This document shows, piece after piece, positions 1 through 64,000 of a stretch of DNA of 64,000 nt. The position numbers were made by a program, and so were the translations under genes. The notes beneath the pieces were generated by a model that was not told the DNA's origin, did not search any database, and saw only the letters and a program-made list of their open reading frames with translations. Position 1 is the stretch's first letter. Every line of letters begins with the position of its first letter. The stretch is from Candidatus Acidiferrales bacterium (lineage in GTDB: Bacteria > Acidobacteriota > Terriglobia > Acidiferrales > UBA7541). The stretch is from positions 1,229 through 65,228 of the forward strand of contig JBOGNK010000175.1 in the NCBI GenBank assembly GCA_050747085.1. Reading direction: 5' to 3'.

Positions 1-614
1 ACTGTTCCGTCATCATTATGATGCTGCGTAACCATTCGAACGAGAAAGCCGGTTTGCGCGTCGAAGTATGCGCGGTCGGGCTTCTCACCGTCGGGCGGCG
101 TTGCATCGATCACATACACGGACTGGTTGTCGATCGCCGTCGCAATGGGCACTGCAATCCTGGGGTAAAGTTTCCGGAAGTCCAGCGGAAAACGAAAATC
201 CGATGCGCGCCGCGTTTCAGCCACTTGCGCACCCGTTTGCTCGCGCACTCCTTGCTTCGGATCGCTGGACCAGCCAACTTTCCCGTCAAACCCTTCCAGA
301 AACGTCGAGTCGGAGACGGTGATTTTGACGAGAGCTCGATCGGGCGCGCCTTCAAACATCTCCGCCGTACCGATGAGGTTCATCGAAGGAATAATGACGT
401 TGCCTTGCGAGATGCGCGAATAGAGCTTTGCCCAAGCCTTGCCGCCGCCTGTTGCGTCGAGATATTTATTCAAAACTTCATTCGCGGCGGGAATCGCAGC
501 GACGGCAGATCGATGCGCATGCGCGTTGCCGGAAACAGGCCTCGTCGCCGGCCGGCCGAACGAGCTAACGGACAGGGCAAGTGACAGCAAGACAACCGCG
601 CTGAAAATCCGCAT
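1..614 (-). CDS. Secreted hypothetical protein; C-terminus cut by the left window edge (absent from the ORF track because it has no stop in the window)
   Basis: ATG at 614-612. Hand translation gives MRIFSAVVLLSLALSVSSFGRPA..., a signal-peptide-like N-terminus. I checked every codon of this minus frame down to nt 3 and found no stop. The plus-strand ORFs 18-584 and 68-322 are Arg-rich shadows. Confidence 0.55.
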   Translation of the reverse strand, partial: MRIFSAVVLLSLALSVSSFGRPATRPVSGNAHAHRSAVAAIPAANEVLNKYLDATGGGKAWAKLYSRISQGNVIIPSMNLIGTAEMFEGAPDRALVKITVSDSTFLEGFDGKVGWSSDPKQGVREQTGAQVAETRRASDFRFPLDFRKLYPRIAVPIATAIDNQSVYVIDATPPDGEKPDRAYFDAQTGFLVRMVTQHHNDDGT

Positions 615-828
615 CGCGTATTTTGCTGTCGAGTTCAAAGCGGGTTCCGTTTCAATTGCTGGACGCCGTGTTTCAGTTAGGACGCGCCTTTCGCGCGCAT
701 CGTTGCCTGCGCGCGGTTGTCTGGACACGTCGATTTGCTTTTTTCCGCGAGACGGCCAATCATGGGCGATTGCGGCCGGCGATTCACTCGGGACGATCGG
801 TACCGCCGACGGTTGAAATACCTAACTT

Positions 829-1938
829 ATGGCACTGTCGTCGACAAAGCGGGCGTTGATTGTAGTTGCTGTTCTGGTGTGCATCGTCGCGGCGGGCAGC
901 GCAATCTACCTTTATCGCGCGAGCCGTCCCTTGCCTGCAGCCTCGGTGAGCAAAGGCCCCGCTCCAACAATATTGGAGTTGCTGCCGGCGCAGGCTCCGG
1001 CAATCGCATATATAGATGTGGCAGCGCTGCGAAAGCTTCCGAACTCACCGCTGACAGGGCTTCTTGGACTTACGGAAACCGCGACTCCGGCGGCTCATAA
1101 AGAGGGCATCGATCGGGATTATGCGCAATTCGTCCGCGATACGGGATTTGATTACAGCCGCGACCTGGATCGGGCGGCTATCGCATTCTGGCCACATGAG
1201 TTAACCCCTGCCGCGAACGATGCGGGCGCCAACCCTTCGCTCGCAATTGCGGATGGCCGATTCGACCAGCGAAAGATCGTTGCGTATGCGCTGCGGGTCG
1301 GCGGGCGATCCGAAACCCTCGGCACGAGGAAACGATACATTGTCCCGGGAAAACCGGATGTTGCCTTCGAATTTCTCTCGCCAACGCGCATCGTCATTGC
1401 GAGTGGAAATCATGCGGCCGACTTACTGAATCTGCCGGGGACCGCCAAGGCTGGCTCCGACTCGGCCATACGGGCGCGCGTGCAGCGCGTGGCGGGCGCG
1501 CCAATTTTCGGCGTCGCGAGCACGAGCCAACTGCCCGCGGATTTTTACGATGGCTTCAAAAGCGCGCCGCAACTTGAAAGTATCGTCCGCAACATTCAGT
1601 CGCTGTCCCTTTCCGGCCAGCCGGACGGCGACGATATTCACCTCGCTCTTGACGCCGAGTGTAGCTCGATGACGAAAGCGATCGAGCTTTCGGCGCTTCT
1701 CGACACATTCCGCGTGTTCGGTTCGATGAGCCTTTCCGATCCCCAAACGCGGCAGCAAATGCAGATCACGCGGGAGCAAGCGGCGTTCGTCGAGGCACTG
1801 CTGAAGCAAGCCAAGTTGTCGCACCGGGAGCGCTGGGTGCGCATCAGCCTGAACGTCACGCCTGCAATGCTGGGTGAGTCGTCGCGCCAGCCTCGCATAC
1901 AAAAAAGGCACGGCGCTTCGTCTGAACATCCCCGCTAG
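829..1938 (+). CDS. Hypothetical membrane-anchored/secreted protein
   Basis: 369-aa ORF with an N-terminal hydrophobic anchor (ALIVVAVLVCIVAAGSAIYLY). No recognisable catalytic motif. Confidence 0.5.
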   Translation: MALSSTKRALIVVAVLVCIVAAGSAIYLYRASRPLPAASVSKGPAPTILELLPAQAPAIAYIDVAALRKLPNSPLTGLLGLTETATPAAHKEGIDRDYAQFVRDTGFDYSRDLDRAAIAFWPHELTPAANDAGANPSLAIADGRFDQRKIVAYALRVGGRSETLGTRKRYIVPGKPDVAFEFLSPTRIVIASGNHAADLLNLPGTAKAGSDSAIRARVQRVAGAPIFGVASTSQLPADFYDGFKSAPQLESIVRNIQSLSLSGQPDGDDIHLALDAECSSMTKAIELSALLDTFRVFGSMSLSDPQTRQQMQITREQAAFVEALLKQAKLSHRERWVRISLNVTPAMLGESSRQPRIQKRHGASSEHPR

Positions 1939-1981
1939 TACTTCAACGCGTGCAGCTCGCCGACCGCTGTTCCGTCATTCC

Positions 1982-2031
1982 CTGTTGACAATCAACAGAA
2001 GCAGGCGCACTGTCCTGTTGACACTCAACAG
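1982..2031 (+). promoter_or_regulatory. Two copies of the palindrome CTGTTGA-N3-TCAACAG (1982-1998 and 2015-2031), candidate PadR operator pair
   Basis: Both arms are perfect reverse complements. The copies are 33 bp apart centre to centre. Each embeds TTGACA (1985-1990, 2018-2023). The second abuts GGAGGA (2031-2036) upstream of the padR ATG at 2049. Confidence 0.5.
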
Positions 2032-2048
2032 GAGGATTGCCACAAAAG

Positions 2049-2399
2049 ATGATTACCGCAAGCAAAGCGGAAGTCTTGCAGGGAACGCTGGACCTGCTTG
2101 TGCTGAAAACGCTCGACATGCTTGGGCCGCTCCACGGTTTCGGCATTGCGCGGCGCATTCAGCAAGTGTCTGAAGACATGCTGCGGCTCAATCAAGGGAC
2201 GCTCTACCCGGCGCTCGTTCGGCTGGAACAGCGCGGCTGGATCCGGTCGAAATGGGGCGTTTCGGAGAACAATCGTCGGGCGCGGTTCTATTCGCTGACG
2301 AAACCGGGGAAAAGACAGCTCGAAGTCGAGGCGGAGAATTGGGAGCGCATGGCGTCGCTGATCGGACGGATGCTGCGAGGCGCGGAAAACATCGGGTAG
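2049..2399 (+). CDS. padR: PadR-family transcriptional regulator (acidobacterial type)
   Basis: MITASKAEVLQGTLDLLVLKTL...GFGIARRIQQ...GTLYPALVRLEQRGWI is a winged-helix PadR signature. The track starts at TTG 2037; I prefer ATG 2049 behind GGAGGA. It lies directly upstream of ADOP permeases, as is typical for this family. Confidence 0.9.
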   Translation: MITASKAEVLQGTLDLLVLKTLDMLGPLHGFGIARRIQQVSEDMLRLNQGTLYPALVRLEQRGWIRSKWGVSENNRRARFYSLTKPGKRQLEVEAENWERMASLIGRMLRGAENIG

Positions 2400-2490
2400 A
2401 TCGGCTGACCTGTTTCGACTGGAAAAAGCAAGTGGCGATCGTGGGCAGCGGATCTGCGGAGGAAACTGCGGGGCTATTCGCGGCGCAACG

Positions 2491-5193
2491 GTGAATGAGA
2501 TGAACTGGGTGAAAAGCATAGCTATGCGAGTATTGGGCCTATTTGCGGCGCGCCGTAGAAGGCGCGAACTGGACGAGGAGCTGCGCGAGCATCTCGAAAT
2601 GCTCGTGGAGGAAAACATGCAGCGCGGAATGAGCGCCAAGTACGCTCACCGCGTGGCGCAGCAACAGCTTGGCGGCCGGGAGCAAATCAAGGAAGCCGTT
2701 CACGATCAACGCGGGCTTCCGTTGCTGGAATCGATCGTTGCTGATATTCGCTACGCCGTGCGAATGCTGCGGAAGTCGCCGGGATTCACAATCGTCGCCG
2801 TGCTGACGCTCGCGCTCGGGATCGGCGCGAACACAGCGATTTTCTCGGTTGTCAACGGCGTGCTTTTGAATCCCCTGCCCTATCCCGATCCCGGCCGCAT
2901 AGTGGCCGTTGATGCGAGCAAGCCAACTTTCCGGCATGGCTCGATCTCCTATCCCAATTTTCTCGATTGGCACCGGTTGAACCAATGTTTTTCATTTTTC
3001 GCCGTTTCGCGCACGACAGGGTATCTGCTGACCGGAGTGGGCAAACCGGAGGAGCTGAATGCTGCGGCGATCACGTCGGATTTTTTTTCGGTGCTTGGAA
3101 TCAAGCCGGTGCTTGGGCGCAATTTCCCACAACGAGACGATCAAATCGGCATTTCGCACGACGTGGTGATCAGCGCGGACCTGTGGCAGCGAAAATTCGG
3201 AGGTTCGTCGACGGTGATTGGAAAGGAGATTTCACTGGACGGGCAGGGCTACACGATCGTCGGTGTTTTTCCAGGCCACCTCGATTTGTCCCTGCGGTAC
3301 TTCGAATCGGTGGATGTTTACACGCCGCTGGGACAATTTCCGAACCGGCTGGTTAGTAACCGGCTCGCGGGCCTGGGAATTCATGGGATCGCGCGGCTGA
3401 AACCGGGAGTGACGCTCGACCAGGCGCGAGCAGACATGGCGCGGGTGACCGGCGAGCTGGCGAAAACCTATCCAGAAGCGGACGAGGACATGGGAGCCGC
3501 GCTCACTCCGATGAAGGAGACAATGGTCGGTCGGGTGCGCGATTTTTTGCTGTTGCTGCTGGGAGCCGTGGGACTCGTCCTGCTGATCGCATGCGTGAAT
3601 GTTGCCAACCTGCTGCTCGCTCGCGGGAGAGTACGTGCGCGCGAGGTCGCGGTGCGGTCGGCTTTGGGCGCCGGAATTGGCAGGCTGGTGCGCCAGATGC
3701 TGACGGAAAGCATGCTGCTTGCAGGAATCGGCGGTGCTTTGGGTGTGGCAATAGCAGCGGCGGGTACGCGAGCAGCCCTTGCAGCGCTGCCTGCCACCCT
3801 GCCGCGAGCGAGCGAAGTGGGAATCGACGCTCGAGTGTTGTGGTTCAGCGCGCTGATAACGGTATGCGCGGGGATCTTTTTCGGCTTGCTACCGGCAATT
3901 CAGATCGCGCGGCGGGGCTCGTACGAAACTCTGAAACAAGGCATTCGCGGCGGAGGCGGCTCGCGAAACCGCGCGCAAGGAGCGCTGGTAACGGTTCAGA
4001 TGGCGCTGGCGCTCGTTCTGCTGGTGGGAGCGGGGTTGCTGATCCGAAGTCTGGCGCAACTGTGGAATGTGAACCCGGGATTCGATCCGAACCACATCGT
4101 CACGTTCAATCTTGCGATGGCGCCGCAAATGTCGCACGCGCCGCCTGCGGAAATTCGGCAGGCGCTTCGCAATTTCGACGCGACTGTGGCCGCCGTGCCC
4201 GGTGTTCAAGCAGAGGCGCTGAGCTGGGGCGCGCTTCCGATGACGAACGAGGACGATGAAAATTTTTGGATTTGCAGTCAACCGCGCCCCGCGAGTGAAA
4301 GCCAGATGTACGGAATGCTGGACTACATCGTCGGACCGGACTATCTGAAAGCGATGCGCATCCCCCTGGTTGCAGGCCGATTCTTCACCGCGGCGGACAG
4401 CGAGCATTCGAGGTATGTCGTCGTAGTCGACGAGGTGCTCGCGCGGAAATACTTCCCGAATGGGAACGCCGTCGGTCAATCGATCTGCCAAGGGGACGCG
4501 ACACATACGTTTCCATTCGAGATTGTCGGCGTGGTGGGTCACGTAAAACAATGGGGACTCGACACGGACGCGCAGGGTCCCGTGCGGGCGCAAGTGTATT
4601 TTCCCTTCATGCAGATGCCCGACGCCGTGATGTCGCTCGTGCCGTCGAACACAAGCGTTGTGGTGCGCTCGTCGGGAGACGTGATCGGGTTAGTGGAGTC
4701 GATTCGCAACGCGAGCGACCGGCTGGACAGCAACGAGGTTCTGACCAGCTTCGCAACGATGCATGAAATCATCCAGGGGTCACTGGCTTCGAGGCGTTTT
4801 GCCATGATGCTGCTTGGCGCGTTTGCGGCGCTGGCGCTTCTGCTGGCGGTAATCGGACTGTATGGAGTGATCTCCTATGGCGTGGGTCAGCGAACACACG
4901 AGATGGGCGTTCGCCTCGCTTTGGGCGCCCATCCGCGAGACGTGTTCCGGCTGGTAATCGGGCAGGGGCTGAAATTCGCTCTCGCCGGCATTGGCATTGG
5001 CGCGATTGCTGCGTTTGGGCTGGTACGTGTGGTGTCCAGCTTCTCGGAATTACTGTACGGAGTTCGTGCGTCGGATCCGCTGACACTTACGGCAGTTTCC
5101 CTCGTGCTTATCGGCGCCGCACTGCTGGCGTGCTACGTGCCCGCGAGGAAGGCGATGCGAGTGGATCCGTTGACAGCACTGAGGTACGAGTAG
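2491..5193 (+). CDS. ADOP-family (MacB-like, FtsX domain) ABC-type permease with N-terminal permease-prefix domain
   Basis: 900 aa. SPGFTIVAVLTLALGIGANTAIFSVV first TM, large periplasmic domains, duplicated FtsX-type 4-TM modules, C-terminal VDPLTALRYE. Exact start uncertain (GTG 2491, ATG 2500 or ATG 2524). Confidence 0.9.
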   Translation: MNEMNWVKSIAMRVLGLFAARRRRRELDEELREHLEMLVEENMQRGMSAKYAHRVAQQQLGGREQIKEAVHDQRGLPLLESIVADIRYAVRMLRKSPGFTIVAVLTLALGIGANTAIFSVVNGVLLNPLPYPDPGRIVAVDASKPTFRHGSISYPNFLDWHRLNQCFSFFAVSRTTGYLLTGVGKPEELNAAAITSDFFSVLGIKPVLGRNFPQRDDQIGISHDVVISADLWQRKFGGSSTVIGKEISLDGQGYTIVGVFPGHLDLSLRYFESVDVYTPLGQFPNRLVSNRLAGLGIHGIARLKPGVTLDQARADMARVTGELAKTYPEADEDMGAALTPMKETMVGRVRDFLLLLLGAVGLVLLIACVNVANLLLARGRVRAREVAVRSALGAGIGRLVRQMLTESMLLAGIGGALGVAIAAAGTRAALAALPATLPRASEVGIDARVLWFSALITVCAGIFFGLLPAIQIARRGSYETLKQGIRGGGGSRNRAQGALVTVQMALALVLLVGAGLLIRSLAQLWNVNPGFDPNHIVTFNLAMAPQMSHAPPAEIRQALRNFDATVAAVPGVQAEALSWGALPMTNEDDENFWICSQPRPASESQMYGMLDYIVGPDYLKAMRIPLVAGRFFTAADSEHSRYVVVVDEVLARKYFPNGNAVGQSICQGDATHTFPFEIVGVVGHVKQWGLDTDAQGPVRAQVYFPFMQMPDAVMSLVPSNTSVVVRSSGDVIGLVESIRNASDRLDSNEVLTSFATMHEIIQGSLASRRFAMMLLGAFAALALLLAVIGLYGVISYGVGQRTHEMGVRLALGAHPRDVFRLVIGQGLKFALAGIGIGAIAAFGLVRVVSSFSELLYGVRASDPLTLTAVSLVLIGAALLACYVPARKAMRVDPLTALRYE

Positions 5194-5210
5194 CAGAGAA
5201 GTTCTGGAAA

Positions 5211-7922
5211 ATGAGTATGCTGACGATGCTACTGGCGAAGGTGCGCGCCATGTTCGGGAAACGGCACGATGAGCGCGAGCTGGACGACGAACTGCGAGCG
5301 CACTTCGAGATGCTCGTCGAGCAGAACGTGCAGCGCGGGATGTCGTTTGATGACGCACGCCGGGGGGCGCGGCTGGAACTTGGCGGCGCGCCACAGATCA
5401 AGGAAGCCGTACACGATCAGCGTGGCGTTCCCTTTCTCGAATCGATCTTTGCTGATATTCGCTACGCGGGCCGTATGCTGCGCAGGTCGCCGGGATTCAC
5501 GACGGTCGCAGTCCTGACTCTTGCACTCGGTATAGGCGCAAATACTGCGATTTTCAGTCTGATCGATGCCGTGATGTTGCGCTACTTGCCTGTGCGACAG
5601 CCGGAGCAGCTCGTGCAGGTCGCCATGTTAACGCCGCGCTTCAGCAACGGTCACCGGACATCCTTTACAAATCCTCTGTGGGAGGCTCTGCGCAATAATC
5701 AGGACGTCTTCTCAGGCGTCTTCGCCTGGGGCGAGAGCCAATTCAACCTGGCACAAGGCGGTGTCGAGCAGGACGCGCGAGGGATTTTTGTCAGTGGCGA
5801 CTACTTCGGGACTCTAGGTGTCAGGCCTGCCGCCGGGCGCCTGTTAAGCGTGAATGACGACAAGCGCGGCTGTGCGGGAACCGCAGTCCTGAGCTACGGT
5901 TTCTGGCAAGCGCATTTCGGCGGGACACCGAAAGTCATTGGCAGCATGCTTCCAATCGCGGGACATCCGTTTCGGATTATCGGGGTATCGGATCCACGAT
6001 TCTTCGGCACGCAAGTTGGGAGCTCGTTCGACGTTGCTGTCCCGATCTGCTCGGAACTCATTCTCAGCGGAAAAGATTCGTCACTCGGTAACCGATCAAG
6101 CTGGTGGTTCCATGTAATCGGCCGGCCGAAGCCCGTTCTGACTACCGATCAAGTCTTGGCTCGTCTCTCGGTGCTTTCTCCGCGGATTTTTGCCGCAACG
6201 GTCCCCTCGAACTGGAATCCTGCGCAAAAAGCAAGCTACATGAATTGGAAATTCGTAACGGCCCCAGCGGCCACCGGCAATTCATCTGTGCGCTCCGGGT
6301 TTGACACGCCGCTCAAAATGCTGATGGCGATCGCGGGACTCGTACTTCTTATCGCGTGCGCGAACATTGCAAGCTTAATGCTGGCCCGGGCAGCTTCGCG
6401 CAGACGGGAAATCGCGGTTCGATTTGCGCTGGGAGCCTCTCGCGTAAGGATTGTTCGCCAACTGCTCACCGAATGCATCGTTTTATCAGTTACGGGCGCA
6501 GCTATCGGAATCATGGTTGCACATTGGAGCGGAGAACTGCTGGTTCGTTATATCTCCACCGAGCACACCAAGATCTATTTGGATCTCACACTGGACGGCC
6601 GCATTCTGGCGTTTACCGGCGCCGTCGCCATTGTCACAGGGCTGCTCTTCGGCGTCCTGCCGGCGCTGCGCTCGACACGACTGTCGTTGGCTGGATCAAT
6701 GAAGGGTGCAGCGATTGAAACGACGTCTAGAGATATGCGGTTTCATTCCGGGTATTGGACGGTGGCCGTTCAGGTCGCTTTGTCTCTCGTACTCGTCATC
6801 ACCGCGGCTCTCTTCATTCGTAGCTTCGCAAAACTGGCAACACTGGATGCCGGCTTCGACCACAACGACGTACTCGTCGCCAATGTTGACACTCATGACG
6901 CGAAATTGTCTCCGCAAGCGAGCGCTTCGTTTTCGGATCAGCTTCTTGTGAGGATTCGCGCTCTTCCCGAGGTGGTCAGCGCAAGCCGATCTGTCGTCAC
7001 GCCGATGAGCAATTCGCAGTGGGATGACTTCATTGTGGTTGAAGGTAAGAATACACCGACGGGCGACGATTCCGATGTCTACATGAACTACGTCACTCCA
7101 GGATACTTTCAAACACTGCGCACTCCACTACTCGAGGGGCGCGATTTCAACGAGCGCGATGCGGATAACACTTTTCGCGCGGTCATAATCAACCAGGCAC
7201 TCGCGCGCAGGTTCTTTCCGGGTGTGGATCCGATCGGCAAAACGATCCGGCGCTACGCCACGTCCACAACTCTTTCAGATCCGATCGAAGTTGTGGGAAT
7301 CGTCGGGAATTCGAAGTATGACTCTTTGCGCGAGGATTTTCCGCCGATTGCGTACTTTCCACTGGCCGAAGTTCCTTTTCCAGTTGAGCGATCAAGCGTA
7401 CTGATACGCACGGCGACGCGACCGTCGGTTCTTGCGAGTAGTGTGGCCCCGATCGTCGTCACTCTAAATCCATCGGTGACGGTCGAGTTCAACACACTTG
7501 CTCAACAGGTGAACGACTCGATCGTCCAGGAACGCCTGCTCGCGAGTCTTTCCGGCTTCTTCGGCGCCCTTGCGCTGCTGATCGCGATGATCGGTCTCTA
7601 CGGTGTTCTGGCATATCTCGTTCTCCAGCGCCAAAAGGAAATCGGCATTCGTATGGCGTTGGGGGCACAACGCACCTCTGTCGTCTGGCTCGTCCTGAGG
7701 GATGTCGCATTAATGCTGGCGATTGGAATTGTTGCAGGCGTTGGCATTGCGTGGGGAACCGGTCGAATTATTCAAGGCCTGCTTTTTGGTTTGGAAGCGC
7801 ACAGCATCGGAACGATTGCTGTCAGCATCGCTTTGCTGGCCGCCGTCGCGTTCTTAGCGAGCTACTTACCCGCGCGAAGAGCCACGCGCGTGGATCCGAT
7901 GACGGCATTGAGGTACGAGTAA
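5211..7922 (+). CDS. ADOP-family MacB-like permease, tandem paralog
   Basis: Same architecture as the upstream gene, ending VDPMTALRYE. Start moved from 5130 to ATG 5211, which lies after the upstream stop at 5193. Confidence 0.9.
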   Translation: MSMLTMLLAKVRAMFGKRHDERELDDELRAHFEMLVEQNVQRGMSFDDARRGARLELGGAPQIKEAVHDQRGVPFLESIFADIRYAGRMLRRSPGFTTVAVLTLALGIGANTAIFSLIDAVMLRYLPVRQPEQLVQVAMLTPRFSNGHRTSFTNPLWEALRNNQDVFSGVFAWGESQFNLAQGGVEQDARGIFVSGDYFGTLGVRPAAGRLLSVNDDKRGCAGTAVLSYGFWQAHFGGTPKVIGSMLPIAGHPFRIIGVSDPRFFGTQVGSSFDVAVPICSELILSGKDSSLGNRSSWWFHVIGRPKPVLTTDQVLARLSVLSPRIFAATVPSNWNPAQKASYMNWKFVTAPAATGNSSVRSGFDTPLKMLMAIAGLVLLIACANIASLMLARAASRRREIAVRFALGASRVRIVRQLLTECIVLSVTGAAIGIMVAHWSGELLVRYISTEHTKIYLDLTLDGRILAFTGAVAIVTGLLFGVLPALRSTRLSLAGSMKGAAIETTSRDMRFHSGYWTVAVQVALSLVLVITAALFIRSFAKLATLDAGFDHNDVLVANVDTHDAKLSPQASASFSDQLLVRIRALPEVVSASRSVVTPMSNSQWDDFIVVEGKNTPTGDDSDVYMNYVTPGYFQTLRTPLLEGRDFNERDADNTFRAVIINQALARRFFPGVDPIGKTIRRYATSTTLSDPIEVVGIVGNSKYDSLREDFPPIAYFPLAEVPFPVERSSVLIRTATRPSVLASSVAPIVVTLNPSVTVEFNTLAQQVNDSIVQERLLASLSGFFGALALLIAMIGLYGVLAYLVLQRQKEIGIRMALGAQRTSVVWLVLRDVALMLAIGIVAGVGIAWGTGRIIQGLLFGLEAHSIGTIAVSIALLAAVAFLASYLPARRATRVDPMTALRYE

Positions 7923-7949
7923 TAAGGCGACGAAAGGTTTGCTAACAAT

Positions 7950-8945
7950 TCAGGACGACCAGCTCATTCCCCACGAATAGAAAGCGATCACTACAAGAAT
8001 GTCCAAAGGCAGCCCGAATATGATGTAGAGGACGGGCATGAATAGAATGGATTTTTGCAAAATCACGGCGTGCAGCAGCGCTTGCAGCGGAACGAACAGG
8101 CACAGGTGAATCATCGTCACAAACGTAAGGAGCACTTTGCGGAACAGGCCGAAGTCGAAGATGAAGTAGGTGAAGCCGAAGAGCGCCGGGATGAGCGAAA
8201 TCAGAACGATCCCGTAACCCACGAGACCCTCCAAATAGCCGCTGGACGTGTGTGGAAAAGCAGCGGGCGACCAAGCGAAGTACGCAAGAGCGGAGACCTG
8301 GACGCACAGCGCGGCGCGAATCAGATACGCAAAAGGAATCTTGTTGTTCTTCAGAAGAAAGCTCAATCCAAAGAGAAGCAAGACGGCAAGAGTGCTGGCC
8401 CACCAAAGTTCTGATGTAGGGGCAACGCTTTCCACGCGGGGGAAAGGAATGGAAAGATGGAAATACGCGGAGAAGCGGCGGTCCGTGATGCCGACAGCGG
8501 TGTTTAGCGCGAGTATTCGAGCGCCGCGCGTGAATACGATTCGCCAGAACCGGCAAACAAAAGGCAGCAGAAGCAGCCAGAGGACCGATAAGAAAGCGAC
8601 GAGTGCCGCAGAGATAAGGAGGTCAAATGGATTGAGCACAAATCTGGCGAGAGCTCGATGAGTGGCAATCAGCCCGCCGCGATGACCGCGAAAACGTCCG
8701 GGGTCGAGCCGTGGCTGCGGCTGGACCGAGACACGCGGCGCAGGCGGCTCAGAAGTCTTTGAAGAAACCAAGGCTTCCTCCGCCTCGGTGGTAATAGGGG
8801 CTGTGGTATATGTCAGCGATGAGGTTGAATCCCCAACTCCGCCCGACCCACTGCCGCCAAGTGAGGGTGGCGGTTTGACTTGGGAATCGCGTGAGGACTG
8901 ATGTGGCACCAACGACCTGATACGCCTCCTGTCCCGCTTCCGCAT
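7950..8945 (-). CDS. Polytopic inner-membrane protein of unknown function (last gene of the EPS operon); start uncertain
   Basis: About 7 hydrophobic segments from residue about 100 onward. The ATG at 8945 would overlap the upstream barrel gene by 197 nt. An in-frame GTG at 8639 sits just before the first TM. Confidence 0.5.
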   Translation of the reverse strand: MRKRDRRRIRSLVPHQSSRDSQVKPPPSLGGSGSGGVGDSTSSLTYTTAPITTEAEEALVSSKTSEPPAPRVSVQPQPRLDPGRFRGHRGGLIATHRALARFVLNPFDLLISAALVAFLSVLWLLLLPFVCRFWRIVFTRGARILALNTAVGITDRRFSAYFHLSIPFPRVESVAPTSELWWASTLAVLLLFGLSFLLKNNKIPFAYLIRAALCVQVSALAYFAWSPAAFPHTSSGYLEGLVGYGIVLISLIPALFGFTYFIFDFGLFRKVLLTFVTMIHLCLFVPLQALLHAVILQKSILFMPVLYIIFGLPLDILVVIAFYSWGMSWSS

Positions 8946-9630
8946 TCAGCGTTACGTAATACTTCTTGTCCGTTCCTCGCGTGACCGCGACGAACGCCGA
9001 AGGCGAAAAAACCGTGCCGGGATTGCTTACATTGAACCGGAACCCATCCTCCACAATCCACGGCGTATTGAAGTAATAGGTGGTGCCGACGAAATAGCTA
9101 TGGTCGCTGTGAACATCCTTCGCGTGATCGTATCCATAGCCGAAGGTGGTGATGAGCTGGCGGCGGCCGAGCCATTTGCGGTTCAGGAATGAATCCAAAC
9201 GCGAGCGGGGCCAGAAGACTCCTCCGACGCTCGACCCCATGGTGACGGACGCGTACCACGCGTCGCTGAAATTGAAAGTGTCGCCGGCATCGATGTATGT
9301 GCCGGCATCTCCAAATTCGTGCTGGCCATTCACTTCGGCGGTCAACGTGTTCTTGCCGGCTGAAAACACGGCGCGGAAGTACCCGCCGCTCCACCGGCCG
9401 TAATTGCTCGACAACTGCTCGTAGCTGCCTCCAACTTCGACGAAGTTGGTCAGCAGGCGAACCGGAGATTCGACCGATTCGTGCACCGCAGTCTCCCGGG
9501 ATGATGACGGCTGTGGATCGGCGGGAGCGGCGGCTTGTTGCGCGCTCAAGACTGGCGGTAACACGCAAGCCACAAAGAACAACCCAGCAAGCTTACTGTA
9601 ACGGCTGGCGGCGGGGCTCGCGGTTTTCAT
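8749..9630 (-). CDS. Outer-membrane beta-barrel protein (porin-like, YaiO-like), putative EPS export channel
   Basis: Start moved to ATG 9630, which forms an ATGA overlap with the upstream stop. Signal peptide KLAGLFFVACVLPPVLSAQQ, alternating aromatic/polar strands, C-terminal ...GFFKDF with a terminal Phe. Confidence 0.65.
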   Translation of the reverse strand: MKTASPAASRYSKLAGLFFVACVLPPVLSAQQAAAPADPQPSSSRETAVHESVESPVRLLTNFVEVGGSYEQLSSNYGRWSGGYFRAVFSAGKNTLTAEVNGQHEFGDAGTYIDAGDTFNFSDAWYASVTMGSSVGGVFWPRSRLDSFLNRKWLGRRQLITTFGYGYDHAKDVHSDHSYFVGTTYYFNTPWIVEDGFRFNVSNPGTVFSPSAFVAVTRGTDKKYYVTLNAEAGQEAYQVVGATSVLTRFPSQTATLTWRQWVGRSWGFNLIADIYHSPYYHRGGGSLGFFKDF

Positions 9631-11486
9631 TTCGCGACCAACCTCGACTCGAAGGTCAGTCGCCGTCCTTCTCCCGCGACGACAAACCAGGCGTTGCCGT
9701 CGGACGTGACGCGGGCGTCGCCCGAAACGATACGCGGTTCGGAGTACGAATTTTTCGGCAAGCACCACGTCGCATGGGCCAACGTGAGCGGGTCCGTTGC
9801 TTCAAAAATCGCTGAACCGCCGGTTTCGTGGACCGTCCACTTTATGGTCTTGCGAACATTGAGGAAGTCCGCGATCTGCGGCATCGTGTACCAGCGAAAT
9901 GTTCCAGCGGCTTTCAATTGCGCGGTTTTTTGCATCCACTGGTCGACGACCGCGTGGTAGCGCACGATTCCCGGCGGATGAAAATAGATGAGCCGCACTT
10001 CGCGGTGACTCGAGACGAAGTCGGTAGCATTGTCGAGCCATTGCTCAACGATGTCGTCCGTATAACCATACTTAGGCATCTCCTCGAATGTGGCGGCGCG
10101 ATCGAGGTGCAGGATCGGAAATGCCCAGATCGCCCTTCCAGCGCGTTTGCCGTGACGGTATCCGATCGTCGGTCCCATGCCTGTGTCGCCGGTGAAGTAG
10201 TAGGCAACGACGCCGTGCCGTGCGAGCCAATCGGTGACCCACTGCGGATGATTGCCCACAGGCGCCGAATACTCGCGCACGGGCTTGCCGGTGATTTTTT
10301 CGATGGCTTCCTTATTGAGTGCGAGATAACGCTGCATTTGAGCGGCATCCGTGTCATCAACGTGAGCAGCGAAGTAGTTGTGCAGCCAGCCGCCGTGACT
10401 CCCGATTTCGTACCGCAGTTGTTCGAAATGCCGAATCAGGTCCTGAACGGTTGCATTGTGAGGAACGTCAAGGCCTTGGGCGTCGCCGATTGAGTTGTCG
10501 TCGGGCCCAGCGGTGAAATCAACCGAGTAGGGCCCCTGCTGCACGATCGTCCAGGTGCTCATTTCCTGAAGCGGTTTGATAGCCCCTGCATAGTCCACAT
10601 GCCAATCGAGGACGATTCCGCCGATTCCACCGGGTACGGTCATCAGGTAAGGAAGCGAAAGAACCCTGGTGGCAAAGAACTTCAGAAACGAATGAAGAGG
10701 CAAGCCATCCGTGTAACTGGCCAAGAATCCGAGAGGCAGATTCACAAAAAGAACAGAACCCTTGCCGTATCGCCCGTATCCCGCGACGAGACCAGCGCGC
10801 GAATGCAGCAGGACGTGACCGGTGTAGTCCTTTGAGGTGGCAAAACTTGGATATTCCAAGTCACCGTATTCATAGCGGCGTAGTTCGGCAGTTTCTGTGT
10901 CGGCTGCGGTGGGGAGCCCTGGTGTTCCGAGAGGATAGTACTTACCGGGAGGTATTCCCAGTTCGTCGAGGGCGGCGATTGTTCCGCTCACAGGAGCCGA
11001 TTCGATCATGCGCGCGGCCAGCGACGAGTAAAGCGCGTAGTTAATTCCGGCAACGTCTGACAGCGGCGCCCGATCTTTCGCGTAGAATCCAGCCAGCGAT
11101 TCGGTAGCGGCATCATAGACGAGCATCAGTTTTCCGCCGCGCGTCACATAACTGCGAACGGCATTCGTGATCAGGTCGCCCGCGCGCGTATGAATCGTGT
11201 CGGGCAGAATCACGCCCGCGCATTGATGGCTGCCGGTCAAAGGATTTAGGGGATTCAAATAAGTGGAATCGTGCATGGGCACTATGTGAATGCCCTGTTC
11301 GTCGCCTGCATCCAGCCAAACGGTGACGCGCGCGTCGGAAAAGCTGGTGCCGTCGGGAACGAGGAGCAGCAGGCGGTCGGCACTGAAGGGTTGGGCGTTC
11401 CTCTTTCCGAGAACGAAAAATTCGGCGGAAAGCGCAGCCAGCACACAGAGTGCGACCGATGCGAAAATAGTTCGGCGCGCTTTCAT
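9627..11486 (-). CDS. Membrane-anchored putative polysaccharide deacetylase (CE4/PgaB-like C-terminal domain)
   Basis: N-terminal TM (IFASVALCVLAALSAEFFVL). FTAGPDD (Asp-Asp motif), GSHGGWLH (H-x4-H) and REYSAPVG are CE4-like motifs. ATGA overlap with the upstream gene. Confidence 0.6.
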   Translation of the reverse strand: MKARRTIFASVALCVLAALSAEFFVLGKRNAQPFSADRLLLLVPDGTSFSDARVTVWLDAGDEQGIHIVPMHDSTYLNPLNPLTGSHQCAGVILPDTIHTRAGDLITNAVRSYVTRGGKLMLVYDAATESLAGFYAKDRAPLSDVAGINYALYSSLAARMIESAPVSGTIAALDELGIPPGKYYPLGTPGLPTAADTETAELRRYEYGDLEYPSFATSKDYTGHVLLHSRAGLVAGYGRYGKGSVLFVNLPLGFLASYTDGLPLHSFLKFFATRVLSLPYLMTVPGGIGGIVLDWHVDYAGAIKPLQEMSTWTIVQQGPYSVDFTAGPDDNSIGDAQGLDVPHNATVQDLIRHFEQLRYEIGSHGGWLHNYFAAHVDDTDAAQMQRYLALNKEAIEKITGKPVREYSAPVGNHPQWVTDWLARHGVVAYYFTGDTGMGPTIGYRHGKRAGRAIWAFPILHLDRAATFEEMPKYGYTDDIVEQWLDNATDFVSSHREVRLIYFHPPGIVRYHAVVDQWMQKTAQLKAAGTFRWYTMPQIADFLNVRKTIKWTVHETGGSAIFEATDPLTLAHATWCLPKNSYSEPRIVSGDARVTSDGNAWFVVAGEGRRLTFESRLVAK

Positions 11487-12547
11487 AGGCGCGCGACAAC
11501 CCGGCCTGTTTCACGGGCCCAGAGCGTCCCATGAAACGAGCTGCCTTCCGTGGCATGTACGACCGGCGAACTCACCGTCGTCGGCGCTTCGGGCATCCCG
11601 CAAACAGTCCCTGAAGAGATCTCGATGCGGCGCTCGGCAAGAATGGGGCCGCCAATCCGGCAGTCGCGACTTATATACAGCTCGCCGGAGCTGATCAAAC
11701 TGCCACACACGACGGCCTTCTCCTCGAGTACGACCGATCTGTGACCTTTGGCGCTCCCCAGCATCCGCGCTCCGGCTCCAATGCGCAGCGTTCCGCGGGC
11801 GACGAGATTCTCGGGCATCACTTCACCAGGGCGAATCTCGAAATCACCGTCGATCAGCCGGCGCGCCAACGGGTGCGTCACGTTCGACGCGGGCTCGCGA
11901 TTTGCCGGGCGTTCATCTGGCGCAGACCCCAGAACAATGTGCGGAGCGTGCAGTCGCTGAAACGTGCAGCCTGAGGACAACAGGATTTCGCGGTCGGAGG
12001 AAACGCGACCGTACAACCCACATCCGCAGTCCGCTCGAAATCGGCCGACAGCATGGGCCCACCGCATTGTTTCGCTGCCCCGCCGCAGGTGAACGTCTTC
12101 GTCGCACAGGATCGCGCGAAAGGCATTTCGCTCTCCGCTGACGAGCGGTTTGGCAGAGTAGATTTCCTTCGCGAAAGTGAGGCCGTTTGGGAATGTCACG
12201 TTGGTTCCAGCGGCGACGAGCCATTCGCAGGTGGGTCCGTGAAGCCTGGCTGCCCTTATGAACGACTGCCGATCGTCTCCGAGCAGTAGATACTCCTCTC
12301 CATTCTTTAGACGCCCCCAGCCGTTGCTACGAGTTTCCGTGCACTGGCGCAGACGCTCCAACAATGGAGCGAGGTAACTCCGGAACCCGCGCGCGAAATA
12401 CGTAATGTCGCCCGCGTGTTTCTGAATTACTTCCAGCGGCTTTGCGTCGCGTTTGCGGAGCAGTTCATCAATCGCCGGCAGCAGAGGGATTGCCAGCAGC
12501 ACGCTTTCGGAAAGGACGAGAAGCGCGATTGCGGCCGGTGGTCTCAC
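11483..12547 (-). CDS. Membrane-anchored hypothetical protein with bactofilin-like beta-helical repeats
   Basis: N-terminal TM. The C-terminal half has repeating G-x-hydrophobic turns (RGTLRIGAGARMLGSAKGHRSVVLEEKAVVCGSLISSGELYISRDCRIGG). The GTG start forms a GTGA overlap with the GT2 stop. Confidence 0.4.
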   Translation of the reverse strand: MRPPAAIALLVLSESVLLAIPLLPAIDELLRKRDAKPLEVIQKHAGDITYFARGFRSYLAPLLERLRQCTETRSNGWGRLKNGEEYLLLGDDRQSFIRAARLHGPTCEWLVAAGTNVTFPNGLTFAKEIYSAKPLVSGERNAFRAILCDEDVHLRRGSETMRWAHAVGRFRADCGCGLYGRVSSDREILLSSGCTFQRLHAPHIVLGSAPDERPANREPASNVTHPLARRLIDGDFEIRPGEVMPENLVARGTLRIGAGARMLGSAKGHRSVVLEEKAVVCGSLISSGELYISRDCRIGGPILAERRIEISSGTVCGMPEAPTTVSSPVVHATEGSSFHGTLWARETGRVVARL

Positions 12548-13785
12548 GAGCTCACCCGGAAGCGCTCGGTTTTGTCCCAGTGAAATTTCGCGCCCGTAAG
12601 CGGAGCGAAAAGTTGCGACATGGCCGCGCGGGAAACAGCCACGATGCTGACGAGAAATCCGAGTACAAGGAGAGGAAGAATGCGAATGCGGATGGGAGTT
12701 GCATCGAGCCGAGCCGCGGCAGCAATTTCGAAAAATGCGGCGAAATTTCCGACAGCCGAATAGGCTGTCAAACAGAGAATCGCGAGGAGACCGTCAAAGA
12801 GACTTTGCCGCTCGTAGAATACCGCCAGCGCGAGGATCCAACCCAAAAGAGTTACAGGCGCCATTGCGTAGACGCCGAGCAGCAACGTCCCGTCGATCCG
12901 CTCTCGCCACACCGCCCGGTGGCGACCGAAAAACAGCCTCAGCGCGTACGTCACCATTGCCTGGTTGTGGCCCTTGGCCCAGCGCATGATCTGCCGGATG
13001 CGCACGGACCACGTTTCGGGAACTTCCTCATAGCACTCGGAGCGATTCTGATAAACGGTCTTCCATCCGGCGAGCAAAAGCCGGAAGGTAAGGTCAGTGT
13101 CTTCGGTAAGAGAGCTGTCGTTCCAGCCGCCGATTTCATGCAAGGCGGAGCGCCGCACACCGGCGACTGTCCCGCCGTGTTGCGGCACGAGGCGAAGATT
13201 CATTCGCGCTTGCTGGTCCACCTGATAGCCGCCGGCACGCTCCAGATCGAGCAGGCGGGTCAGCAGATTTCTCCCGACGTTGAGCGGCACAACGCGGCCC
13301 ATCACACCGCCGACCTCGGGATCAAAAAAAGGTGCAACCAGCTGCTTGATCAGTCCGGCGCCAGGGATATAGTCCGCGTCGAAAATCAGAATCACTTCGG
13401 TTTCGACGAGTTCCATTGCGTCGCGGAGCGCAGCAGCTTTGCCGCCTTTACCACCAGTGCGGTGGAAGGCCTGGATTCTTCCGGGATGCTCGGAAGCGAA
13501 TCGGTCGATGATTTGTTTGGTTCCGTCGGTCGATCGGTCGTTTACAGGCACGATCAGGAGCTTTTCAGGGGGATAGTTCACTTCGTTAAGCGCCGTCAAG
13601 ATATGGGTGATTACCTTTTCTTCGTTATGCGCGGCGACGAGCACGGTCACGTCGGGCCAGTTCGCGGTATCTATATCGACATACGGGTGGCGCTGAAATC
13701 CAAAAAGGCGATTCAGAGTGAAAAAGTAGTGCCGAACGGTGTAGATGCAAATGATCGCGACGATTAGAAATAGGCAATAGATCAT
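12544..13785 (-). CDS. Processive family-2 glycosyltransferase (PgaC/IcaA/NodC-like beta-glycan synthase)
   Basis: N-terminal TM, VTVLVAAHNEE, NDRSTDGT, IFDADY, TEDTDLT, QIMRWAKG (QxxRW processivity motif) and four C-terminal TM segments. Confidence 0.85.
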   Translation of the reverse strand: MIYCLFLIVAIICIYTVRHYFFTLNRLFGFQRHPYVDIDTANWPDVTVLVAAHNEEKVITHILTALNEVNYPPEKLLIVPVNDRSTDGTKQIIDRFASEHPGRIQAFHRTGGKGGKAAALRDAMELVETEVILIFDADYIPGAGLIKQLVAPFFDPEVGGVMGRVVPLNVGRNLLTRLLDLERAGGYQVDQQARMNLRLVPQHGGTVAGVRRSALHEIGGWNDSSLTEDTDLTFRLLLAGWKTVYQNRSECYEEVPETWSVRIRQIMRWAKGHNQAMVTYALRLFFGRHRAVWRERIDGTLLLGVYAMAPVTLLGWILALAVFYERQSLFDGLLAILCLTAYSAVGNFAAFFEIAAAARLDATPIRIRILPLLVLGFLVSIVAVSRAAMSQLFAPLTGAKFHWDKTERFRVSS

Positions 13786-13869
13786 TTCATTCGGCTACGC
13801 GCGAGAGCGGTTTACCGGCCGGACGCGCCAATGTCTGAATCGAATCTCCACGCGGCAATTCACTTTCGT

Positions 13870-15117
13870 TCAGCGCTTCGTAAGTTCCAATGCGCGTTCA
13901 GCATCCTGAATCGTGTCCGTCTTACGCCGGCGGGGACATGGCCGCGGAGGCAGCTTGAATTCCTTTTCGGGTTCGAGGAGAGGCGTGAGTCCTTGATACC
14001 AGCGCGCGACGGCCTCGACGATCCTCTCAGCGGCCTTGCCGTCGCCGTAGGGATTCTGACCCTCGGACATGTCCTGGTACGCCTTCGCATCGGTGAGCAG
14101 TTGCTCGGTTTCTCCCACGATGCGCTCACGCGACATGCCGATAATTTTCGACATTCCGAATTGCGACGCTTCCGGGCGTTCCGTGACTTTGCGCAAGACA
14201 AGAACGGGTTTCGCAAACGAAGGCGCCTCTTCCTGAACTCCGCCTGAGTCTGTGAGCACCAGAAAGCACTTGCGCAGCAAGCTCACAAATGTGACGTAGT
14301 CGAGGGGTTTCGTGAGATGAACGCGGCTGACGCCAGCGAGCAAACCGTTAACGGTTTCCTGCACGTTCGGATTCAAGTGCACGGGATAAATGACGCGGAT
14401 ATCCGAATGCCGTTCGGCCAGTTCTTTTATCGCGAGGCACATATTTTGCAGGTCGGGGCCGAAAGACTCTCGGCGGTGCGAGGTCACCAGGACGAGGCGG
14501 GAGCCGTCGTCCGGAATGCCCGCGAGTGGGGTGCCTTCCCAGGAATGCGGAAGATCCCTCAATTCACGCAAGGCGTCGACAACCGTATTGCCGGTGACGA
14601 CGATCTTCGCGGCGGGGATTCCTTCCGATAGCAGCGCATCGCGCGAAAGCGCCGTTGGAGCGAAGTGAATCTCAGTCAGAACGGACACGAGCCTTCGGTT
14701 CGCTTCTTCGGGAAACGGATTGTAGAGATCGTGACTGCGAAGGCCCGCCTCGATGTGTGCTACGGGAATCCGGCAATAGTAAGACGCGAGGGCTGATGCG
14801 AATGCGGTTGTCGTGTCGCCCTGAACGATCACGATGTTCGGCTCAAATCGATGACATGCGTTCTCGACCGTGTCGATCACACGCCCAGTCAAAGAGCTGA
14901 GCGTCTGATTCGGCCGCATCACGTCCAAGTCGAAATCCGGTTTGATCTTGAACAGTTGAAGAGCGTGATCAAGCATCGTCCGGTGCTGGCCCGTGTGCAC
15001 CACAGCCGTCTCGAAATCGTTCGAGTGGCGCCGAAGCTCATGAATCACCAGCGCGAGTTTGATGGCCTCGGGCCGCGTGCCCAGGACAGCTATGACTCGG
15101 CACTTCCGTGTTTGCAT
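13870..15117 (-). CDS. wecB: UDP-N-acetylglucosamine 2-epimerase (non-hydrolysing)
   Basis: RVIAVLGTRPEAIKLA... and DSGGVQEEAPSFAKPVLVLR signatures. Start moved to ATG 15117 (MQTRKCRVIAV). Confidence 0.9.
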   Translation of the reverse strand: MQTRKCRVIAVLGTRPEAIKLALVIHELRRHSNDFETAVVHTGQHRTMLDHALQLFKIKPDFDLDVMRPNQTLSSLTGRVIDTVENACHRFEPNIVIVQGDTTTAFASALASYYCRIPVAHIEAGLRSHDLYNPFPEEANRRLVSVLTEIHFAPTALSRDALLSEGIPAAKIVVTGNTVVDALRELRDLPHSWEGTPLAGIPDDGSRLVLVTSHRRESFGPDLQNMCLAIKELAERHSDIRVIYPVHLNPNVQETVNGLLAGVSRVHLTKPLDYVTFVSLLRKCFLVLTDSGGVQEEAPSFAKPVLVLRKVTERPEASQFGMSKIIGMSRERIVGETEQLLTDAKAYQDMSEGQNPYGDGKAAERIVEAVARWYQGLTPLLEPEKEFKLPPRPCPRRRKTDTIQDAERALELTKR

Positions 15118-15429
15118 GAATCGCCTCCCCAAGCGGGATGGATCGCGAGCGCGTTGCGCGACAGAGTGCTCGACAATGCCCACGGGCACCGGCAGGCAGA
15201 CCAGCGCGCGGCCAGGACCATGAAGCGGAAAGCACGAGCGAAACCAAATCGAAAGTCGTGTATGGCGTGTTCCCTTAAGGAATTGAAGGGTTTGTGGTTC
15301 GTTGCGTTCGCGATCAGCTTAGGGGCGGCGTTCCATTTCGGTTTCGTGCTCCGAAATGAAATACGCTGAGGGTATTCGTCTGAAGTAGGGGTCGAGTAGC
15401 GAGGCGTCTAAAACGCCGCGAACCGCGTG

Positions 15430-15457
15430 CACTCGAGCCGTCTGGTGTGCTCGAGTG
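15430..15457 (-). terminator. Candidate transcription terminator hairpin downstream of the pilX-like gene (no U-tract)
   Basis: Perfect 9-bp stem CACTCGAGC/GCTCGAGTG with a 10-nt loop, 46 nt past the stop at 15503. A second small hairpin, GGCGT-N5-ACGCC, lies at 15404-15418. Confidence 0.35.
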
Positions 15458-15502
15458 ACGCGGCTGCGGCCATTTCATTTTCTAAGACGGGAGGCGCTTT
15501 TA

Positions 15503-17536
15503 TTACGGGCGGCTCTCCTGCCAGAACGTACGCTGTACCGATGCTCCGGGCGAGGAGGGCAATACTGCGCCACTTCCTGGCTGCGGAACGGCCGTCGGGA
15601 ACCACGGCGGGCCGAATGATCCGGTACCGAAGCGCCGGTCGTAGACAGTGTTTCCCTGGCTGATGCTTACGGAGTGAGCATGGTCCTCACTGCGTCCGCC
15701 AACAATCGTCCACGTGCCGATGCTATTGCCCGGAGTCTCGAAACCAGCGTTGCCGTTCACACCACCAATCGCTGCAAGCGCCGCATCGACGGTGAGGTTT
15801 CCTCGGTTTGAGCCGCTCGAGTTCGGATAAAGGTTGATGTTTCCGTTTGTATAAATTCCGAGCACTCCGGCGTTTGTTGATGCGTTAAGCGTGTCGGACG
15901 ATGTTGAAACCGGCATACTCGTGTATGTCAGATCGCCGGTAATGCTGATGTCCGTATCGATGCTGCTGCCCGAAACGCTTCCCGTCGCAATCGTAACAGC
16001 TTGTTGGTTCGCTACTGTCCCGCTCAACCCGGTAATTTGTCCGTTGACGTATATCATGGTGGGAGACATCGGATTTCCAGAAGGATCGTCCTCCGTAATC
16101 GACGCTCCGGTGTTCGGATCTATCTGGGACGGAACGCCCGTCAGGACCTGAGTTGTGCCGCCAGAGCTCACAGTGGTTGTCCCCGCACCTGACGAGCCTG
16201 ACGCAGACGGATCCACAGTGATGGTTGTCGTGGTAGCTGAATGGCCACTTCCCTGCGTGACTGTGTAGACCTCCGTCGGATACCCGCCAGCATCAGTTCC
16301 GGCGCTCAGCGCGATCGAGGCGTTACCTGCGATGTAGAAGCCGCCGGCAGGTCCACCGCCAGATGCCCCGTACATGTTCTGACCTGAAGAATTCGTATAG
16401 TACGGAATGTAAACGCCGCTAGCCGGCGTTCCCGAACTCGGATAAGCGCCGCCCGTGACAGTCTTCAGCTCTGAGTTCATCTGGCTCTGTGTCGGCGCAT
16501 CGCTCGTGCAAGAGCCTGCCGAGCAAGCGGTGCCCGCTCCGTCAAGAACAGCCTGCGCTTGGCTGTAGCTGTTCGTCGGCGGAGTTACGGGCGCAGCTCC
16601 CGTTTGAAAGCCACCCTCAAAATTTGGCTTGTTAAAACCCCTGGGCGCATTGAGAGAGTCACTGCAACTGTTTGTCCACCAGCTAACATTCGCGCCGACC
16701 TGTGCCACCGAGTCTGTGAACGTGTAGCCGGGGTTCGTGTAGTTTCCAAAATTCCATTGGCCATCGGTGAAAAACGGTCCTGTCATGGTTCCGGGAACTA
16801 AAGGACCCTGGCAATCATCGAAGTTCGTAATATAGCCGCCCCACCTTGCGAAGCTAGGGAGGCCGCCGGTGCCAGCGGTTCCTGAGAGGCTTCGGTAGGT
16901 AATGACTCCCTGTTCGGTAACCTGCTCTTGTTCGGTGCCCGACGATTCTCCCTGGATCACGATCGTGAAGGGATAATTGAACACCCATCGGAAGTCGTCA
17001 TCATTCGGCTTGCCGTTGCATGTTGGTGGCGGAACGTCATTGGGAATGACGGGAGCACACGCATTCGAGTCAGTGGTGTTGGCTGACTCCGCCACGCTGG
17101 GCGTTCCCCATGCGACCGAAACTACCTTAAATTGTCCGTTCCACGATCCCGGATCGCCAACCTGGTAATAGCCCCCCATGTACGGCGCGTATGCGGCCGT
17201 AACCGTGGCGTTGGGCGGAGTCGTAGGGACTGCGCCGGTCATCGGAAGCGGCGGATTGACAGCGTCGTTGGCGGTGGTCGTCATCGCATTCTTGATGGCC
17301 TCTACCACCACGTTTGCGCCCGAATCAGCCGCATAGAATGATCCCCGGTAATTCCGGTAATACCCGTTGATCATCGTGTCGGAAGACGTGAGCAGCACAA
17401 TCGCGACCGCGCCGGCGCTCAGTAGCATTAGAAGAATGAGCGTGATAACGAGCGCAGCGCCCTTGGAACGCGCGCGTGCCGTATGCCGCGCGATTCCGGG
17501 GACATCAGATGTGATTGTGGTGTGGCGTGGTTTCAT
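15503..17536 (-). CDS. PilX-N-domain protein, very large Thr/Gly/Ser-rich type IV pilus minor component or tip adhesin candidate
   Basis: The N-terminus SKGAALVITLILLMLLSAGAVAIVLL...NGYYRNYRGSFYAADSGANVVVE matches the PilX N-terminal domain pattern. 677 aa. Confidence 0.65.
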   Translation of the reverse strand: MKPRHTTITSDVPGIARHTARARSKGAALVITLILLMLLSAGAVAIVLLTSSDTMINGYYRNYRGSFYAADSGANVVVEAIKNAMTTTANDAVNPPLPMTGAVPTTPPNATVTAAYAPYMGGYYQVGDPGSWNGQFKVVSVAWGTPSVAESANTTDSNACAPVIPNDVPPPTCNGKPNDDDFRWVFNYPFTIVIQGESSGTEQEQVTEQGVITYRSLSGTAGTGGLPSFARWGGYITNFDDCQGPLVPGTMTGPFFTDGQWNFGNYTNPGYTFTDSVAQVGANVSWWTNSCSDSLNAPRGFNKPNFEGGFQTGAAPVTPPTNSYSQAQAVLDGAGTACSAGSCTSDAPTQSQMNSELKTVTGGAYPSSGTPASGVYIPYYTNSSGQNMYGASGGGPAGGFYIAGNASIALSAGTDAGGYPTEVYTVTQGSGHSATTTTITVDPSASGSSGAGTTTVSSGGTTQVLTGVPSQIDPNTGASITEDDPSGNPMSPTMIYVNGQITGLSGTVANQQAVTIATGSVSGSSIDTDISITGDLTYTSMPVSTSSDTLNASTNAGVLGIYTNGNINLYPNSSGSNRGNLTVDAALAAIGGVNGNAGFETPGNSIGTWTIVGGRSEDHAHSVSISQGNTVYDRRFGTGSFGPPWFPTAVPQPGSGAVLPSSPGASVQRTFWQESRP

Positions 17537-17563
17537 GGGATCACCTCAAAGATGCGAGCCGTC

Positions 17564-19030
17564 TCAATTTCCCAAATTCGGATTGCTCATATTCCTAAGA
17601 TCGACAACTACCGAGGCTTGCTGAACGAGATAGGGACCGTTGTCAAAGCCGTTCTTGAAAGTAGGAAGTGCCGGGTCCATATTCGGCGTAGTGCGCGCCA
17701 CAACCGAAACCCGCGCGGATTGAATCAAGCTGAAGTCATAAGGATCGTTGTTCGGCGGAGGCGTCGTGGTGCAAGACGTGAATGTAACCGGATTGTTGCT
17801 CGTCCAGATGGCCCCGTTACAGAACAGCGCGGCATTATAGAAATAGGAACTGAGATCGGTTTGGGCGACCGACGGATCTTCGTTCCACACGGCCGCGCCA
17901 ACCTTGAAGCCGATAACCTGATCGGTCAATGGCTGACCGCCCCCCGCTGCACAGGGTGCACCCAAGCAACGCATCAACTGAGTATCGTTTGCGTTGGCAG
18001 GGTTCGTCTGGACGGCATACCAGACGCTTGCCGACCCAGCGCCGGGGGCGCCGAGATCTATGACGTAGGCATTCGGATTCCCGCCGCCGCCATAGGGGCC
18101 AGGCGAGATCGAGTTGTAATAGTTGTATCCATTGGGGGCGAGCGCATCGATAAAAATGCCGAGAGGGTCATCGAGCGCCCCGGGCGTCCCGTTCACGCTG
18201 GTCGTGTTATACGAATTGAGCTTTATGCAGCTAGCCAGGCTATTCGGGCATCCAGCAACGAGGGCGGACGCGTTCGAAGTCAAAGTCACCGCCGTCATGC
18301 AGAAGCTCGACTGCGATGCGAATGCCGCGGATGGATTCGACGGGCAATGCGGCTGAGTCGGAGGAATTGTCGTAAGCGGCGTGTTGCTGGGATTCAGTAC
18401 CAGCAGTTCGTCACCGGTCCTAAAATTGCTCGCGATTGTAGCCAGGGAAACCGTGTCGCTGGGATTCGCGTCGATCAAATAAATTGGCGCGACCGCGCTC
18501 GTGGTAACAGGATCTGCCGGGTTAGTAGGGATTGCGTCTGCAACACCAACGATCTGCAGCACCGGCACGGTCGGATAGAACGGCGAAGTTGCCGCGCAAC
18601 CATTGCAGGATTTGGGGCCGCCCATGATCTCGACCGAATCGAAGCAGGCGCTGGGGACAGGGTAAGCCCACGTCGCCGTGTTCACCGCACAAGCAGGAAC
18701 GCCCGCAGTTCCAGGCGAATCATTTTGGATGATGACGCCCAGAGAAATGCTTGGCGCGTTGGGCACGTTCTTTAGCAGATTTTGTCCGGCGCCGGACAAA
18801 TCCATCTCCACCTGCGCCATAGCGTTGCGAAGCCCGATGTTCACGGCCGAGAGATTTTGCTGATGCGTAATAAGCTGAACCTGTTTATTGAAAAGTGAAA
18901 AGGCGGCGCCCGCCACAACAACGAACACAACCATCGCGATCATGAGTTCAACTAGCGTGAAACCCGAGCTTGTCAGCTTCTGCATCGAGAGCTGCTGTCT
19001 GTGATGACACATGATTTTCGTTTGGGTCAT
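17564..19030 (-). CDS. PilW-like type IV minor pilin (prepilin-type N-terminal cleavage/methylation domain)
   Basis: SSG|FTLVELMIAMVVFVVVAGAAFSLF. ATG 19030 forms an ATGA overlap with the upstream stop. An alternative ATG at 18985 gives a short leader, MQKLTSSG. Confidence 0.7.
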   Translation of the reverse strand: MTQTKIMCHHRQQLSMQKLTSSGFTLVELMIAMVVFVVVAGAAFSLFNKQVQLITHQQNLSAVNIGLRNAMAQVEMDLSGAGQNLLKNVPNAPSISLGVIIQNDSPGTAGVPACAVNTATWAYPVPSACFDSVEIMGGPKSCNGCAATSPFYPTVPVLQIVGVADAIPTNPADPVTTSAVAPIYLIDANPSDTVSLATIASNFRTGDELLVLNPSNTPLTTIPPTQPHCPSNPSAAFASQSSFCMTAVTLTSNASALVAGCPNSLASCIKLNSYNTTSVNGTPGALDDPLGIFIDALAPNGYNYYNSISPGPYGGGGNPNAYVIDLGAPGAGSASVWYAVQTNPANANDTQLMRCLGAPCAAGGGQPLTDQVIGFKVGAAVWNEDPSVAQTDLSSYFYNAALFCNGAIWTSNNPVTFTSCTTTPPPNNDPYDFSLIQSARVSVVARTTPNMDPALPTFKNGFDNGPYLVQQASVVVDLRNMSNPNLGN

Positions 19031-19662
19031 GGCCGCACCATGCTCATCTGAAATGTGACCGGCGTTGAAGCGACTCCGCCGTTTAATGTAACTAATACCG
19101 TTACTCTCATGGTATCTATGGCCGCCTTCGGCCCTCCGCCGACGGCATTGATCGTAGGATCGTACGAAATCTGCCATCGCCTGGTGAATGTGGAACCGCC
19201 TCCCGCGGGCGCAGGCACACCACAGTTTGCCGGCGTATCCACACAACCGGTGCTGGTGTGAACAATTGTGCTTGTCGTGGGAGTCCCGTTCACGTCTTCG
19301 GTCTGAGTCTCGTAGTCGGCACCGTTTGCTTCGTTCACGGTCACTTGGTCGCAGAAATAGCTGCTGGCGCAGCCCGCTCCCCCGGCAAGGGCCCCGCAGA
19401 CCGTGCCGCCGGCAGGGGCGCCAGGGCAGGACAGAGTGGGATCGCTCGAGGGCAGCTTATTAAGGTCGTCCAATTTTTCCGAGGCCAGAACGTTCGCCAT
19501 ATTCATGTACCGAGAGCGAGTTCCCATGGCAACCGTGCCGGTAACGAAGGCGGCTACCGAAAGCAACCCGATGGCGAGGATCAGGATCGACACCATCACC
19601 TCGATCAGCGTGAAGCCTTCGCTCGTAATCCTTCTGCTAGTGAATTGTGTTCGTTGTGACAT
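19027..19662 (-). CDS. PilV-like type IV minor pilin
   Basis: SEG|FTLIEVMVSILILAIGLLSVA prepilin motif. Start moved to ATG 19662 (MSQRTQFTSRRITSEG). Confidence 0.7.
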   Translation of the reverse strand: MSQRTQFTSRRITSEGFTLIEVMVSILILAIGLLSVAAFVTGTVAMGTRSRYMNMANVLASEKLDDLNKLPSSDPTLSCPGAPAGGTVCGALAGGAGCASSYFCDQVTVNEANGADYETQTEDVNGTPTTSTIVHTSTGCVDTPANCGVPAPAGGGSTFTRRWQISYDPTINAVGGGPKAAIDTMRVTVLVTLNGGVASTPVTFQMSMVRP

Positions 19663-20134
19663 TTCCCACGCTCGAGACTGTGATATTGATCTGCCTACCT
19701 TGGTAGGTGATCGAAATAACTGGTGGAGCAGTATTTCCTGCACTCGTGCAGCTGCCTCCCGCCCCGTAAACCATCCCGTTGGGGCAAAGAGTAAATTCAT
19801 ATGTAGCGGCAGTGCCTCCGTTAATCGCGATGGCAGAGCTTGGGAATGGAACTGCCCGATCGGTCTGGCCCGTATTCTGGTTGATCGCGATGTACGTATC
19901 TGCCGGCGCGTGCAGGTCAAGCACGTAAATTTGACTGGTCATAATCGCTCGGTAGCGCGTCTTCGACACGGCTCCCGAGACTGCGGCGGCCATCGAGTTC
20001 ATGCGCATGTTCGCCATTGCACTGGTGAACAACGGCACCGCCAAGGCTGTAAGGATCGCGCCGACAACCAGCACGATCATGAGCTCGATTATGCTGAAGC
20101 CTCTGGATTCACGCTGCGATGAGATACGACCCAT
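19637..20134 (-). CDS. FimT/GspH-like type IV minor pilin
   Basis: SRG|FSIIELMIVLVVGAILTALAVPLF prepilin motif. Start at ATG 20134 or 20152; the longer track ORF (20215) is less likely. Confidence 0.65.
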   Translation of the reverse strand: MGRISSQRESRGFSIIELMIVLVVGAILTALAVPLFTSAMANMRMNSMAAAVSGAVSKTRYRAIMTSQIYVLDLHAPADTYIAINQNTGQTDRAVPFPSSAIAINGGTAATYEFTLCPNGMVYGAGGSCTSAGNTAPPVISITYQGRQINITVSSVGNVTTNTIH

Positions 20135-20385
20135 TTCTATTCTCTTCCTCATGCTGCAGGCATAAGTGATCTGGCCCGCTTGCGTGGTCTGGTAGGGCAA
20201 TTCGGAAGCCATCACTATCTGCGGCTATCCCTCTAAGGGACAACCACTTACGCGCCGTGTACCGCGATACACAGCCTTCGGCCAAAGTGGCGCGAGTAGA
20301 AACGTTACAGATCAGGCGGCGTGCTGGATGGGACTGCAGTTTGGAGGACTAGCGGCGGACATTTAACCAGGGGAAGGCTGATCGC

Positions 20386-21498
20386 TCACGCTGCGCTGCC
20401 GGCCCCGGCTGCCGGCGCGAGAGCAATCTGCACGAGACCAATCAGGGGGCTCGTCGTTTTCGCCTTCATACCAGCAGTCAGCACTCCCGTACGGGCGAAC
20501 GATTTCTCGCAATCCGCGGAAGACGGACCACGCATATCGCCCTCCATGTAGGCCAGGCCGGGGCATCGCGTACATGTGCCAACGTGCGCGCAATTGGAAC
20601 ACGTCGGAAGATCGCGCGACCGAATCGACCGTACGTCGTTCATCGCGGACGAATGCTCCCAAATGTCGATGAATCTTTCGCTGCGAACGTTTCCACAAGG
20701 CACCGGAAATTGCACACAGGGATAGACATCGCCATATGGAGAGATGTAGCAGGATGTATGCCCGGCGCTGCACGGGATATCGTCCATCGTACTTTCGTCC
20801 ACAGGCGCAGGCGGTGCGCAGAACTGATCCACATCTCCCACCAGGTCGGGATTATGCAAGACGTTCGCTAAATCGTCGCGGCCGATGCGCAGTTGCAGGA
20901 CCGAGGTGTTGCCGTCCATCATTGGCGTGATCGTTGGATCGAGGGTGTATTTCGCATCCAACTCCCGCGCGAGCTTCTGCACTTCCGGCCCGTCGTGCAG
21001 GTTGTAACGCATCAGGACGTTCGCGACGATAACATTCAGGCCTTGCGACCTGAGGAAACGGATCGCGCCAATCGTGCGCTTCAACGATCCGGGCAGTCGC
21101 GTGATTGCGTCATGGACTTCCGGGCGGTGCGAGTACACGCTGATCTGAACTTTGTCGACCCCAAGCGCCCTGAGACGCTTTGCCTGCTCTTCTCGAATCA
21201 TCACGGCGTTTGTTTTCAGCTTGATCTGGAACGTCAGGTCTCGCGCGCGTGCAATAATGTCGAAAAGATCGCGCCGCATGAGCGGCTCGCCGCCGCTCAA
21301 CGTCAGAAACAGAACGCCTGCTCCTGCCATTTGGTCCAGCAAGCTGAATATCTCAGCCGTGGTCATTTCACCCTTATCATCATGCTCCAGGTAGCAATGG
21401 TCGCAGCGTTCGTTGCAGCGATACGTTAGATCAAGATGGGCGCTAAGCGGCACACCGAGGCGAAAGGCCTTGCTGCTTAGCTCCTGCAACAAACTCAT
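20386..21498 (-). CDS. Radical SAM enzyme with C-terminal SPASM domain (peptide maturase type)
   Basis: CNERCDHC (CxxxCxxC). GGEPLM. SPASM Cys pattern CSAG..SCYISPYGDVYPC...CSNC...GTCTRCPG. Confidence 0.9.
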   Translation of the reverse strand: MSLLQELSSKAFRLGVPLSAHLDLTYRCNERCDHCYLEHDDKGEMTTAEIFSLLDQMAGAGVLFLTLSGGEPLMRRDLFDIIARARDLTFQIKLKTNAVMIREEQAKRLRALGVDKVQISVYSHRPEVHDAITRLPGSLKRTIGAIRFLRSQGLNVIVANVLMRYNLHDGPEVQKLARELDAKYTLDPTITPMMDGNTSVLQLRIGRDDLANVLHNPDLVGDVDQFCAPPAPVDESTMDDIPCSAGHTSCYISPYGDVYPCVQFPVPCGNVRSERFIDIWEHSSAMNDVRSIRSRDLPTCSNCAHVGTCTRCPGLAYMEGDMRGPSSADCEKSFARTGVLTAGMKAKTTSPLIGLVQIALAPAAGAGSAA

Positions 21499-21809
21499 GA
21501 ATTGGCTCCTGGGACGCGGTCTGCTTCGGCAATCGCATGGTCGGAAATAACGAGCAATCCTCGGTTTGCCAGTCCTGCCACAAACTCCTCGGCGTCGCGA
21601 CTTGCGGTTTCAGGAGGGACATCGTACTGGTCGCAAATACCAGCCACAATCGAGCTCAGCGGCGTTCGTCCATCCGCCATGCGCCAGATAAACGATCCCA
21701 GTTCGTCCAGGCTGAACAGCGTTGTGTCGCCGGCTGACATGACGATTGTTTCGCCACCTAAGACCCGGTATGCGAGAGCCGGCCCGCGGGCAATAAATCG
21801 TTCGCTCAT
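21495..21809 (-). CDS. PqqD-family peptide chaperone (RiPP recognition element)
   Basis: LFSLDELGSFIWRMADGRTPLSSIVAGICDQYDVPPETASRDAEEFVAGLANRGLL is a typical PqqD/RRE pattern. ATGA overlaps at both ends (21809/21806 and 21498/21495). Confidence 0.8.
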   Translation of the reverse strand: MSERFIARGPALAYRVLGGETIVMSAGDTTLFSLDELGSFIWRMADGRTPLSSIVAGICDQYDVPPETASRDAEEFVAGLANRGLLVISDHAIAEADRVPGANS

Positions 21810-22642
21810 CGGATCAGATCCCAAACGCGCTCGTCGGGCGCGAAGGCCAGTCTTTGCACGGGAACACATGACACGAACTCAACGGCGGCTTCGAACACGC
21901 GCTTCACGAGGTCCGTATCGCGCGCGAAGAACAGAATGTTTCGAAGCAGAGATCGCGCCGCCATGGCCGTATCGACCGAGGCCAGGCAATTCTCGCGGCC
22001 CTTCTCGAGCAGGAATGCGCCCCCGATAGGCGCAGAGACATTCTCTCCGGACCTTTGTAAAGAACCCGCGAACGGCGTTCCGTAGGCGCGATACCCATCG
22101 CCGCTGCGGCGAATGTACGAAATCTCGTCCGTCAGCAAAACAGCGTCCGGCGGAGCAAGCTGCGAAATCGTCGTCTTACCCGCACCCGAAACTCCCGTGA
22201 AAAGGAACGCGCGCCCGTTGCGGACAACGCTCGACGCGTGGAGCAGGAACCCTCCTTCTTCTGCCAGCAGCAGGGTGTGGACGATCCGGAGCACTGCGTC
22301 GATCGAGTATGGGTTCGCTTCTTGCCTCACCCAGCCACGCCGCGAAACGGCGTTCCATTCGGCCGCAAGATCGCCACGCTCGATGCGCCACACGCAGCCG
22401 CGCTTGGAAAGTTGCAACTCAGGCTCCATGCTCGCCGCGGAACTCTGAAGGAGTATGTCGAACTCAGACGAGGCGGCGGCATCCTCGCTCAAAAATCCCG
22501 CATAGCGACTTGAAAGTACTTCGTCGAAACCGGGCTTATCGGATCGCAACCGCACTGCAATGCCGCCGATTTCAATTGTTGTGGTACTGGCTGGGATTCG
22601 ACCGAGTGGCTGAACGGGCGCGATTCCGGCACGGCTGTTCAA
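21806..22642 (-). CDS. HPr-kinase-related P-loop protein (putative peptide Ser kinase)
   Basis: LLHASSVVRNGRAFLFTGVSGAGKTT (Walker A in an HprK C-terminal-like context), followed by LLTDEISYI. The size and context resemble RiPP-associated HprK-like kinases. Confidence 0.65.
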   Translation of the reverse strand: MNSRAGIAPVQPLGRIPASTTTIEIGGIAVRLRSDKPGFDEVLSSRYAGFLSEDAAASSEFDILLQSSAASMEPELQLSKRGCVWRIERGDLAAEWNAVSRRGWVRQEANPYSIDAVLRIVHTLLLAEEGGFLLHASSVVRNGRAFLFTGVSGAGKTTISQLAPPDAVLLTDEISYIRRSGDGYRAYGTPFAGSLQRSGENVSAPIGGAFLLEKGRENCLASVDTAMAARSLLRNILFFARDTDLVKRVFEAAVEFVSCVPVQRLAFAPDERVWDLIR

Positions 22643-23151
22643 GCAACATCTCCAGACAGTTTAGCCTCATATCGCACGTTTGGCCGCTGAATGATGCGGC
22701 GAAGCAGGAAATGAACGCGAAGAAGGCTGTTCCTGAGACTCGTAGACCGTTGCAACAGCATTCGGAGGATCGAACGCACCACGCCGTGGCCGGCTTCGGG
22801 ACAGAACCGTCGATCGCGACGCACAACAAATTCCACGGATCCGAGAAAGTCTTCCTTGCGCACCGGGTCGGGATCCTCGAATGGCAGTGAATCACCGCGG
22901 GTAATCAATACTCGGCCACCGGGTCGGAGTTCCTCGCGCACGACGCGATGGGTGCACAAATGGCCGCGATTGATGGCAAGAACCACATCGCCCGCCTTTG
23001 CCTGTTCAAAACGTTGTTTTCGGATTTTCAGCCCGTCTCCGGGGAAAATTGTCGGCAACATGCTTCCGCCACGCGCGATCGATCGGATTTCACCCGCAGA
23101 GTGCAGAAGTTCTACCGCCAGTTCTCGATGAATGTCGCCCGACGAACACAT
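22639..23151 (-). CDS. S24/S26-family serine peptidase (SipW-like) without a membrane anchor; putative leader peptidase
   Basis: GGSMLPTIFPGD (catalytic Ser box), GDVVLA, THRVV and ITRGDS boxes. There is no N-terminal TM segment. Confidence 0.7.
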   Translation of the reverse strand: MCSSGDIHRELAVELLHSAGEIRSIARGGSMLPTIFPGDGLKIRKQRFEQAKAGDVVLAINRGHLCTHRVVREELRPGGRVLITRGDSLPFEDPDPVRKEDFLGSVEFVVRRDRRFCPEAGHGVVRSILRMLLQRSTSLRNSLLRVHFLLRRIIQRPNVRYEAKLSGDVA

Positions 23152-23163
23152 TCCGCAATCTCT

Positions 23164-23292
23164 CTAGGAGAATTTCGCTTGAGGTCCAGAGCACTGTGCG
23201 CTGACATTACCCGTTTTGCCGCACGCAATGGCCATGGTCTCGAAAACCTGTTCGCATCGGAATGAGGGCTTCGCGTACGGCTTCTTTTGCAT
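23164..23292 (-). CDS. Candidate RiPP precursor peptide (42 aa)
   Basis: Verified by hand: MQKKPYAKPSFRCEQVFETMAIACGKTGNVSAQCSGPQAKFS*. GGAG lies 9 nt upstream of the ATG. The stop is 12 nt upstream of the peptidase gene. An alternative in-frame ATG at 23343 gives 59 aa. Confidence 0.45.
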   Translation of the reverse strand: MQKKPYAKPSFRCEQVFETMAIACGKTGNVSAQCSGPQAKFS

Positions 23293-23339
23293 CCGCGACG
23301 ACTCCGATTTCGCGTCGCTTCTCACATGAGCTTCGTCGT

Positions 23340-25454
23340 TCATTGCAGACCATTCTGGGTCAGTTTCACGGCGCACCCTCCCGTGTTTGTGGTAACCGTG
23401 GTCACGTTGCATGTGGTGTTTTCCCGTGTAGCACCAAAGTAGATGCTGGATGCCTGCCCGGAGGAACTGTCGTTATCCACAATCATGCCGGTTGGACCCA
23501 TACCCTCCTGCACAACGGTAAGACCAACACCGCCGTTCATAAACGAAGTTCCAATGTTCACCGACCCGAGATTTCCGCTCGGACTCTGCTGGTCCTCGAG
23601 AGCGCCGAAAAACAACCAGTCTGTCGCGGTCGCCGGGTTGTAGAACTCCATCAGTGGAGCCCATTGATAGCCTGGTCCGCCGCCGAGCGATTCGGACCAC
23701 TTCGGAACGCCTGCAGCAACAGTCCCGGTCGCAGTGAGCGCTACGCCGTACACCATAATAGAAGGTGGCGTCGTAGTGTTGCCGGAATTCGGGGCACAGC
23801 CAGCAACGGTTCCAGATACGCCCGTCACATAGATCAGGGCGCCCGCGGAGGTGATGCTGTTCAGGTAGGCGTTATTCACAGTCGGCTCTTCGGCATCGCA
23901 TTGGCCGCCCGTGCCAATCGGAACTGCGGCAAATGAACCCAGGTTCTTATCGCTGGCCTGCACGAGGACTCCCGAGGCCCCGCCGCTCGCGGATCCGGCC
24001 CCGCTAACCGCATAGACGAAGCCGTCTATGTCATCGACCATCGGTGTAGCGACGATCCCGCCGTGCGTTCCGCCGGTCCCCACTTGCACCGAGCTGACTT
24101 GCCCCTGCTGCGTAACCCCATAGAGATTCCCATCCGAACAACCAACGAAAACAGTTCCCGTCGCGAAGTCAACAGTCGGAGAGGTCAGCACGCCGCCACA
24201 TACTTGGACGAATCCTCCTGCACCCCAAGTTGTGTCGATGCTGGGCGACGGACCGCTGGATTCGCTGGCGCAGTCGTGGTTCACACCGTTGATTCCCATG
24301 CAGAAGACGTCCTTGATGCGATAGAGCTGCCCCACGTCGTTTCCGACGTAAGCCGTGTCCGCACCATAATCGATGTATGGCGAAGAGAGGGTGTCGGTCG
24401 AGGAACCAAATGGCAGGTCGGTCGCCGTCGCTGTTCCTGTGCCAATCGCCGGTGTTGTGGTCACAAACGTGTTGATCGTAACCGGCGCCTGAGTCGTAAT
24501 ATCGACCGTAAGTCCACCGGCTCCTGCCCGTGACGTAGTTGTACTCAGCGGCCCCCCCGCTGTATAGCCTGTACCGACGGCCGTAATTGTGATCGTGGCC
24601 ACCGGTCCATTGTTTCCGGGTCCGCTATGGCTCGCGACGCGATATGTTCCTGTTTGATTGCCATTTTGGATGATGGCTCCTGTGTCGCCAGTGTGATACT
24701 TAGTGCCGCCACTAGCGACAGTCGCAGTCACGATCTGACCAAGTCCTACTGCCTGAAGATTGCCTGCTTGTCGCCCGTCGCCTGCATTCCATGCCAGAAC
24801 ATGAAAATGCGCGGCGCCACTTCCTGACTCAACGAATGCGACTTTCTTGCCGGTTCCAGTTCCATTCTGGTCGAAAGAAAGCTCGGGAGAAGTCGTCACA
24901 GCTCCCCCGCCCGGTATTCCTTGCACGTTATATGACCAATAGACATTCGCTGAAGTACCAGCACAAAGACCCGCGGGAGTGGTTCCGCTGTACAGGTTGT
25001 TGAAGGCTACGATGTTTGGCTGAGCAGCGCTTCCTGCCGCATCGATTGGATAAACGACGAAATCGTTCGTGCAACTGGGTGCTGCCGTGAGATCGAAGCT
25101 GTATTTCGCGGGATACATCATCGGCGCGACGCCGTTCTGCCCCAGATAGATGCTCCAGTCGCGGTGCGGGCCCTTACTCGTGCTGCCAGCCTGTCCGCGG
25201 CCACCACGCCAGCCGCGGCGGCCAAGCTGCCGCTGCCACATCATCATCGCCCGCGGATCGCGCTGTGCAGCGATCATCTTGTCGATCGGACCGGTCCGCG
25301 GATAGATCAGGTGGCGCGTCGTCCAATCGGACAGGCCGGGCACGCGTTTGGCGCCGGGCTGAGAATTCTCACCAATGCCTGGAAATATCGCCAAGCTGAG
25401 GAGACATAGACCTACGAGAAAGGGACCACGCGAAAGAAGGGGTTTTCGCATCAT
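23340..25454 (-). CDS. Secreted repeat protein, probably beta-propeller (PQQ/BamB-like blades) with Gly/Thr-rich insert
   Basis: Signal peptide MMRKPLLSRGPFLVGLCLLSLAIFPG. Recurrent blade-like strands (GQLYRIKD, GNLYGVTQQG, GFVYAVSG, ALIYVTGVSG). Confidence 0.5.
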   Translation of the reverse strand: MMRKPLLSRGPFLVGLCLLSLAIFPGIGENSQPGAKRVPGLSDWTTRHLIYPRTGPIDKMIAAQRDPRAMMMWQRQLGRRGWRGGRGQAGSTSKGPHRDWSIYLGQNGVAPMMYPAKYSFDLTAAPSCTNDFVVYPIDAAGSAAQPNIVAFNNLYSGTTPAGLCAGTSANVYWSYNVQGIPGGGAVTTSPELSFDQNGTGTGKKVAFVESGSGAAHFHVLAWNAGDGRQAGNLQAVGLGQIVTATVASGGTKYHTGDTGAIIQNGNQTGTYRVASHSGPGNNGPVATITITAVGTGYTAGGPLSTTTSRAGAGGLTVDITTQAPVTINTFVTTTPAIGTGTATATDLPFGSSTDTLSSPYIDYGADTAYVGNDVGQLYRIKDVFCMGINGVNHDCASESSGPSPSIDTTWGAGGFVQVCGGVLTSPTVDFATGTVFVGCSDGNLYGVTQQGQVSSVQVGTGGTHGGIVATPMVDDIDGFVYAVSGAGSASGGASGVLVQASDKNLGSFAAVPIGTGGQCDAEEPTVNNAYLNSITSAGALIYVTGVSGTVAGCAPNSGNTTTPPSIMVYGVALTATGTVAAGVPKWSESLGGGPGYQWAPLMEFYNPATATDWLFFGALEDQQSPSGNLGSVNIGTSFMNGGVGLTVVQEGMGPTGMIVDNDSSSGQASSIYFGATRENTTCNVTTVTTNTGGCAVKLTQNGLQ

Positions 25455-25768
25455 ATTTGATCCTATACCGCTGATAAGAAGGACAGCACAACCAGCCCGC
25501 CATTGTCACTGGGACTGATGCTCTACCTGCCACGACCCCATCACAGAATCTAGCCCAAGGCTCTGCGTATTTCAATCGAAAACACAGTGTCGCTGGCCGA
25601 GGCAACGGCGAAGGTGCGCGTTCGTGGCTCCGGAAAGGTTCCGTGTCAAGGTTACATCGCACATTGAAGAGAAATGCGAGGGAAATCTGGGGTTCGAGGG
25701 TCTGCAGCGGCTCAGAAGTCTGGGGTAAATAAATGGGCATAGGCATTACCCGCTTCTGCGGCCCATAG

Positions 25769-26893
25769 CTACAGGTTGAGGTGGTTGTAATGGTCGTCGA
25801 CCGAGGATTCACGACTGGCAGATGTCTTGACCTGCGTTTGGCCACGCGGGCTGGTCCAGCGGCCTGGGATAGCGAGGCCGCAGTTCGGGCAGCATCCGTT
25901 CTTCAAACGATTCTGTTCGACATCGTGCCACGAACGGCGAATCAGCAGCGTGCGGCATGACGGGCATGACGTGTGCGCGCCGTCGCTGAAGATGTTTCCT
26001 TCATAGACGTAATGCAGCCCTGCTTCCAGCGCGATTTTCCGCGCGGCGTGCAGAGTTTCCGGTGGCGTGCGCGGCTTATCCTGCAGCTTGAAATCCGGAT
26101 GAAACGCGGTGAAGTGCAGGGGTACGTCCGGGCCTAAATGTTCGAGCACCCATTCCGACAATCGGCGCGTTTCTTCACTGGCATCGTTCAACGTCGGAAT
26201 CATCAGATTCGTCATTTCGAACCAGACGTTTGTTTCCTTCTTCAGCCATTCGAGAGTATCCAGCACGGGCTGCAAATGAGTCAGTGTAATTTTGCCGTAA
26301 AACTTCTCAGTGAACGCTTTCAGATCGATGTTCGCGGCGTCGATGTGGTCGAAAACGTCGTGGAACGCGTCGTACGTGATGTAGCCGTTCGACACCATCA
26401 CCGTATTCAGGCCGGCTTCTTTTGCCGCAGCGCAAATATCGATCACATATTCTCCCCAAATGGTCGGCTCGTTGTAGGTGAACGCGATCGAAGGGCACCC
26501 ATTGCGCTTTGCCAGCGAGACGACGTCTTCGGGCGAAATATAGGTTGAGTGAACCTGGTCGGAGTGTGACTTAGAGATATCCCAGTTCTGACAGAAAAAA
26601 CATCCCATGTTGCATCCCGCTGTGCCCATGGAAAAGATGCGCGTGCCCGGAAGGAAATGGTTGAGCGGCTTCTTCTCGATCGGATCGATCTGCAGCGCAG
26701 CCGGACGCGCGTAGCCGACGCTGTACAGCTTCCCGCCTTGGTTTACACGGATGAAGCAGAATCCCGCTTGGCCCTGCCCGATATGACAGTGCCGCGGACA
26801 CAAATAGCAATGCACTTTCCGATTTGGCTCAGGGTCCCACCAACGCGCTTCATGCAGCTCCGGCGCCGGTTCGAGTATTTTCAGGTCTGCCAT
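25769..26893 (-). CDS. amrS: AmmeMemoRadiSam-system radical SAM enzyme (PFL-activase-like)
   Basis: CYLCPRHCHI...GFCFIR N-terminal Cys cluster, GTAGCNMGCFFCQNWDIS rSAM cluster, C-terminal CPSC...CPNC ribbon. Confidence 0.85.
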   Translation of the reverse strand: MADLKILEPAPELHEARWWDPEPNRKVHCYLCPRHCHIGQGQAGFCFIRVNQGGKLYSVGYARPAALQIDPIEKKPLNHFLPGTRIFSMGTAGCNMGCFFCQNWDISKSHSDQVHSTYISPEDVVSLAKRNGCPSIAFTYNEPTIWGEYVIDICAAAKEAGLNTVMVSNGYITYDAFHDVFDHIDAANIDLKAFTEKFYGKITLTHLQPVLDTLEWLKKETNVWFEMTNLMIPTLNDASEETRRLSEWVLEHLGPDVPLHFTAFHPDFKLQDKPRTPPETLHAARKIALEAGLHYVYEGNIFSDGAHTSCPSCRTLLIRRSWHDVEQNRLKNGCCPNCGLAIPGRWTSPRGQTQVKTSASRESSVDDHYNHLNL

Positions 26894-26952
26894 GTCCGTG
26901 CGAGTGTCTTGATTATAACGCGGCGCGGGACCAGGCGCAGAACCAGCAGTCG

Positions 26953-27366
26953 TTATCCGGCTAGAGGCTCCGGCACCAGCGTGAACTTGGGCTCAACGAG
27001 GCCAAGGATGATATAGGCGTGCGCCATGTTTCGAACTACGTGCAGATTCGGACGCGTATCCTCCCCCTGTGAGGCAAAGATGCGGAACGTGCCGAAAACG
27101 TGCGTCCCCGGCGCAACGATCACGCGCAGCCGAGACGAGTCGGCATCGATGGGCGGTTCCCACGCGAGCGCACGTACGATTCCCGCACTGACGTCGAACG
27201 AAGTTACGCCGGAGAAATCCACGATCGAGCCGCGGAATTGCAACGACGCGAATTCTCGGCGACCACCGCCGCGAAAGAATTCTGCGAATAGCTCATCTGT
27301 CACGGGCCCCGTGAAGCGAGCTAACACAATGCCGTTATCCGAGTCCAAGTAGAAGGAATAAGGCAT
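26953..27366 (-). CDS. Hypothetical protein (STAS-like fold possible)
   Basis: ORF with no recognisable motif. Start moved to ATG 27366 (MPYSFYLD). Confidence 0.35.
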   Translation of the reverse strand: MPYSFYLDSDNGIVLARFTGPVTDELFAEFFRGGGRREFASLQFRGSIVDFSGVTSFDVSAGIVRALAWEPPIDADSSRLRVIVAPGTHVFGTFRIFASQGEDTRPNLHVVRNMAHAYIILGLVEPKFTLVPEPLAG

Positions 27367-27548
27367 GTAATTGCGAATTGCGGTGATTCTTAACAGGTTT
27401 CGAGCCGATGTCAATCCCGTACCAACTCGAATAGTAGACAATGTGCTTACGAATCGTTGGCCTGGTCTCAGAGCCTGCCGCCTCGATAAACGATTGAAAA
27501 CGTGCCGATTCAGGCGTATGACTTACCGAACCATACGCGGGGGTACCG

Positions 27549-30011
27549 ATGGCGAACTTTATGCAAGACGTGCGGTTCGGGCTTCGGATGCTTGTCAAGT
27601 CGCCAGGATTCACCGCCGTCGCGGTGCTTTCGCTGGGACTCGGCATCGGCGCCAACACCACAATTTTCACGCTGGTGAAAGCAATCTTTCTCCACGGCGT
27701 GCCCATCGAAGATCCCGGAAGCGTAGTTGCGCTTTACTCCACCGCACAAAGCCGCAAGGGGCCGGAGCAGCAGTTCCTGCCCACTCCTTATATGAACGCA
27801 GTCGACTACCGCCAGCAGGCCTCGAGTGTCTTTTCAGGCGCGGCAATAGTGATTCAAGACGGAATGAACTTGACGATCGGCGGCGGCAAGCCCGAACAAC
27901 AATCCGTTGAACTCGTGAACGCCAACTTTTTCGATCTCCTTGGAGTGCATCCGTTTCTGGGCCGCGGCTTTTCGCCGGAGGAAGAGAACTCGCCGCGGCC
28001 GGTTGCCGTGCTGAGCTACACGCTGTGGAACGCTCGCTTTGGCGCCGATCGCGGTGTGCTGGGAAAGACGATCCGGCTGGACGATCAGGAATATGCAGTG
28101 ATCGGAGTGATGCCCCGAAAATTCGATGCGGTCGGAAATCTGAATAGCCCGGACCTTTGGATCCCTCTTTCGATGCGCGACCAGGCATTGACTGGAGTGT
28201 TCAAGGGTTTCCTGTACGACCGCGCCTTCCGCGTGGCCACCATGGTTGCCCGGCTCAAGCCCGGCGTTACGGCACGTCAGGCGCAAGTTGCCGTCCACGA
28301 TATCGGTCTGCAGCTGGAAAAAGCATATCCGAAGCAAAATGGCGGCCGGAACGAGATGGTGATTCCCATCACTGAAACGACGATCCCTCCGCAGTTCCAT
28401 AGCGTCTTCGTGCTGGCCGGCGGGATGATGATGCTGATCGTCGGGCTGGTGCTGTTGATCGCCTGCGCAAACGTCGCGAACCTGCTCCTCGCGCGTGCGA
28501 CGAAGCGGCAGCGGGAAGTTGCCGTCAGGCTCGCGCTAGGAGCTTCGCGCTTGCGGTTGATCCGGCAACTGCTCACCGAGAGCTTCTTGCTGGCTCTCCT
28601 GGCTGGCGCGCTGGGAGTGCTCGCGGCCTTCTGGGCGAAATCGGTTCTCGTATCGTTCCTGCCTGCGGACGTAGTTGCCCATCTCGATTTCAGCATAGAC
28701 ACGCGCGTCCTTCTCTACACGCTGGGGATGGCCGTTATCGCAACACTGCTCTTTGGGCTCGTTCCCGCGCTACAGGCCTCGCGAACGGATCGCATGGCTG
28801 CGTTAAAAGACCGCACGGGCGCTCCCACAGGCAGTTCTCGCTGGTACGGCTTGCGCGGTGCGCTCGTAATGGTACAGGTTGCGTTGTCGCTGGTCGCGCT
28901 GGTGGGCGCGGGCCTGTTCATCCACAGCCTGAGCAATGCGCAAAAGATTGATCCGGGATTCGAAGTGAAGCACGAGCTGGTGACATCGATCGATCTTGCA
29001 CCCGAGCACTACCAGCAACCGCAAGCCGAAAATTTCTACCGCGACGTTGCGCAGCGTCTCGATACGCTGCCAATGGTTGCAGCGGCCAGCCTTTCCGACA
29101 CGGCTCCTTTCTCGGGATCGCTCCAGCGCACGACGTTTACAGACGGGGTCGACGCGACCGATCCGCGGAATGGCAAACTCACGCCCGTCGAAGCGATTGC
29201 GCCGGGATTTTTCGACGCAGCCGGTATTTCGCTGCTGCGCGGCCGCACGTTTACAGATCAGGACGGCGCCACAACGCAGGATGTCGCCATAGTGAACCAG
29301 GCGGCGGCGGACACGTTCTGGCCGGGCGAGGACCCGATTGGGAAGCGCCTGCATTTCCTCGGCGAGACGTGGGTGGTAAATGTCGTCGGCGAGGTGAAAA
29401 CGACAAAGTACATTTCCGTCGGCGAACCCCCACAGCCCGCGATCTATTTCCCCCTCAAGCAACACTATTCACCGGCTGTGACGCTGTACGTCCGAACGAA
29501 AGGCGATCCGACGCAGGCGATGGCCAGCGTTCGAAACACCGTGCACTCGATGATTCCGGCCGTGCCGTTGCTGCGCGTCGAAACGATGGGCCAGTTGCTT
29601 GTGGAATCGCTGACCGCTCCCAAAATGGGCGCAGACCTGCTTGGCGCCTTCGGACTGATCGCTCTCGTGCTGGCCGCAATCGGAACGTACGGTGTTATGT
29701 CGTATTCCGTGAATCAGCGCTCGCAGGAAATCGGAATCCGCATCACTCTAGGCGCGCAACCGCGAGACGTAGTGCGCTTGATCCTCGGCAGCGGTATGGC
29801 GATGGTCGCCGTCGGAATAGCGTTTGGGCTCGGCTTTTCCGTGTTGCTGGCGCGAGGTATGAATCGGCTGTTGTACGGCATCGGATCGTTTGACGCGCCA
29901 AGCTTCCTGATCACGGCAGCGATCCTGGTGCTGGTGGCGCTGGCGGCATGCTACGTGCCCGCCCGGCGTGCGATGCGCGTCGACCCGATTATCGCGCTGC
30001 GGTACGAGTAG
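27549..30011 (+). CDS. ADOP-family MacB-like permease (third paralog, no prefix domain)
   Basis: MANFMQDVRFGLRMLVKSPGFTAVAVLSLGLGIGANTTIF..., ending VDPIIALRYE. Confidence 0.9.
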   Translation: MANFMQDVRFGLRMLVKSPGFTAVAVLSLGLGIGANTTIFTLVKAIFLHGVPIEDPGSVVALYSTAQSRKGPEQQFLPTPYMNAVDYRQQASSVFSGAAIVIQDGMNLTIGGGKPEQQSVELVNANFFDLLGVHPFLGRGFSPEEENSPRPVAVLSYTLWNARFGADRGVLGKTIRLDDQEYAVIGVMPRKFDAVGNLNSPDLWIPLSMRDQALTGVFKGFLYDRAFRVATMVARLKPGVTARQAQVAVHDIGLQLEKAYPKQNGGRNEMVIPITETTIPPQFHSVFVLAGGMMMLIVGLVLLIACANVANLLLARATKRQREVAVRLALGASRLRLIRQLLTESFLLALLAGALGVLAAFWAKSVLVSFLPADVVAHLDFSIDTRVLLYTLGMAVIATLLFGLVPALQASRTDRMAALKDRTGAPTGSSRWYGLRGALVMVQVALSLVALVGAGLFIHSLSNAQKIDPGFEVKHELVTSIDLAPEHYQQPQAENFYRDVAQRLDTLPMVAAASLSDTAPFSGSLQRTTFTDGVDATDPRNGKLTPVEAIAPGFFDAAGISLLRGRTFTDQDGATTQDVAIVNQAAADTFWPGEDPIGKRLHFLGETWVVNVVGEVKTTKYISVGEPPQPAIYFPLKQHYSPAVTLYVRTKGDPTQAMASVRNTVHSMIPAVPLLRVETMGQLLVESLTAPKMGADLLGAFGLIALVLAAIGTYGVMSYSVNQRSQEIGIRITLGAQPRDVVRLILGSGMAMVAVGIAFGLGFSVLLARGMNRLLYGIGSFDAPSFLITAAILVLVALAACYVPARRAMRVDPIIALRYE

Positions 30012-30053
30012 CAGACGCAACCACGTCTTGCACCCACGGACGAAGTTCTAAGC

Positions 30054-30467
30054 ATGGACATCGACTGGCTCCGCGAGCTTTGTCTCTCGCTCGCGCATGT
30101 GACCGAGCAAATCCAATGGGGCGACAACGTCGTCTTCAAGGTAGGCGGGAAGATTTTTGCGGTCGCGCCGTTTGAACCTGCCCAATACTGCCTCTCGTTC
30201 AAATGTTCAAATGAAGACTTTGCGGAATTGATCGAGCGCCCCGGAATCGTTCCCGCGCCCTATTTGGCCCGGGCGCAGTGGGTGGCACTGGAATCGGACT
30301 ATCCACGCGATCACGCGGAACTCGCGGGCTGGCTGCGCAAAGCTCACAGCCTGGTTTTCGCGAAACTTCCCAAGACGCTTCAAACGAAGCTCGCTCGCAG
30401 TGACGCGCAGCCGCGGCGGCGAAAGCGGTCGCAGGTGCGAAAACGAAAACGTCGGGCGAAAAGGTAA
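30054..30467 (+). CDS. MmcQ/YjbR-family DNA-binding protein with a Lys/Arg-rich tail
   Basis: LRELCLSLAHVTEQIQWGDNVVFKVGGKIFAV is the YjbR-family pattern. Confidence 0.7.
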   Translation: MDIDWLRELCLSLAHVTEQIQWGDNVVFKVGGKIFAVAPFEPAQYCLSFKCSNEDFAELIERPGIVPAPYLARAQWVALESDYPRDHAELAGWLRKAHSLVFAKLPKTLQTKLARSDAQPRRRKRSQVRKRKRRAKR

Positions 30468-30510
30468 GTTCCAAACAAAGCAAAGAGGTTGATGTTGCGG
30501 TATATCAGCG

Positions 30511-31338
30511 CTAGAGCGAAACGCCCCAGATATTCATTCCCGTATCGAGCAGGAAGATTCCGGCTTGATCCGCGCGCGCGCCCATGTCACCGACCCAAAT
30601 CACCCGAAACCGCGCCGACTTCCATCCTCGTTTCACTTCGATCACTTCTCCCGGCCAGGTCAGGAAACCCACACCATCCAGCCGTGCACCATTTTTGCTG
30701 ATATCCAAGGCCATCGCCGTCTGTGAATATTTCTGGCCCTTTCGATCCGTACCGCGCACCGTAACCTTAACCGGTTTCAAAATTCGGACTTCGTGCCGGT
30801 CAATTTTCCAGAAGCTCGGCGCCTGTTTCTTGAACGCGAACCCAACGCGCAGCTTGCCTTCGAACTCCGGACCAACGTATGCAACGCGGCACTCCTGCTC
30901 CTCGTTTGTGGTTTGATTGACGACGAAGATCGCGTCGCCGACGTTCACCTTCGCGGCCAGGGTAATCAGGCCACCGCTGGCGTTCACTAACAGCGTTGTC
31001 GTGCTTTCGTGGAACGAGATTTCGTTCCGCGACCACCCGTACGCCATCACCGGAATGTGAATCGAAATGCGCGCGCTCGAACGCGGCTTCGCTTGCTCCC
31101 TGACTGGCAATTCATCGACGGCAACACCAGCCGCACCCGCGCGCCGAGGCGCCCCAGCGGTTCGGGCGTTCTCATTACCCGAAAGCGGCACCTCGCACTG
31201 CACGCCGTGGACCGGGCACTCGAAATCCCAGGGCTTCTCGAGAATTTGCGCGAGCGTCTCGTCGCGCTCCTGCAGCAGCACCGTGCGGTCCCCATCGCCG
31301 TACGGACACCGCAGCCGGATGACAAAATCCTTGGGCAT
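30511..31338 (-). CDS. Tandem PilZ-domain c-di-GMP receptor
   Basis: Two canonical motif pairs: RSSAR...NASGGL and RHEVR...DISKNG (RxxxR plus D/NxSxxG). Confidence 0.8.
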   Translation of the reverse strand: MPKDFVIRLRCPYGDGDRTVLLQERDETLAQILEKPWDFECPVHGVQCEVPLSGNENARTAGAPRRAGAAGVAVDELPVREQAKPRSSARISIHIPVMAYGWSRNEISFHESTTTLLVNASGGLITLAAKVNVGDAIFVVNQTTNEEQECRVAYVGPEFEGKLRVGFAFKKQAPSFWKIDRHEVRILKPVKVTVRGTDRKGQKYSQTAMALDISKNGARLDGVGFLTWPGEVIEVKRGWKSARFRVIWVGDMGARADQAGIFLLDTGMNIWGVSL

Positions 31339-31479
31339 TTACCTGACCCCTCTTCATGCCAGATTACGCTCAGAAGAAACGGGCAGCGCAGGCCCCTCGA
31401 CACCGTGTCCCTTGAGAGTAATCAGTAGCCGCCACGGGGTTGCCGGTGCAGGCAAGTTCGGTATACGCTGAAAGTTCGT

Positions 31480-32676
31480 ATGAACGGACACCGGGCGCCA
31501 TTCGCAACTGTAGAAGAGGCTATCGACGAAATTCGCCGCGGGCGAATGATCGTCCTGGTGGACGACGAAGACCGCGAAAATGAAGGCGATCTCGCCTTGG
31601 CGGGCGAGAAAATTACCCCGGAAACGATCAATTTTATGACGAAGTTTGGCCGGGGCCTGATTTGTCTGGCCATGACAGAGGCGCGTTGCGACGCGCTCGA
31701 TTTGAAACCGATTTCGCCGCGGAACACTTCTCTCTTCGGCACGCCATTTTGCGAGCCGATTGACGCTCGGCGCGGCACAACGACGGGGGTGAGCGCGGCT
31801 GACCGGGCAACTACCATCCTCACGGCGATCGATCCGAACACGCGTCCGGAGGATCTGGCGCGTCCCGGCCACGTGCACACGCTGCGGGCGCGCAGCGGAG
31901 GCGTTCTGGTACGCGCAGGACAGACTGAAGCGTGCGTCGATCTCGCGCGCATGGCTGGCCTCGATCCTTCCGGCGTCATCTGCGAAATAATGAACGAAGA
32001 CGGCACTATGGCGCGTGTTCCGCAATTGACGCCATTCTGCATCGAGCACGGTCTGAAGCTTGTAACGGTGGCGGACTTGATTCGTTACCGCATGCAGCAC
32101 GAGCGCTACGTGCGGCGAATCGCGGAATCCGTTTTGCCGACGCGGCACGGCAATTTCCGCATGATCGCGTACTCGAGCGAGGTGGACAACGAACTGCACG
32201 TCGCGCTAGTGCGGGGTGACGTCAGCGAGAGCGGCGACGCGCGTCCTTCCAAAGAGCCCCTGGTGCGTCTGCATTCCCACTGCCTGTCGGGAGACATGTT
32301 CGGCTCGACGTCGTGCGACTGCCACGAGATGATCGAGTTGGCTCTACGCGCCATTGCGAACGAGGATCGCGGAGTTTTCGTATATCTGCACCACACCGGC
32401 CGCGGATTTCATATTGACCCGCGCGAACCCGAAACCGACGCGCTCCCCCGCATTCGGTATCATTCGCGGGGCGAGGTGGATCAGGATCTCAGAGTCCAGC
32501 GAAAAGCGCAGCGCGAGAGCGGCATCGGCGCACAGATCCTGATCGACCTGGGGCTGCGGCGAATCCGCGTGATGACGAATCACCCGCGAAAGATTGTCGC
32601 ACTCGAAGGTTACGGCCTGGAAATCACCGAGCAGGTGCCGTTGAGCGGCAAGCGGCTGGATCATCAGCTACTCTGA
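31480..32676 (+). CDS. ribBA: Bifunctional 3,4-dihydroxy-2-butanone-4-phosphate synthase / GTP cyclohydrolase II
   Basis: GRMIVLVDDEDRENEGDL, GLICLAM, RPGHV (RibB half); VRLHSHCLSGDMFGSTSCDC (RibA half). Confidence 0.95.
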   Translation: MNGHRAPFATVEEAIDEIRRGRMIVLVDDEDRENEGDLALAGEKITPETINFMTKFGRGLICLAMTEARCDALDLKPISPRNTSLFGTPFCEPIDARRGTTTGVSAADRATTILTAIDPNTRPEDLARPGHVHTLRARSGGVLVRAGQTEACVDLARMAGLDPSGVICEIMNEDGTMARVPQLTPFCIEHGLKLVTVADLIRYRMQHERYVRRIAESVLPTRHGNFRMIAYSSEVDNELHVALVRGDVSESGDARPSKEPLVRLHSHCLSGDMFGSTSCDCHEMIELALRAIANEDRGVFVYLHHTGRGFHIDPREPETDALPRIRYHSRGEVDQDLRVQRKAQRESGIGAQILIDLGLRRIRVMTNHPRKIVALEGYGLEITEQVPLSGKRLDHQLL

Positions 32677-32753
32677 AGCGCAACCAATGGATCTAGAGCA
32701 AAATTTGAAATTCAACACTCGTAACTCGCCAGGACAGTTCTAAACAAAAGCCG

Positions 32754-33230
32754 ATGTTCACAGAGCCCGAACCGCACCCCAAGCCTCCGGAACCCCGTCG
32801 CGATCTGCCCCACAGAATCTTTCGGTACACGTGGATCGCTGTCGTGATTGCCGCCATCTATGCTGTGGCCGTGTTCGCCTATCGCTGGCAGCAGAACTCC
32901 GATTATCAGGCTCGAGCGAAGGTACAAGCCGGCGCCGCGCAGCGCGAGGAAGATCAGCGATCGCTCGATACGCTGGGAGGGGATCAGTTCAAGATCGTCA
33001 GCTTCTACGCCACGCCGGGCGCGATTCACCGGGGCGATAACGTTCAAATGTGCTACGGCGTCGCTAACGCGCAAAGTGTCACGATTCAGCCCGATACGGG
33101 GCGCCCGACATGGCCGTCCCTGACCCGATGTATCGAGATCGCCCCAAAAAAAAGCACCACATACGTCCTCACAGCTAAGGATGCGCACGGCAAAACACAA
33201 ACCGCCTCGCTGACAATCGAGGTCCATTGA
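32754..33230 (+). CDS. Hypothetical membrane-anchored protein with a small beta-sandwich-like domain
   Basis: TM segment WIAVVIAAIYAVAVFAY. No catalytic motif. Confidence 0.4.
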   Translation: MFTEPEPHPKPPEPRRDLPHRIFRYTWIAVVIAAIYAVAVFAYRWQQNSDYQARAKVQAGAAQREEDQRSLDTLGGDQFKIVSFYATPGAIHRGDNVQMCYGVANAQSVTIQPDTGRPTWPSLTRCIEIAPKKSTTYVLTAKDAHGKTQTASLTIEVH

Positions 33231-33344
33231 AGATCCGAGTGGATACGCGGCGGCGTCCGACAGGGGGTCATTTACCTGACCCGCACCAGGACGACTGTTT
33301 GCGGCTGCTGCGAAATCTTTTATACTGATAGGTAGCCTCACACC

Positions 33345-33863
33345 GTGACTGATATGTCGGCCGACCCGAAGTTACAACCCGAGATGACGGACCTAGCTGA
33401 GCGGATTAAAAAGAAGCTAAAGGACGAGATCGCTGCTTTGGAGCACGAACTCCATGACGAACTGCCAAAAGAAATCAAAGTGGCGCGCGCGCATGGCGAT
33501 CTTTCCGAAAACGCAGAGTACAAATATGCCAAGGAGCGCCAAGCCTACGTCTCGGCCCGGCTGGGACAGCTCCATAAACGTATGGCGGACATTTCCTTGA
33601 TGAACCTCGGCAATCTGCCCAAAGATCGGGCGGCTTATGGCTCCCGCATCGTCGTACTTGACGTTGCGAAAGACGCGAAAATCGAATATAAGCTCGTTAC
33701 GATTGAGGAAGCTGACGCGGCCAAAGGACTTATCTCCACAAGTTCGCCCATCGGCCGCGCGCTTTTGGGCAAGAAGGTTGGCGACGAGGTTCAAGTTGCG
33801 ACCCCAGCCGGAGTGAAAGAATACGAAGTGGTTCGGTTGACCACCATCCACGATGAAGCTTGA
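33345..33863 (+). CDS. greA: Transcription elongation factor GreA
   Basis: AHGDLSENAEYKYAKERQAYVSARLGQL coiled-coil signature, and C-terminal SPIGRALLGKKVGDEV. Confidence 0.9.
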   Translation: MTDMSADPKLQPEMTDLAERIKKKLKDEIAALEHELHDELPKEIKVARAHGDLSENAEYKYAKERQAYVSARLGQLHKRMADISLMNLGNLPKDRAAYGSRIVVLDVAKDAKIEYKLVTIEEADAAKGLISTSSPIGRALLGKKVGDEVQVATPAGVKEYEVVRLTTIHDEA

Positions 33864-33881
33864 CAGGGGTCACCTGCTCCC

Positions 33882-34598
33882 ATGTTGACGCGGACGATCG
33901 GCCGGTACCTCTCCTGGCCTATCGGAAAAATTGCATCCATTATCGCCGCCACCGGCGTCCCGCCGAACCTCATCACATGGTTAGGCCTCGTCCTCAATCT
34001 GTGGGCGAGTGTGCTTTTCGCCACGGGAAGATTTGCGGCCGCCGCAGGCCTGATGATTCTGGCCGGATCGTGCGACTTGCTCGACGGTCCCGTTGCCCGC
34101 AATCAAAACCGCGTTTCGAAGTTCGGTGGTTTCCTAGAATCCATTGTCGACCGCTATGCCGACCTGATGCTCTTTCTCGGGCTTCTCGTTTATTTCGTTC
34201 GCGTAAACCGCTTTTCATACGCAATCGTCACCGGCGTCGCTATGGCGGGCGCCGTGATGGTGGCCTATGCGAAAGCGCGCGCTGCGTCGCTGGTGCCGGT
34301 GGAGGATGTGGGATTCTGGGACCGGCCGGAACGGCTCGTCCTTATGATCGTTGGCGGTCTCGTCAACCAAATGGGGCTGGCGCTGTGGATTCTGGCGATT
34401 GGACCTAACATTACCGTGATCCATCGCATCGTGCACACATGGAGCCAGACGGAAGGTAGCGGTCGCAAGGCGGCGGTCGCCGCCCCCGCGAACGTTGAAA
34501 CCCGCACAGCAGCCCCCGTACACCTCACTACACGTTTATCTAACGATCCGCCACCCGAAGGACGAGCCCTAACGCGTTCTGCAGGAAGAGGCAGTTGA
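33882..34598 (+). CDS. CDP-alcohol phosphatidyltransferase family protein
   Basis: DLLDGPVARNQNRVSKFGGFLESIVDRYAD follows DGxxARx8Gx3(D/E)x3D. Multiple TM segments. Confidence 0.8.
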   Translation: MLTRTIGRYLSWPIGKIASIIAATGVPPNLITWLGLVLNLWASVLFATGRFAAAAGLMILAGSCDLLDGPVARNQNRVSKFGGFLESIVDRYADLMLFLGLLVYFVRVNRFSYAIVTGVAMAGAVMVAYAKARAASLVPVEDVGFWDRPERLVLMIVGGLVNQMGLALWILAIGPNITVIHRIVHTWSQTEGSGRKAAVAAPANVETRTAAPVHLTTRLSNDPPPEGRALTRSAGRGS

Positions 34599-34599
34599 G

Positions 34600-34872
34600 A
34601 TGCCCAAATTGCTGGTCGTAATTGGGATACTCATCGTTTGTGCCGGCTTGGATCTTCTCTGGCAACTGCGCCGCGAATTTCGTTTTTGGGACCTGAATAT
34701 CTTCCGCGCTATGCTGGGATTTGGAATCCCTGAACGCGCTCTTCCGACCGAGGAAGTTGCACGGCGCCGCCAAAACGCGTTACAACTTTTGCTCGGGATG
34801 GCACTTGCTCTCGTGCTCGGTCCTGCCCTGATCGCGATTGGCGCTACTGTGATATCCCACGTTCATCTCTGA
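34600..34872 (+). CDS. Small two-TM membrane protein, hypothetical
   Basis: 90-aa ORF starting 2 nt after the upstream stop, with two hydrophobic helices. Confidence 0.35.
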   Translation: MPKLLVVIGILIVCAGLDLLWQLRREFRFWDLNIFRAMLGFGIPERALPTEEVARRRQNALQLLLGMALALVLGPALIAIGATVISHVHL

Positions 34873-34878
34873 CCTGCC

Positions 34879-35826
34879 TTGCGACCTTCACTCATCGTTC
34901 ACGGCGGAGCGTGGGCAATTCCGAACCAGAGTTTTGCCGCCTGCCAGAACGGAATTCGCAATTCGCTAGAGGCCGGCTGGAAAATTCTCTCTGCCGGAGG
35001 CGGCGCCGGCGACGCGGTTGAAGCCGCTATCGTCGTCCTCGAAGAAGACCCTATATTTGACGCCGGGTACGGCTCGCACCTGACGCTGGATGGGCGAGTT
35101 CAGTTGGACGCCATCCTTATGGACGGCTCCACTCTGAAAGCTGGTGCGGTCGCCGCAGTCGAGCGCGTGCGCAATCCCATTCGGCTGGCACGCCGCATCC
35201 TCGAACAAAGCAAACACATCCTCTTTGTCGGCCAGGGAGCGGAGCAGTTTGCGCAGGAAAACGGCATGCTTCTCTGTGATCCCGCGGAATTGATTACGGA
35301 TCGGGAGCGCTATGCGTGGAAGCTGTGCCGTGCGGACTCACACGCTGCCGAAAACCACGCGAGCCATGCGCAAGGGACCGTGGGAGCCGTTGCCGTCGAT
35401 TCTCATGGTGGGATCTTCGCCGGCACGTCGACCGGTGGCACCTGCTGCAAGCACACAGGCCGAGTAGGAGACTCTCCGTTGATCGGCTGTGGCTGCTACG
35501 CTGACGCGGAATTCGGCGGCGTCTCCTGCACTGGAAATGGCGAAGGCATCATGAAAATTGTGATGGCCAAGATGGCAATCGATCTACTCGCGGAGCCGCC
35601 CGAGGCGCCATATCGTTTGCAGCCGCGTCCGGAGGGCGCGCAGCCCCAGTACAATCATGCGCAATTCGTTGCCGATGCCTGCATTCGCAAACTCGCGCAT
35701 CGCTCGCGCACGACCGGCGGCCTCATCCTCCTCGACCGGGAAGGCCGCTCCGCGGCTGCATTCAACACCCCGCACATGGCGCATGGCTTCGTGAAGCGTG
35801 ACGGCAGTTTCCATATTTCGCCGTGA
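34879..35826 (+). CDS. iaaA: Isoaspartyl peptidase / L-asparaginase (Ntn hydrolase)
   Basis: VHGGAW..., GYGS, HAQGTVGAVAVDSHGGIFAGTSTGG (autoprocessing Thr). TTG start. Confidence 0.85.
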   Translation: MRPSLIVHGGAWAIPNQSFAACQNGIRNSLEAGWKILSAGGGAGDAVEAAIVVLEEDPIFDAGYGSHLTLDGRVQLDAILMDGSTLKAGAVAAVERVRNPIRLARRILEQSKHILFVGQGAEQFAQENGMLLCDPAELITDRERYAWKLCRADSHAAENHASHAQGTVGAVAVDSHGGIFAGTSTGGTCCKHTGRVGDSPLIGCGCYADAEFGGVSCTGNGEGIMKIVMAKMAIDLLAEPPEAPYRLQPRPEGAQPQYNHAQFVADACIRKLAHRSRTTGGLILLDREGRSAAAFNTPHMAHGFVKRDGSFHISP

Positions 35827-35883
35827 AAACGCGCGCGGGTACAGTTCCCTGCTGGTCATCATCAGAAACGTGCAAGCGGCTGA

Positions 35884-36870
35884 CTAAGAGAAGCGAACTT
35901 CAACCGCAGGATGTTTCTCCAGGTGGACTGAATCTACGAAGCGCACCTCGCCGCCTTCCGCCGTCATGATCAGCGAGTGTGTTCGGATGCCATCGCGGAA
36001 CAAGCGAATGCCGTCTAACATGCCGCCCGGTGTTACGCCCGTACACGCGAAGATGATGCGCTTGCCGGGAGCGAGGTCGGCGGTATCGTAGATTTTTTTG
36101 CAGTCCTTGATGCCCATCTGATGCATGCGTTCTTCATCATCCGGCTTCGTAAGCACCAGACGCGCCAGAATCTGCCCATTCAGGCAACGCAACGCGGCGG
36201 CCGTGAGAACACCTTCCGGCGCCCCTCCGATTCCCATTACTGCGTGCACCGACGTCCCGCGAACGGCCGCCCGGATTCCAGCAGAGAGGTCGCCGTCGCC
36301 AATCAGTTGAATGCGCGCGCCGGCCGTGCGAATCTCGTTAATCAGCTTTTCATGCCGCGGGCGATCGAGAACGATTACCACCAGATCTTCCACGTCGCGG
36401 TCGAGTCGCCGCGCAATCGCCTGCAGATTGATCTTCACCGGGGCGTCCAGATCGATCGCGCCTTTGCATGGCGGGCCAACGACGATCTTTTCCATGTAGA
36501 TGTCGGGCGCGTGCAGCAGGCCTCCCGGTTCGCTCGCCGCTAGCACTGTGATCGCGTTCGGTTCGCCCGTTGCGCATAGGTTTGTGCCTTCCAGTGGATC
36601 GACGGCGATGTCGACCTTCGGATACGCGCTATGCTTATCGCGAACGGCCGCGCCGACTTTTTCGCCGATGTATAGCATCGGAGCCTTGTCCCGTTCGCCC
36701 TCTCCGATCACGATCGTTCCGTCCATCCCTACGCCGTCCATTTCCGCCCGCATCGCTTCCACCGCGGCCTGGTCGGACTTATGCCGCTCTCCCTGTCCCA
36801 TGGTTCGCGCTGATGCAATTGCGGCCATTTCGACCACACGCAGAAACTCCAGGCTTAATGCTCGCTCCAT
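35884..36870 (-). CDS. glpX: Class II fructose-1,6-bisphosphatase
   Basis: [28 protein letters not shown]..., [14 protein letters not shown]. Start moved to ATG 36870. Confidence 0.9.
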
Positions 36871-37107
36871 GAACTTTCTCCTGTAATTTGGGGACCACGA
36901 ACCGAACGGCGGACAGCTGACCAACGCACCTCACCTATCATAATCCAACCACAGTGTTTGCGCGATTGAATCCCATTCGCGCGAAGGCCCCCGATTCTCC
37001 TTAGAGTGGACGGCCGTCCGTGAAGTTATACGTGGATCGCTAACGGAAGACAAATTGGCTCTTTACGCGTATGATTTCATCTATATATTGGCGCCAGGAA
37101 CCAGCCA

Positions 37108-38661
37108 ATGCTACCGCTTCATTTACAGCCCGAAAGCCACGTTCCGCTGTACGTGCAATTGCGCGACCAGCTTCGCGCGCTGGTCCACTCCGGCGAACTG
37201 AGGTCGGGCGATCGCATCCCTGCCAGCCGCGAACTCGCAGTCCAACTTGGCGTCCACCGTACGACGATCGCGAACGCGTATGCCGCGCTTGAATCCGAGG
37301 GTCTGATCCAGGGCCACGTTGGACGCGGAACTTACATTTCAGTGCCTGCGCTGAAGCAATTCACTCCGCCGCCCCGCACGAATGGGAATGGTCACAGTAA
37401 CGGCCATGGCGCGATTCGCTGGGAAGCTCTTTTCGCGGATGAACGCGGCGATGAAGGACTGAGCCGCCTGATGCCCTGCGTCCCACCGGGAACGATCGCG
37501 TTCACCAAAGCGAGTCCGTCTGACGAACAATTCCCCATCGAGGATTTTCGCCGCTGCTGCAGCGCTGTCCTTCGCGGCGCCGGCCGCCGCATCCTGGAAA
37601 TCGGACCGACCGACGGATACGAACCGCTGAAGCGCGCCCTGCTCGACATGCTGCGTGGCGAAGGCCTGGCCGTCCGTAACGAGCAGTTGCTCATCACCAA
37701 TGGCTGCCAGCAGTCCATCGACCTGGTCTGCAAGGCGTTCCTCCGTCCCGGCGATTCCGTCGCCCTCGAAAACCCCGCGTATCCGGGAGCCATTGCAATA
37801 TTTACGGCGGCTCGCATTCGAATGCTGGCGGTCAACGTCGAAGCGGACGCGTCGCGCACCGGGCACGTCGGGTTCGATCTCGACGCGCTGGAGACCGTTC
37901 TGCAGCAAAATCGCGTGAAACTGATTTTTCTTACGCCCGATTTTCACAATCCGACTGGCACCACGCTTCCCGTCGCGCGGCGGCGGCGTTTGCTTGAGAT
38001 CGCTGCCCGCTATCAGGTACCGATCGTAGAAGACACGATCTATGGCCGTCTGCGCTTCGTTGGTTCACCGGCGCTCTCCCTCAAATCGCTCGACCGTTTG
38101 GGCGACGTGATCCAGATCGACAGTTTCTCCAAGATCGCTTTCCCCGGACTTCGCGTCGGCTGGTGCATAGGCCCGGAAAGTGTGATCGAGCGTCTGCGTT
38201 TCCTGAAGCAATCGACCGATTTGCACACCGATCAGCTCGCCCAAGCCGCGATGGCGGAATTTTTGAAACGTGGCTATCTGTCACGATATGCCGCGAAAAT
38301 GAAGAAAATCTACCGCGCCAAGCTGGAGACCATGATGGAGGCGCTCGAAAAATATATGCCGGAGGGTATGTCATGGACGCGTCCCGAAGGCGGAACATCC
38401 GTCTGGCTCACCCTACCCGCCGGTTTTGATTCGGCCGAGCTGCTCATCCACGTTCGCGAGCGCGGAGTGATGTTCGTGCCGGGCCGCCACTTCTATTTTC
38501 AGCACCCGCAACCGAACACCGCGCGACTGAGCTTCGCCGCCCTCGACCGAAAGGACATCGTGCGCGGGGTACAATTGCTCGGCGATCTGCTCAAAACGGA
38601 ATTCCGCAAGCGCCAACGCGGTGCGCGCGACGAATCTCCCGCCCGTGTCGCTCTGGTGTAA
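37108..38661 (+). CDS. pdxR: MocR/GntR-family PLP-dependent transcriptional regulator (PdxR-like)
   Basis: An N-terminal GntR wHTH (PLYVQLRDQLRALVHSGELRSGDRIPASRELAVQLGVHRTTI) is fused to an aminotransferase fold-I domain (SFSK Lys motif). It lies upstream of pdxST. Confidence 0.8.
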   Translation: MLPLHLQPESHVPLYVQLRDQLRALVHSGELRSGDRIPASRELAVQLGVHRTTIANAYAALESEGLIQGHVGRGTYISVPALKQFTPPPRTNGNGHSNGHGAIRWEALFADERGDEGLSRLMPCVPPGTIAFTKASPSDEQFPIEDFRRCCSAVLRGAGRRILEIGPTDGYEPLKRALLDMLRGEGLAVRNEQLLITNGCQQSIDLVCKAFLRPGDSVALENPAYPGAIAIFTAARIRMLAVNVEADASRTGHVGFDLDALETVLQQNRVKLIFLTPDFHNPTGTTLPVARRRRLLEIAARYQVPIVEDTIYGRLRFVGSPALSLKSLDRLGDVIQIDSFSKIAFPGLRVGWCIGPESVIERLRFLKQSTDLHTDQLAQAAMAEFLKRGYLSRYAAKMKKIYRAKLETMMEALEKYMPEGMSWTRPEGGTSVWLTLPAGFDSAELLIHVRERGVMFVPGRHFYFQHPQPNTARLSFAALDRKDIVRGVQLLGDLLKTEFRKRQRGARDESPARVALV

Positions 38662-38665
38662 CCGG

Positions 38666-39082
38666 ATGCAGCTCGAGCCCAATCCGACGAACTCTTGCTT
38701 TGGCTGCGGCGCCGGAAATGACCGCGGGATGCAGCTCAAGTTCGAGCAGGACGACGCGGCACAGCGCATTCGAGGCCGCTTTTGTCTGGGCGACGAATAC
38801 TCAGGAGGCCCTGGAATCCTGCACGGGGGAATCATCGCGGTGCTGCTGGATGAAGCCATGGGCAAGGTCGGACGCTTCCGCGGAGTTCGCGCCGTGACTG
38901 CGGAACTGAAGATCGAATACCTGCGGCCGGTGCCGGTGGGCCAGGAAATTGTCGTCGAAGCGCGCGAGGTGGAAATGAACGGCCGCAATATGTTTCGCGA
39001 AGGCGAAATTCGCAGCGCCAAGGGAATCGTTCTGGCGCGCGGTACTGGACGGTTTGTCGATATCAGCACCCCGCCCAGATAG
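38666..39082 (+). CDS. PaaI/hotdog-fold thioesterase
   Basis: CFGCG...GPGILHGGIIAVLLDEAMG hotdog signature. Start moved to ATG 38666. Confidence 0.7.
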   Translation: MQLEPNPTNSCFGCGAGNDRGMQLKFEQDDAAQRIRGRFCLGDEYSGGPGILHGGIIAVLLDEAMGKVGRFRGVRAVTAELKIEYLRPVPVGQEIVVEAREVEMNGRNMFREGEIRSAKGIVLARGTGRFVDISTPPR

Positions 39083-39139
39083 TGGCGCGGTGAGTTCTTG
39101 TAAGGCAAGATTGAAGAGAATTCATGAGGGGGAAATTTA

Positions 39140-40048
39140 ATGCAAACGGAACCAACAAATAACGGCAATGAAAATAGTTTGTGGCGCGTGAAAGTCGGCT
39201 TGGCTGAAATGCTGAAGGGCGGCGTTATCATGGATGTGACCAACGCCGCGCAGGCCAAGATCGCGGAGGAAGCGGGCGCGTGCTCGGTGATGGCGCTTGA
39301 ACGCGTCCCCGCCGACATTCGCAAGGAAGGCGGCGTGGCGCGCATGGCCTCACCCCGCGTGATTCGCGAAATTATGGAGGAGGTCTCCATTCCCGTCATG
39401 GCAAAGTGCCGGATCGGCCATTTCGCCGAGGCCAAAGTGCTGGAAGCGCTCGAAGTCGACTACATCGACGAGAGTGAAGTGCTCACGCCGGCCGACGAAG
39501 AGCACCACGTGTGGAAGCACGCCTTCAAAGTTCCGTTCGTGTGCGGCGCGCGCAATCTCGGCGAAGCCTTGCGGCGGATTGCCGAAGGCGCGGCAATGAT
39601 TCGTACAAAGGGCGAAGCTGGTTCGGGCAATATCGTCGAAGCCGTCCGTCATATGCGCGCGATCGTCGGCCAGATGAAGAAGCTCACCACTCTGGGCGAC
39701 GAAGAACTGGTCCACGCATCGAAAGAGCTGGGTTCGCCGCTCGACCTCGTCAAGTGGGTCGCGAAAAATGGCAAGCTGCCGGTGCCAAATTTCTCAGCCG
39801 GCGGAATCGCCACGCCGGCCGACGCGGCGCTCGTGATGGAGCTTGGAGCGGAAGCGGTGTTCGTCGGCTCGGGAATTTTCAAGTCGAGCGATCCGGCCAA
39901 ACGCGCGCGCGCCATCGTGAAGGCCACAACGCACTACAAGGATCCCAAGATCGTTCTCGAAGCCAGCGAAGAACTGGGCGAAGCCATGAAGGGCCTCGAC
40001 ATTCGCCAACTCGAGGAAAAGGATCTTCTACAGACTCGCGGCTGGTAG
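39140..40048 (+). CDS. pdxS: Pyridoxal 5'-phosphate synthase lyase subunit PdxS
   Basis: [40 protein letters not shown]...[10 protein letters not shown] is near-invariant PdxS sequence. Confidence 0.95.
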
Positions 40049-40246
40049 CGCGATTGTCACGAGATCGTCGGGACGATGGCTCGGCCTGAACGGCTTCGGC
40101 TGCTACAGCCTCCCGATCTAATGCGCTTTTTTCCCGTTACGCTAGGGCCGCGCGCGTTCCATGCCGGTTCGCCCACTCTGATCGAAGCGCTGCGGGAGGC
40201 TGCAAATAAAAACGGTTCTCTCAAACGGTTTCACAGGAATATCACA

Positions 40247-40846
40247 GTGAAGATCGGAATCGTCGCGATCCAGGGAGACTATGAAGCTCACGCCCGGACG
40301 CTGGATCGTCTCGGCGTCGAGCACACCTATGTCCGTTTGCCCGACGATCTCATAGGGATTTCCGGCGTGATTCTGCCTGGCGGCGAAAGTACCACCCATT
40401 TAAAAGTAATGACCGAAGAGGGCCTGTTCGGCGCACTGAAGAATTTCGCGGCTAGTGGGGGTGCGCTCTTTGGCACATGCGCCGGAGCGATCCTGCTCGC
40501 GCGTGACGTTCGCGGTCCGGCGCAGCAGTCGCTCGGCCTGCTCGACATTTCGATTCTTCGCAACGCCTATGGCCGTCAGCTCGCCAGCGACGTCCACATC
40601 CGCAGCAGCAAAGTGAGCGATCATCCACTGGAAATGGTCTTCATCCGCGCGCCGGTCATCGAGTCGGTGGGTGACAACGTCGAAGTCCTTGCGGAAGAGG
40701 GTGGCCATCCCGTTCTAGTTCAGCAGGGACGCATTCTCGCGGCAACGTTTCATCCGGAACTAACTTCCGATACTACAATCCACGGGTATTTTCTGAAGCT
40801 CACCAATGGCGGGTCGCCCGAAGCCGCAGAACACTCCGCCCGCTGA
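40247..40846 (+). CDS. pdxT: Pyridoxal 5'-phosphate synthase glutaminase subunit PdxT
   Basis: VKIGIVAIQGDYEAH..., LPGGESTT, GTCAGAILL, FHPELT. GTG 40247 sits behind AGGA. The 57-codon in-frame upstream extension in the track has no PdxT-like sequence. Confidence 0.88.
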   Translation: MKIGIVAIQGDYEAHARTLDRLGVEHTYVRLPDDLIGISGVILPGGESTTHLKVMTEEGLFGALKNFAASGGALFGTCAGAILLARDVRGPAQQSLGLLDISILRNAYGRQLASDVHIRSSKVSDHPLEMVFIRAPVIESVGDNVEVLAEEGGHPVLVQQGRILAATFHPELTSDTTIHGYFLKLTNGGSPEAAEHSAR

Positions 40847-40909
40847 CTGCAAGTTCTGCGCCCCTTCCGCTCTTCCGTTAGGCCGATTGCCAACGCATGG
40901 TCGCTGCAA

Positions 40910-41524
40910 CTATTCGCGAGGATCGAATTTCGAATGCGCGGCCAGCGAGTGGCCCGCACGATTCGTTCTCGGCCAATCAATGCGCCAGCGTGTCGGCGAG
41001 ATCGGCGACCACACCAACTGCTTCGGCGGCGTCCCGCGCATGTGGTGATACAGCGCCGCCGTTCTTTCGTAGAACCCGCGTGTGTGCCAAGAATTCCGGA
41101 ACCCGAACCGCTCGAAATCCAGATGATGGCAAAACTCGTGACACAGCGTGCTCAAGAACGTCCCGAACGACGTCACTTCTTTCCGCACCGCCGTCCGCAT
41201 CCAGACGCGGACCATCATTGTGTCAGGGTGATAATCGCCGAAAAGTTCCGTGGTGCAGTTCCGGCGCACTCGTAGTGGCCGAGCGGCAAGCACCCGTACG
41301 TCGCACGCGGGCACCTTGTAGAACTCAGCCGCAGCGCGAAGGAATTCCGCGCAGGCGGGCCGCAAGTCCGCTCCGTTGCTTGATTTCATTGCAAGCTCGA
41401 TCGCTTGCGACAACGCCGGCAGAGCGCCATTTGCCGGCAGGTCCAGCATCCTCATCCGATCGCTCTCAACAAACGCCGCCCGGTTCTTTTTCCTTGGTGG
41501 AACGTCTGTGATCATGCCCGGCAA
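40910..41524 (-). CDS. HExxH zinc-metalloprotease-like protein (SprT/DUF45-like)
   Basis: TLCHEFCHHLDFERFGFRNSWHTRGFY contains HEFCH. Confidence 0.5.
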   Translation of the reverse strand: MPGMITDVPPRKKNRAAFVESDRMRMLDLPANGALPALSQAIELAMKSSNGADLRPACAEFLRAAAEFYKVPACDVRVLAARPLRVRRNCTTELFGDYHPDTMMVRVWMRTAVRKEVTSFGTFLSTLCHEFCHHLDFERFGFRNSWHTRGFYERTAALYHHMRGTPPKQLVWSPISPTRWRIDWPRTNRAGHSLAAHSKFDPRE

Positions 41525-41648
41525 GGCTCGCCCTCTTTCCCTGTCTCAAACTCGTGAGGCGCACCTACAATCGATGTCTACTCGCAAATGCCCTGGAATA
41601 GAAATGAACGTAAGTGCTCAAAACAAACACTGGAAATTTTCGACTCGC

Positions 41649-41698
41649 AAAAAAGCCGAAATCTCGCCTTGCCCATCTTCGCCGTTTCTGGCTTTTTT
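41649..41698 (-). terminator. Candidate bidirectional terminator-like element downstream of the GH2 gene
   Basis: A6-GCCGAAA ... TTTCTGGC-T6. The imperfect 7-8 bp stem has a large loop and is flanked by an A-run and a T-run. It lies 25 nt past the GH2 stop. Confidence 0.35.
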
Positions 41699-41722
41699 GC
41701 AGACTGTATGTCCACCGGTCCG

Positions 41723-44700
41723 CTAGTTCCCCGTCCCGACCGGAACCTTACCAACCGCAAGGTTCCATCCCCGAATTCCCAATTCCGGCGCGCTCTTCGC
41801 CGCATTGGATGGGTATTCGACCTCGATCTCGCGGCTCTCTCCCGGCAACAGTGAAACGTAGTTATCATTGTAGTACGCGGGAAGAATCCTCGATCGGTCC
41901 GATGCATTAAGCAGCGTCACCTTAATCTGAAGCGCCGCATCCTTGCCTGTGTTCTTCAGCTCAACGCGAACCGTCGTCGTATCGTCATTAGCCATCGATG
42001 TGGCGCTCGCCGAAACCTGTGCCGGTGCCATGCGGTCGAGCGCGCGATAATCCGGACTGCTCGCCGCAAGCCAATACAGATTCTGCGAGACGATCTGGCC
42101 CGTCCCGCTGCGCAACACCAACTTCACAAGCACGACATCGTTCGACCCAAGCAGTGGCGCGATATCCAGTTTGAACGCATTCGTCACGGCATCCGCCGCC
42201 GCATCCTTGGTTTCCGCATGATGCGCCAGCAACTTGTTCGCCAGCGAATAGACGCTCGCATCGACCGACAAGCCACTTTCCGCTGCCCGCGTCGTGTTCA
42301 CCACGGCGACTTGATAGTTGGACAAATCCATTTGTATGTGTACCGGCTCGCACGCCTTCTTCACTCCATAGAACGACGACTGCGTATCGTAATCGTGACT
42401 GATGATCTGCCACATGGTGCTAGGCCACGCCGGCTGCGACATCCAGAGCATGCGGCCGCTATTCGGAGCCCATAGATGCGCGTTCATACCTTCGAAAATC
42501 GCGCGATGATCCACGTAATCGAGCATCTGGGCCTTACGATCAAAATCCAACAGGCTGGTCGGCGCGCCGAATTCAGCTTGAATTTCGCTCATGAACGAAG
42601 CGACGTCGCCGTTCCCGCTCTGATGCCAGTCGTGATAGGCCCACACGTCGTCGATCGGCCATTGATCCGGCTTCGGGATAAAACTTTCGAATGATTCAAG
42701 AGTCGGGAATGAAGCCGTGCCGGTCTCGACCGAGAACCCACGATTCAGGCGCGTGAAATAGAGCTTCGGATCTTGATACGAGTATGGGCCGCTGTTTTGC
42801 AGCTCCACCTGGTTCGAACTTGGCGAGTAGTAGCGCGTCGCGTCGAGTGTATTGACCAGCTTCGCGAGTCCTTCATTGACGATCGGTTGTGGCACGCCTT
42901 CATTGCGTCCGCACCACACGGCAATCGACGGATGATTGCGGTCGCGCAGGATCACGTCTCGCGCGTTAGCGAGAAAAAGTGCTGGATCTTCGGGTTCGAG
43001 ATTGTAGTTCTGCGTCGTTTCCCAGAAATCGTTCCATACGAGAAGCCCGTATTTGTCCGCCAGATCGTAGAACGTTTCCTCCGTGTTCTGGCCCATCCAG
43101 TTGCGGATGATGTCCAGGCCGGCATCGTGGTGCAGCCGAAAAAAGGGTTCCAAACGCTTTCTCGATACCCGTTTCATGAAATCGTCCATTCCCCAATTGC
43201 CGCCACGGCACGCGATACGTACTCCGTTAACCTTTATCACCAGGTAGGGAGCGGTGCCCTCGTCATCGCTAGGCCGGACCGCCGGCGAAGATTCGCCATC
43301 GGGCGCAAACGATTCGACCCATGAGCGCCAAAACGGGCGCCACTGCTTTGGGACGTCTGAGGGGATGGGATCGGCGGAGGGAATTTCGCGAATGCCCTGA
43401 TGCGTCGCGTCAACGACTCCCTGGAGGCCAACTTTCCCAAGCGTCGGGTCGACTTCCACTCGGCGCAAGTGTCCTGTGCTATCGAGCAGGCTGAGTTCGT
43501 AAGTAATCTCGCGGATTCCAAACTGTATCTCTTTCGAGTCCGATTCCTGACTTGCGACATCAACGCCGACCTTCAAGTGATACAGATTTTGGTCGCCATA
43601 GCCATTCGGCCACCACAGCCGCGGATTTTGAATGCTGAGTTGCCTGAATTCCGCTGGCGTGAGATGGACCTCTGTTTCGCCGGGCGCGAGCTCGATGCTT
43701 TTCGTCACGCTCACGCCTTCGAACGATGCTTTCAGTGTTCCGCGGACGGGCTTATCTGAGACGTTCTCGACCGGAACACGGATCTCCACGTCAGCTCGGT
43801 TTGTGTCAGGCAGCGGCAGCTTTGTTATCACCTGCGGATCGCCGATCTTGACCGAGCTCGTCGCGCGCAGCACAACCGGCTGCCAGATCCCCATGTCACG
43901 GTCGCGAACCCCGGGAATCCAGTCCCATCCTTCGGTCGCCATGAATGTGGGCCCGTCGAGCACCATGATTCCGCCATTTTCACCCGGCCCTGCCTTCGTC
44001 GACTCCTCTTCTGGTATTCCTGAATGCGGCGGAGGCGAAACGCGAACGGCTAATACATTTTCTTCGCCAGGTCCGGTTTTCCAGATTCCAGTCACGTCAA
44101 AGTCGCCTCGGATGAACGCGCCCTTGATTTTTCCGAGTGGGTGCCCGTTCAGCCAGACATCTGCCGCGTAATTGATTCCGTCGAATGTTAAATTCATCCG
44201 CTTTCCGCGTACTGCGGGCGGAGATTTCACTTCGACGCGATACCAGTAATCGTGCTTGTTGAGCGTCTCTGGAATGGCCATGTTGTTCAGGCCGTAGGCG
44301 GGATCCGGATAAACGCCGCGAGCAACCAGCGTGGTGAGCACCGTTCCAGGAACGACCGCTGCCAGCCAATTCGAAGCGTCAAATCCAAACTGTGAAATGC
44401 GTGAGTCGCTCGCATTCACGTCAGGAGCGGCTTTCAGTCGCCAGCCGCCAACGATTTGCCACGCGTTATCGCCTTCAGATTTCCACGGTGAACGGAGAGC
44501 AGGCACCGGCTGCGCAACCGCTTTCGAAAAAGGAGCCTTGCTCTTCGGCAGCGTCTCGGGATTCTGCGGCGCGTCGTAGCCGGCCTGGCCGCGCGTTTGC
44601 ACCGGCCAGTGTTTCGAACCGTCCTCAAACTCGATGAGCGGAAAATTTTCGGTCTGGCTGTAAAGACGTTTGATGTCTTCGCCGCTCAGTGCGCGTCGAA

Positions 44701-45280
44701 CGACTGTAAGCCCCGCGATCCGCCCGCCGAAGTGCTCCGCGTTGGTAATTGGAGGCTTAGGGGGCGCCATTTCCAAAATTGGACCGACCGTACCGAGCAG
44801 GAGGGCCCCATTCGCCGTCAGTTCACCATCGGCGTACAGATGAAATTGTTGGCCATCAAAGGTGACGGCGAGCAGGTGCCATGTCTTTGGCGCAAGCGCC
44901 ACCGGTGCGGTGATTTCATTGTTCTTGCCCATCCAATAAAAAACCTGCCGGGAGTCGGCACCCAGATAGCGTGGATATTCTTCGTTCGGCTCGCCCATCC
45001 CTGCGATAAGAGTCGGGCCGTCGAGCGATTCATCGAACCGCACCCAGCAGTACATCGACCAAGGCGAACCTGGGAGCAGGACCGTATCATGCTGCACGAT
45101 GTCTTTCGTCAGGCCGTCGCCGCCATAGAGAAATACCGCGCTGTATGGACCATATTCCGGCGGATTGTTCGTCGGCGGCGTTTGAGCATGCGCAGGAACC
45201 ACTGAATACGCAACGCAGGCGAGAACGAGAGTCGTGAGCGGCAGGGCAAAACCTTTCACAAACAATCGCGGGAATCTCAT
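41723..45280 (-). CDS. Glycoside hydrolase family 2 (beta-mannosidase / exo-beta-glucosaminidase-like) with an N-terminal LamG-like domain
   Basis: Signal peptide. LamG-like WHLLAVTFDGQQFHLYADGEL. GH2 TIM-barrel boxes RGGNWGMDDF, IRNWMGQNTEETFYDLADKYGLLVWNDFW and NHPSIAVWCGRNEG. Confidence 0.85.
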   Translation of the reverse strand: MRFPRLFVKGFALPLTTLVLACVAYSVVPAHAQTPPTNNPPEYGPYSAVFLYGGDGLTKDIVQHDTVLLPGSPWSMYCWVRFDESLDGPTLIAGMGEPNEEYPRYLGADSRQVFYWMGKNNEITAPVALAPKTWHLLAVTFDGQQFHLYADGELTANGALLLGTVGPILEMAPPKPPITNAEHFGGRIAGLTVVRRALSGEDIKRLYSQTENFPLIEFEDGSKHWPVQTRGQAGYDAPQNPETLPKSKAPFSKAVAQPVPALRSPWKSEGDNAWQIVGGWRLKAAPDVNASDSRISQFGFDASNWLAAVVPGTVLTTLVARGVYPDPAYGLNNMAIPETLNKHDYWYRVEVKSPPAVRGKRMNLTFDGINYAADVWLNGHPLGKIKGAFIRGDFDVTGIWKTGPGEENVLAVRVSPPPHSGIPEEESTKAGPGENGGIMVLDGPTFMATEGWDWIPGVRDRDMGIWQPVVLRATSSVKIGDPQVITKLPLPDTNRADVEIRVPVENVSDKPVRGTLKASFEGVSVTKSIELAPGETEVHLTPAEFRQLSIQNPRLWWPNGYGDQNLYHLKVGVDVASQESDSKEIQFGIREITYELSLLDSTGHLRRVEVDPTLGKVGLQGVVDATHQGIREIPSADPIPSDVPKQWRPFWRSWVESFAPDGESSPAVRPSDDEGTAPYLVIKVNGVRIACRGGNWGMDDFMKRVSRKRLEPFFRLHHDAGLDIIRNWMGQNTEETFYDLADKYGLLVWNDFWETTQNYNLEPEDPALFLANARDVILRDRNHPSIAVWCGRNEGVPQPIVNEGLAKLVNTLDATRYYSPSSNQVELQNSGPYSYQDPKLYFTRLNRGFSVETGTASFPTLESFESFIPKPDQWPIDDVWAYHDWHQSGNGDVASFMSEIQAEFGAPTSLLDFDRKAQMLDYVDHRAIFEGMNAHLWAPNSGRMLWMSQPAWPSTMWQIISHDYDTQSSFYGVKKACEPVHIQMDLSNYQVAVVNTTRAAESGLSVDASVYSLANKLLAHHAETKDAAADAVTNAFKLDIAPLLGSNDVVLVKLVLRSGTGQIVSQNLYWLAASSPDYRALDRMAPAQVSASATSMANDDTTTVRVELKNTGKDAALQIKVTLLNASDRSRILPAYYNDNYVSLLPGESREIEVEYPSNAAKSAPELGIRGWNLAVGKVPVGTGN

Positions 45281-45529
45281 CGTGATCCTTTCGTGGAGAA
45301 TCCAGGGTACTCAAAGCGCGTATCGGTGGTTGCCTCTGGCACGTGTTCGCATTTTGAAGGCGCCATGAAGCACTTCGTTCGAAGATCCGGCGAATCGTTT
45401 CGCCGCAGAAGCTAACCGGTTGCACAATCGAAGTCAAAGAATTTGGGTGCCCGGATAAACTCTCGGCGAGATCCCCCAAAAGAACATTTCTGCGTCAGTG
45501 CCACAAGGATGATCTAGTAGACTACGCAA

Positions 45530-46720
45530 ATGCCAAAAATCGATCACTTCGAATGTTCTCGATGCAAAGAAAAAATACCAGCGGGGGGCCTGCAAACGCT
45601 GTGCCCGAAATGCGCCGGCTCACTTTATGTCCGCTACGATCTGACCGGCGTTCGCGGAACGCCGAATCGCGATGCGATTGCGAAGGACGCGTCGCACTCA
45701 CCGTGGCTCGGCATGTGGCGCTATCGCGCGGTGCTTCCCGACGTTCAACCCGTCACGCTCGGCGAAGGCTGGACGCCCATGCTGCGCAGCCGCCGCCATC
45801 CCAGTCTCTACATCAAGGAAGAAGGCGCGAATCCCACTGGCTCGTTCAAAGCGCGGGGACTGGGTCTTGCCGTCACGATGGCGCGGCATTACGGCATCCG
45901 CAAAATCGCGATACCATCCGCCGGCAACGCGGCGGGAGCGCTGGCCGCTTACTGTGCCGCGGCTAGAATCGAGGCACATATTTTCGTGCCGCGCGACGTT
46001 CCCTTCGCAAATTACGTCGAAGCGCTGTCGTACGGGGCAAACGTCACTCTGGTGGACGGGTTGATTTCCGACTGCGGCCGCATCGTCGCCGAGCGCAAAA
46101 AGAAGGAAGGGTGGTTCGATATCTCCACGCTGAAGGAGCCATTCCGCGTGGAAGGCAAGAAAACGATGGGGTACGAACTTGTGGAGCAGCTCGGCTGGGA
46201 GTACCCGGCTGCCGTGTTTTATCCGACTGGCGGCGGCGTAGGCTTGATCGGCATGTGGAAAGCGTTCGGAGAACTTGAAGAATTAGGCTGGGTAAAGGGC
46301 AAGCGACCGAAGATGATCGCGGTGCAGTCGACCGGCTGCGCGCCGATCCCGCGTGCTTTCGACCAGGGCGCGCAGACGAGTGAAGCGTGGAAGAATGCTG
46401 CGACCTTCGCATCGGGCTTGCGCGTGCCGAAGGCATACGGCGATTACATCATCCTCGAAGACGTTCGCGCATCCGCCGGAACAGCGCTCGCCATTCCCGA
46501 TGACGAAATTCTTTCGTCGCTGAAAGATTGGGCGCAGAACGAAGGAATCTTTCTTTCGCCCGAAGGAGCGACGGCCACAGCCGCCTACGATCGCCTGCTA
46601 GCGAACGGATTTCTCAAGCCAAGCGACCGCGTGGTGCTGTTCAACACGGGCGCCGGCTTGAAGTACGTCGACGTGATCGCGGAAGCGATGGAAATTCAGC
46701 GCCCATCTGCGGTCGCGTAA
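45530..46720 (+). CDS. thrC: Threonine synthase (with an N-terminal Cys4 ribbon)
   Basis: CSRC...CPKC, NPTGSFKARG (PLP Lys), PSAGNAAGALAAY, GGGVGLIG. Confidence 0.88.
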   Translation: MPKIDHFECSRCKEKIPAGGLQTLCPKCAGSLYVRYDLTGVRGTPNRDAIAKDASHSPWLGMWRYRAVLPDVQPVTLGEGWTPMLRSRRHPSLYIKEEGANPTGSFKARGLGLAVTMARHYGIRKIAIPSAGNAAGALAAYCAAARIEAHIFVPRDVPFANYVEALSYGANVTLVDGLISDCGRIVAERKKKEGWFDISTLKEPFRVEGKKTMGYELVEQLGWEYPAAVFYPTGGGVGLIGMWKAFGELEELGWVKGKRPKMIAVQSTGCAPIPRAFDQGAQTSEAWKNAATFASGLRVPKAYGDYIILEDVRASAGTALAIPDDEILSSLKDWAQNEGIFLSPEGATATAAYDRLLANGFLKPSDRVVLFNTGAGLKYVDVIAEAMEIQRPSAVA

Positions 46721-46794
46721 CGGGATCATCGCTCGCCGGCCTGGAACTACTAGTCTCTGCGAACTCAGGAGCGTCCGTTCGGATGCGCTCGATG

Positions 46795-49700
46795 CTATTT
46801 CGGGTCGAGTTTTCTGCCCGCGTTGAGATGATCGAAGTTCATGATCGTGTTCAGCACCAGCGAGTAGCTGCCAATCGTTTCGCCGCGATATATCGGATTG
46901 TTTGAAAACAGAATGACGTGACCTTCCCCCGACGGCACATCGATAACGGCTGCGTGGCCAGCGATCTCGTTCCCTCCTTCAAGCAAACCTGAAACCAGCA
47001 AATCCTTCGCATCGGTATACCGCAAAATGACGCGTGGACGCATTGCTGGAGGGATCACGTCGATCCCGTTGCGCAACTGTTCGTCCGTCGGCGGCTCCGC
47101 TTGCCATTCCTCTACGTGCGGCCGTTCGGGAGCGGCCACAGGCTGACGGCCCGGTACGAAATCGGGATCGCCCAGCGAACCTCGGCCTGTGGGCCGACGG
47201 CCCATTCCGGGACCAAGCTGGCGAAAACGCCCGCCAAACGTCATGTCGGATAAGTTGAAAATCGGCCCATTGTCGCAATAGACCGAAAGCGATCCGGCAT
47301 AGCCGTATGCCACGGGGCTCGCGGAATCAACCAACTGTGCCTTCAAGACGCTCCCGACAATCTTCATCTGTCGCGGACGAGCCACGGAAACGCCGGGCGT
47401 CATTCCCAGCGACACAGCAAAATCCGACGTCCCCATCGTGGTCACCAGCACTCCGCCTTGCTTCACGAAGTCTTGTAAGTGCGCCACGCCTTCCCAGCCC
47501 AGCCCCGGACGCATGTCGGGCGTCGAATCAATCTTCCCGATGTTCGGTGTCAACGACGTGTTTTCCCATGGCAGCGGATTCCCCCAACCCGTGGGCATGC
47601 CGTTGATGATCGTCGTCGGATTGCCGCGTCCGACCGGTCCAAAGAGAATCACGTCGTACTTCGATCGCAGGTCCGTTTCGTGCGCGACCGTCTGCGTGCT
47701 GATGTACGCGTACGGAATCTGCATTTTGTCGAGCGCTTCGCGCCACCAGCCTTCGCCCTGCGTGGCAAGCCAGGTGTGCATCACGGCCACACGCGCCGCT
47801 CGGACTGGGTGCGTGTTTACCGAAGGCGCGGATTCGACGGCGTACGCCTCAAGTCCCAATTGCGAAGCCGCTTTTTGCAGATCGGCGTCACTGACATTCT
47901 TGACGATGAAAGATCCGCGATTGAATTTGTGTCCCGCTGCTTCGAACGGCTCCTCCGCGGTGTCGATCGACGCATCCTTCATTTCATACCGCAGCGTCGC
48001 GAGCGCCGTCTCGGCATTGTTGTTGATTACGAATACGGGGCCGGTGCCGTTGACCGCACCCGGCGCCTTGATGTCCGGCACGAGCTCCATCGGAACATCG
48101 AGTACAGCCTTGTCCGTCACGCGTGTGACCTGAACGTTGAACAACTCAGGAAAGGTCCACGCGGTGTCGTCGTATGGCGTTTTTTGCGGATCTTCGGGAC
48201 TCCAGTACTGGTGATCGAGCAGTGCGTCAGCAATGCGGGAGTACGGTTGGTCCATACGGACGATATAACTACCCGCCGGGAAGTTGATGGTTTTTTCAGT
48301 GGTCTTTTTTGTTTTGTCTCCGCCCGCATTTTCAGATGACTTGTCGGCCGTCTTTTCCTGCACTTTAATGGTTACGGAGAACGCCTGTTTCGCGCGCGAG
48401 ATCTCGCAGCGCTGCATGCGCAGCACATCGAGAAGCTGCGCCTGCGCGCCGGGACGCGGATCGTTCGCCGGAAAAACGTACGCCGCCGGCCCTTCATTCG
48501 TTGGCTTCAGCACCGATCGCTTCGCCTTCAGATAGAAGTTCTTCAGGAACAGGTTTCTGTTCTGCTGGAAATAGTGCATTGATGTGAGCAGGCCGGTTTC
48601 TTCATAGTTGTTGTTGTCACGCTGCGACCACAGAATCTTGGGCAGCGGCGGATTCTGACGAAACCACGTGCGCGAGTATTCATTGGGCTGCAGAGTGCGC
48701 TCTACGGTGTCCGCGCCGCCGTTGCCGAATGTTTCATACAACCGGCTGATGCCATTATGTGTTGCGGCGATGAACATCAGATATCCCGGCGACCAGGTAT
48801 CAAAATCCCCATGGGTGAAGACGCCAGGCATGCCGAACTCCGTCATGTCCGCCACATTGCGCCAGGCGATCATTTCCCACTCGTTCGTCAGGATCGGATC
48901 GAGCCACGCATTGAACGGCCCATCACCCGCCGTATTGTCGTAGAGGTAAGGCACGGATTCGTGCAGGTCGTGAAGCACCTGCGCGTGCCAGTCCACGAAC
49001 GTGCTCAGCACATTCTGTGTCAACTTCAGGGTCATTCCCATTGCGTCGCGATTGTTGTCGTGCGCTACGTAGTGTCCCCAATAGATCAGCGAAGGCCAGT
49101 TCTCGTGCGGGTGCGCCAGGTGCCAGCGGTAGACGTCAACCATGCGATCTCGGCCGTCCACTTCGACAATCGGCGTAATCAGCGTGACCATGTTGTTGCG
49201 AATATCCTGAATGTAGGGGCTCTCGTCGACGGCGAGACGATACGCAAGTTCCATCAGGGCGGTCGGCGCGCCGGTTTCAGGTGAGTGAATCGTGCCCGTG
49301 ATGTAGTAAACGGGGACCGATGCGTCGACCAGCCGCTCGGCTTCGGCATCGTCCATATGAATCGTCCGCGGGTCCGCCAGTTTGGCGAGCCGCGCGCTGT
49401 TTTCATTTAGTTGTGCCAGATTTTGTTCTGACGAAACCGCCACCGCGATCATCTCGCGCCCTTCTTCCGTGTGACCGATTGAGAACACTTTTACGCGCGG
49501 GCTGGCCTTCTCGAGCATGCGCATGTACTTATAAACCTGGGTGGAATATGGCAGGATGCCAGGCGCCCCGGCCACGTCGCCGAGCACCGCTTCCGGCGTG
49601 GGCACCGTCTTCGATGCCGGCAGATAATTCACGAGTGGCGAGGTGAAGTACGGCTCGGTAGTGTACTTTTGAATTTTCGCCGTGTAGCTCTGGTCGATCG

Positions 49701-49833
49701 GCTGCTTCGGGTCACGCGCGGGCGTATGGTCTTGTCCGAATAGCGGCGCCCCTGCCAACAAACAGAAAACGAACGCGACGAACGCGATTGCCTTTACATG
49801 CGCGCGCTGACTTCCTTCAATGGTCGAAGACAT
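46795..49833 (-). CDS. Large secreted M14-family zinc carboxypeptidase-like protein
   Basis: Start moved to ATG 49833, behind a strong AAGGAGG. Signal peptide AFVAFVFCLLAGAPLFGQ. GTIHSPETGAPTALMELAYRL (HxxE zinc box). Confidence 0.7.
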   Translation of the reverse strand: MSSTIEGSQRAHVKAIAFVAFVFCLLAGAPLFGQDHTPARDPKQPIDQSYTAKIQKYTTEPYFTSPLVNYLPASKTVPTPEAVLGDVAGAPGILPYSTQVYKYMRMLEKASPRVKVFSIGHTEEGREMIAVAVSSEQNLAQLNENSARLAKLADPRTIHMDDAEAERLVDASVPVYYITGTIHSPETGAPTALMELAYRLAVDESPYIQDIRNNMVTLITPIVEVDGRDRMVDVYRWHLAHPHENWPSLIYWGHYVAHDNNRDAMGMTLKLTQNVLSTFVDWHAQVLHDLHESVPYLYDNTAGDGPFNAWLDPILTNEWEMIAWRNVADMTEFGMPGVFTHGDFDTWSPGYLMFIAATHNGISRLYETFGNGGADTVERTLQPNEYSRTWFRQNPPLPKILWSQRDNNNYEETGLLTSMHYFQQNRNLFLKNFYLKAKRSVLKPTNEGPAAYVFPANDPRPGAQAQLLDVLRMQRCEISRAKQAFSVTIKVQEKTADKSSENAGGDKTKKTTEKTINFPAGSYIVRMDQPYSRIADALLDHQYWSPEDPQKTPYDDTAWTFPELFNVQVTRVTDKAVLDVPMELVPDIKAPGAVNGTGPVFVINNNAETALATLRYEMKDASIDTAEEPFEAAGHKFNRGSFIVKNVSDADLQKAASQLGLEAYAVESAPSVNTHPVRAARVAVMHTWLATQGEGWWREALDKMQIPYAYISTQTVAHETDLRSKYDVILFGPVGRGNPTTIINGMPTGWGNPLPWENTSLTPNIGKIDSTPDMRPGLGWEGVAHLQDFVKQGGVLVTTMGTSDFAVSLGMTPGVSVARPRQMKIVGSVLKAQLVDSASPVAYGYAGSLSVYCDNGPIFNLSDMTFGGRFRQLGPGMGRRPTGRGSLGDPDFVPGRQPVAAPERPHVEEWQAEPPTDEQLRNGIDVIPPAMRPRVILRYTDAKDLLVSGLLEGGNEIAGHAAVIDVPSGEGHVILFSNNPIYRGETIGSYSLVLNTIMNFDHLNAGRKLDPK

Positions 49834-50082
49834 TCCGCCTCCTTGCACACGAATTATGGCTGTCGATTGAAGACTCAATGCTTTACCGAAAAAGACAAGC
49901 TACATACCATTCTCCTCGAACGATGTAAAGCGCCGTGGTCCACGATCTCGCGGACGCCTGCTCGAACAAAATCGAACGAGCATGCGCTTCACTGGTATTC
50001 CATTCGAGCCGAAGCGTGACCTGGCCGGCGTCGTATAATGAAGGTGGAAGCTCGCGCGAAGGTTTATCGGGGAGAATTCGTC

Positions 50083-51072
50083 ATGAAAACTCGTAAGCTG
50101 GGCCGCCATGGTCCCACCGTATCGGCGATTGGGCTTGGGTGTATGGGCATGTCGGAATTCTATGGTAAAGGCGACGATCAGGAATCGATTGCGACGATTC
50201 ATCGCGCGCTTGAATTAGGAATGAACTTTCTCGATACGGCCGACGTGTACGGACCGTACAAGAATGAAGAGCTGGTCGGCAAAGCGATCCGCGGCAAGCG
50301 CGATCAGGTTTTCCTGGCCACCAAATTCGGAATCGTGCGCGACCCCAGCCAGCCGAATCTGCGCGGCGTGAGCGGTAAGCCGGATTACATCCGAAAGAGC
50401 TGCGAAGGCAGCTTGCGCCGGCTCGGCGTCGAGACCATCGACCTTTATTACCAGCATCGCGTCGATCCGGATACGCCGATTGAAGAAACTGTCGGCGCGA
50501 TGGCGCAACTTGTGAACGAAGGCAAGATCCGATACATCGGGCTGTCAGAACCGTCCGCGGCAACGCTGCGGCGCGCGGCGAAAGTGCACGCCATCACTGC
50601 ACTACAGAACGAATACTCGCTCTGGACGCGCGATCCGGAAAATGAAATCCTCCCCGCGTGCCGCGATCTCGGCGTCGGACTCGTCGCGTACAGTCCGCTC
50701 GGGCGCGGGTTCCTCACCGGGCGTTTCAAGAAATTCGACGACTTCCCTGCTGATGACTACCGCCGTAACTCGCCGCGCTTTCAGGGCGAGAATTTCGAGA
50801 AAAATCTCGATCTCGTGCGGAAAGTCGAAGAAATCGCTCGCGAGAAATCATGCACTTCGTCGCAGCTCGCGCTGGCATGGGTGATGGCACAAGGCGAGGA
50901 CGTAGTCCCGATCCCCGGCACGAAACACCGAAAATATCTCGAGGAAAACGCCGCGGCAGCCGAAATCAAGCTAAGCGCTGAAGATTTGCGGCGGTTGAAT
51001 GACGTGTTTCCTCAGGGAGCCGCCGCCGGCCCACGCTATCCAGAACACATGATGAAGATGGTCGGACGATAG
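50083..51072 (+). CDS. Aldo/keto reductase
   Basis: [59 protein letters not shown]. Confidence 0.9.
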
Positions 51073-51114
51073 AAGTAAGCACCACTGTCGCGAGCAATGT
51101 TGTTCCGAGAGATT

Positions 51115-51426
51115 TCAACCACGATCTCTGGTTTTTGAGGCGGCAAGAGCGAGTACCTGTGCAGACGAAACACCCGCAATCGAAACCCGTTTTGTGCGGC
51201 TTGATTCGCCGGTCACAATCCTGACGGCGCTGACGGGTACGTTCAGACATTCGGCGAGCACTCGCCGGAGCGCGTCGTTCGCGCGTCCTTCGACCGGGGG
51301 CGCAGTCAGCCGGACCTTCAACGCTCCAGCGTGTTCGCCCTCAATGGCGTTCCGGCTGGCGCGCGGTGCAACACGTACGTCAAAAATCGCACAACCGTTC
51401 TCCAGTTTGACGGGGATGCCTCGCAA
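51115..51426 (-). CDS. yggU: DUF167 (YggU) family protein
   Basis: VRVAPRASRNAIEG...LKVRLTAPPVEGRANDAL...VRIVTGESSRTKRV. Confidence 0.8.
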   Translation of the reverse strand: MRGIPVKLENGCAIFDVRVAPRASRNAIEGEHAGALKVRLTAPPVEGRANDALRRVLAECLNVPVSAVRIVTGESSRTKRVSIAGVSSAQVLALAASKTRDRG

Positions 51427-51431
51427 CGTCG

Positions 51432-51818
51432 TTAGCTTCCGCCCTTGTCACGCATCGATTTTTCGTCCCACAGCCGAACCACGTGCCCATCGGGATCGGC
51501 TATCTCCGCTCCGTAGCCCCAAAACAGTTTTCGTGGCGGCTTCAAAAAACGAATGTCCGAAGCAGAAAACTTCGCGTGCAGTCCTTCTACGTCCGCTACC
51601 TGAAATGTATTTATGCAGCCGCAGACGTGGACATCGTCAGGTACTTGCTCGAGGAAGAGAGTCAATCCTGCATCGTCCTGAAGCGCTGCCACGCCGAGCC
51701 CAGTGGCTCCTCCCTGTGGCACTTCGAATTCCAGCTTCAGCCCGAGTAATCGCATGTACCAATCGCGCGAAACGTGCCAGTCACGCACCGCAAGGCTCAC
51801 ATGGTCGAGCGTGGCCAC
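51432..51818 (-). CDS. VOC/glyoxalase-family protein
   Basis: LDHVSLAVRDWHVSRDWY...LGLK is the beta-alpha-beta-beta-beta module pattern. Confidence 0.7.
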   Translation of the reverse strand: MATLDHVSLAVRDWHVSRDWYMRLLGLKLEFEVPQGGATGLGVAALQDDAGLTLFLEQVPDDVHVCGCINTFQVADVEGLHAKFSASDIRFLKPPRKLFWGYGAEIADPDGHVVRLWDEKSMRDKGGS

Positions 51819-51819
51819 G

Positions 51820-52536
51820 CTAGTCTTCCTGTGCGGCAGTCTGATGTGTCCGCTCTCCGAAAATCGCGGTGCCTACGCGAATTTCGGTTGCTCCTTCTTG
51901 TATAGCCACCTCGAAATCGTGACTCATGCCCATGGACAGAACCGGCAGTTTGCGTCCGATGTGACGGCTCACCTCATCTCGCAGTTCTCGCAACTTTCGG
52001 AAATAGGGACGCACGCGCTCTGGATCGTCCAAGAACGGAGGGATCGTCATCAAGCCGAGCAAATCCAAATGTCCAAATGGCGCTATCGATGCGGCGAGTG
52101 AAGGCAAATCCGTTTTAGCAACGCCACTCTTTGTGTCCTCGTCGCTCAATCGAACCTCGATCAGCACGGGGAGGCTCTTCCCTTCCGCGGCTGCCGCCGC
52201 GTCGAGGCGCTTCGCCAAGGCGAGATCATCCACTGAATCGACGCGGTGAAACAGGTACGCCGCACGTCGCGTTTTGTTGCTTTGCAGATGGCCGATCAGG
52301 TGCCACGTCGCGTCGAGTTGCGCGACCGCAGGGCGTTTTGATTCCCATTCCTGGACGCGATTTTCTCCGAAATGGCGGAGCCCAACATCATAGGCAGCGC
52401 GAATCGCGTCGGCAGGAAACGTCTTCGACACGGCCACAATTGTAATCTCGTCCGCACGGTGGCCGGCGCGTTCTGCTGCTCGGGCAACACGCTCCCGCAC
52501 GCGCGCCAGATTCGAGGCAATAGCGGATCGGTCCAT
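51820..52536 (-). CDS. yggS: YggS-family pyridoxal-phosphate homeostasis protein
   Basis: IVAVSKTFPA (PLP Lys), FGENRVQE, WHLIGHLQSNK, LSMGMSHDFEVAI, GATEIRVGTAIFG. Confidence 0.9.
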   Translation of the reverse strand: MDRSAIASNLARVRERVARAAERAGHRADEITIVAVSKTFPADAIRAAYDVGLRHFGENRVQEWESKRPAVAQLDATWHLIGHLQSNKTRRAAYLFHRVDSVDDLALAKRLDAAAAAEGKSLPVLIEVRLSDEDTKSGVAKTDLPSLAASIAPFGHLDLLGLMTIPPFLDDPERVRPYFRKLRELRDEVSRHIGRKLPVLSMGMSHDFEVAIQEGATEIRVGTAIFGERTHQTAAQED

Positions 52537-52697
52537 CGACGCGATTCTAGCTTGAATGTCTGGTGGACGTGAAGCGCATCAACGAGTGTTCCCAGTTGTA
52601 AATCCACCGGCATATCCTTCACCCGTTCGCGAATCAGTTGACACGCGAACACTCGTGCTAGACTGACGCCTGCTTCTTGACAGACGGGCACCTCGGA

Positions 52698-53429
52698 ATG
52701 TCTCGACGCGGAAAAATAATTGTTCTCGAAGGGATCGATGGCTCCGGAAAGCGCACGCAGATCGAAATGCTCTCGCGCGCGATTGGCACGCGGAGGATTC
52801 CGCACGCGTGTCTCAGCTTTCCGCGATACGACCGGTTTTTTGGCAAATTAGTGGCGCAATTCCTGAATGGCGAGTTTGGCCCGCTCGCTGATGTCGATCC
52901 GCATTTTTCCGCGCTCCTATATGCCGGTGACCGCCTGGAATCAAAGCCCGAATTGGAAGCGGCGCTCGCGGCAGGGAAAATTCTTCTCGCCGATCGCTAC
53001 ATTGGTTCCAACCTGGCGCATCAGGGAGCACGCGTGCCTGCACAAAAGCGCGCCGCGTTCTTGCGTTGGTTGAAGCAGCTGGAATATGACGTCTATGGAT
53101 TACCGCGCGAGGATATGGTGATCTATCTTCGCGTCCCCATTGGCGAAGCCCATCGCCTCGTCGGCAAGAAAGCCGCGCGGCAATACACGAAGAGAAAGCG
53201 CGACCTGCAAGAATCGAACCTCGTGCATCTAAGACAAGCGTCGGCCCTGTACGATCGGCTTGCCTGCCAGCCAAACTGGATTTGCATTGATTGCGCCGAC
53301 AAAACGGCGCGCCGGGGACCGGCAACTGCATCTTTGCAAACGCCCGAGGCGATTCATCAGGAAATTCTGGAAGCAATTGACGCCCGCTTGAAGTTAGGCT
53401 TGGCAGCTCAGAAACGGGTCACACGCTAG
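52698..53429 (+). CDS. tmk: Thymidylate kinase
   Basis: GKIIVLEGIDGSGKRTQ P-loop, ADRYIGSNLAHQ, LESK. It has a longer C-terminal tail than usual. Confidence 0.85.
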   Translation: MSRRGKIIVLEGIDGSGKRTQIEMLSRAIGTRRIPHACLSFPRYDRFFGKLVAQFLNGEFGPLADVDPHFSALLYAGDRLESKPELEAALAAGKILLADRYIGSNLAHQGARVPAQKRAAFLRWLKQLEYDVYGLPREDMVIYLRVPIGEAHRLVGKKAARQYTKRKRDLQESNLVHLRQASALYDRLACQPNWICIDCADKTARRGPATASLQTPEAIHQEILEAIDARLKLGLAAQKRVTR

Positions 53430-53438
53430 GCGAATTGA

Positions 53439-54539
53439 ATGGGATTCAACGAATTTCTCGGCAATGAACGCATCGTCAGCGCGCTGCGGGGCATGCTCCG
53501 GCGCGAGCGGGTTCCCAACGCGCTGCTCTTCACTGGCCCGCACGGAATCGGCAAGTACACGCTGGCATGCATGCTCGCCCAAGCGGCAAATTGCGAGCGT
53601 CTGAAAGACGATTTCTGCGGCGCGTGTCCGCCCTGCGTCAAGATCGCTCGACTTGGCGATCCAACACCTCTGATCGAAGCCGGATTGACCGAGCGCGGCG
53701 AAAGCGCCGATGCCGCGACAGTCGACCGCGTGCCGCTCATTATCGAAACCAATCCGGACGTGTGGCTGCTCGTTCCCGATCCCGTGCGCCTGCGCACTCC
53801 CGTGGCGAGGCCGATGATCCGCATGGGGCAATTGAGAGCCGTGCAGCGCGCCGCTTATTTCAAGCCGCAGGGTCGTCGCCGCGTTTTCATCATGGACGGC
53901 GCCGACACCATGCGCTGGAACGATGCAGACGTGTTCTTGAAAATTCTCGAAGAGCCACCAGAGAGCGCTACGCTGATTCTCCTTGCCCCCACACCCGATT
54001 CCCTGCTGCCGACGATCCGCTCGCGATGCCTGCAGTTCCATTTCGCTCCCATCGCTTCGGAACAGATCGAAACTTTCCTGAAATCTCGGAGCGAGCGTAA
54101 GCCGGCCGAACGAAAACTAGCAGCGCAACTCGCTGCCGGCAGCCCCGGAGTCGCGCTTTCAATCGATCTTGAGGAATCCACGCGGTTGCGCAAAAGCATC
54201 CTTAGTTTGCTGCAACGAGCCGCGGCGGGCACAAGCTACAGAGAAATTTTCTCGGCGACGTCGCTGCTCGCAAAACAGGAGAAGGAATCGTTTGAAAATA
54301 TCCTCACCGTATTTTATAGTTTGCTTACGGACTTGCTGGAAATCTCCCAGGGTTCACAGAGCGGTCTTCCACGCAACCCAGACCTGCGGCGAGAGCTCGA
54401 ATCACTTGGCAAGCAGCTCAGCCTGGAATGGATTCTCAAGGCGACTGAGGGCATGGATCGGGTTGAAAGCCGTTTGAAACGAAACATCGGGCGACAATTG
54501 GGAATTGACGCGGTATTGGTGTCCCTGGGAACGCGGTGA
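53439..54539 (+). CDS. holB: DNA polymerase III delta-prime subunit
   Basis: NALLFTGPHGIGKYTLA, a Cys cluster (CGACPPC), VFIMDGADTM, NVFLKILEEPP, TIRSRC. Confidence 0.85.
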   Translation: MGFNEFLGNERIVSALRGMLRRERVPNALLFTGPHGIGKYTLACMLAQAANCERLKDDFCGACPPCVKIARLGDPTPLIEAGLTERGESADAATVDRVPLIIETNPDVWLLVPDPVRLRTPVARPMIRMGQLRAVQRAAYFKPQGRRRVFIMDGADTMRWNDADVFLKILEEPPESATLILLAPTPDSLLPTIRSRCLQFHFAPIASEQIETFLKSRSERKPAERKLAAQLAAGSPGVALSIDLEESTRLRKSILSLLQRAAAGTSYREIFSATSLLAKQEKESFENILTVFYSLLTDLLEISQGSQSGLPRNPDLRRELESLGKQLSLEWILKATEGMDRVESRLKRNIGRQLGIDAVLVSLGTR

Positions 54540-54649
54540 CGCGAGCGCAAGAATTATTTGCGATTTTTCGCGCATCTTCTGCAACCGAAAGCGCCGCAAA
54601 GTAGTCATAACACTAGTACTCCGTGCAAGAAATTCCGAAGGAGCAAGGA

Positions 54650-55006
54650 ATGGTGAATCGGAAACTGTTTCGTCCTACCCTTACGGAGGTGAAGGAGCCA
54701 TATCCCGTACGGCCGCCGCAATCGAATGGGCCTCAGCCGGGCCCCATGCCCCGGAAGAAACCGGCGCCGCCGGAGCAAACGCACGCGGAAGATTTTTACT
54801 ATGTCAAGCAGATGCAGTCGCACAATCCGATTGCAGTCGTGCTGAACGACGGGGAAGTCTTGCGCGGTACGCTTGAATGGTACGACCGTGATTGCATCAA
54901 ACTGACGCGTTATGGCAGTCCGAACCTCCTCATTTATAAGCACTGCATAAAGTACCTGTACAAAGAGGGCGACGAAGCGTCGCTTGGCGGGACAAACGGC
55001 CAGTAG
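54650..55006 (+). CDS. Hfq-like Sm-fold RNA-binding protein with a Pro-rich N-terminal extension
   Basis: Sm1-like IAVVLNDGEVLRGTLEWYDRDCIKL and Sm2-like LLIYKHCIKYL (compare the Hfq YKHAI box). ATG 54650 sits 6 nt behind GAAGGAG. Confidence 0.6.
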   Translation: MVNRKLFRPTLTEVKEPYPVRPPQSNGPQPGPMPRKKPAPPEQTHAEDFYYVKQMQSHNPIAVVLNDGEVLRGTLEWYDRDCIKLTRYGSPNLLIYKHCIKYLYKEGDEASLGGTNGQ

Positions 55007-55046
55007 TGCGGCAGGACGAGTCGCAATTTGGCGGATCGCTGTTCGA

Positions 55047-55502
55047 TCAGCGTGATTTTGGGTTCTTGTTGTCGAGCGGCGCCACGAAGAAGGTCATCAG
55101 CGCCTTTCCAACCAGGCGGCGAGTTTCATCGCGAACGTCGCAATCCACGACGGCGATGTGCGCGCCCAATCGCACCACGCGCGCTTCCGCGCTAACCCGT
55201 CCGTTGGAAACTGCCTCCAGGTAGTTGATTTTCATCTCGATCGTCGCAACCCGCTTGCCCGGCGGGCATGCCATATATGTGGCCAGCCCACCTGCGGTAT
55301 CAGCCAACGCAGCGAGCACCCCGCCATGGACCACCCCTTGCGTCTGTTTGTGGCGGTCGTCGACGGGCATCTCGATGATGACGTGTCCCGTCTCCGCTTT
55401 CGTCAGAACAAAACCGAATTGCTTCGCAACGTTAGTAGCACACAGACGTTCGCGCAAGACTTCGGCACTCGGATGCTCGGCGCGTTGCTTCGATCGCGTC
55501 AT
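55047..55502 (-). CDS. PaaI-family hotdog thioesterase
   Basis: VHGGVLAALADTAGG signature. Start moved to ATG 55502, a 1-nt TGATG junction with the SDR stop. Confidence 0.75.
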   Translation of the reverse strand: MTRSKQRAEHPSAEVLRERLCATNVAKQFGFVLTKAETGHVIIEMPVDDRHKQTQGVVHGGVLAALADTAGGLATYMACPPGKRVATIEMKINYLEAVSNGRVSAEARVVRLGAHIAVVDCDVRDETRRLVGKALMTFFVAPLDNKNPKSR

Positions 55503-56266
55503 CAGTACGCCGTGAATCCGCCGTCGAGTGGAAACGCGGCGCCGGTGACCCACTCCGATTCATCCGACGCCAGATAGACAGCCATCTGCGCGACGTCCTC
55601 GGGTTTTCCCATGCGGCCAAGCGGGATTTCCGAGCTCCTCTTCAGCCGTTCGGCTTCGGGGTCAGACAGCATGGATATGGATTGCATGCCCAACTCGGTT
55701 TCCACAATTGTCGGGCAGATGCAGTTGACGCGGATCTTCTCGTGCGCATGGTCAAGGGCCATCGCTTTCGTCAGTCCCGTCATTCCGAACTTCGATGCGC
55801 AGTAAGCCGCGCGTTGCTTTCGCGCGACGAGTCCCAAAGCGGAGCCAATGTTAACGATCGAGCCCCCGCCCGCTTTGCGGAACAAAGGTAACGCGGCGCG
55901 GGAAACGAAAAACGCGCCCGTCAGGTTAACCTCCAGCACATGATGCCACTCCTCATCACTCGTGTGATCGGCGTCGGCAACTACGACCGCCCCTGCATTG
56001 TTAATGACCACATCCAGTCGACCAAAGTATTCAGCCGCTCCCGCCAGCGCCGAGTCCACCGATTTGCGCTGGGTTACATCGGAGGTTACTGCCAAAGCGC
56101 TTCCGCCGGAGGCCTCGATCTCATGTACCACCGAGCGCAGCAGCTCACTTCGGCGCGCCGAGACCACCACCTGTGCGCCTTCTCGCGCAAAAAGTACTGC
56201 GCATGCGCGCCCGATGCCTGTTCCCCCTCCCGTAATAAATGCTACTTTTCCTGAAAGTCGCGGCAC
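55502..56266 (-). CDS. SDR-family oxidoreductase
   Basis: KVAFITGGGTGIGRA (TGxxxGxG), NNAG, and YCASKFG (the YxxxK box). Confidence 0.9.
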   Translation of the reverse strand: MPRLSGKVAFITGGGTGIGRACAVLFAREGAQVVVSARRSELLRSVVHEIEASGGSALAVTSDVTQRKSVDSALAGAAEYFGRLDVVINNAGAVVVADADHTSDEEWHHVLEVNLTGAFFVSRAALPLFRKAGGGSIVNIGSALGLVARKQRAAYCASKFGMTGLTKAMALDHAHEKIRVNCICPTIVETELGMQSISMLSDPEAERLKRSSEIPLGRMGKPEDVAQMAVYLASDESEWVTGAAFPLDGGFTAY

Positions 56267-56490
56267 CGCCGAAGCCCCCTCATTCGTCTAATATGCTTAT
56301 CTGCCAGCATAGACAGGCGAAACGAAATCGCGAATCTAGCATCTAAGATTGACCGGGTGCAAGCGACGGTCGGCGTAACTGCGACGATTTCTGAAGAACA
56401 GGCAAAAACGGATAGAAGCGCTACATGGGTGCGATCGGGAGCGCAGCGCTCGGGGATCGGAAGCCCCGACAGGAACTTCCAAGGGGAATC

Positions 56491-57633
56491 ATGAAAATCG
56501 GGATCACGTGCTATCCAACGTATGGCGGGTCGGGAGTGGTGGCAACGGAGCTAGGGATCGAATTGGCGGCGCGCGGGCACGAAGTGCATTTCATCAGCTA
56601 TGCAGTCCCCATTCGACTGCAGAACATGGGCGACAACATTCATTTCCACGAAGTCGAAGTAACCACCTACCCCCTATTCGATCATCCGCCGTACACGCTG
56701 GCGCTCGCGACGAAAATGATTGAGGTTGCCGATTCGGCTGGTCTGGACTTGCTGCACGTGCACTATGCAATTCCCCACTCGGTCAGCGCGATGCTCGCCC
56801 GCATGATGTCCGGATCGAGAAGGCTTCCGTTCATTACCACTCTTCATGGCACCGATATCACACTCGTGGGCAACGATCGTAGTTATCTTCCCATCACGCG
56901 GTTTTCGATCGAGCAGAGCGATGGCGTCACGACCATCTCCAAATACCTGCGCGACCGCACCATCCGCGAATTTGAAGTCAAGAACCCGATCGAAGTGATC
57001 CCGAACTTCGTCAACTGCGACTATTACAAGCGCAGCGATGATCCCTTATTGCGCTCCAAATGGGCGGCGAATGGCGAGCCGATTTTGATGCACTTGTCGA
57101 ATTTCAGACCCGTGAAGCGCGTTACCGACGCGGTCGAGATTTTCGCTCTGGTCCGCCAGAAAATGCCTGCGAAACTCGTGCTCGTAGGAGATGGACCCGA
57201 CCGCGGCGCCGCCGAATACAGCGTCCGCCGGAAGAAGCTGCAGAAAGATGTGCTCTTCCTCGGCAAGCAGGACCGCGTCCAGGAGAAGCTCGGGATCGCT
57301 GACCTGTTTCTGCTTCCCAGCGACCTGGAGTCATTTGGGCTGGCCGCGCTCGAGGCAATGGCCTGCGAGGTTCCGGTGATCGCGACGAACGTCGGCGGAT
57401 TGCCAGAAGTGGTGACGCACGGGGCGGACGGCTATCTCGTCGAACCGCGCGACGTGGAAACAGCGGCAAAATATGCGATCGAGATTCTGTCGCGGCCGGA
57501 CCGTGGCCGCGCCATGGGCCAACAAGCGCGTACGGATGCCCGCAAGCATTATTGCGCGAACGACGTGATTCCGATGTACGAAGCCTACTACGAGAAGGTG
57601 CTGAACTCTACGCGCTCCGTTGCACGGGCGTGA
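56491..57633 (+). CDS. bshA: N-acetyl-alpha-D-glucosaminyl L-malate synthase (GT4), bacillithiol pathway
   Basis: MKIGITCYPTYGGSGVVATELGIELAARGHEVHFIS...IHFHEVEV...TTLHGTDITLVG...SNFRPVKRV...ESFGLAALEAMACEVP is collinear with my recollection of Bacillus BshA. Confidence 0.8.
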   Translation: MKIGITCYPTYGGSGVVATELGIELAARGHEVHFISYAVPIRLQNMGDNIHFHEVEVTTYPLFDHPPYTLALATKMIEVADSAGLDLLHVHYAIPHSVSAMLARMMSGSRRLPFITTLHGTDITLVGNDRSYLPITRFSIEQSDGVTTISKYLRDRTIREFEVKNPIEVIPNFVNCDYYKRSDDPLLRSKWAANGEPILMHLSNFRPVKRVTDAVEIFALVRQKMPAKLVLVGDGPDRGAAEYSVRRKKLQKDVLFLGKQDRVQEKLGIADLFLLPSDLESFGLAALEAMACEVPVIATNVGGLPEVVTHGADGYLVEPRDVETAAKYAIEILSRPDRGRAMGQQARTDARKHYCANDVIPMYEAYYEKVLNSTRSVARA

Positions 57634-58528
57634 CTTTTATCCTCGGACGAGGCCGGTGGCCAAGCGACGGGACCGACTCGCGAGTCCCGCGCGATTGGCG
57701 GTGAGGCTTTTGCCCGGGCCCTGATTCCGGGGCGGCGATCGGCACAGGCTCGAGCGACTGCGCGGCCGAGTCGATATCCGCCTGCGCGAACCTCGTCTTC
57801 GCACCCGGCGAGTTCATGAACACGATCCGGAATTGCCGGTCGCGACCGTCAAACATCCGCAGCGCCACAGGCTGCCCACGAGAAGCATCGCCAAACTCGA
57901 AGCCTTCATTGCTGCCGAACTGTATTGAGTGAAGCCCAGGCTCCGCATCCGGTCCAAACGCGATTTTCCAGAGTAAAAGCTGATTCATCCGGGTCGCTTC
58001 GGCGGTCGAGCTCCACGGCGACACCGACGCGGGTGAAGCGTTGTAAACCATTTTGTAGATCGAGTAATTCGTATCGAACGTCTGCCCGCCGAACGCACTC
58101 GCGAACCGTTGATATTCCGTCGGATTTTCGGAATTCAGCTTACTCTGCATGTCGGCCTGTCCCTGAGGATCGAAGAACAGCACTATCGGTCCCGAATCGA
58201 AATGGAATTCCGTGTATCCCGGGCCCTCGTCGCTCTTGGGCTTTCCCGGCCACGGAACTTTGAATTGGAAGCCGAAGGCTTGCAGTTGCGTGTTGCCATC
58301 CGCAATCGGCGCCGAACTCAGAGGTTTCGGCACCTCCTTGATCCACGGATTCGCGCTGGCCCAGTGATTTGCCTCGAACCAAACCAGCGTCTGCAACCCA
58401 AACACAATGCAGTAAGCGGCCACCACGATCGCGGCGAGCATCAGAAGGATGGTTGGAAGGGCGCTGCTCGTCTCCGGCTTAGGCCCGGCGACTTTCTTTA
58501 CGATTCTGCGCTTCACAATCGTTGCCAC
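57608..58528 (-). CDS. Hypothetical membrane-anchored protein
   Basis: TM segment ILLMLAAIVVAAYCIVFGL. The 3' end overlaps the bshA 3' end convergently by 26 nt. Confidence 0.4.
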   Translation of the reverse strand: MATIVKRRIVKKVAGPKPETSSALPTILLMLAAIVVAAYCIVFGLQTLVWFEANHWASANPWIKEVPKPLSSAPIADGNTQLQAFGFQFKVPWPGKPKSDEGPGYTEFHFDSGPIVLFFDPQGQADMQSKLNSENPTEYQRFASAFGGQTFDTNYSIYKMVYNASPASVSPWSSTAEATRMNQLLLWKIAFGPDAEPGLHSIQFGSNEGFEFGDASRGQPVALRMFDGRDRQFRIVFMNSPGAKTRFAQADIDSAAQSLEPVPIAAPESGPGQKPHRQSRGTRESVPSLGHRPRPRIKVTPVQRSA

Positions 58529-58766
58529 GACTCACTCCCTATTGGCATTTTACGCTCACCGGAAATAGCCGTGCCACTCACGCGTCGAGCTCTCCCCAAT
58601 TTCGATGGCGTTGCCAATGCTTCGTGCCGTATCAGTCCCGATCACGCCGTGATCAAGCCACGCCAATTCGCGCGGTGGATTGCGAGCGCAGCGGGAAGCT
58701 GCAAAACAAGTAAGTTTGCCTTCGCATTTCAGAATTGAAAATCCGACTGCGGGCAGAAACCGGTGA

Positions 58767-59234
58767 TTATGCCCTTTTATGTCGCCGATTCCGCAGCCAA
58801 ATCGATGTTCGGATCGCTTTCCGCATCCACCAGAGTACGAATGCTACCAGGAACCATGCCGCGAGCGCGCCGAGCAGGGTGCTCGTGGTGTGCTGCGTCG
58901 GCAGGAACTGCCAAGCGACAGCGCCAAACACCATGAGCCCAATCGCGCCCATAGCGGCCCCGCGCGCATCGAGCGCAGCAGCCGCCGCAGCGCGGCGATC
59001 GCCTCTCAGTCCAGCGCGTTCCATTTCTTCATCCTCGTGCTTGGCGACCAGCGTCGCAGCCGCGGGAAAAATCGCTGGAAACGCCATGAACAGCCCACCG
59101 AGTCCCGGCCCCCACCCCTTTGCAATCAAGCCTGTAATCACCGTCACAACCCCGCCGAAAAGAAACCGCACGCCGATTTCGCGCCATCGCGTTCTGTGGA
59201 GGCCCCGGGGATCGAACGTGACGCGGATCGGCAT
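58767..59234 (-). CDS. DUF3147-like small polytopic membrane protein
   Basis: RFLFGGVVTVITGLIAKGWGPGLGGLFMAFPAIFPAAATLV. Paralogous to the upstream gene. Confidence 0.5.
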   Translation of the reverse strand: MPIRVTFDPRGLHRTRWREIGVRFLFGGVVTVITGLIAKGWGPGLGGLFMAFPAIFPAAATLVAKHEDEEMERAGLRGDRRAAAAAALDARGAAMGAIGLMVFGAVAWQFLPTQHTTSTLLGALAAWFLVAFVLWWMRKAIRTSIWLRNRRHKRA

Positions 59235-59240
59235 CGTCTG

Positions 59241-59585
59241 CTATCTCAGGAACACGAACCACAGGCCAAGACTCGTGACGACCCACAGAACCAGAAGGGC
59301 CGATGCGGTCGCCAGAGTTTTTGTGCGATAGCGCGCGAGGATCCACGTAACGGCGCAGGCGTACACAAAAAACGCAGCAGCGCCAACGATCATTGAGCGG
59401 GATTCCAGGCTCGCAAAGTGTGTTCCCTGGCGCGCCAGCGTCAGCGATAACGTCGCCAGAGCAACGGAAGGGGCCGCCGCAAATAGTCCTGCGAAACTCC
59501 GCTGCTTAAACAGCCCGCCGAGGACGGAGAAGCCGGAGACAATCGCACCCCCAACCAGGAACCGATAGACGATCTCGTGGAACAA
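59241..59585 (-). CDS. DUF3147-like small polytopic membrane protein
   Basis: YRFLVGGAIVSGFSVLGGLFKQRSFAGLFAAAPSVALATLSL. Confidence 0.5.
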   Translation of the reverse strand: MFHEIVYRFLVGGAIVSGFSVLGGLFKQRSFAGLFAAAPSVALATLSLTLARQGTHFASLESRSMIVGAAAFFVYACAVTWILARYRTKTLATASALLVLWVVTSLGLWFVFLR

Positions 59586-59688
59586 GCGCCGGTCCGCCTC
59601 CGAGCGAGAATTGAAGCAGGCGGACCGGTATTTAGCAAGTGAGGGAAGAACCGTTCACGTTCAGACAGTTGTCTCAAACGCCGCGTCA

Positions 59689-60825
59689 TTAATGGGCGCT
59701 TTCACGAAGCAGCTTCACCAGGTACGACTGCCATACAGCCGGCAGACTGTGCGTCCCATGCCCGCGCGTCTTGTCCGAGATCGGCAGCAGAACGAATTGA
59801 CCGTGGCGCACCTCCTTGATTTCCTTCGGCACGATGTTCAGTTCCGGAGGGTTCACCTGATCGTCGGCAGAATTGATTGCCATCACCCACGTTTTGATCG
59901 TTCCCAATTTCGGTGAGGGGTCATAGTCGCGGGACGAATTGAACGCGTATAGCATGTCGTTGGCGTCCGTCACCTCCAACTCGCGTTTCATATATCTCTC
60001 CGCGGCCTGATCCGCAAGCTGCTGGGTGGGAGCGCTTTTCTGCTCGCAAAGCGGGCAACTGACCAGCACGAACAGCAAGTTGGCCGCTCCTCGGATCCCG
60101 CATTCGGGCTCTTTCGTGTAATTGCCATTCTCCCACGCGGGATCGTTGCGAATCGAATCCATCAGCATGCGCCGGATCATGCGGTTGCGCCCGGAAATCT
60201 GGATGGGCAGGCACGCGAGCGGCAGTGCCGCATCCATAAAGTCAGGATATTTTTCCGCCCACACCCACGTGTGCATGCAGCCCATCGACGTGCCCCCGAC
60301 CAGACGCAAGTGGTTCACATGCAAAGCTTCCGTGACGACGAGATGTTCCCCGCGAACCATGTCGTCGTAGTCATAATTCGGGAACTTTGTACGCATCCCG
60401 TCGCTTGGCTTGCTCGAGTGTCCGTGGCCGATGTCGTCCGTCAGAATAATGAAATATTTGTTCGCGTCGAGCAGTTCACCCGGACCGAACAGCACGCCCG
60501 CGAAATTCGGGCTAAGGAATTGGTGCCCGGTGCCGCCCGTTCCGTGCATAAAAAGGATGGCGTTCGTAACGCGCCCCTTGGCGTCGCGCCTCGGATGTCC
60601 GAGCGTCGTGTAGTGCAGCCGAAGCTCAGGCATCGTCTGCCCGTCGTGGAAATGGAAATCATGAACTGTGTAATCCGCCTCTACGGGATGCAAGCTGGCT
60701 GCGATTTCCTTGGGCGTGTCCTTCTGCGGCGATTGCGTGTTTGCTCTTGCAGCAAGCGGTGAGCCGGCAGCAAACAGAAGGAATAAAGCCAATGTCGAGA
60801 ATTGCGGCGTGCAAACCATTTTCAT
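59689..60825 (-). CDS. Secreted alpha/beta-fold hydrolase (MetX/homoserine acetyltransferase-like fold)
   Basis: Signal peptide MKMVCTPQFSTLALFLLFAAGSPLAARA. Nucleophile elbow GGTSMGCMH. Start moved to ATG 60825. Confidence 0.7.
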   Translation of the reverse strand: MKMVCTPQFSTLALFLLFAAGSPLAARANTQSPQKDTPKEIAASLHPVEADYTVHDFHFHDGQTMPELRLHYTTLGHPRRDAKGRVTNAILFMHGTGGTGHQFLSPNFAGVLFGPGELLDANKYFIILTDDIGHGHSSKPSDGMRTKFPNYDYDDMVRGEHLVVTEALHVNHLRLVGGTSMGCMHTWVWAEKYPDFMDAALPLACLPIQISGRNRMIRRMLMDSIRNDPAWENGNYTKEPECGIRGAANLLFVLVSCPLCEQKSAPTQQLADQAAERYMKRELEVTDANDMLYAFNSSRDYDPSPKLGTIKTWVMAINSADDQVNPPELNIVPKEIKEVRHGQFVLLPISDKTRGHGTHSLPAVWQSYLVKLLRESAH

Positions 60826-60997
60826 CGGAACCTCCGTCGTTGCGCACTTTAAATTCAAACAGAAAAATGCGCAAGCGCACGCGAGCACGCTCTTTTATTG
60901 CAGCGACAAACCGGGTGTTCACTGCGAGGAAAAACGAAAGCCCCCGAACGAGACGGGAAAGCGCGACTCCGCTTTACGAAAGTGGGTGTGAGCCGTC

Positions 60998-62602
60998 TCA
61001 GGCGCTTTGAGTACGAGCGGCACTGGCGACCACGGGAAGTGTCACGTCGATTTGCGTATGGCCCGCTTCCGATGTGATTTCAAGGTTGCCGCCCAGCTCG
61101 CGAACGCGTTCTCGCATGCTCGCGAGCCCAACGCCGCGCGCGGCCCCGTTTGTGCCGGACATTTCGCCGGCGCTCATTCCTTTTCCGTGGTCTTCGATCC
61201 TCAGCCTAAGTTCGTTGCTGTCACAGACGAGCCGTATTCCTGCCGTCGGGCTGCCCGAATGGCGATGAATGTTCGTCAGCCCTTCCTGAACGAGACGGAA
61301 AAGCGACGTTTCCATTTCGGCCGGCAGGCGATTCAAAGCTGCCGGAACCTCGAGGTTTACGCCGATTCCGCTGCGCTCTGAAAACCCCTCGACATACCAC
61401 TGGAGCGCCGAAATCAGCCCGAACTCGTCGAGCAGCGGCGGATGCAGCAGGTAAGAAAGCGTGCGGACGTCGCGCAAGCATTCGTTCGCCATCTCGATGC
61501 TCTCGGTCAGCAGGGCGTGGGCGTCCGGATCGAGCTTCTCGCACGTTCGCTTCAGCTTGGAAAGCGACATCAGCAAAAGGCTGAGGTTCTGACCTTCGCT
61601 GTCGTGCAATTCTCGCGCGATGCGCCGGCGTTCCTGGTCCTGCAGGTTCATCAGGCGAATGGAAAGCTGCCTCAGGTCCTGTTCCGCTCGTTTGCGGTCG
61701 GTGATGTCGCGAGTGACGCAGATGATGCCGCGCAGCTTCCCTGCTTCGTCTCGAAGGGACGTGAGGATCACGTTCGCCCAAAAATGGGAGCCGTCGCCGC
61801 GGAGCCGCCAGCCTTCGGACTCGACGCGGTCTTCCGTGCTGGCGATTTGCAGATCGATTTCCGGCTGCCGGCGTTCCACGTCCGCCTGCTCGTAAAAACC
61901 GGAAAAATGGCGGCCGACGATCTGATTCGCCGTAAACGTGTGGACGCGCTCCGCGCCCGAATCCCACGTCATGACGTTGCCGCTTGGATCGAGCACGAAA
62001 ATCGCGTAATCCCTGATGTTCGACAGCACCAGGCGGTTCCGTTCTTCGTGCTCTGTTAGCGCTCGCTCGGCGAGCACGCGCTCCAATTCCGCGCGCTTTT
62101 GTTGCGACAGGTCTGTCGCTACAAGGCACAGCGCGTCTGTTCCCGAATCATTGAACGGACTAATCGAGAGCTGCGACGGCAGCACCGCCCCGCCCTCTTG
62201 TGGAAGGTCCACTTCGCAACGGATTGCCCCCTTCCCCGCGCGAAGAAGGATTTCCCGGATAGCCGGACGCATTTGTGGAGAGAAGAAATCCACAAAAGAT
62301 TTGCCGATCAGTTTTTCGAGGAGCTGTCCGATCATATTGGCGAACTGCCGATTGCTATAGAGGATCGTCCCGTCGGGCAGAAGAGTCGCGGCGCCCTCGT
62401 TGATCGCTTCCACCATCACGCGGTAGGGATGCTCTGCGCCCTGAAGCGTGTAAATCTGATCGCCTTCGGGCCCGGATACGACGAGCGCGTCTACCTCGCC
62501 TCGCTGAATCGCTCCCAGCGATTCTTCCACCTCGGTGAGGCGGCTCCTGAGACGCTGAATCTCGACCATCCACTTCTTCTTGGCGTTGGGTGATTCAGTC
62601 AT
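60998..62602 (-). CDS. Cytoplasmic PAS-PAS sensor histidine kinase (HisKA_3/NarL-type)
   Basis: Two PAS-like segments, an H-box ARELHDSEGQNL, and HATPase boxes (LVQEGLTNIHRHS, DHGKGM, GVGLASMRERV). Confidence 0.85.
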   Translation of the reverse strand: MTESPNAKKKWMVEIQRLRSRLTEVEESLGAIQRGEVDALVVSGPEGDQIYTLQGAEHPYRVMVEAINEGAATLLPDGTILYSNRQFANMIGQLLEKLIGKSFVDFFSPQMRPAIREILLRAGKGAIRCEVDLPQEGGAVLPSQLSISPFNDSGTDALCLVATDLSQQKRAELERVLAERALTEHEERNRLVLSNIRDYAIFVLDPSGNVMTWDSGAERVHTFTANQIVGRHFSGFYEQADVERRQPEIDLQIASTEDRVESEGWRLRGDGSHFWANVILTSLRDEAGKLRGIICVTRDITDRKRAEQDLRQLSIRLMNLQDQERRRIARELHDSEGQNLSLLLMSLSKLKRTCEKLDPDAHALLTESIEMANECLRDVRTLSYLLHPPLLDEFGLISALQWYVEGFSERSGIGVNLEVPAALNRLPAEMETSLFRLVQEGLTNIHRHSGSPTAGIRLVCDSNELRLRIEDHGKGMSAGEMSGTNGAARGVGLASMRERVRELGGNLEITSEAGHTQIDVTLPVVASAARTQSA

Positions 62603-62616
62603 CGAGTTCCACCGAC

Positions 62617-62955
62617 CTACTCGGGCAAACCGAGCGCGATTATTACTCGGCTGGAGTTCGAGAAGTCACCGACCAGCTTTCTCGACGGCTCCGGTAGTTT
62701 CTTCACCAAAGTCGGAGCTGCAATGATCTGAGCTTCCCGAGCTTGGGCGGGTTGCTGGTAGATATCGATCACGTCGAGCTCGTAATGGTCTTTCAGGTGT
62801 TCCTCGCAGAATTTCTTCACCTTGATCACTGCCGATTTTGCCCGTGGCGTCGAACCCGTGATATAAAGCCGAAGAACGTATCCCGATTCCTTTTTTGTGT
62901 GTCCCCGCTGCTTCTCGGTCTTCCCAGTTCCGCTCTTTTGCACCCGCTTTTTCAT
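62617..62955 (-). CDS. kaiB: KaiB-family protein (second copy, Lys-rich N-terminal extension)
   Basis: YVLRLYITGSTPRAKSAV...APTLVKKLPEPSRKLVGDFS. Start moved to ATG 62955. Confidence 0.85.
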   Translation of the reverse strand: MKKRVQKSGTGKTEKQRGHTKKESGYVLRLYITGSTPRAKSAVIKVKKFCEEHLKDHYELDVIDIYQQPAQAREAQIIAAPTLVKKLPEPSRKLVGDFSNSSRVIIALGLPE

Positions 62956-62963
62956 CCCTGCTC

Positions 62964-63287
62964 CTAAACTGTTTCTTCGAGCGCCAATCCCACTAAGACG
63001 CGTTGTTTGTCGGATAAGTCGCCAATAATCTTCCGTATGGGCTCGGGCATCTGTCGTACCAGGGTGGGTATGGCAAAGATCTGGTTTTCGCGCGCCAGTT
63101 CCGGCTTGCGGGCCAGATCGACGATCTCGATCTTGTACTGTCCCTTGAGCTTTGCTTCGCAAATCGCATTCAAGTTGCTAAGTGCGGCGAGCGATTTCGG
63201 CGTCTGTCCCGCAATGTAGAGGCGCAGAATCCAGTGCTGCCCGTCGCCGTTGCCGTTACCGCTTTTCTTACTCTGCGACTTCTTCAT
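62964..63287 (-). CDS. kaiB: Circadian clock protein KaiB homolog
   Basis: [21 protein letters not shown]...[25 protein letters not shown] overlap with the kaiC stop. Confidence 0.9.
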
Positions 63288-64000
63288 TTCCGTTCCAGGA
63301 CTGGTGTGGATTTGCCGTGCGCCCCGTTCGACGAGCGGCTCTTCGCAAAGGCAAGGCGGTCGGCGCCGCGCTGGTTCCGCGTCGCTTCCACCTCTTCCAG
63401 CATCGACGCCGCTTCCTTCTCGGCAACCTCGTACTCCGCGCGGAGAGCGGTGATCTGCGCCTCAATCGTCTTGCGTTTCGTTTCCAAGGTGAAGCGCTTC
63501 CGTTCCTGCTCGTGCTGCACTCGAAGCTGCTCCGCGCTTTCCTGCGCTTCCTGGATCATTCGAGACGTCCCCGTAAGCACGCCATGCGTCCCCAGGTAGG
63601 CCGGTACCAGCTCGACGCCATGGCTGCTCATTCGGAATTCTCGAACCTGATTCGAATGTGCCATGCCGCGCGACTTGATCACATACATCGCGCGGTTCCG
63701 TTCGCCGTTGGACTCCAGATCGCGTACCAGAAGCCACGTGTCGATCAGCGACGAAATCGCCACATCGCTTGTCTCCGCAGCCGAACTGGCATTGGTCAAA
63801 CTGGTGTACATCGCTGTGATCTGCTTCATCTTCAGAAAATCAATGAATCGCGTCAGCACAGACTTGACCTCCGACTGGTCGCTGGCAGCCGTGATCAGAT
63901 TCGTGACAGGGTCCAAAACCACCGTGTCCGGTTTAAATTCGTCGACGGCCTTATGCAGCCGCACCAAGTGCATTTCCAGGCTGTAGCTCGACGGCCGCCA
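63284..64000 (-). CDS. kaiC: KaiC homolog, C-terminal (CII) part only; N-terminus lies beyond the right window edge
   Basis: ...[30 protein letters not shown]..., [37 protein letters not shown]. The frame stays open to nt 64000. Confidence 0.9.

Follow-up and report, generated by a model that had tools for sequence, protein, structure and literature searches.

A six-gene locus of a Candidatus Acidiferrales bacterium with a probable synthase-dependent exopolysaccharide secretion system of uncharacterised type

Biofilms, the aggregation of soil and susceptibility to phages are all shaped by synthase-dependent exopolysaccharides. To our knowledge, few of the systems that produce these polymers are understood, namely those for cellulose, alginate, PNAG, Pel, Nfr and Pss. 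A stretch of 64,000 nucleotides from a Candidatus Acidiferrales bacterium (contig JBOGNK010000175.1; hereafter the window) carries six genes that a preliminary description had read as a PNAG-like operon. The locus raises the question of whether these genes belong to one of the known systems, and what they would make. The operon probably represents a synthase-dependent exopolysaccharide secretion system of a kind not yet characterised, with WecB, a GT2 and its bactofilin-type partner, a deacetylase, YaiO export and a membrane accessory protein. This combination of parts is unseen together in any studied secretion system. No curated family describes the system, and it was undescribed in the literature searched on synthase-dependent systems in Acidobacteria, on bactofilin with exopolysaccharide and on ManNAc with deacetylase.

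Layout of the operon

All six ORFs of the preliminary description were found, on the minus strand between 7950 and 15117 (Table 1). They are co-directional and in part overlapping, with the 4-nt overlaps that had been reported (GTGA at 12547/12544, ATGA at 11486/11483 and ATGA at 9630/9627), and the operon genes are translationally coupled. The places of the genes stood, whereas the outer limit of the operon was revised: wecB had been started at GTG 15189, and its start is most likely the ATG at 15117, behind GGGGAGG. The polytopic membrane protein was also present as described, with a new start. TTG 8771, behind GGAGGAA, is most likely the start of its gene, which makes the protein 273 aa long and the overlap with the neighbouring barrel gene 23 nt, because it is the gene caller's pick and because a homologue-conserved HRALAxF motif lies upstream of the alternative GTG 8639. 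On the other side of the operon, a terminator-like hairpin (-46.1 kcal/mol, z-score -5.7 versus shuffles) followed by UUUU marks the 5′ boundary. No Rfam family matched the 385-nt leader (15118-15502) in the search for a riboswitch or other RNA, and promoter and terminator consensus scans were uninformative.

Table 1. Features of the exopolysaccharide locus (positions in the window)
Feature	Positions	Strand	Basis
wecB, non-hydrolysing UDP-GlcNAc 2-epimerase, 415 aa	13870..15117	-	TIGR00236, Epimerase_2
Membrane-embedded GT2 synthase of 413 aa, PgaC-like yet not within the PgaC family	12544..13785	-	Glyco_tranf_2_3, motifs
Membrane-anchored beta-helix (bactofilin-domain) protein, synthase partner, 354 aa	11483..12547	-	predicted structure, linkage
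Periplasmic, N-terminally anchored three-domain polysaccharide de-N-acetylase (predicted), 619 aa	9627..11486	-	predicted structure, fold
YaiO-family outer-membrane beta-barrel, 293 aa, without TPR; presumed export pore	8749..9630	-	TIGR04390, Pfam YaiO
Polytopic inner-membrane protein, no known family, 273 aa (TTG 8771) or 229 aa (GTG 8639)	7950..8771	-	hydrophobic segments
Terminator-like hairpin of upstream pilin operon	15405..15495	-	folding energy, UUUU

Synthase, epimerase and the sugar

The GT2 matched Glyco_tranf_2_3 (E 4e-33) and carries DAD136, TED227 and QIMRW265, together with hydrophobic segments at 1-19, 305-351 and 367-385. The D, D, D, QxxRW set, made up of motifs of the cellulose-synthase/PgaC type, was confirmed. 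With DxD, TED, QxxRW and TM helices after the GT domain, the protein appears by sequence to be a processive, cellulose-synthase-like enzyme. Its best matches were PgaC_IcaA, CelA, NodC and BcsA, and BcsA chains of the PDB matched at E 2e-12. The top family was PgaC_IcaA (TIGR03937, E 1e-38), and PgaC is the nearest characterised relative (29% identity to the E. coli protein, E 4e-30). The synthase-dependent type proposed for the operon was supported. Lipid glycosyltransferases that transfer just one sugar also carry the D, D, D, QxxRW set.

The epimerase was identified as WecB, in agreement with its first reading (TIGR00236, 456 bits versus an equivalog cut-off of 210; Epimerase_2, E 8e-114), and its sequence suggests that it supplies UDP-ManNAc. 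Through every gene order, at least five in two phyla, wecB was kept in the module, which strengthens the earlier proposal that ManNAc is incorporated. The conserved linkage supports a polymer containing ManNAc, as in Nfr and Listeria Pss: wecB is linked to the synthase in Nfr, a parallel that has been studied by experiment and for which the literature infers a ManNAc substrate (PMC8669469), and Pss has a beta-1,4-ManNAc backbone and a PssB deacetylase that is needed for cell association (PMC13492145, PMC6307706). WecB could alternatively feed another pathway.

The relationship of the GT2 to PgaC, together with the presence of a deacetylase and an outer-membrane barrel, would be consistent with an ordinary PNAG (poly-beta-1,6-GlcNAc) system, in which pgaABCD had diverged and wecB was a passenger. 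However, the GT2 scored 133.4 bits against a PgaC_IcaA equivalog cut-off of 422, neither BLAST nor profile comparison revealed a relation to PgaB, PgaD or PgaA, the barrel has no TPR, and wecB accompanies the module through every gene order in both phyla. Moreover, two additional conserved subunits of the module are unknown in pga systems. We therefore consider an ordinary PNAG system quite unlikely, and the PNAG-like label of the preliminary description was not upheld. The likeness to pgaABCD/icaADBC of E. coli and staphylococci is one of outline, in which a membrane GT2 depends on a small membrane partner, a HexNAc polymer is partly de-N-acetylated in the periplasm and the outer membrane holds a barrel. 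The partner there is PgaD, whereas here it is a 354-aa bactofilin-domain protein; the deacetylase there is of the PgaB type, with a CE4 N-terminal and a GH153 C-terminal domain, whereas the enzyme here is unrelated in sequence and layout; and the TPR and barrel of PgaA contrast with a TPR-less YaiO. The operon here further has a wecB of its own and one more polytopic protein.

The wecB linkage is, on the other hand, a reported hallmark of nfr loci, and the C-terminus of the GT2 weakly matched NfrB models (NF011305, 32 bits), as would be expected if the operon belonged to the Nfr (NfrB/NfrA/YbcH) ManNAc-polymer system of Proteobacteria. Such membership was largely refuted, and we regard it as very improbable: the GT2 lacks the MshEN c-di-GMP domain of NfrB and matched NfrB itself only at E 0.014, and none of the six proteins has an NfrA_C barrel, TPR or DUF4434 (YbcH), Pfam families that the E. 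coli proteins do match. The Nfr system (NfrB-NfrA-YbcH with WecB/NfrC) is likewise synthase-dependent, genetically tied to a UDP-GlcNAc 2-epimerase and exported through an outer-membrane barrel (PMC8669469, PMC8669472), but it has neither a deacetylase nor a bactofilin-domain subunit. Listeria Pss (pssA-E, pssZ) is also alike by description, with a GT2, a ManNAc polymer, a deacetylase and a dedicated hydrolase (PMC13492145, PMC6307706). It differs in being Gram-positive, without an outer-membrane part. Koseoglu et al. in 2015 reportedly described a BcsB-like PssD and a c-di-GMP receptor, PssE, in Pss. Xanthomonas xagABCD may be a further relative.

Predicted deacetylase, beta-helix protein and outer-membrane barrel

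The model of the 619-aa protein (mean pLDDT 88.7) comprises a Rossmann-like domain (38-280), a (beta/alpha)7 barrel (290-545) and a beta-sandwich (549-616). The barrel is by fold that of CE4/NodB deacetylases, as had been proposed, with target-normalised TM-scores of 0.58-0.63 to the HP0310, ArnD and MSMEG deacetylases (3qbu, 8t0j, 3rxz); Polysacc_deac_1 matched weakly, at 25.5 bits versus a cut-off of 23.1 and over residues 348-426 only. The resemblance to PgaB that had been suggested was not found: there was no BLAST match, profile comparison gave 1.5% probability and the domain layout differs. A profile of 26 homologues detected no PDB sequence at E<=1, in a PDB set that we assume to include Agd3 (6NWZ) and NDST1, and the resemblance to CE18 (Agd3-like) enzymes is one of architecture and fold, not of sequence homology. 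By Foldseek the best match was human NDST1 (E 2.5e-9 over 606 columns), a homologue of Agd3/CE18 (PMC10864358), and the predicted three-domain fold resembles NDST1/Agd3.

Among the 26 homologues, H296, D329, H364, H369 and H503 never vary, and D298 hardly does. The H-x4-H motif described earlier is thus retained as an invariant HGGWLH (H364/H369), whereas the Asp-Asp at 329-330 is not conserved as a pair, D329 alone being invariant. D298 is a second candidate for the metal-binding Asp; it lies in H296-V-D298, where the first strand of the modelled barrel ends. Because the residue preceding D298 is Val/Ile and not the usual catalytic-base Asp, deacetylase activity and mechanism remain predicted. 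The basic N-terminal flank suggests that the body of the protein is periplasmic. Agd3 (CE18/CBM87, of Aspergillus galactosaminogalactan) and the deacetylase half of NDST1 similarly join a Rossmann-like or CBM N-terminal domain to a metal-dependent (beta/alpha)7 deacetylase (PMC7229062, PMC10864358), and Agd3 further has a beta-rich C-terminal domain. Both differ from the window protein, whose candidate metal-binding Asp is not immediately preceded by another Asp, and NDST1 has its His pair at i+4 (H389/H393) compared with i+5 (HGGWxH) here. The genetic partners of Agd3-type enzymes are a Pel/GAG-type cytoplasmic glycosyltransferase together with a membrane protein of several spans, in contrast to the GT2 synthase of the window.

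The barrel of the deacetylase is also ArnD-like by fold, and a profile comparison with ArnD gave a weak local match that aligned the His pair. This would suit an envelope glycolipid pathway without a polymer, in which the GT2 adds a single HexNAc to a lipid (diacylglycerol, hopanoid or polyprenyl phosphate), deacetylation is ArnD-like, and the membrane protein and barrel move or anchor the amino-glycolipid. Weaker GT2 matches to Glyco_transf_21, HpnI, HpnB and MftF point the same way, as does the best PDB sequence match of the GT2, the family 2 glycosyltransferase 6yv7, which we take to be a minimal non-processive archaeal mannosyltransferase. However, the predicted periplasmic body has the polymer-enzyme architecture of Agd3/NDST1, including a CBM-like N-terminal domain (PMC7229062), and the PgaC_IcaA alignment covers the N-terminal helix, GT domain and first C-terminal helices of the GT2. 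A secreted glycoside-hydrolase-like seventh gene in many loci, and YaiO barrels that are elsewhere TPR-fused like polysaccharide porins (both below), also argue against a glycolipid pathway, which we consider unlikely.

The beta-helix protein, modelled with a mean pLDDT of 88, has a TM helix (3-30), a helix (48-72) and a beta-helix (110-351), the last in accordance with the preliminary description, which had missed the bactofilin-type domain and the probable cytoplasmic location. The Lys/Arg counts flanking the TM helix indicate that the bulk of the protein is probably cytoplasmic. The window protein scored 13.6 bits with Bactofilin (PF04519, gathering cut-off 27.9 bits), while members of its large, unnamed family (893 cluster representatives at E<=1e-30) reach 30-48 bits, so that some exceed the Pfam cut-off. 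Longer family members contained no informative fused domains, just bactofilin repeats or a transposase fragment. A fold search against the PDB gave no significant match, the best being acyltransferases with a left-handed beta-helix, and autotransporters, all at E>0.1; the protein is therefore not supported as an acyltransferase.

The outer-membrane barrel, with its signal peptide and terminal Phe, was confirmed, and it belongs to the YaiO family, which had been overlooked (TIGR04390, 152.9 bits versus 32, positions 2-230 of 230; Pfam YaiO, PF19413, 88.5 bits versus 23.9, with E. coli YaiO at 92.7 bits). It consists of a barrel domain only, of ~230 aa, and no TPR was matched in Pfam or NCBIfam, in agreement with the first reading. 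PgaA, BcsC, PelB and NfrA are barrels fused to TPR repeats. Of 20 YaiO loci sampled in the phylum, 13 had a PgaC-like GT2 within ~3 kb and locus L141 had one ~8 kb away; the one YaiO locus that was inspected encodes a TPR-YaiO fusion. The export role is supported because YaiO elsewhere mostly lies beside PgaC-like synthases and, in the locus inspected, is TPR-fused, and by this analogy the barrel is presumed to be the polymer export pore. We know of no role for the founder of the family, E. coli YaiO, and the YaiO literature, among the matches listed, almost entirely concerned E. coli detection or typing and gave no function in polysaccharide export. The cryptic E. coli yaiO-yaiX-yaiP-yaiS cluster likewise sets YaiO beside a membrane GT2 (YaiP), a beta-helix protein (YaiX) and a deacetylase (YaiS). 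YaiX, annotated as a putative acyltransferase and a pseudogene in K-12, is likened to the window's beta-helix protein by description. Clear homology is nevertheless limited to the barrel: YaiP is 23% identical to the GT2, and YaiS is a small PIG-L enzyme. The polytopic membrane protein had no Pfam or NCBIfam match; its 308 homologues are all named hypothetical, and it has several hydrophobic segments and conserved motifs that include FPH, YYIFDF and YSWGMSW.

Conservation of the module and its proposed role

All six genes occurred together in 60 of 78 related loci, in Terriglobia and in Cupriavidus, Ralstonia, Sphaerotilus and relatives (Betaproteobacteria or Gammaproteobacteria). Conservation of the set, for which a check had been called for, is far beyond chance. 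The genes for the GT2 and the beta-helix protein were neighbours in 66 of 68 loci, and those for YaiO and the membrane protein in 65 of 65. A variant locus has the core of GT2, beta-helix protein and YaiO without wecB and without the deacetylase, its beta-helix homologue being recognised by hhalign with 99.7% probability. A seventh gene, missed earlier, encodes a secreted (alpha/alpha)6-like hydrolase in loci of Angelobacter, Cupriavidus and Ralstonia. Such hydrolases are typical of these systems, as in BcsZ, PssZ and the hydrolase domains of PelA and PgaB (PMC6307706). The hydrolase gene was absent from the whole genome searched, which is 94% complete. The distribution of the module is patchy, since carriers were found in 9 of 400 genomes of a class sample and no further one in a phylum-wide sample of 300 genomes. 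The deacetylase has more than 1100 homologue clusters, and the module is frequent in metagenomes of Acidobacteria from peat and soil.

The gene content, the family and fold assignments, the conservation and the linkage are observed; from them we infer which sugar is used, that synthesis is processive, how the proteins lie in the membranes, the passage through YaiO and every contact between proteins in the following scheme, in which the operon product is most likely a partly deacetylated, exported amino-sugar slime polymer. WecB would convert UDP-GlcNAc to UDP-ManNAc. The PgaC-like GT2 would polymerise a beta-linked HexNAc chain, probably containing ManNAc, and thread it through the inner membrane together with its obligate single-pass partner, whose probably cytoplasmic bactofilin-type beta-helix may act as an activator, gate or scaffold. 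In the periplasm, the membrane-tethered Agd3/NDST1-like deacetylase would strip some N-acetyl groups, leaving a cationic polymer, and the TPR-less YaiO barrel would carry it across the outer membrane. The polytopic inner-membrane protein beside YaiO may be an accessory part.

A wider and more doubtful reading is put forward tentatively. The module may stand for a class of synthase-dependent secretion systems that has gone unrecognised, with a core of GT2, bactofilin-domain subunit and YaiO barrel, in which a membrane-anchored, polymer-forming bactofilin-type protein would be an integral cytoplasmic subunit that organises or gates the synthase. YaiO barrels, including that of E. coli yaiO-X-P-S, would be the outer-membrane pores of the class, and the product of the operon here would be a partly de-N-acetylated ManNAc polymer. 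If this were true, polysaccharide secretion would have a genetically encoded connection to a cytoskeletal fold.

Carriers of the module that are in culture and tractable also exist (Cupriavidus necator N-1, Ralstonia pickettii and Sphaerotilus natans), which makes the predictions directly testable. To the synthase-dependent systems the module would add new parts, an obligate bactofilin-type beta-helix partner of the synthase and, for a GT2 system of Gram-negative bacteria, a deacetylase that resembles Agd3/NDST1; it also brings a conserved membrane protein, and it would suggest a function for the YaiO barrel family.

Operon boundaries and distribution

The ORF survey of the window placed six co-directional ORFs on the minus strand at 7950-15189, with 4-nt start/stop overlaps at three junctions (GTGA at 12547/12544, ATGA at 11486/11483 and ATGA at 9630/9627), as the preliminary description had reported. 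For wecB the most likely start is ATG 15117, correcting 15189, and for the last gene TTG 8771; the conserved start of the membrane-protein homologues, MHRALAxF, is still encoded in the window upstream of GTG 8639. The hairpin upstream of wecB lies directly 3′ of a 677-aa PilX-like gene and probably acts as intrinsic terminator for the preceding minor-pilin operon. It is the upstream boundary of the exopolysaccharide operon, and the downstream neighbour is a convergent plus-strand gene ending at 7922. No Rfam family matched the operon leader.

Features of the probable exopolysaccharide operon, its products and the seventh gene
Feature	Location	Strand	Description
wecB start	ATG 15117	minus	preceded by GGGGAGG; most likely start
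Terminal membrane protein start	TTG 8771	minus	preceded by GGAGGAA; 273 aa; chosen by gene caller
Terminator-like hairpin	15405-15495	minus	-46 kcal/mol, z-score -5.7 vs shuffles, then UUUU
619-aa protein, N-terminal helix			predicted structure
619-aa protein, Rossmann-like domain	residues 38-280		predicted structure
619-aa protein, (beta/alpha)7 barrel	residues 290-545		predicted structure
619-aa protein, C-terminal beta-sandwich	residues 549-616		predicted structure
Beta-helix protein, transmembrane helix	residues 3-30		predicted structure, mean pLDDT 88
Beta-helix protein, long helix	residues 48-72		same model
Beta-helix protein, beta-helical coils	to C-terminus		same model
Seventh gene	locus L045, 6880-7902; locus L051, 12566-13579		after beta-helix gene; in Angelobacter, Cupriavidus and Ralstonia loci

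The deacetylase was used to scan prokaryotic genomes, one per species, which yielded 78 loci; these were then searched with all six proteins by tblastn. The complete set was found in 60 of these, and many incomplete loci were short or ended inside the module. The window's gene order was kept in Terriglobia (45 loci). Four complete gene orders were present in Beta- and Gammaproteobacteria, three rearranged and one (two loci) that of Terriglobia; the carriers were Cupriavidus necator, Ralstonia pickettii, Sphaerotilus natans, Xenophilus, Sulfuricaulis and metagenome-assembled genomes. The beta-helix gene directly followed the GT2 gene in 66 of 68 loci, the membrane-protein gene followed yaiO in 65 of 65, and wecB was always retained. 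The product of the seventh gene is secreted, ~340 aa long and weakly similar to (alpha/alpha)6 glycoside hydrolases (MGH1-like, trehalase); the copies are 43% identical between phyla, and a search of the window's genome did not find the gene. The distribution of the module is patchy: carriers made up 9 of 400 genomes in the class sample, including 6 of 19 from the same genus as the window, and no further carriers were found among 300 sampled genomes of the phylum. The deacetylase homologues form more than 1100 clusters, most of them of soil or peat metagenome origin. Annotations in cultured Cupriavidus call the barrel "YaiO family" and give the deacetylase as hypothetical, "membrane protein" or "NodB homology domain".

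Epimerase, synthase and deacetylase

The profile match of WecB (TIGR00236, 456 bits against a cut-off of 210) unambiguously predicts a non-hydrolysing UDP-GlcNAc 2-epimerase, in agreement with the first assignment. The GT2 carries the expected motifs (DAD136, TED227 and QIMRW265), with a single hydrophobic segment near the N-terminus and several toward the C-terminus, so its description as a QxxRW enzyme with flanking membrane segments was confirmed. PgaC_IcaA was its top family match, although the score of 133 bits lies well under the cut-off of 422; CelA, NodC and BcsA followed, and BcsA chains also ranked among the best matches to PDB sequences. Identity to E. coli PgaC is 29% and to YaiP 23%, and the match to NfrB was marginal. 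That the module belongs to the Nfr system is highly improbable, because all three defining domains are missing. Elsewhere in the window's own genome (L079, contig 7, 5687-9736), a 1158-aa open frame contains another PgaC-like match, which is stronger (203 bits) and belongs to a large fused synthase.

For the 619-aa protein, Polysacc_deac_1 matched residues 348-426 only (25.5 bits). Its structure was predicted from 26 homologues (mean pLDDT 88.7), and the top Foldseek match of the model was human NDST1 (E 2.5e-9, 606 columns). The Rossmann-like domain matched GH42 non-catalytic domains, and the barrel matched HP0310, ArnD and a mycobacterial deacetylase with TM-scores of 0.58-0.63. The proposed CE4 type thus holds for the barrel fold, while the sequence match is confined to that short segment. 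The three-domain plan is that of Agd3, where CBM87 and CE18 are combined with a beta-rich C-terminus (PMC7229062). Profile searches gave no sequence-level link to solved structures, and profile comparison gave none to PgaB; with NDST1 as the best fold match, the earlier label of PgaB-like was not supported. A plain PNAG system (pgaABCD) is quite unlikely, as the module failed the family tests for it, and calling the pathway PNAG-like was likewise not supported.

Among homologues of the 619-aa protein, five residues are invariant (H296, D329, H364, H369 and H503) and a sixth, D298, is nearly invariant; in a weak profile alignment the HGGWxH motif falls on the ArnD His pair. This set fits a candidate metal-dependent NodB-type site. 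The position preceding D298 is never Asp, and the metal and base residues are candidates. In the Asp-Asp pair (329-330) singled out previously, the first residue is the invariant D329 and the second is not conserved. Because the N-terminal flank is short and basic, the body of the protein is predicted to be periplasmic.

YaiO barrel and beta-helix protein

The barrel contains a full-length YaiO-family domain (TIGR04390, 153 bits), a signal peptide and a C-terminal Phe, and Pfam and NCBIfam scans found no TPR match in it, consistent with the stand-alone outer membrane barrel described initially. The Pfam YaiO model scored it and E. coli YaiO about equally. YaiO-domain proteins occurred in 35 of 301 sampled Acidobacteriota genomes, and a PgaC-like GT2 lay within ~3 kb of YaiO at 13 of 20 sampled loci (different genera). 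At L129, the single locus of this type inspected, TPR repeats precede the barrel in one fused protein, as they do in PgaA, BcsC, PelB and NfrA. Open frames of ~420-440 aa hold many of the other YaiO matches, with room for a TPR-like N-terminal extension, and the setting of YaiO at L129 may be the commoner one in Acidobacteriota. Along with the 407-aa TPR-YaiO fusion and a PgaC-like GT2, the locus (6011-13002) encodes a HEAT-repeat protein and an 829-aa membrane protein resembling sulfatases/phosphoethanolamine transferases, and looks like another uncharacterised synthase-dependent system.

The module could instead make an envelope glycolipid, given that some QxxRW GT2 enzymes are lipid glycosyltransferases that transfer a single sugar and that the deacetylase has an ArnD-like barrel. 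However, the predicted periplasmic three-domain deacetylase, the hydrolase encoded by the seventh gene and the TPR-fused YaiO relatives all favour a polymer, and a glycolipid pathway is unlikely. The cryptic yaiO-yaiX-yaiP-yaiS genes of E. coli K-12 (L089, 4070-8617) follow the same logic, pairing a membrane GT2 and a deacetylase with a barrel and the pseudogene of a beta-helix acyltransferase, although components other than YaiO are mostly not homologous to those of the window; the cluster may represent a decayed system that belongs to the same broad class. The Xanthomonas xagABCD cluster is a possible relative.

The beta-helix model had no significant PDB neighbour in the fold search. Searching 1.84 billion cluster representatives with a profile gave 893 relatives at E<=1e-30, rising to 2944 at E<=0.001; nearly all of the 150 best matches listed were 340-390 aa. 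Four longer members among those scanned passed the Pfam Bactofilin cut-off, and the window's protein fell below it (13.6 bits). E28, D34 and L38, just past the helix, and R162-W163-x-H165 are conserved. In most homologues Lys and Arg cluster after the transmembrane helix, not before it, which by the positive-inside rule suggests that the beta-helix domain faces the cytoplasm. The protein could activate the synthase in the manner of PgaD, regulate it or act as a filament scaffold. Beside cellulose synthase arrays, belt-like cytoskeletal structures that recall bactofilins, with no assigned gene, have been described (PMC8892547), making the scaffold idea worth testing.

The terminal membrane protein had no family match, and all 308 detected homologues are named hypothetical. 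Neither this protein nor the beta-helix protein is named by any curated family, and the literature search found no paper linking YaiO to polysaccharide export or describing the six-gene module.

Proposed secretion pathway

The module is most likely a synthase-dependent secretion system in which WecB, the GT2 with the beta-helix protein, the deacetylase and YaiO act in sequence. WecB would make UDP-ManNAc; the GT2 and its beta-helix partner would polymerise the chain and pass it across the inner membrane; the tethered Agd3/NDST1-like enzyme would partly de-N-acetylate it in the periplasm; and YaiO would export the polymer. The linkage of wecB suggests that the polymer contains ManNAc. The same linkage was used to argue for ManNAc in Nfr, there with genetic support (PMC8669469), and in Listeria Pss a GT2 synthase makes a ManNAc polymer and a deacetylase is also needed (PMC13492145, PMC6307706).

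A variant locus (L142, 5508-12299) has neither wecB nor the deacetylase. Its GT2 is 48% identical to that of the window, and profile comparison supports a beta-helix homologue with 99.7% probability; the locus also encodes a YaiO barrel, a GH42M-like (Rossmann-like) protein that stands alone and two unknown proteins (250 and 564 aa). This composition suggests that the GT2, the beta-helix protein and YaiO form the conserved core, of which the window's system would be one elaboration.

What the first reader, a model, noticed from the sequence alone, without database searches (positions are those of the whole stretch)
20386..23412. Compact RiPP-like operon combining lasso-style leader, RRE and kinase with a radical SAM/SPASM enzyme and an S26-type peptidase, with no lasso cyclase
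Seen: five minus-strand ORFs are packed tightly. ATGA start/stop overlaps occur at 22642/22639, 21809/21806 and 21498/21495, and only 12 nt separate the small ORF from the next gene. By motif the products are: a 42-aa Cys-containing peptide; a 170-aa S24/S26 Ser peptidase (GGSMLPT, HRVV, TRGDS) without a membrane anchor; a 278-aa HPr-kinase-like P-loop protein (GVSGAGKTT); a PqqD-type RRE; and a radical SAM enzyme (CNERCDHC) with a full SPASM Cys pattern. Known: PqqD RREs plus HprK-like kinases accompany some lasso-peptide clusters, and rSAM/SPASM plus PqqD is the core of sactipeptide/ranthipeptide-type clusters. Inference: this operon uses lasso-like substrate recognition and tailoring. It replaces the Asn-synthetase-like cyclase and transglutaminase-like B2 protease with an rSAM crosslinking enzyme and a SipW-like protease. 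I know of no characterised RiPP class with this gene set, so it is a candidate new RiPP family.
Basis: partly seen in the sequence, partly recalled or inferred. Interest (0 to 1): 0.85.

Follow-up and report, generated by a model that had tools for sequence, protein, structure and literature searches.

The report
LPP-like RiPP operon with radical SAM
This is a real, tightly packed operon, conserved across many soil Acidobacteria, that makes a small modified peptide using the leader-recognition, kinase and signal-peptidase-like machinery of the recently described "linear polyphosphorylated peptides", plus a radical SAM enzyme that family lacks; its product is unknown.

Summary
The five minus-strand ORFs exist and are translationally coupled: two ATGA overlaps, one TTGA (not ATGA), and one 12-nt gap. 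HMMs confirm four proteins:
- a radical SAM/SPASM enzyme;
- a PqqD-type RRE;
- a Sec11/SipW-type S24/S26 peptidase with conserved Ser30, His68 and Asp87;
- a P-loop protein of Pfam family ScmC with a PEPCK/HprK fold.

The order precursor-peptidase-kinase-RRE-rSAM recurs in about 85 loci, nearly all Acidobacteriota. The precursors share KKPYxKPxFRxExVFET-MAL-x-CGK-x7-C…S. All 69 distinct sequences end in Ser, and 65 have exactly two Cys. Lasso cyclase and B2 genes sit nearby in only 1 of 86 loci.

The novelty claim needs tempering. Popov et al. (Nat Commun 2026) described LPPs in Bacillota. These use a SipW-like leader peptidase, a discrete RRE and an HprK-like kinase, with a YxxP…FET leader. 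I show that kinases in LPP loci are Pfam ScmC members and align end-to-end with this protein (hhalign 99.3%). The peptidase and the RRE are also homologous.

So this is an LPP-type module that has gained an rSAM/SPASM enzyme and a short, conserved two-Cys core. I found no description of that combination. The precursor is probably 59 aa, not 42. Its start overlaps the stop of an upstream gene for a secreted β-propeller protein, which is present in 62% of loci. The rSAM chemistry and the phosphorylation site are inferred.

The parts
23164..23343 (-). Precursor peptide gene. The most likely product is 59 aa: MNDEAHVRSDAKSESSRMQKKPYAKPSFRCEQVFET|MAIACGKTGNVSAQCSGPQAKFS. The predicted leader carries YxxPxF and FET. 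The predicted 23-aa core has two Cys and a C-terminal Ser.
   Evidence: ORF and sequence. Homologs were found in 74 of 86 loci by tblastn. There are 69 distinct sequences; all end in Ser, and the spacing between CxK and the next Cys is 7 residues in 60 of 69. The start choice rests on comparison with 30 loci. The cleavage site is inferred from the LPP leader (PMC13381572).
22639..23151 (-). Cytoplasmic leader peptidase of the Sec11/SipW (ER-type signal peptidase I) kind. It is a homolog of LppS and has no membrane anchor.
   Evidence: NCBIfam sigpep_I_arch 9e-11 and Pfam Peptidase_S24 4e-4. It aligns with SEC11C/A over SGSMEP, HRV and GDN. Ser30, His68 and Asp87 are at least 95% conserved in 47 homologs. 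The family HMM scores LppS-cluster proteins at 74-81 bits, against 33 bits for genuine SipW.
21806..22642 (-). P-loop kinase of Pfam family ScmC (PEPCK/HprK fold), a homolog of the LPP kinase type LppK. It starts with TTG and overlaps the peptidase stop (TTGA).
   Evidence: PF27840 ScmC. AF2 pLDDT is 84.7; Foldseek top hits are ATP-PEPCK (E 8e-9), then HprK/P (E 5e-4). hhalign gives 99.3% over 251 columns against the kinase of a Paenibacillus LPP locus, and 95.9% over the His/P-loop/DD core against the characterised lasso kinase BsfK. His135, G150-T158 and Asp172-Glu173 are invariant.
21495..21809 (-). Discrete PqqD-type RiPP recognition element (RRE). It has ATGA overlaps at both ends.
   Evidence: PF05402 4.8e-18. 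BLASTP gives E 6e-10 against BsfB1 and E 1e-9 to 8e-8 against LppB proteins. It is present in 86 of 86 loci.
20386..21498 (-). Radical SAM enzyme with a full SPASM domain and no fused RRE. It is the predicted core-modifying (crosslinking) enzyme.
   Evidence: Radical_SAM 1.5e-23 and SPASM 5e-12. All NCBIfam equivalogs fall far below their cut-offs; the best are AhbD at 150 bits, MftC 127, WgkB 123, GeoRSP 123 and PqqE 119. The closest PDB sequences are SkfB (4e-15) and PqqE (3e-13). C28/C32/C35 and C227/243/261/300/303/309/312/330 are conserved. It is present in 85 of 86 loci.
23340..25454 (-). Accessory gene encoding a 704-aa secreted protein with PQQ-like-repeat β-propeller blades and an invariant C-terminal GCAxKLTQ motif. 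It is translationally coupled to the precursor gene. Its role is unknown.
   Evidence: Its stop overlaps the precursor ATG. Homologs are adjacent in 41 of 66 full-flank loci, and their presence is nearly exclusive with an ABC-2 exporter. It has no Pfam family, and 848 homologs with E at most 1e-5 among the candidates scored. Its profile matches a PQQ-repeat blade of the 'Cake' designs and 3hxj. The AF2 model has low confidence, pLDDT 52.
25450..25575 (-). Intergenic region upstream of the 704-aa gene holding the only two sigma-70-like matches in the stretch scanned (19900-26000). It is a possible operon promoter, on weak evidence.
   Evidence: two sites were found, against 2.5 expected from shuffles, so the count is not significant. 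No such site lies between the 704-aa gene and the precursor gene.

Best explanation
This is a RiPP biosynthetic operon. It is an acidobacterial relative of the LPP (linear polyphosphorylated peptide) pathway that has gained a radical SAM/SPASM maturase.

Proposed order of events:
1. The discrete PqqD RRE binds the YxxPxF motif of the leader of the roughly 59-aa precursor.
2. The RRE-bound precursor is presented to the ScmC-family kinase (LppK type), which phosphorylates a Ser with ATP. The most likely target is the invariant C-terminal Ser, as the HprK-like kinases of paeninodin-type lasso peptides do.
3. The RRE-bound precursor is also presented to the rSAM/SPASM enzyme, which modifies the conserved core (A-L-x-C-G-K-x7-C). 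The most likely reaction is an intramolecular crosslink that uses one or both invariant Cys, i.e. a thioether of the sacti/ranthipeptide kind.
4. The cytoplasmic Sec11/SipW-like peptidase (LppS type) then removes the leader in the FET↓MA↓L region. By homology with LPP the cut is most likely after the Thr of FET. The product is a cationic peptide of about 22-23 residues.

In many genomes an NTP_transf_5 nucleotidyltransferase (which may glycosylate the phosphate) and/or an ABC-2 exporter are added. Here and in most loci a secreted β-propeller protein is co-transcribed instead.

Shown: gene content, homologies, conservation, and coupling of the genes. Inferred: every chemical step, the order of steps, the cleavage site and the phosphorylation site.
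For: Domains and catalytic residues are confirmed.

Gene order precursor-S24-ScmC-PqqD-rSAM holds in 86 loci, 80 of them species-representative genomes from the GTDB scan: ScmC 86, PqqD 86, rSAM 85, S24 79, precursor 74.

The precursor family is strongly conserved. Tyr, Pro, Phe, VF, AL, CGK, the second Cys and the terminal Ser are conserved; 69 of 69 distinct sequences end in Ser and 65 of 69 have exactly two Cys.

LPP reference (PMC13381572):
- an SpI-like peptidase, a discrete RRE and an HprK-like kinase;
- leader consensus YxxPxVLxHQxIxFETxxS, cleaved after Thr(-1);
- the kinase polyphosphorylates the core;
- the peptidase needs the RRE.

Homology of all three proteins to their LPP counterparts:
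- Kinase: the kinases in two LPP-type loci (L086, L087) are Pfam ScmC, and the L086 kinase aligns full-length with this protein at 99.3% probability, E 2.6e-20.
- Peptidase: 74-81 bits from the family HMM.
- RRE: E 1e-9.

NTP_transf_5 (PF14907, E 7e-51) is present in 40 of 86 loci. In pseudomycoidin such an enzyme adds hexoses to the phosphate.

The rSAM has no fused RRE, so it needs the discrete one (its CxxxCxxC motif is at residue 28).
Against: There are no product data of any kind.

The leader similarity to LPP is at motif level only. The distance from Tyr to the Thr of FET is 13 residues here and 15 in LPP. An 18-residue leader HMM does not score LPP precursors above shuffled controls.

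The LPP phosphorylation site (core Ser3) is Leu here, so the target Ser must differ.

FET is replaced by FVT or FEV in 27 of 69 precursors. The invariant Ala two residues further on is an equally reasonable -1 residue.

The rSAM is about equally distant from haem decarboxylases, MftC, PqqE, WgkB and sactisynthases, so thioether formation is a guess. Some rSAM-free LPP cores also carry two Cys ten residues apart, so the two Cys here could simply form a disulfide.

This window has neither an exporter nor the nucleotidyltransferase.
Confidence: 0.7

Rival explanations
1. The matured peptide is not a free natural product. It is a dedicated ligand, cofactor or partner of the co-transcribed secreted β-propeller protein, or is delivered or anchored by it. 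The operon would then be a protein-peptide system, comparable in logic to PQQ or mycofactocin-type peptide-derived cofactors.
For: The 704-aa gene's stop overlaps the precursor's start. A precursor ATG lies -4 to +44 nt from that stop in 30 loci. The gene is next to the cassette in 41 of 66 loci and mostly alternates with an ABC exporter. It has PQQ-like-repeat blades. The rSAM scores about as well against PqqE and MftC as against RiPP crosslinkers.
Against: 25 of 66 full-flank loci lack the gene, so it is dispensable for the core pathway. The core has no Glu/Tyr pair (PQQ) or C-terminal Val-Tyr (mycofactocin). PQQ-like repeats do not imply cofactor binding. The structural model is unreliable, pLDDT 52.
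Confidence: 0.12
2. It is an ordinary phosphorylated lasso-peptide system. Its cyclase and B2 protease are encoded elsewhere in the genome, and the rSAM and S24 protein are tailoring extras.
For: The leader has a lasso-type YxxPxF motif. The RRE and kinase are related to lasso B1 and K. In one locus (L062) a complete phospho-lasso cluster lies back-to-back with the cassette.
Against: A cyclase or B2 lies within 6 kb in 1 of 86 loci only, and neither is in the 64-kb window. The L062 lasso cluster has its own precursor, B1 and kinase. The window's core has no Asp or Glu to form the macrolactam. The peptidase is LppS-like, and in LPP that enzyme is the leader peptidase.
Confidence: 0.03
3. The enzymes mature the 704-aa protein rather than the small ORF's product, for example by modifying its invariant Cys-containing C-terminus before export. 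The small ORF would be a scaffold or regulator.
For: rSAM/SPASM enzymes that modify proteins before export are known (anSME for sulfatases, QhpD for QhpC; my own knowledge). The large protein has an invariant C-terminal GCAxKLTQ motif.
Against: The small ORF is present and highly conserved in loci that lack the large gene. It carries the RRE-binding motif and an LPP-type cleavage motif. The cassette is complete without the large gene in 25 of 66 loci.
Confidence: 0.05

Closest known systems
Linear polyphosphorylated peptides (LPP; lppA-K-B-S-D-N) of Bacillota, Popov et al., Nat Commun 2026;17:6633 (PMC13381572)
   Same: Both use a cytoplasmic SipW/archaeal-type signal-peptidase-I-like leader peptidase, a discrete PqqD RRE and a Pfam-ScmC-family 'HprK-like' kinase. 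The leader has KKxYxxPx(hydrophobic) and, in 39 of 69 precursors here, FET just before the core. NTP_transf_5 and an ABC exporter are frequent companions, and neither system has a macrolactam cyclase. There is occasional co-location with a phospho-lasso cluster (L062). In this window the operon lies next to polysaccharide-related genes.
   Different: This system has an rSAM/SPASM enzyme in every locus; the LPP paper and its supplements mention none. The core is short (about 22 aa) and highly conserved, with two Cys and an invariant C-terminal Ser. LPP cores are variable (precursors 35-200 aa) with a phospho-Ser at core position 3. The leader is 2 residues shorter between YxxP and FET. Gene order is A-S-K-B-rSAM rather than A-K-B-S-D. 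The phylum is Acidobacteriota, whereas the authors state LPPs are restricted to Bacillota. The exporter, where present, is ABC-2 type rather than MsbA-like. A secreted β-propeller gene is often attached.
SynChlorMet cassette (ScmC/ScmD/ScmE/ScmF; TIGR04249, TIGR04248, TIGR04250, TIGR04251), an in-silico-defined, uncharacterised system
   Same: Both have a ScmC-family P-loop protein, a PqqD-family protein and a PqqE-like rSAM/SPASM enzyme next to one another. ScmC is the best NCBIfam hit of the P-loop protein, and ScmD and ScmE are among the hits for the RRE and the rSAM.
   Different: All scores are far below the equivalog cut-offs: 33.8 against 125, 33.9 against 100, and 103 against 400. This operon has only one rSAM enzyme, not two. 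It has a peptidase and an identifiable precursor.
Phosphorylated lasso peptides (paeninodin, pseudomycoidin, Bsf)
   Same: Both have a YxxPxL-type leader bound by a discrete RRE and an HprK-like kinase acting on the linear precursor. In paeninodin, ThcoK and SyanK the kinase acts on a C-terminal Ser. BsfK is stimulated by the RRE. An NTP_transf_5 nucleotidyltransferase is an optional partner.
   Different: This operon has no Asn-synthetase-like cyclase and no transglutaminase-like B2. The window's core has no Asp or Glu acceptor. The leader peptidase is a Ser-His enzyme. Kinase similarity to BsfK is confined to about 46 columns around the P-loop.
rSAM/SPASM-modified RiPPs that rely on an RRE (sactipeptides, ranthipeptides, PQQ, mycofactocin)
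   Same: Both pair an rSAM with a full SPASM domain with a PqqD-type RRE and a small Cys-containing precursor.
   Different: No family model reaches its cut-off (StsB 105 of 625, AlbA 79 of 850, SkfB 71.5 of 300, MftC 127 of 265, PqqE 119 of 381). The precursor has only two Cys. None of those classes has a kinase or a signal-peptidase-like protease.

Membership tests
LPP (linear polyphosphorylated peptides) | SpI-like (SipW/archaeal-type signal peptidase I) leader peptidase, LppS | tested here: met
   The family HMM scores three LppS-cluster proteins from the paper's Suppl. Data 1 at 74-81 bits, against 33 bits for true SipW. The Ser, His and Asp residues are conserved. TIGR02228 is the model matched by all 126 LPP peptidases in the paper's table and is also the best hit here, though below cut-off (41.8 against 51.85).
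LPP (linear polyphosphorylated peptides) | Discrete RRE, LppB | tested here: met
   PqqD 4.8e-18. BLASTP to three LppB proteins gives 1e-9 to 8e-8.
LPP (linear polyphosphorylated peptides) | HprK-like kinase, LppK | tested here: met
   The kinases in two LPP-type loci (L086 Paenibacillus, L087 Alicyclobacillus) carry PF27840 ScmC, as this protein does. hhalign against the L086 kinase gives 99.3%, E 2.6e-20, over 251 columns. BLASTP against the L087 kinase gives 2e-16. The tested LppK itself was not available. Its C-terminus, read from a primer (NDTFWELIS), resembles PDERVWDLIR.
LPP (linear polyphosphorylated peptides) | Leader consensus YxxPxVLxHQxIxFETxxS with phospho-Ser at core position 3 | tested here: inconclusive
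   YxxPxF is present in all precursors and FET in 39 of 69. The spacing is 2 residues shorter, and core position 3 is Leu in 67 of 69. The leader HMM does not separate LPP precursors from shuffles.
LPP (linear polyphosphorylated peptides) | NTP transferase LppN and MsbA-like exporter LppD in the core set | tested here: not met
   Neither is in the window. Among related loci, NTP_transf_5 is in 40 of 86 and an ABC-2 type exporter in about 17-22 of 86.
LPP (linear polyphosphorylated peptides) | Product is linear (no further backbone or side-chain crosslinking enzyme) and polyphosphorylated | not testable with these tools
   An rSAM/SPASM gene is present in 85 of 86 loci, which argues against a merely linear product. 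No chemistry is available.
Lasso peptides | Asn-synthetase-like macrolactam cyclase (C) and transglutaminase-like leader peptidase (B2) | tested here: not met
   A PP-loop motif scan and tblastn with BsfB2 found both only in L062, 1 of 86 loci, and neither in the window. Large window ORFs have other Pfam families.
Lasso peptides | Core with Asp or Glu at position 7-9 to close the ring | tested here: not met
   The window core MAIACGKTGNVSAQCSGPQAKFS has no Asp or Glu. No acidic position is conserved in the core alignment.
SynChlorMet cassette | ScmC, ScmD, ScmE and ScmF equivalogs together | tested here: not met
   ScmC 33.8 bits (cut-off 125), ScmD 33.9 (100), ScmE 103 (400). The best ScmF score is 62 (400), and no second rSAM gene is present. 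The broader Pfam family ScmC (PF27840) does match.
Sactipeptide / ranthipeptide maturases | rSAM/SPASM that forms Cys thioethers on a Cys-rich precursor | tested here: inconclusive
   The rSAM and full SPASM Cys set are present. The precursor has two Cys. Family models are far below cut-off. The chemistry is not testable here.
PQQ / mycofactocin / GeoRSP systems | PqqE, MftC or GeoRSP rSAM equivalog with the matching precursor | tested here: not met
   PqqE 119 of 381, MftC 127 of 265, GeoRSP 123 of 400. The precursor has no match in NCBIfam even at E 10.
Known anti-phage defence systems (PADLOC) | Any component matching a defence-system model | tested here: not met
   The only hit is generic rSAM-core similarity to viperins. 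The other five proteins have no hits.

The most novel reading that the evidence does not exclude
The cassette makes a new RiPP class: a cationic peptide of about 22 residues that is both crosslinked by an rSAM/SPASM enzyme and phosphorylated on its invariant C-terminal Ser (and, where NTP_transf_5 is present, perhaps glycosylated on the phosphate). It is processed by LPP-type machinery. It is widespread in soil and peat Acidobacteriota. In most genomes it is functionally tied to a co-translated secreted β-propeller protein, perhaps in surface or biofilm biology rather than antibiosis.
Probability: 0.4. Interest if true: 0.75.

Novelty: new variant of a known kind. Interest (0 to 1): 0.6.

Why it matters
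Acidobacteriota are among the most abundant soil bacteria and are poorly cultured. Their natural products are almost unknown.

This cassette is conserved. It occurs in at least 128 species-representative genomes. The kinase has more than 7,000 homologs with E at most 0.001 among 90%-identity clusters; the best 120 are all at least 56% identical. All genes examined are annotated only as hypothetical.

The work links three things that have been treated apart: lasso-type leader recognition, the LPP kinase and signal-peptidase module published in 2026, and Haft's orphan ScmC/PqqD/rSAM cassettes. This has three consequences:
- It extends LPP-type machinery outside Bacillota.
- It gives a likely biochemical role (peptide kinase) to the Pfam ScmC family.
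- It offers a compact five-gene set with an unambiguous precursor for heterologous expression, which could reveal a new rSAM reaction.

Tried and rejected
Literature. Full-text searches for SynChlorMet; ScmC with 'radical SAM'; and HPr kinase with radical SAM, PqqD and RiPP found nothing. Searches combining Acidobacteria, RiPP, rSAM, RRE and signal peptidase found no description of this cassette. The LPP paper came up only through a YxxP/RRE/kinase/lasso search.

Precursor models. NCBIfam has no model for the precursor, even at E 10.

Leader homology. An 18-residue HMM of the leader did not score LPP precursors above 2,600 shuffled decoys. The best real hit was the L062 lasso precursor at E 0.027. 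I therefore do not claim statistical leader homology.

Kinase against PDB. A sequence search gave only weak PEPCK P-loop matches. The fold search was needed.

The 704-aa protein. The AF2 model was poor (pLDDT 52), so its Foldseek hits show only a generic β-propeller.

Promoter and terminator scan. Counts were no higher than in shuffles.

Defence system. Rejected.

Asn synthase in L001. It has GATase domains and sits with a carbamoyltransferase and a PEP-CTERM protein. No counterpart turned up in the other loci apart from the L062 cyclase. I read it as polysaccharide-related and not as a lasso cyclase.

Cleavage site. The classical signal-peptidase -3/-1 rule would place the cut after the invariant Ala. 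I rejected it as a predictor because LppS cuts after F-E-T.

Full report
**Observation.** Between 20386 and 23412 the minus strand carries five ORFs in a row.
- rSAM, 20386-21498.
- PqqD, 21495-21809.
- A P-loop protein, 21806-22642.
- An S24/S26 peptidase, 22639-23151.
- A small ORF ending at 23164.

The PqqD start/kinase stop and the rSAM start/PqqD stop are ATGA overlaps. The kinase start/peptidase stop is TTGA, because the kinase uses TTG. Twelve bases separate the small ORF from the peptidase gene.

**Domain evidence.**
- rSAM: Pfam gives Radical_SAM 1.5e-23 and SPASM 5e-12.
- RRE: PqqD 4.8e-18.
- Peptidase: it hits NCBIfam 'signal peptidase I, archaeal type' (9e-11, below cut-off) and Peptidase_S24. 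It aligns with human SEC11A/C across the catalytic Ser, His and Asp motifs. In 47 homologs Ser30, His68 and Asp87 are at least 95% conserved.
- rSAM cysteines: in 74 rSAM homologs the CxxxCxxC cysteines and eight further C-terminal cysteines are conserved. That is enough for two auxiliary clusters.

**The P-loop protein.** The local Pfam copy gives only sub-threshold hits. Its best NCBIfam matches are ScmC of the SynChlorMet cassette and HprK-related kinases A and B, all far below cut-off. The large protein database labels it and its relatives PF27840 'ScmC'. An AF2 model (pLDDT 84.7) matches ATP-dependent PEP carboxykinases best (E 8e-9, TM 0.49) and then HPr kinase/phosphatase (E about 5e-4). 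So 'HPr-kinase-like' is right at the level of fold superfamily. His135, the P-loop and Asp172-Glu173 are invariant among 15 diverse homologs.

**Conservation.** The P-loop protein has over 7,300 homologs with E at most 0.001 among the candidates scored (clusters at 90% identity). The best 120 are at least 56% identical, and those that carry a name are nearly all Acidobacteriota MAGs. The window itself is a 'Candidatus Acidiferrales' MAG contig.

A scan of one genome per species returned 128 relatives, of which 80 loci were kept. Nearly all are Terriglobia. In these plus five metagenomic loci and the window (86 in all), tblastn finds ScmC in 86, PqqD in 86, the rSAM in 85, the peptidase in 79 and the small peptide in 74. 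The order is precursor-peptidase-kinase-RRE-rSAM in nearly all of them.

The 69 distinct peptide sequences align as KKPYxKPxFRxExVFET-MAL-x-CGK-x7-C-x6-S.
- Every one ends in Ser.
- 65 have exactly two Cys.
- The gap between CGK and the second Cys is 7 residues in 60 of 69.
- A strict pattern search finds one copy per locus and never more (71 loci with one, 15 with none).

This is a real, selected gene set with an unambiguous substrate.

**Start of the precursor.** The 42-aa form leaves only five residues before the Tyr. An in-frame ATG at 23343 overlaps the TGA of the upstream 704-aa gene and gives 59 aa. That form has 22 residues before the Tyr. In 30 other loci the precursor ATG lies -4 to +44 nt from the stop of the homologous upstream gene, with 16-27 residues before the Tyr. 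I therefore take 23164-23343 as the precursor gene and treat the 704-aa gene as co-transcribed.

**No lasso machinery.**
- A PP-loop (SGGxDS) scan of all six frames and a tblastn with the characterised B2 protease BsfB2 found a cyclase and a B2 in one locus only (L062). Neither is in the 64-kb window.
- An AsnB-like gene in L001 has no counterpart in the other loci apart from the L062 cyclase.
- L062 holds a complete phospho-lasso cluster (A, C, B1, B2, K) back-to-back with the cassette, with its own precursor, RRE and kinase.
- The window's core has no acidic residue for ring closure.

**What is known.** Lasso-associated HprK-like kinases phosphorylate the linear precursor, typically on the C-terminal Ser. 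An NTP_transf_5-type nucleotidyltransferase then adds hexoses to the phosphate in pseudomycoidin (PMC8498205). In the Bsf system the RRE BsfB1 stimulates the kinase BsfK (PMC10368454).

The decisive paper is Popov et al., Nat Commun 2026 (PMC13381572). It describes 'linear polyphosphorylated peptides' (LPPs) of Bacillota.
- The leader consensus is YxxPxVLxHQxIxFETxxS.
- LppS cuts after Thr(-1) and needs the RRE.
- LppK polyphosphorylates core Ser3.
- The authors state that SpI-like peptidases had not been seen before in RiPP pathways and that LPPs are restricted to Bacillota.
- Neither the text nor the supplements mention radical SAM genes.
- Their supplementary table lists a few Acidobacteriota SpI+RRE pairs in an unstudied network cluster.

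**Tests against LPP.**
- Peptidase: an HMM of the acidobacterial peptidase family scores LppS-cluster proteins at 74-81 bits, the unstudied Acidobacteriota cluster at about 100 bits, and genuine SipW at 33 bits.
- RRE: the PqqD protein matches LppB proteins at 1e-9 to 8e-8 and BsfB1 at 6e-10.
- Kinase, context: I retrieved two LPP-type loci through an LppS homolog, L086 (Paenibacillus) and L087 (Alicyclobacillus). Both have the order kinase-RRE-peptidase-ABC exporter. L086 has a precursor, MEVNSLTKKQYAAPSVLSHTKVSFETKASS…. Their kinases are annotated PF27840 ScmC.
- Kinase, alignment: the acidobacterial profile aligns with the L086 kinase over 251 of 278 columns at 99.3% probability, E 2.6e-20. 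BLASTP against the L087 kinase gives 2e-16.
- Kinase, the tested LppK: its C-terminus read from a cloning primer (NDTFWELIS) resembles the family's PDERAWELIR.
- Kinase, lasso comparison: similarity to BsfK is limited to 46 columns around His/P-loop/Asp-Asp (95.9%).

So the kinase-RRE-peptidase trio here is homologous to the LPP trio.

The leader resemblance (KKPYxxPx-hydrophobic … FET) is evident by eye but is two residues shorter. A short HMM cannot separate LPP precursors from shuffles. I count it as motif-level evidence only.

**What differs from LPP.**
- Every locus has the rSAM/SPASM gene.
- The core is short (22 aa in 51 of 69) and cationic (net +2 to +4 in 54 of 69).
- The core is conserved at A2, L3, C5, G6, K7, C15 and the terminal Ser.
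- Core position 3 is Leu, not the LPP phospho-Ser. Position 4 is Ser or Thr in only 44 of 69, and Ala in this window.

The invariant C-terminal Ser is therefore the best candidate for the kinase, as in paeninodin-type systems. This is an inference.

The rSAM has no close characterised relative. Its best scores are AhbD 150 bits, NirJ2 147, MftC 127, WgkB 123, GeoRSP 123, PqqE 119 and StsB 105, all far below their cut-offs. In the PDB the nearest sequences are SkfB and PqqE. A Cys-based thioether is the most economical guess, given two invariant Cys. However, some rSAM-free LPP cores also have two Cys ten residues apart, so a plain disulfide plus a different rSAM reaction cannot be excluded.

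**Accessory genes.**
- NTP_transf_5 (PF14907, E 7e-51) is adjacent in 40 of 86 loci. An ABC-2 exporter is adjacent in about 17-22 of 86. Neither is in this window.
- The 704-aa gene has a signal peptide, no Pfam family and 848 homologs with E at most 1e-5 among the candidates scored. It carries a PQQ-like-repeat blade motif.
- That gene lies next to the cassette in 41 of 66 loci with full flanks. It rarely coincides with the exporter: 3 loci have both. Its AF2 model is too poor to interpret. Its role is open. I list a peptide-protein partnership as the main rival reading.

**Verdict.**
- The mechanistic picture is well supported by homology: lasso/LPP-type recognition, a kinase, a signal-peptidase-like leader removal, an rSAM in place of a cyclase.
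- The operon is best described as a new, rSAM-containing variant of the LPP family that also overlaps Haft's SynChlorMet-type triad. It is not a gene set without precedent.
- I found no description of this variant in the searchable literature.
- Its product and chemistry remain to be determined.

Noticed in passing
window 23340-25454 (-): A 704-aa secreted protein with no Pfam family, PQQ-like-repeat β-propeller blades and an invariant C-terminal GCAxKLTQ motif. Its stop codon overlaps the likely precursor start (ATGA). Homologs flank the cassette in 41 of 66 loci, either just upstream of the precursor or after the rSAM, and mostly alternate with an ABC-2 exporter.
   Followed up: partly
L062:115-3883 (minus strand), next to the cassette at L062:5233-8218: A complete phosphorylated-lasso cluster lies back-to-back with the cassette: precursor, cyclase with SGGLDS, B1, B2 and an HprK-like kinase. 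It is the only such case in 86 loci. It mirrors the LPP/paeninodin co-location reported in Bacilli and raises the same question of leader cross-talk.
   Followed up: partly
window 9627-20215 (-): Directly downstream of the operon lies a set of type IV minor-pilin-like genes (GspH/FimT-like 19637-20215, PilV-like 19027-19920, an N_methyl protein 17564-19246, PilX_N protein 15503-17536). Polysaccharide genes follow (UDP-GlcNAc 2-epimerase 13870-15189, GT2 12544-13785, polysaccharide deacetylase 9627-11486). LPP clusters in Bacilli also sit in polysaccharide loci. The adjacency is not conserved across the 86 loci.
   Followed up: partly
window 25769-26893 (-): An AmmeMemoRadiSam-system radical SAM enzyme (TIGR04337, 1.2e-139) lies upstream on the same strand, separated from the 704-aa gene by about 310 nt. 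It is probably unrelated to the cassette.
   Followed up: no
window 27549-30011 (+): A MacB-like ABC permease (MacB_PCD + FtsX) lies about 2 kb beyond the upstream end of the operon, on the opposite strand. This window lacks the ABC-2 exporter seen in other loci, so this could be checked as a possible exporter.
   Followed up: no
L018, L020, L033, L035 (about 5100-5500): A subgroup of loci has the peptidase-kinase-RRE-rSAM set and a divergently transcribed NTP_transf_5 gene. No recognisable precursor lies in the roughly 400-nt gap upstream of the peptidase gene.
   Followed up: partly
L001:8285-8884, L004:4774-5631, L005:3159-3725: PEP-CTERM (exosortase-sorted) proteins are encoded immediately after the rSAM gene, on the opposite strand. 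In L001 a GT2 gene lies upstream, and an AsnB-like gene and a carbamoyltransferase gene lie downstream. This is another hint of a link with cell-surface or exopolysaccharide loci.
   Followed up: no
L086:5948-6739 and L087:4866-5654: The kinases of LPP-type clusters in Bacillota belong to Pfam ScmC (PF27840), not to Hpr_kinase_C. In the LPP paper's own domain table Hpr_kinase_C is listed only once for 126 neighbourhoods. The Pfam ScmC family thus has an experimentally characterised kinase type among its relatives.
   Followed up: yes
L017:5351-6037: The precursor reading frame runs on into the peptidase gene (…SCGKVAGAVESGCSRAKFESVMKH…). This is either a sequencing error or lost stop codon, or a natural precursor-peptidase fusion.
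   Followed up: no

Follow-up and report, generated by a model that had tools for sequence, protein, structure and literature searches.

What is currently known of KaiA-free Kai timers comes from purple bacteria, in which operons with one kaiB have been described (PMC4794148). In R. sphaeroides, the C-terminal tail of KaiC joins two hexamers and so maintains constitutive kinase activity of KaiC without KaiA, and an SS pair at the phosphosite is a signature of KaiC2 (PMC10076222). R. palustris is a phototroph in which a kaiC-dependent fitness effect was reported under light/dark cycles (PMC4794148), and a PAS-domain histidine kinase downstream of kaiBC is a layout described in PMC4794148 and PMC3164672. 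A fold-locked KaiB, or else SasA's thioredoxin-like domain, is reported either to recruit metamorphic KaiB on KaiC or to compete with it (bioRxiv 10.1101/2020.06.17.158394). As for tandem or duplicated kaiB genes outside cyanobacteria, only a one-line mention of 'kaiCBB' was found in the literature (PMC5944118). Here we describe an acidobacterial operon with two kaiB genes, which lies at the end of the window, i.e. the whole 64,000-nucleotide stretch of DNA that was analysed. We lean towards reading it as a KaiA-independent timer of the KaiC2-type KaiBC kind (an hourglass or energy switch) with a kinase output, in which KaiB2 would be a fold-locked, SasA-like partner.

The ORF table revealed kaiC, kaiB1, kaiB2 and a PAS-PAS-HisKA_3 kinase gene, in that order, on the minus strand, with kaiC extending beyond the window end (Table 1). 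The stop codon of kaiC and the start codon of kaiB1 overlap in an ATGA at 63287-63284, while gaps of 8 nt and 14 nt separate kaiB1 from kaiB2 and kaiB2 from the kinase gene, exactly the junctions given in a first-pass annotation of this DNA. Its central proposal, a KaiA-less kaiC-kaiB-kaiB-PAS kinase operon, was borne out by the ORF table, Pfam and a genome search for KaiA. KaiA was not detected among the operon genes, nor on either side of them; a tRNA-Leu and an MFS transporter occupy the place immediately upstream of kaiC where the annotation had allowed for a kaiA. A chance arrangement was ruled out because of the Pfam E-values and because the gene order is kept in dozens of unrelated genomes. 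Promoter and terminator scans of the region gave counts no higher than in shuffled sequence, the terminator-like hairpins numbering 8 as compared to 6.6.

Table 1. Positions of the operon genes and their features in window coordinates.
Feature	Position	Strand	Remarks
kaiC	63284..64000	-	C-terminal 238 codons in window; 5' end outside
Full kaiC	to window-equivalent 65086 (L001:4513-6315)	-	573-600 aa, depending on start codon
KaiC phosphosite codons Ser445-Ser446 (SSLID)	63749..63754	-	Aligned with S413/S414 of KaiC-RS
KaiC C-terminal extension, predicted coiled coil	63287..63565	-	About residues 508-600
kaiB1	62964..63287	-	107 aa; Pfam KaiB E 3.5e-27
kaiB2	62617..62955	-	112 aa from ATG; Pfam KaiB E 4.6e-23
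Sensor histidine kinase	60998..62602	-	534 aa; Pfam two PAS + HisKA_3 + HATPase_c
Cassette-specific N-terminal helix-PAS module, kinase residues 14-191	62030..62563	-	Conserved across cassettes
Terminator-like hairpin	60941..60959	-	39 nt past kinase stop codon; consensus scan, weak evidence

The host had been taken for an acidobacterium, presumably non-phototrophic, and both points were supported. Its nearest relatives are Candidatus Acidoferrales/Acidoferrum MAGs, and its genus is probably Candidatus Acidoferrum. Searches for Photo_RC, PsaA/PsaB and rhodopsin returned nothing from the 94%-complete genome. KaiA (PF07688) likewise gave no match in this genome (94.3% complete), while the positive control, Synechococcus, did; one KaiC gene and two KaiB genes were the only ones of their kind. 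Three genomes of the same genus keep the DUF4870-MFS-tRNA-Leu arrangement, but carry other genes after the tRNA. The surroundings are rearranged, no empty site was definable and a clean insertion site for the cassette could not be assigned; both gain of the cassette by transfer and its loss would fit.

The part of KaiC encoded in the window matched Pfam KaiC with an E-value of 4e-15. The upstream sequence, which the first-pass annotation had recommended obtaining, was available on the contig and yielded the full kaiC, whose product matches Pfam KaiC over two domains (E 3.9e-111). Among solved structures it is closest to KaiC of R. sphaeroides (PDB 8DBA, E 1.1e-200, residues 32-586 aligned). 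Both domains possess a Walker A motif (GGAGSGKT at 61 and GMAGSGKT at 302) and catalytic EE pairs are present at 92 and 332, so the concern that the unseen part of KaiC might lack phosphosite or catalytic residues is answered by the complete protein. The position matching Ser445-Ser446 is EE in the phosphomimetic entry 8FWI. Approximately 90 residues past CII show an ungapped alignment with the KaiC-RS coiled-coil tail as far as residue 586, and alignments to cyanobacterial KaiC end near residue 522; the tail is predicted to form a coiled coil. Judged by its sequence, KaiC is of the KaiC2 type and very close to R. sphaeroides KaiC. The locus as a whole carries sequence features of the KaiC2/R. 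sphaeroides hourglass, namely a two-domain KaiC with Walker A and EE in both CI and CII, a Ser-Ser pair in CII, a C-terminal extension, predicted to be a coiled coil, that exceeds the threshold of about 50 residues, kaiB next to kaiC with no kaiA found in a genome 94.3% complete, and, further down the same predicted operon, a histidine kinase with PAS domains. Those of the self-sustained cyanobacterial KaiABC clock (KaiA, a Ser-Thr site and a short A-loop C-terminus of KaiC) were not found.

Comparison of KaiB1 with KaiB2 revealed 41% identity by BLASTP and 39 identical residues among 87 core positions (45%). The earlier estimate of identity at about half of the positions was slightly generous. 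The Lys-rich N-terminal extension ascribed to the second KaiB is real: residues 1-25 form a basic tail with 9 K/R in 25 aa, predicted to be disordered, and a tail of this kind characterises the KaiB2 clade (median 25 aa, with 8 K/R versus 2 D/E). The best solved relative of KaiB1 is KaiB-RS (8FWJ_M, E 6.9e-33), whose residues at positions 47, 62, 66 and 67, which are diagnostic, are of the KaiB1 type. In the tree, KaiB1 belongs to the clade of position-1 proteins and KaiB2 to that of position-2 proteins, the split between them having an SH-aLRT of 100, and the internal groupings of the two clades are roughly parallel. Most core residues are common to both, but some invariant residues are peculiar to one clade or the other, those of KaiB2 being Leu42, Ile47 and Tyr48 (T. 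elongatus numbering), and the residues specific to the KaiB2 clade cluster at or just after strand beta2, at positions 41-48. KaiB2 is the faster-evolving, with a mean distance of 0.56 as compared to 0.38 for KaiB1. On this phylogeny, the two kaiB genes belong to old paralogue clades which travel together and not a local duplication. The supposition that the pair was peculiar to this organism therefore gives way, in the light of the clade tree and the genome survey, to an old and widespread paralogue pair.

Fold was predicted with AF2 from clade-specific alignments of similar depth, one prediction per protein, and the models were compared with solved structures by Foldseek. KaiB2 was modelled confidently in the thioredoxin-like, KaiC-binding (fold-switched) topology, its best fold matches being 4KUN, 8FWJ_M, 5JWR and SasA's thioredoxin-like domain. 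Superposition on Legionella KaiB (4KUN), which crystallises in the thioredoxin-like fold (PMC11665890), gave a TM of 0.89 and an rmsd of 1.1 Å. The KaiB1 model, with low confidence (pLDDT 60, TM about 0.55), had a ground-state-like C-terminal half. Foldseek agreed with AF2 that the folds of the two models differ, and KaiB1, being of the KaiB-RS type, is probably metamorphic. At least some published accounts dispute the use of AF2 to infer fold switching when the alignments are shallow. Residue Ala107 of KaiB2 occupies the position of the fold-locking G89A change, and an Ala at position 89 is common to KaiB2 here, the fold-locked KaiB of Legionella and the engineered G89A protein (PMC11665890). 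The idea that Ala89 typifies the KaiB2 clade was rejected, since 36 of 48 members have Gly. The suggestion that the two KaiB proteins are specialised by fold gains computational support from AF2 and Foldseek, in the form of a predicted pair of one fold-switching and one fixed-fold protein.

The kinase is composed of an N-terminal helix and PAS1, followed by PAS2, HisKA_3 and HATPase_c (Pfam). All of its motifs are present (H-box ELHD at 331, N-box at 440, G1 at 471 and G2 at 490), by which it is catalytically intact. In its PAS domains, neither a LOV motif nor any motif for a light or redox cofactor could be identified. The helix-PAS module was always at the N-terminus of the kinase in the cassettes compared, and, of the whole kinase, it alone is conserved (39-47% identity) when cassettes from other phyla are compared. 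Since its N-terminus is a helix followed by PAS1, and Pfam detects no KaiB domain in it, the kinase stands outside the SasA family, but KaiB2 and the kinase may together work like SasA. A precedent for the binding of KaiB by PAS domains is KidA, according to the available portion of PMC9478674. Among other Acidobacteriota, long frames of up to 708 aa that cover KaiB matches were considered as KaiB fusions and were found to be overlapping frames, except at one locus (L066). This locus encodes a separate SasA-like KaiB-PAS-PAS-kinase-REC protein without the kinase module of the cassette.

A response regulator was not found on the same contig. Six full-length NarL-type candidates are encoded elsewhere in the genome, and picking the cognate regulator failed for these reasons. 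REC or REC+GerE genes follow the kinase in other cassettes, and in relatives with HisKA_3 kinases (L053 and L056) a REC+GerE gene comes after it. Having one kinase and no linked response regulator, the operon gives no support to the 'two output branches' envisaged for the duplicated KaiB.

The distribution of the cassette was surveyed in a sample of 401 Acidobacteriota genomes, 32 of which were KaiB-positive, and a tandem kaiB pair was present in 15 of these 32. KaiB2 as a starting point led to 46 loci, the majority of which have the order kaiC-kaiB1-kaiB2-kinase, and kinases picked by the N-terminal module alone lay directly after kaiC-kaiB-kaiB in six cases out of seven. The four-gene layout is common across many bacterial phyla and archaea. 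Because the paralogue pair is old and this layout common, the operon is less unusual than the first-pass annotation assumed. Mirror-tree analysis showed that all four parts of the cassette co-vary (r 0.47-0.80).

By analogy with R. sphaeroides, a high ATP/ADP ratio would favour autophosphorylation of KaiC, and a drop in the ratio would let KaiB bind the CI ring, accelerate ATP hydrolysis and bring about dephosphorylation of KaiC. Since the host is a soil heterotroph without photosynthesis genes, the same reasoning suggests that the operon would report the energy state, or the time elapsed after an energy shift. KaiB1 would be the fold-switching, slow-binding partner, like KaiB-RS. KaiB2, if fixed in the thioredoxin-like, KaiC-binding fold, would for that reason act as a free-standing counterpart of the N-terminal domain of SasA; it would bind CI fast, helping or competing with KaiB1, and its surface may be read by the N-terminal PAS module of the kinase. 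Phosphotransfer would then proceed to an unlinked response regulator of the NarL/LuxR type. It is conceivable, and we propose it tentatively, that KaiB2 is naturally fold-locked and forms, along with the helix-PAS head of the kinase, an undescribed but very widespread layer for output and assembly in KaiA-free timers, which would nucleate or gate the binding of the metamorphic KaiB1 and couple the state of KaiC to interchangeable signalling domains in non-phototrophs, both bacteria and archaea.

The gene arrangement also invites a different assignment of KaiB2, as mainly a partner of the kinase that binds the helix-PAS module and docks the kinase on KaiC in the manner of a split SasA, with little effect on the KaiC cycle. 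The kaiB2 gene always lies directly before the kinase gene, with stop and start codons often overlapping or abutting; at one locus (L023) the two genes occur and neither kaiC nor kaiB1 lies within 6 kb, and at another (L019) they adjoin a decayed kaiB1. The clade-specific residues of KaiB2 at positions 41-48 fall on what we take to be the edge used by third proteins on fold-switched KaiB, as in the 2017 KaiB-KaiA and KaiB-CikA structures. A faint extra signal came from the partial correlation of KaiB2 with the kinase (0.18, versus -0.09 for KaiB1), but KaiB2 distances also track those of KaiC after correction for the kinase (partial r 0.50), and assignment of partners from the mirror-tree was rejected as the partial correlations were too weak and non-independent. 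Such a dedicated role is also disfavoured by cassettes having only a KaiB1-type protein (L010 and L062), which keep the same kinase module, by the studied operons of R. palustris and R. sphaeroides, for which only one kaiB is described (kaiC-kaiB-PAS/HK; PMC4794148), and by the absence of any natural KaiB-kinase fusion (PF07689) among the best 120 relatives of the kinase N-module. We consider it unlikely. Cassettes with only a KaiB2-type protein (L035, L038 and L057) keep the module as well, and thus neither KaiB is strictly needed for the link to the kinase.

The occurrence of single-KaiB cassettes of either type would also be in keeping with the two proteins being largely redundant regulators of KaiC, retained for dosage or for use under different expression conditions without any division of labour by fold or partner. 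Both indeed have a complete KaiB domain and share most core residues. The split between them is, however, old and strongly supported, with clade-own invariant residues, unequal rates of evolution and differing predicted folds, and persistence in a fixed gene order across phyla is not expected of redundant copies; redundancy therefore appears very improbable. It is also quite unlikely that the cassette keeps no time at all and is a switch for stress or energy status, in which phosphorylation of KaiC follows ATP/ADP and the kinase acts on stress genes. No phototrophy genes were detected in the host, KaiBC of Legionella and KaiC of Pseudomonas are linked to stress resistance in the available portions of the literature, and related cassettes adjoin genes for HSP20, Usp, BON, catalase, hemerythrin and YflT proteins. 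This neighbourhood evidence is anecdotal, though, and the neighbours of the operon in the window are an alpha/beta hydrolase and DUF3147 proteins (Pfam). Since ATP/ADP drives the hourglass of R. sphaeroides too, such a switch differs from an hourglass mainly in emphasis.

If KaiB2 is fixed and KaiB1 switches, the cassette would be a natural system for testing how fold switching makes a delay and how SasA-like modules evolve, and would show whether Kai proteins of non-phototrophs measure energy state or time. It occurs in soil heterotrophs and archaea, to which a clock driven by light would be of no obvious use. The operon described here, being one more intact copy of a widespread cassette, is a useful member of the set and not a unique one.

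Among known systems, the R. sphaeroides KaiBC hourglass (PDB 8DBA, 8DB3, 8FWI and 8FWJ; Pitsawong et al. 2023, PMC10076222) is similar in its KaiC, including the SS pair and the tail, in the resemblance of KaiB1 to KaiB-RS and in having no KaiA, and the likeness to purple-bacterial kaiBC and PAS-kinase hourglass operons drawn in the first-pass annotation was correct in this respect. It differs in that an extra, diverged KaiB (41% identical to KaiB1) is encoded here between kaiB1 and the kinase, and a day/night swing in ATP/ADP cannot be assumed for our host, in which, unlike R. sphaeroides, photosynthesis genes were not detected. The kaiC-kaiB-PAS/HK operon of R. palustris (Ma et al. 2016, PMC4794148), for which a single promoter is presumed, has the same order and no KaiA, but one kaiB is described there as compared to two here. 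In the cyanobacterial KaiABC system with SasA (5JWQ, 5JWR and 6X61), fold-switched KaiB and SasA's thioredoxin-like domain both superpose on the KaiB2 model, and the logic of SasA heterocooperativity, in which a fold-locked KaiB-like module accompanies a metamorphic KaiB as well as a histidine kinase, recurs in the predicted parts of this operon. In contrast, KaiA is absent here, the phosphosite is SS and not ST, KaiC has a long, predicted coiled-coil tail, and the KaiB-like module is separate from a kinase which has PAS and HisKA_3 domains without the SasA architecture. Legionella pneumophila KaiBC is the system whose KaiB (Lpp1115, 4KUN) the KaiB2 model matches best in structure, with Ala89 in both, and its host is likewise non-phototrophic, the system being linked to stress in the accessible part of the literature; the sequence identity to KaiB2 is only about 33%, and the same sources describe one KaiB and one KaiC. 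The 'kaiCBB' of Thiodictyon syntrophicum Cad16T (THSYN_19820-19830; PMC5944118), a purple sulfur bacterium, is also a kaiC-kaiB-kaiB string, likened to ours by description alone; it has a diguanylate cyclase as neighbour and was mentioned in one sentence without analysis of the KaiB proteins. As compared to the single-kaiB operons of purple bacteria, two old KaiB paralogues along with a kinase bearing a dedicated N-terminal PAS head are the commoner form among the genomes sampled.

The four genes of the cassette are co-directional on the minus strand in the ORF table of the window, and the junctions claimed in the first-pass annotation, an ATGA stop/start overlap followed by gaps of 8 nt and 14 nt, were all borne out. 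KaiB1 and KaiB2 shared 41% identity by BLASTP and 45% across their 87-residue core, and KaiB2 carried a basic N-terminal tail of 25 residues, disordered in the AF2 model. A terminator-like hairpin was present 39 nt past the kinase stop, such matches being no commoner in the region than in shuffled sequence. Downstream of the kinase, a pair of adjacent genes for DUF3147 membrane proteins and one for an alpha/beta hydrolase were syntenic in another Acidiferrales MAG (L016) and were not part of the cassette elsewhere.

Coordinates of the cassette genes and neighbouring features (window positions, except L001, a locus on the same contig reaching past the window end)
Feature	Position	Strand	Support or remark
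kaiC, 5'-truncated by window end	63284-64000	-	ORF table; Pfam KaiC
kaiC, full length	L001:4513-6315		
kaiB1	62964-63287	-	Pfam KaiB, E 3.5e-27
kaiB2	62617-62955	-	Pfam KaiB, E 4.6e-23
kaiB2, N-terminal tail	62881-62955	-	
kinase, 534 aa	60998-62602	-	Pfam PAS-PAS-HisKA_3-HATPase_c
DUF3147 genes and alpha/beta hydrolase gene	58767-59585		
tRNA-Leu (anticodon TAG)	L001:6522-6606 (window-equivalent 65293-65377)		just past window, between kaiC and MFS transporter gene
251-aa repeat protein	L001:10610-11365		same contig, outside window

The contig extends 8.6 kb beyond the window (G000:C175:1229-65228), and the unseen part of kaiC was taken from it. The full KaiC, of 573-600 aa by choice of start codon, has two KaiC/RecA-like domains, in which residues 61 and 302 mark the Walker A motifs, 92 and 332 the catalytic EE pairs and 445 the phosphosite SSLID. 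Among solved structures, R. sphaeroides KaiC was by far the closest (8DBA; E 1.1e-200, 671 bits), as compared to about 333 bits for the best cyanobacterial chains (e.g. 1TF7, 3K0E), and the 8DBA alignment reached residue 586, through the C-terminal coiled-coil region. A C-terminal coiled-coil tail and a Ser-Ser site define the KaiC2 clade, wherein the tail holds a pair of hexamers together as a dodecamer and keeps the A-loop open, thereby permitting KaiA-independent autophosphorylation, and KaiB binding to the post-hydrolysis CI state leads to KaiC dephosphorylation at falling ATP/ADP (Pitsawong et al., PMC10076222). No kaiA was present upstream of kaiC, where the tRNA-Leu and MFS transporter genes were found instead, and a search of the 94.3%-complete genome for the KaiA family gave nothing, the Synechococcus control being positive. 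A single double-domain KaiC is encoded in the genome, together with exactly two KaiBs. Neither the reaction-centre families PF00124 and PF00223 (positive controls worked) nor rhodopsin (searched without a positive control) had a match in it, and the proteins closest to those of the cassette were labelled Candidatus Acidoferrales or Acidoferrum. The proposed non-phototrophic acidobacterial host is therefore supported, as far as absence in a draft genome allows.

A KaiB2 query against species-representative genomes retrieved 46 loci, most of them with the kaiC-kaiB-kaiB-kinase order, from Acidobacteriota, Nitrospirota, Thermodesulfobacteriota, Myxococcota, Planctomycetota, Verrucomicrobiota, Pseudomonadota, Binatota, Dormiibacterota, Fidelibacterota and Methanosarcinales/Methanoperedens archaea. 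Since this set was ascertained through KaiB2, two independent counts were made. With the Pfam KaiB model, 32 of 401 Acidobacteriota genomes had KaiB above the cut-off, and 15 of the 32, including the window's genome, possessed a tandem pair with a spacing of about 350 bp; two of the KaiB-positive genomes held two tandem-pair cassettes each, complete and on different contigs (L064 and L068 in G364; L065 and L069 in G231). When kinases were sought by their N-terminal module alone, 6 of the 7 looked up lay directly after kaiC-kaiB-kaiB. Maximum-likelihood analysis of 96 KaiB cores placed the position-2 clade apart from the position-1 sequences (SH-aLRT 100), with roughly parallel groupings within both clades; being a quick search over 86 columns, it left the deep nodes without resolution. 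The fixed residues (T. elongatus numbering) were Leu42, Ile47, invariant Tyr48, Gln49-Gln50, Ile66 and Lys67 in KaiB2 versus Ile42, Leu47, Leu/Met48, Lys49-Asn50, Val66 and Arg67 in KaiB1, and the studied R. sphaeroides protein, KaiB-RS, had the KaiB1 residues at 47, 62, 66 and 67. By these sequence comparisons, KaiB1 and KaiB2 are an old paralogue pair.

The sole KaiB was of KaiB1 type in two cassettes (L010, L062) and of KaiB2 type in three (L035, L038, L057). Two further loci had kaiB2 and the kinase with kaiC not nearby: L023, and the Methanoperedens MAG locus L019, where a broken KaiB remnant over two frames (L019:5919-6161) occupied the kaiB1 position, no kaiC was found within 6 kb, and kaiB2, kinase and receiver gene were intact. 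An (S/T)xxFExA(L/I)K motif, a possible short docking peptide, was present in the basic N-terminal tail of many KaiB2-clade proteins (L018, L020, L022, L025, L027, L031, L039, L042, L045, L050, L052, L053 and L058); the window KaiB2 and its closest relatives had a basic tail without it. In the KaiB trees, the KaiBs of a 'Candidatus Binatus' MAG (L030) were identical or near-identical to those of Acidobacteriota MAGs L009/L032, one in the window's genus, which points either to transfer in the very recent past or to contig mis-binning.

The window kinase had intact H, N, G1 and G2 boxes and contained no LOV motif. Cross-phylum conservation (39-47% identity) was limited to residues about 14-191, a helix with a GEVDALV motif plus PAS1, always at the kinase N-terminus. 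Outside this module, the cassette kinases varied in PAS number, added GAF domains, the phosphoacceptor domain (HisKA or HisKA_3), the presence of a receiver domain and total length (about 400 to 1100 aa). Such modular swapping identifies the N-terminal module as the likely Kai-specific input. The gene following the kinase in other cassettes was often a single receiver or REC+GerE regulator; no response regulator was found on the window's contig, and six full-length NarL-type candidates were present elsewhere in the genome. An 815-aa hybrid kinase of another acidobacterium (L066:5433-7880, on G073:C15) began with a KaiB domain and continued as PAS-PAS-HisKA-HATPase-REC; it lacked the N-terminal kinase module of the cassette and represents a non-cyanobacterial fusion of SasA-like type. 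Two cassettes found through the kinase (L078, L080) had among their neighbours genes for HSP20, catalase, hemerythrin, YflT, a universal stress protein and a BON-domain protein, as well as several NarL-type regulators, a hint of a stress regulon.

L016 showed full synteny with the window locus from GNAT to orf306, cassette included, with 80-95% protein identity. KaiB was found in 5 of 25 sampled genomes of the genus, 3 of them with the tandem pair. As three same-genus genomes kept the DUF4870-MFS-tRNA-Leu block with other genes after the tRNA, the cassette sits in a variable region beside a tRNA gene, with gain by transfer and loss both candidate explanations. The same contig encodes a secreted-looking protein of NLL(A/N)CE(T/A)GxGxCD...LT..(E/Q) repeats, with no Pfam family above cut-off.

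Each KaiB was folded by AF2 with its own-clade alignment only (40 and 45 sequences). The KaiB2 model was of high confidence (pLDDT about 95 at residues 26-110) and best matched Legionella KaiB (4KUN, TM 0.89), the other best matches being KaiC-bound KaiB-RS, fold-switch-stabilised KaiB, KaiB-TV4 and the SasA thioredoxin-like domain, with no ground-state KaiB among its top structural matches. The KaiB1 model was of low confidence (pLDDT 60), its C-terminal half poorly defined; its top 17 matches were all ground-state KaiB crystal structures (83-95 alignment columns), and fold-switched structures matched only the N-terminal 54-57 columns. Ala107 of the window KaiB2 occupies the position of G89A, a change that fixes T. 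elongatus KaiB in its switched fold and is found naturally in the Legionella protein (PMC11665890). Gly is usual there across the KaiB2 clade. The predicted folds agree with the earlier suggestion that the two KaiBs could be fold specialists, tempered by the weak KaiB1 model and by the contested standing of fold-switch inference from AF2.

The kaiC-kaiB-PAS/HK operon was already known (PMC4794148; PMC3164672); for the two-kaiB form, a targeted literature search gave only a one-line 'kaiCBB' in a genome report (PMC5944118). Sequence analysis establishes the parts of the cassette and their conservation, and the window copy is a typical, intact member. By analogy with the R. sphaeroides homologue, KaiC would be a constitutively active kinase, reset by KaiB as ATP/ADP drops. 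KaiB1 may be a slow fold-switching binder, and KaiB2 a fixed thioredoxin-fold binder resembling a free-standing SasA N-domain. The kinase head probably reads KaiB-decorated KaiC, with KaiB2, KaiB1 or KaiC as candidate contacts, among which distance correlation analysis was too weak to choose; no KaiB-kinase fusion was found among the best 120 relatives of the N-terminal module. The PAS domains of KidA are described as binding KaiB (PMC9478674), and in cyanobacteria low doses of a SasA domain or fold-locked KaiB aid KaiB recruitment, and high doses compete with KaiB (bioRxiv 10.1101/2020.06.17.158394).
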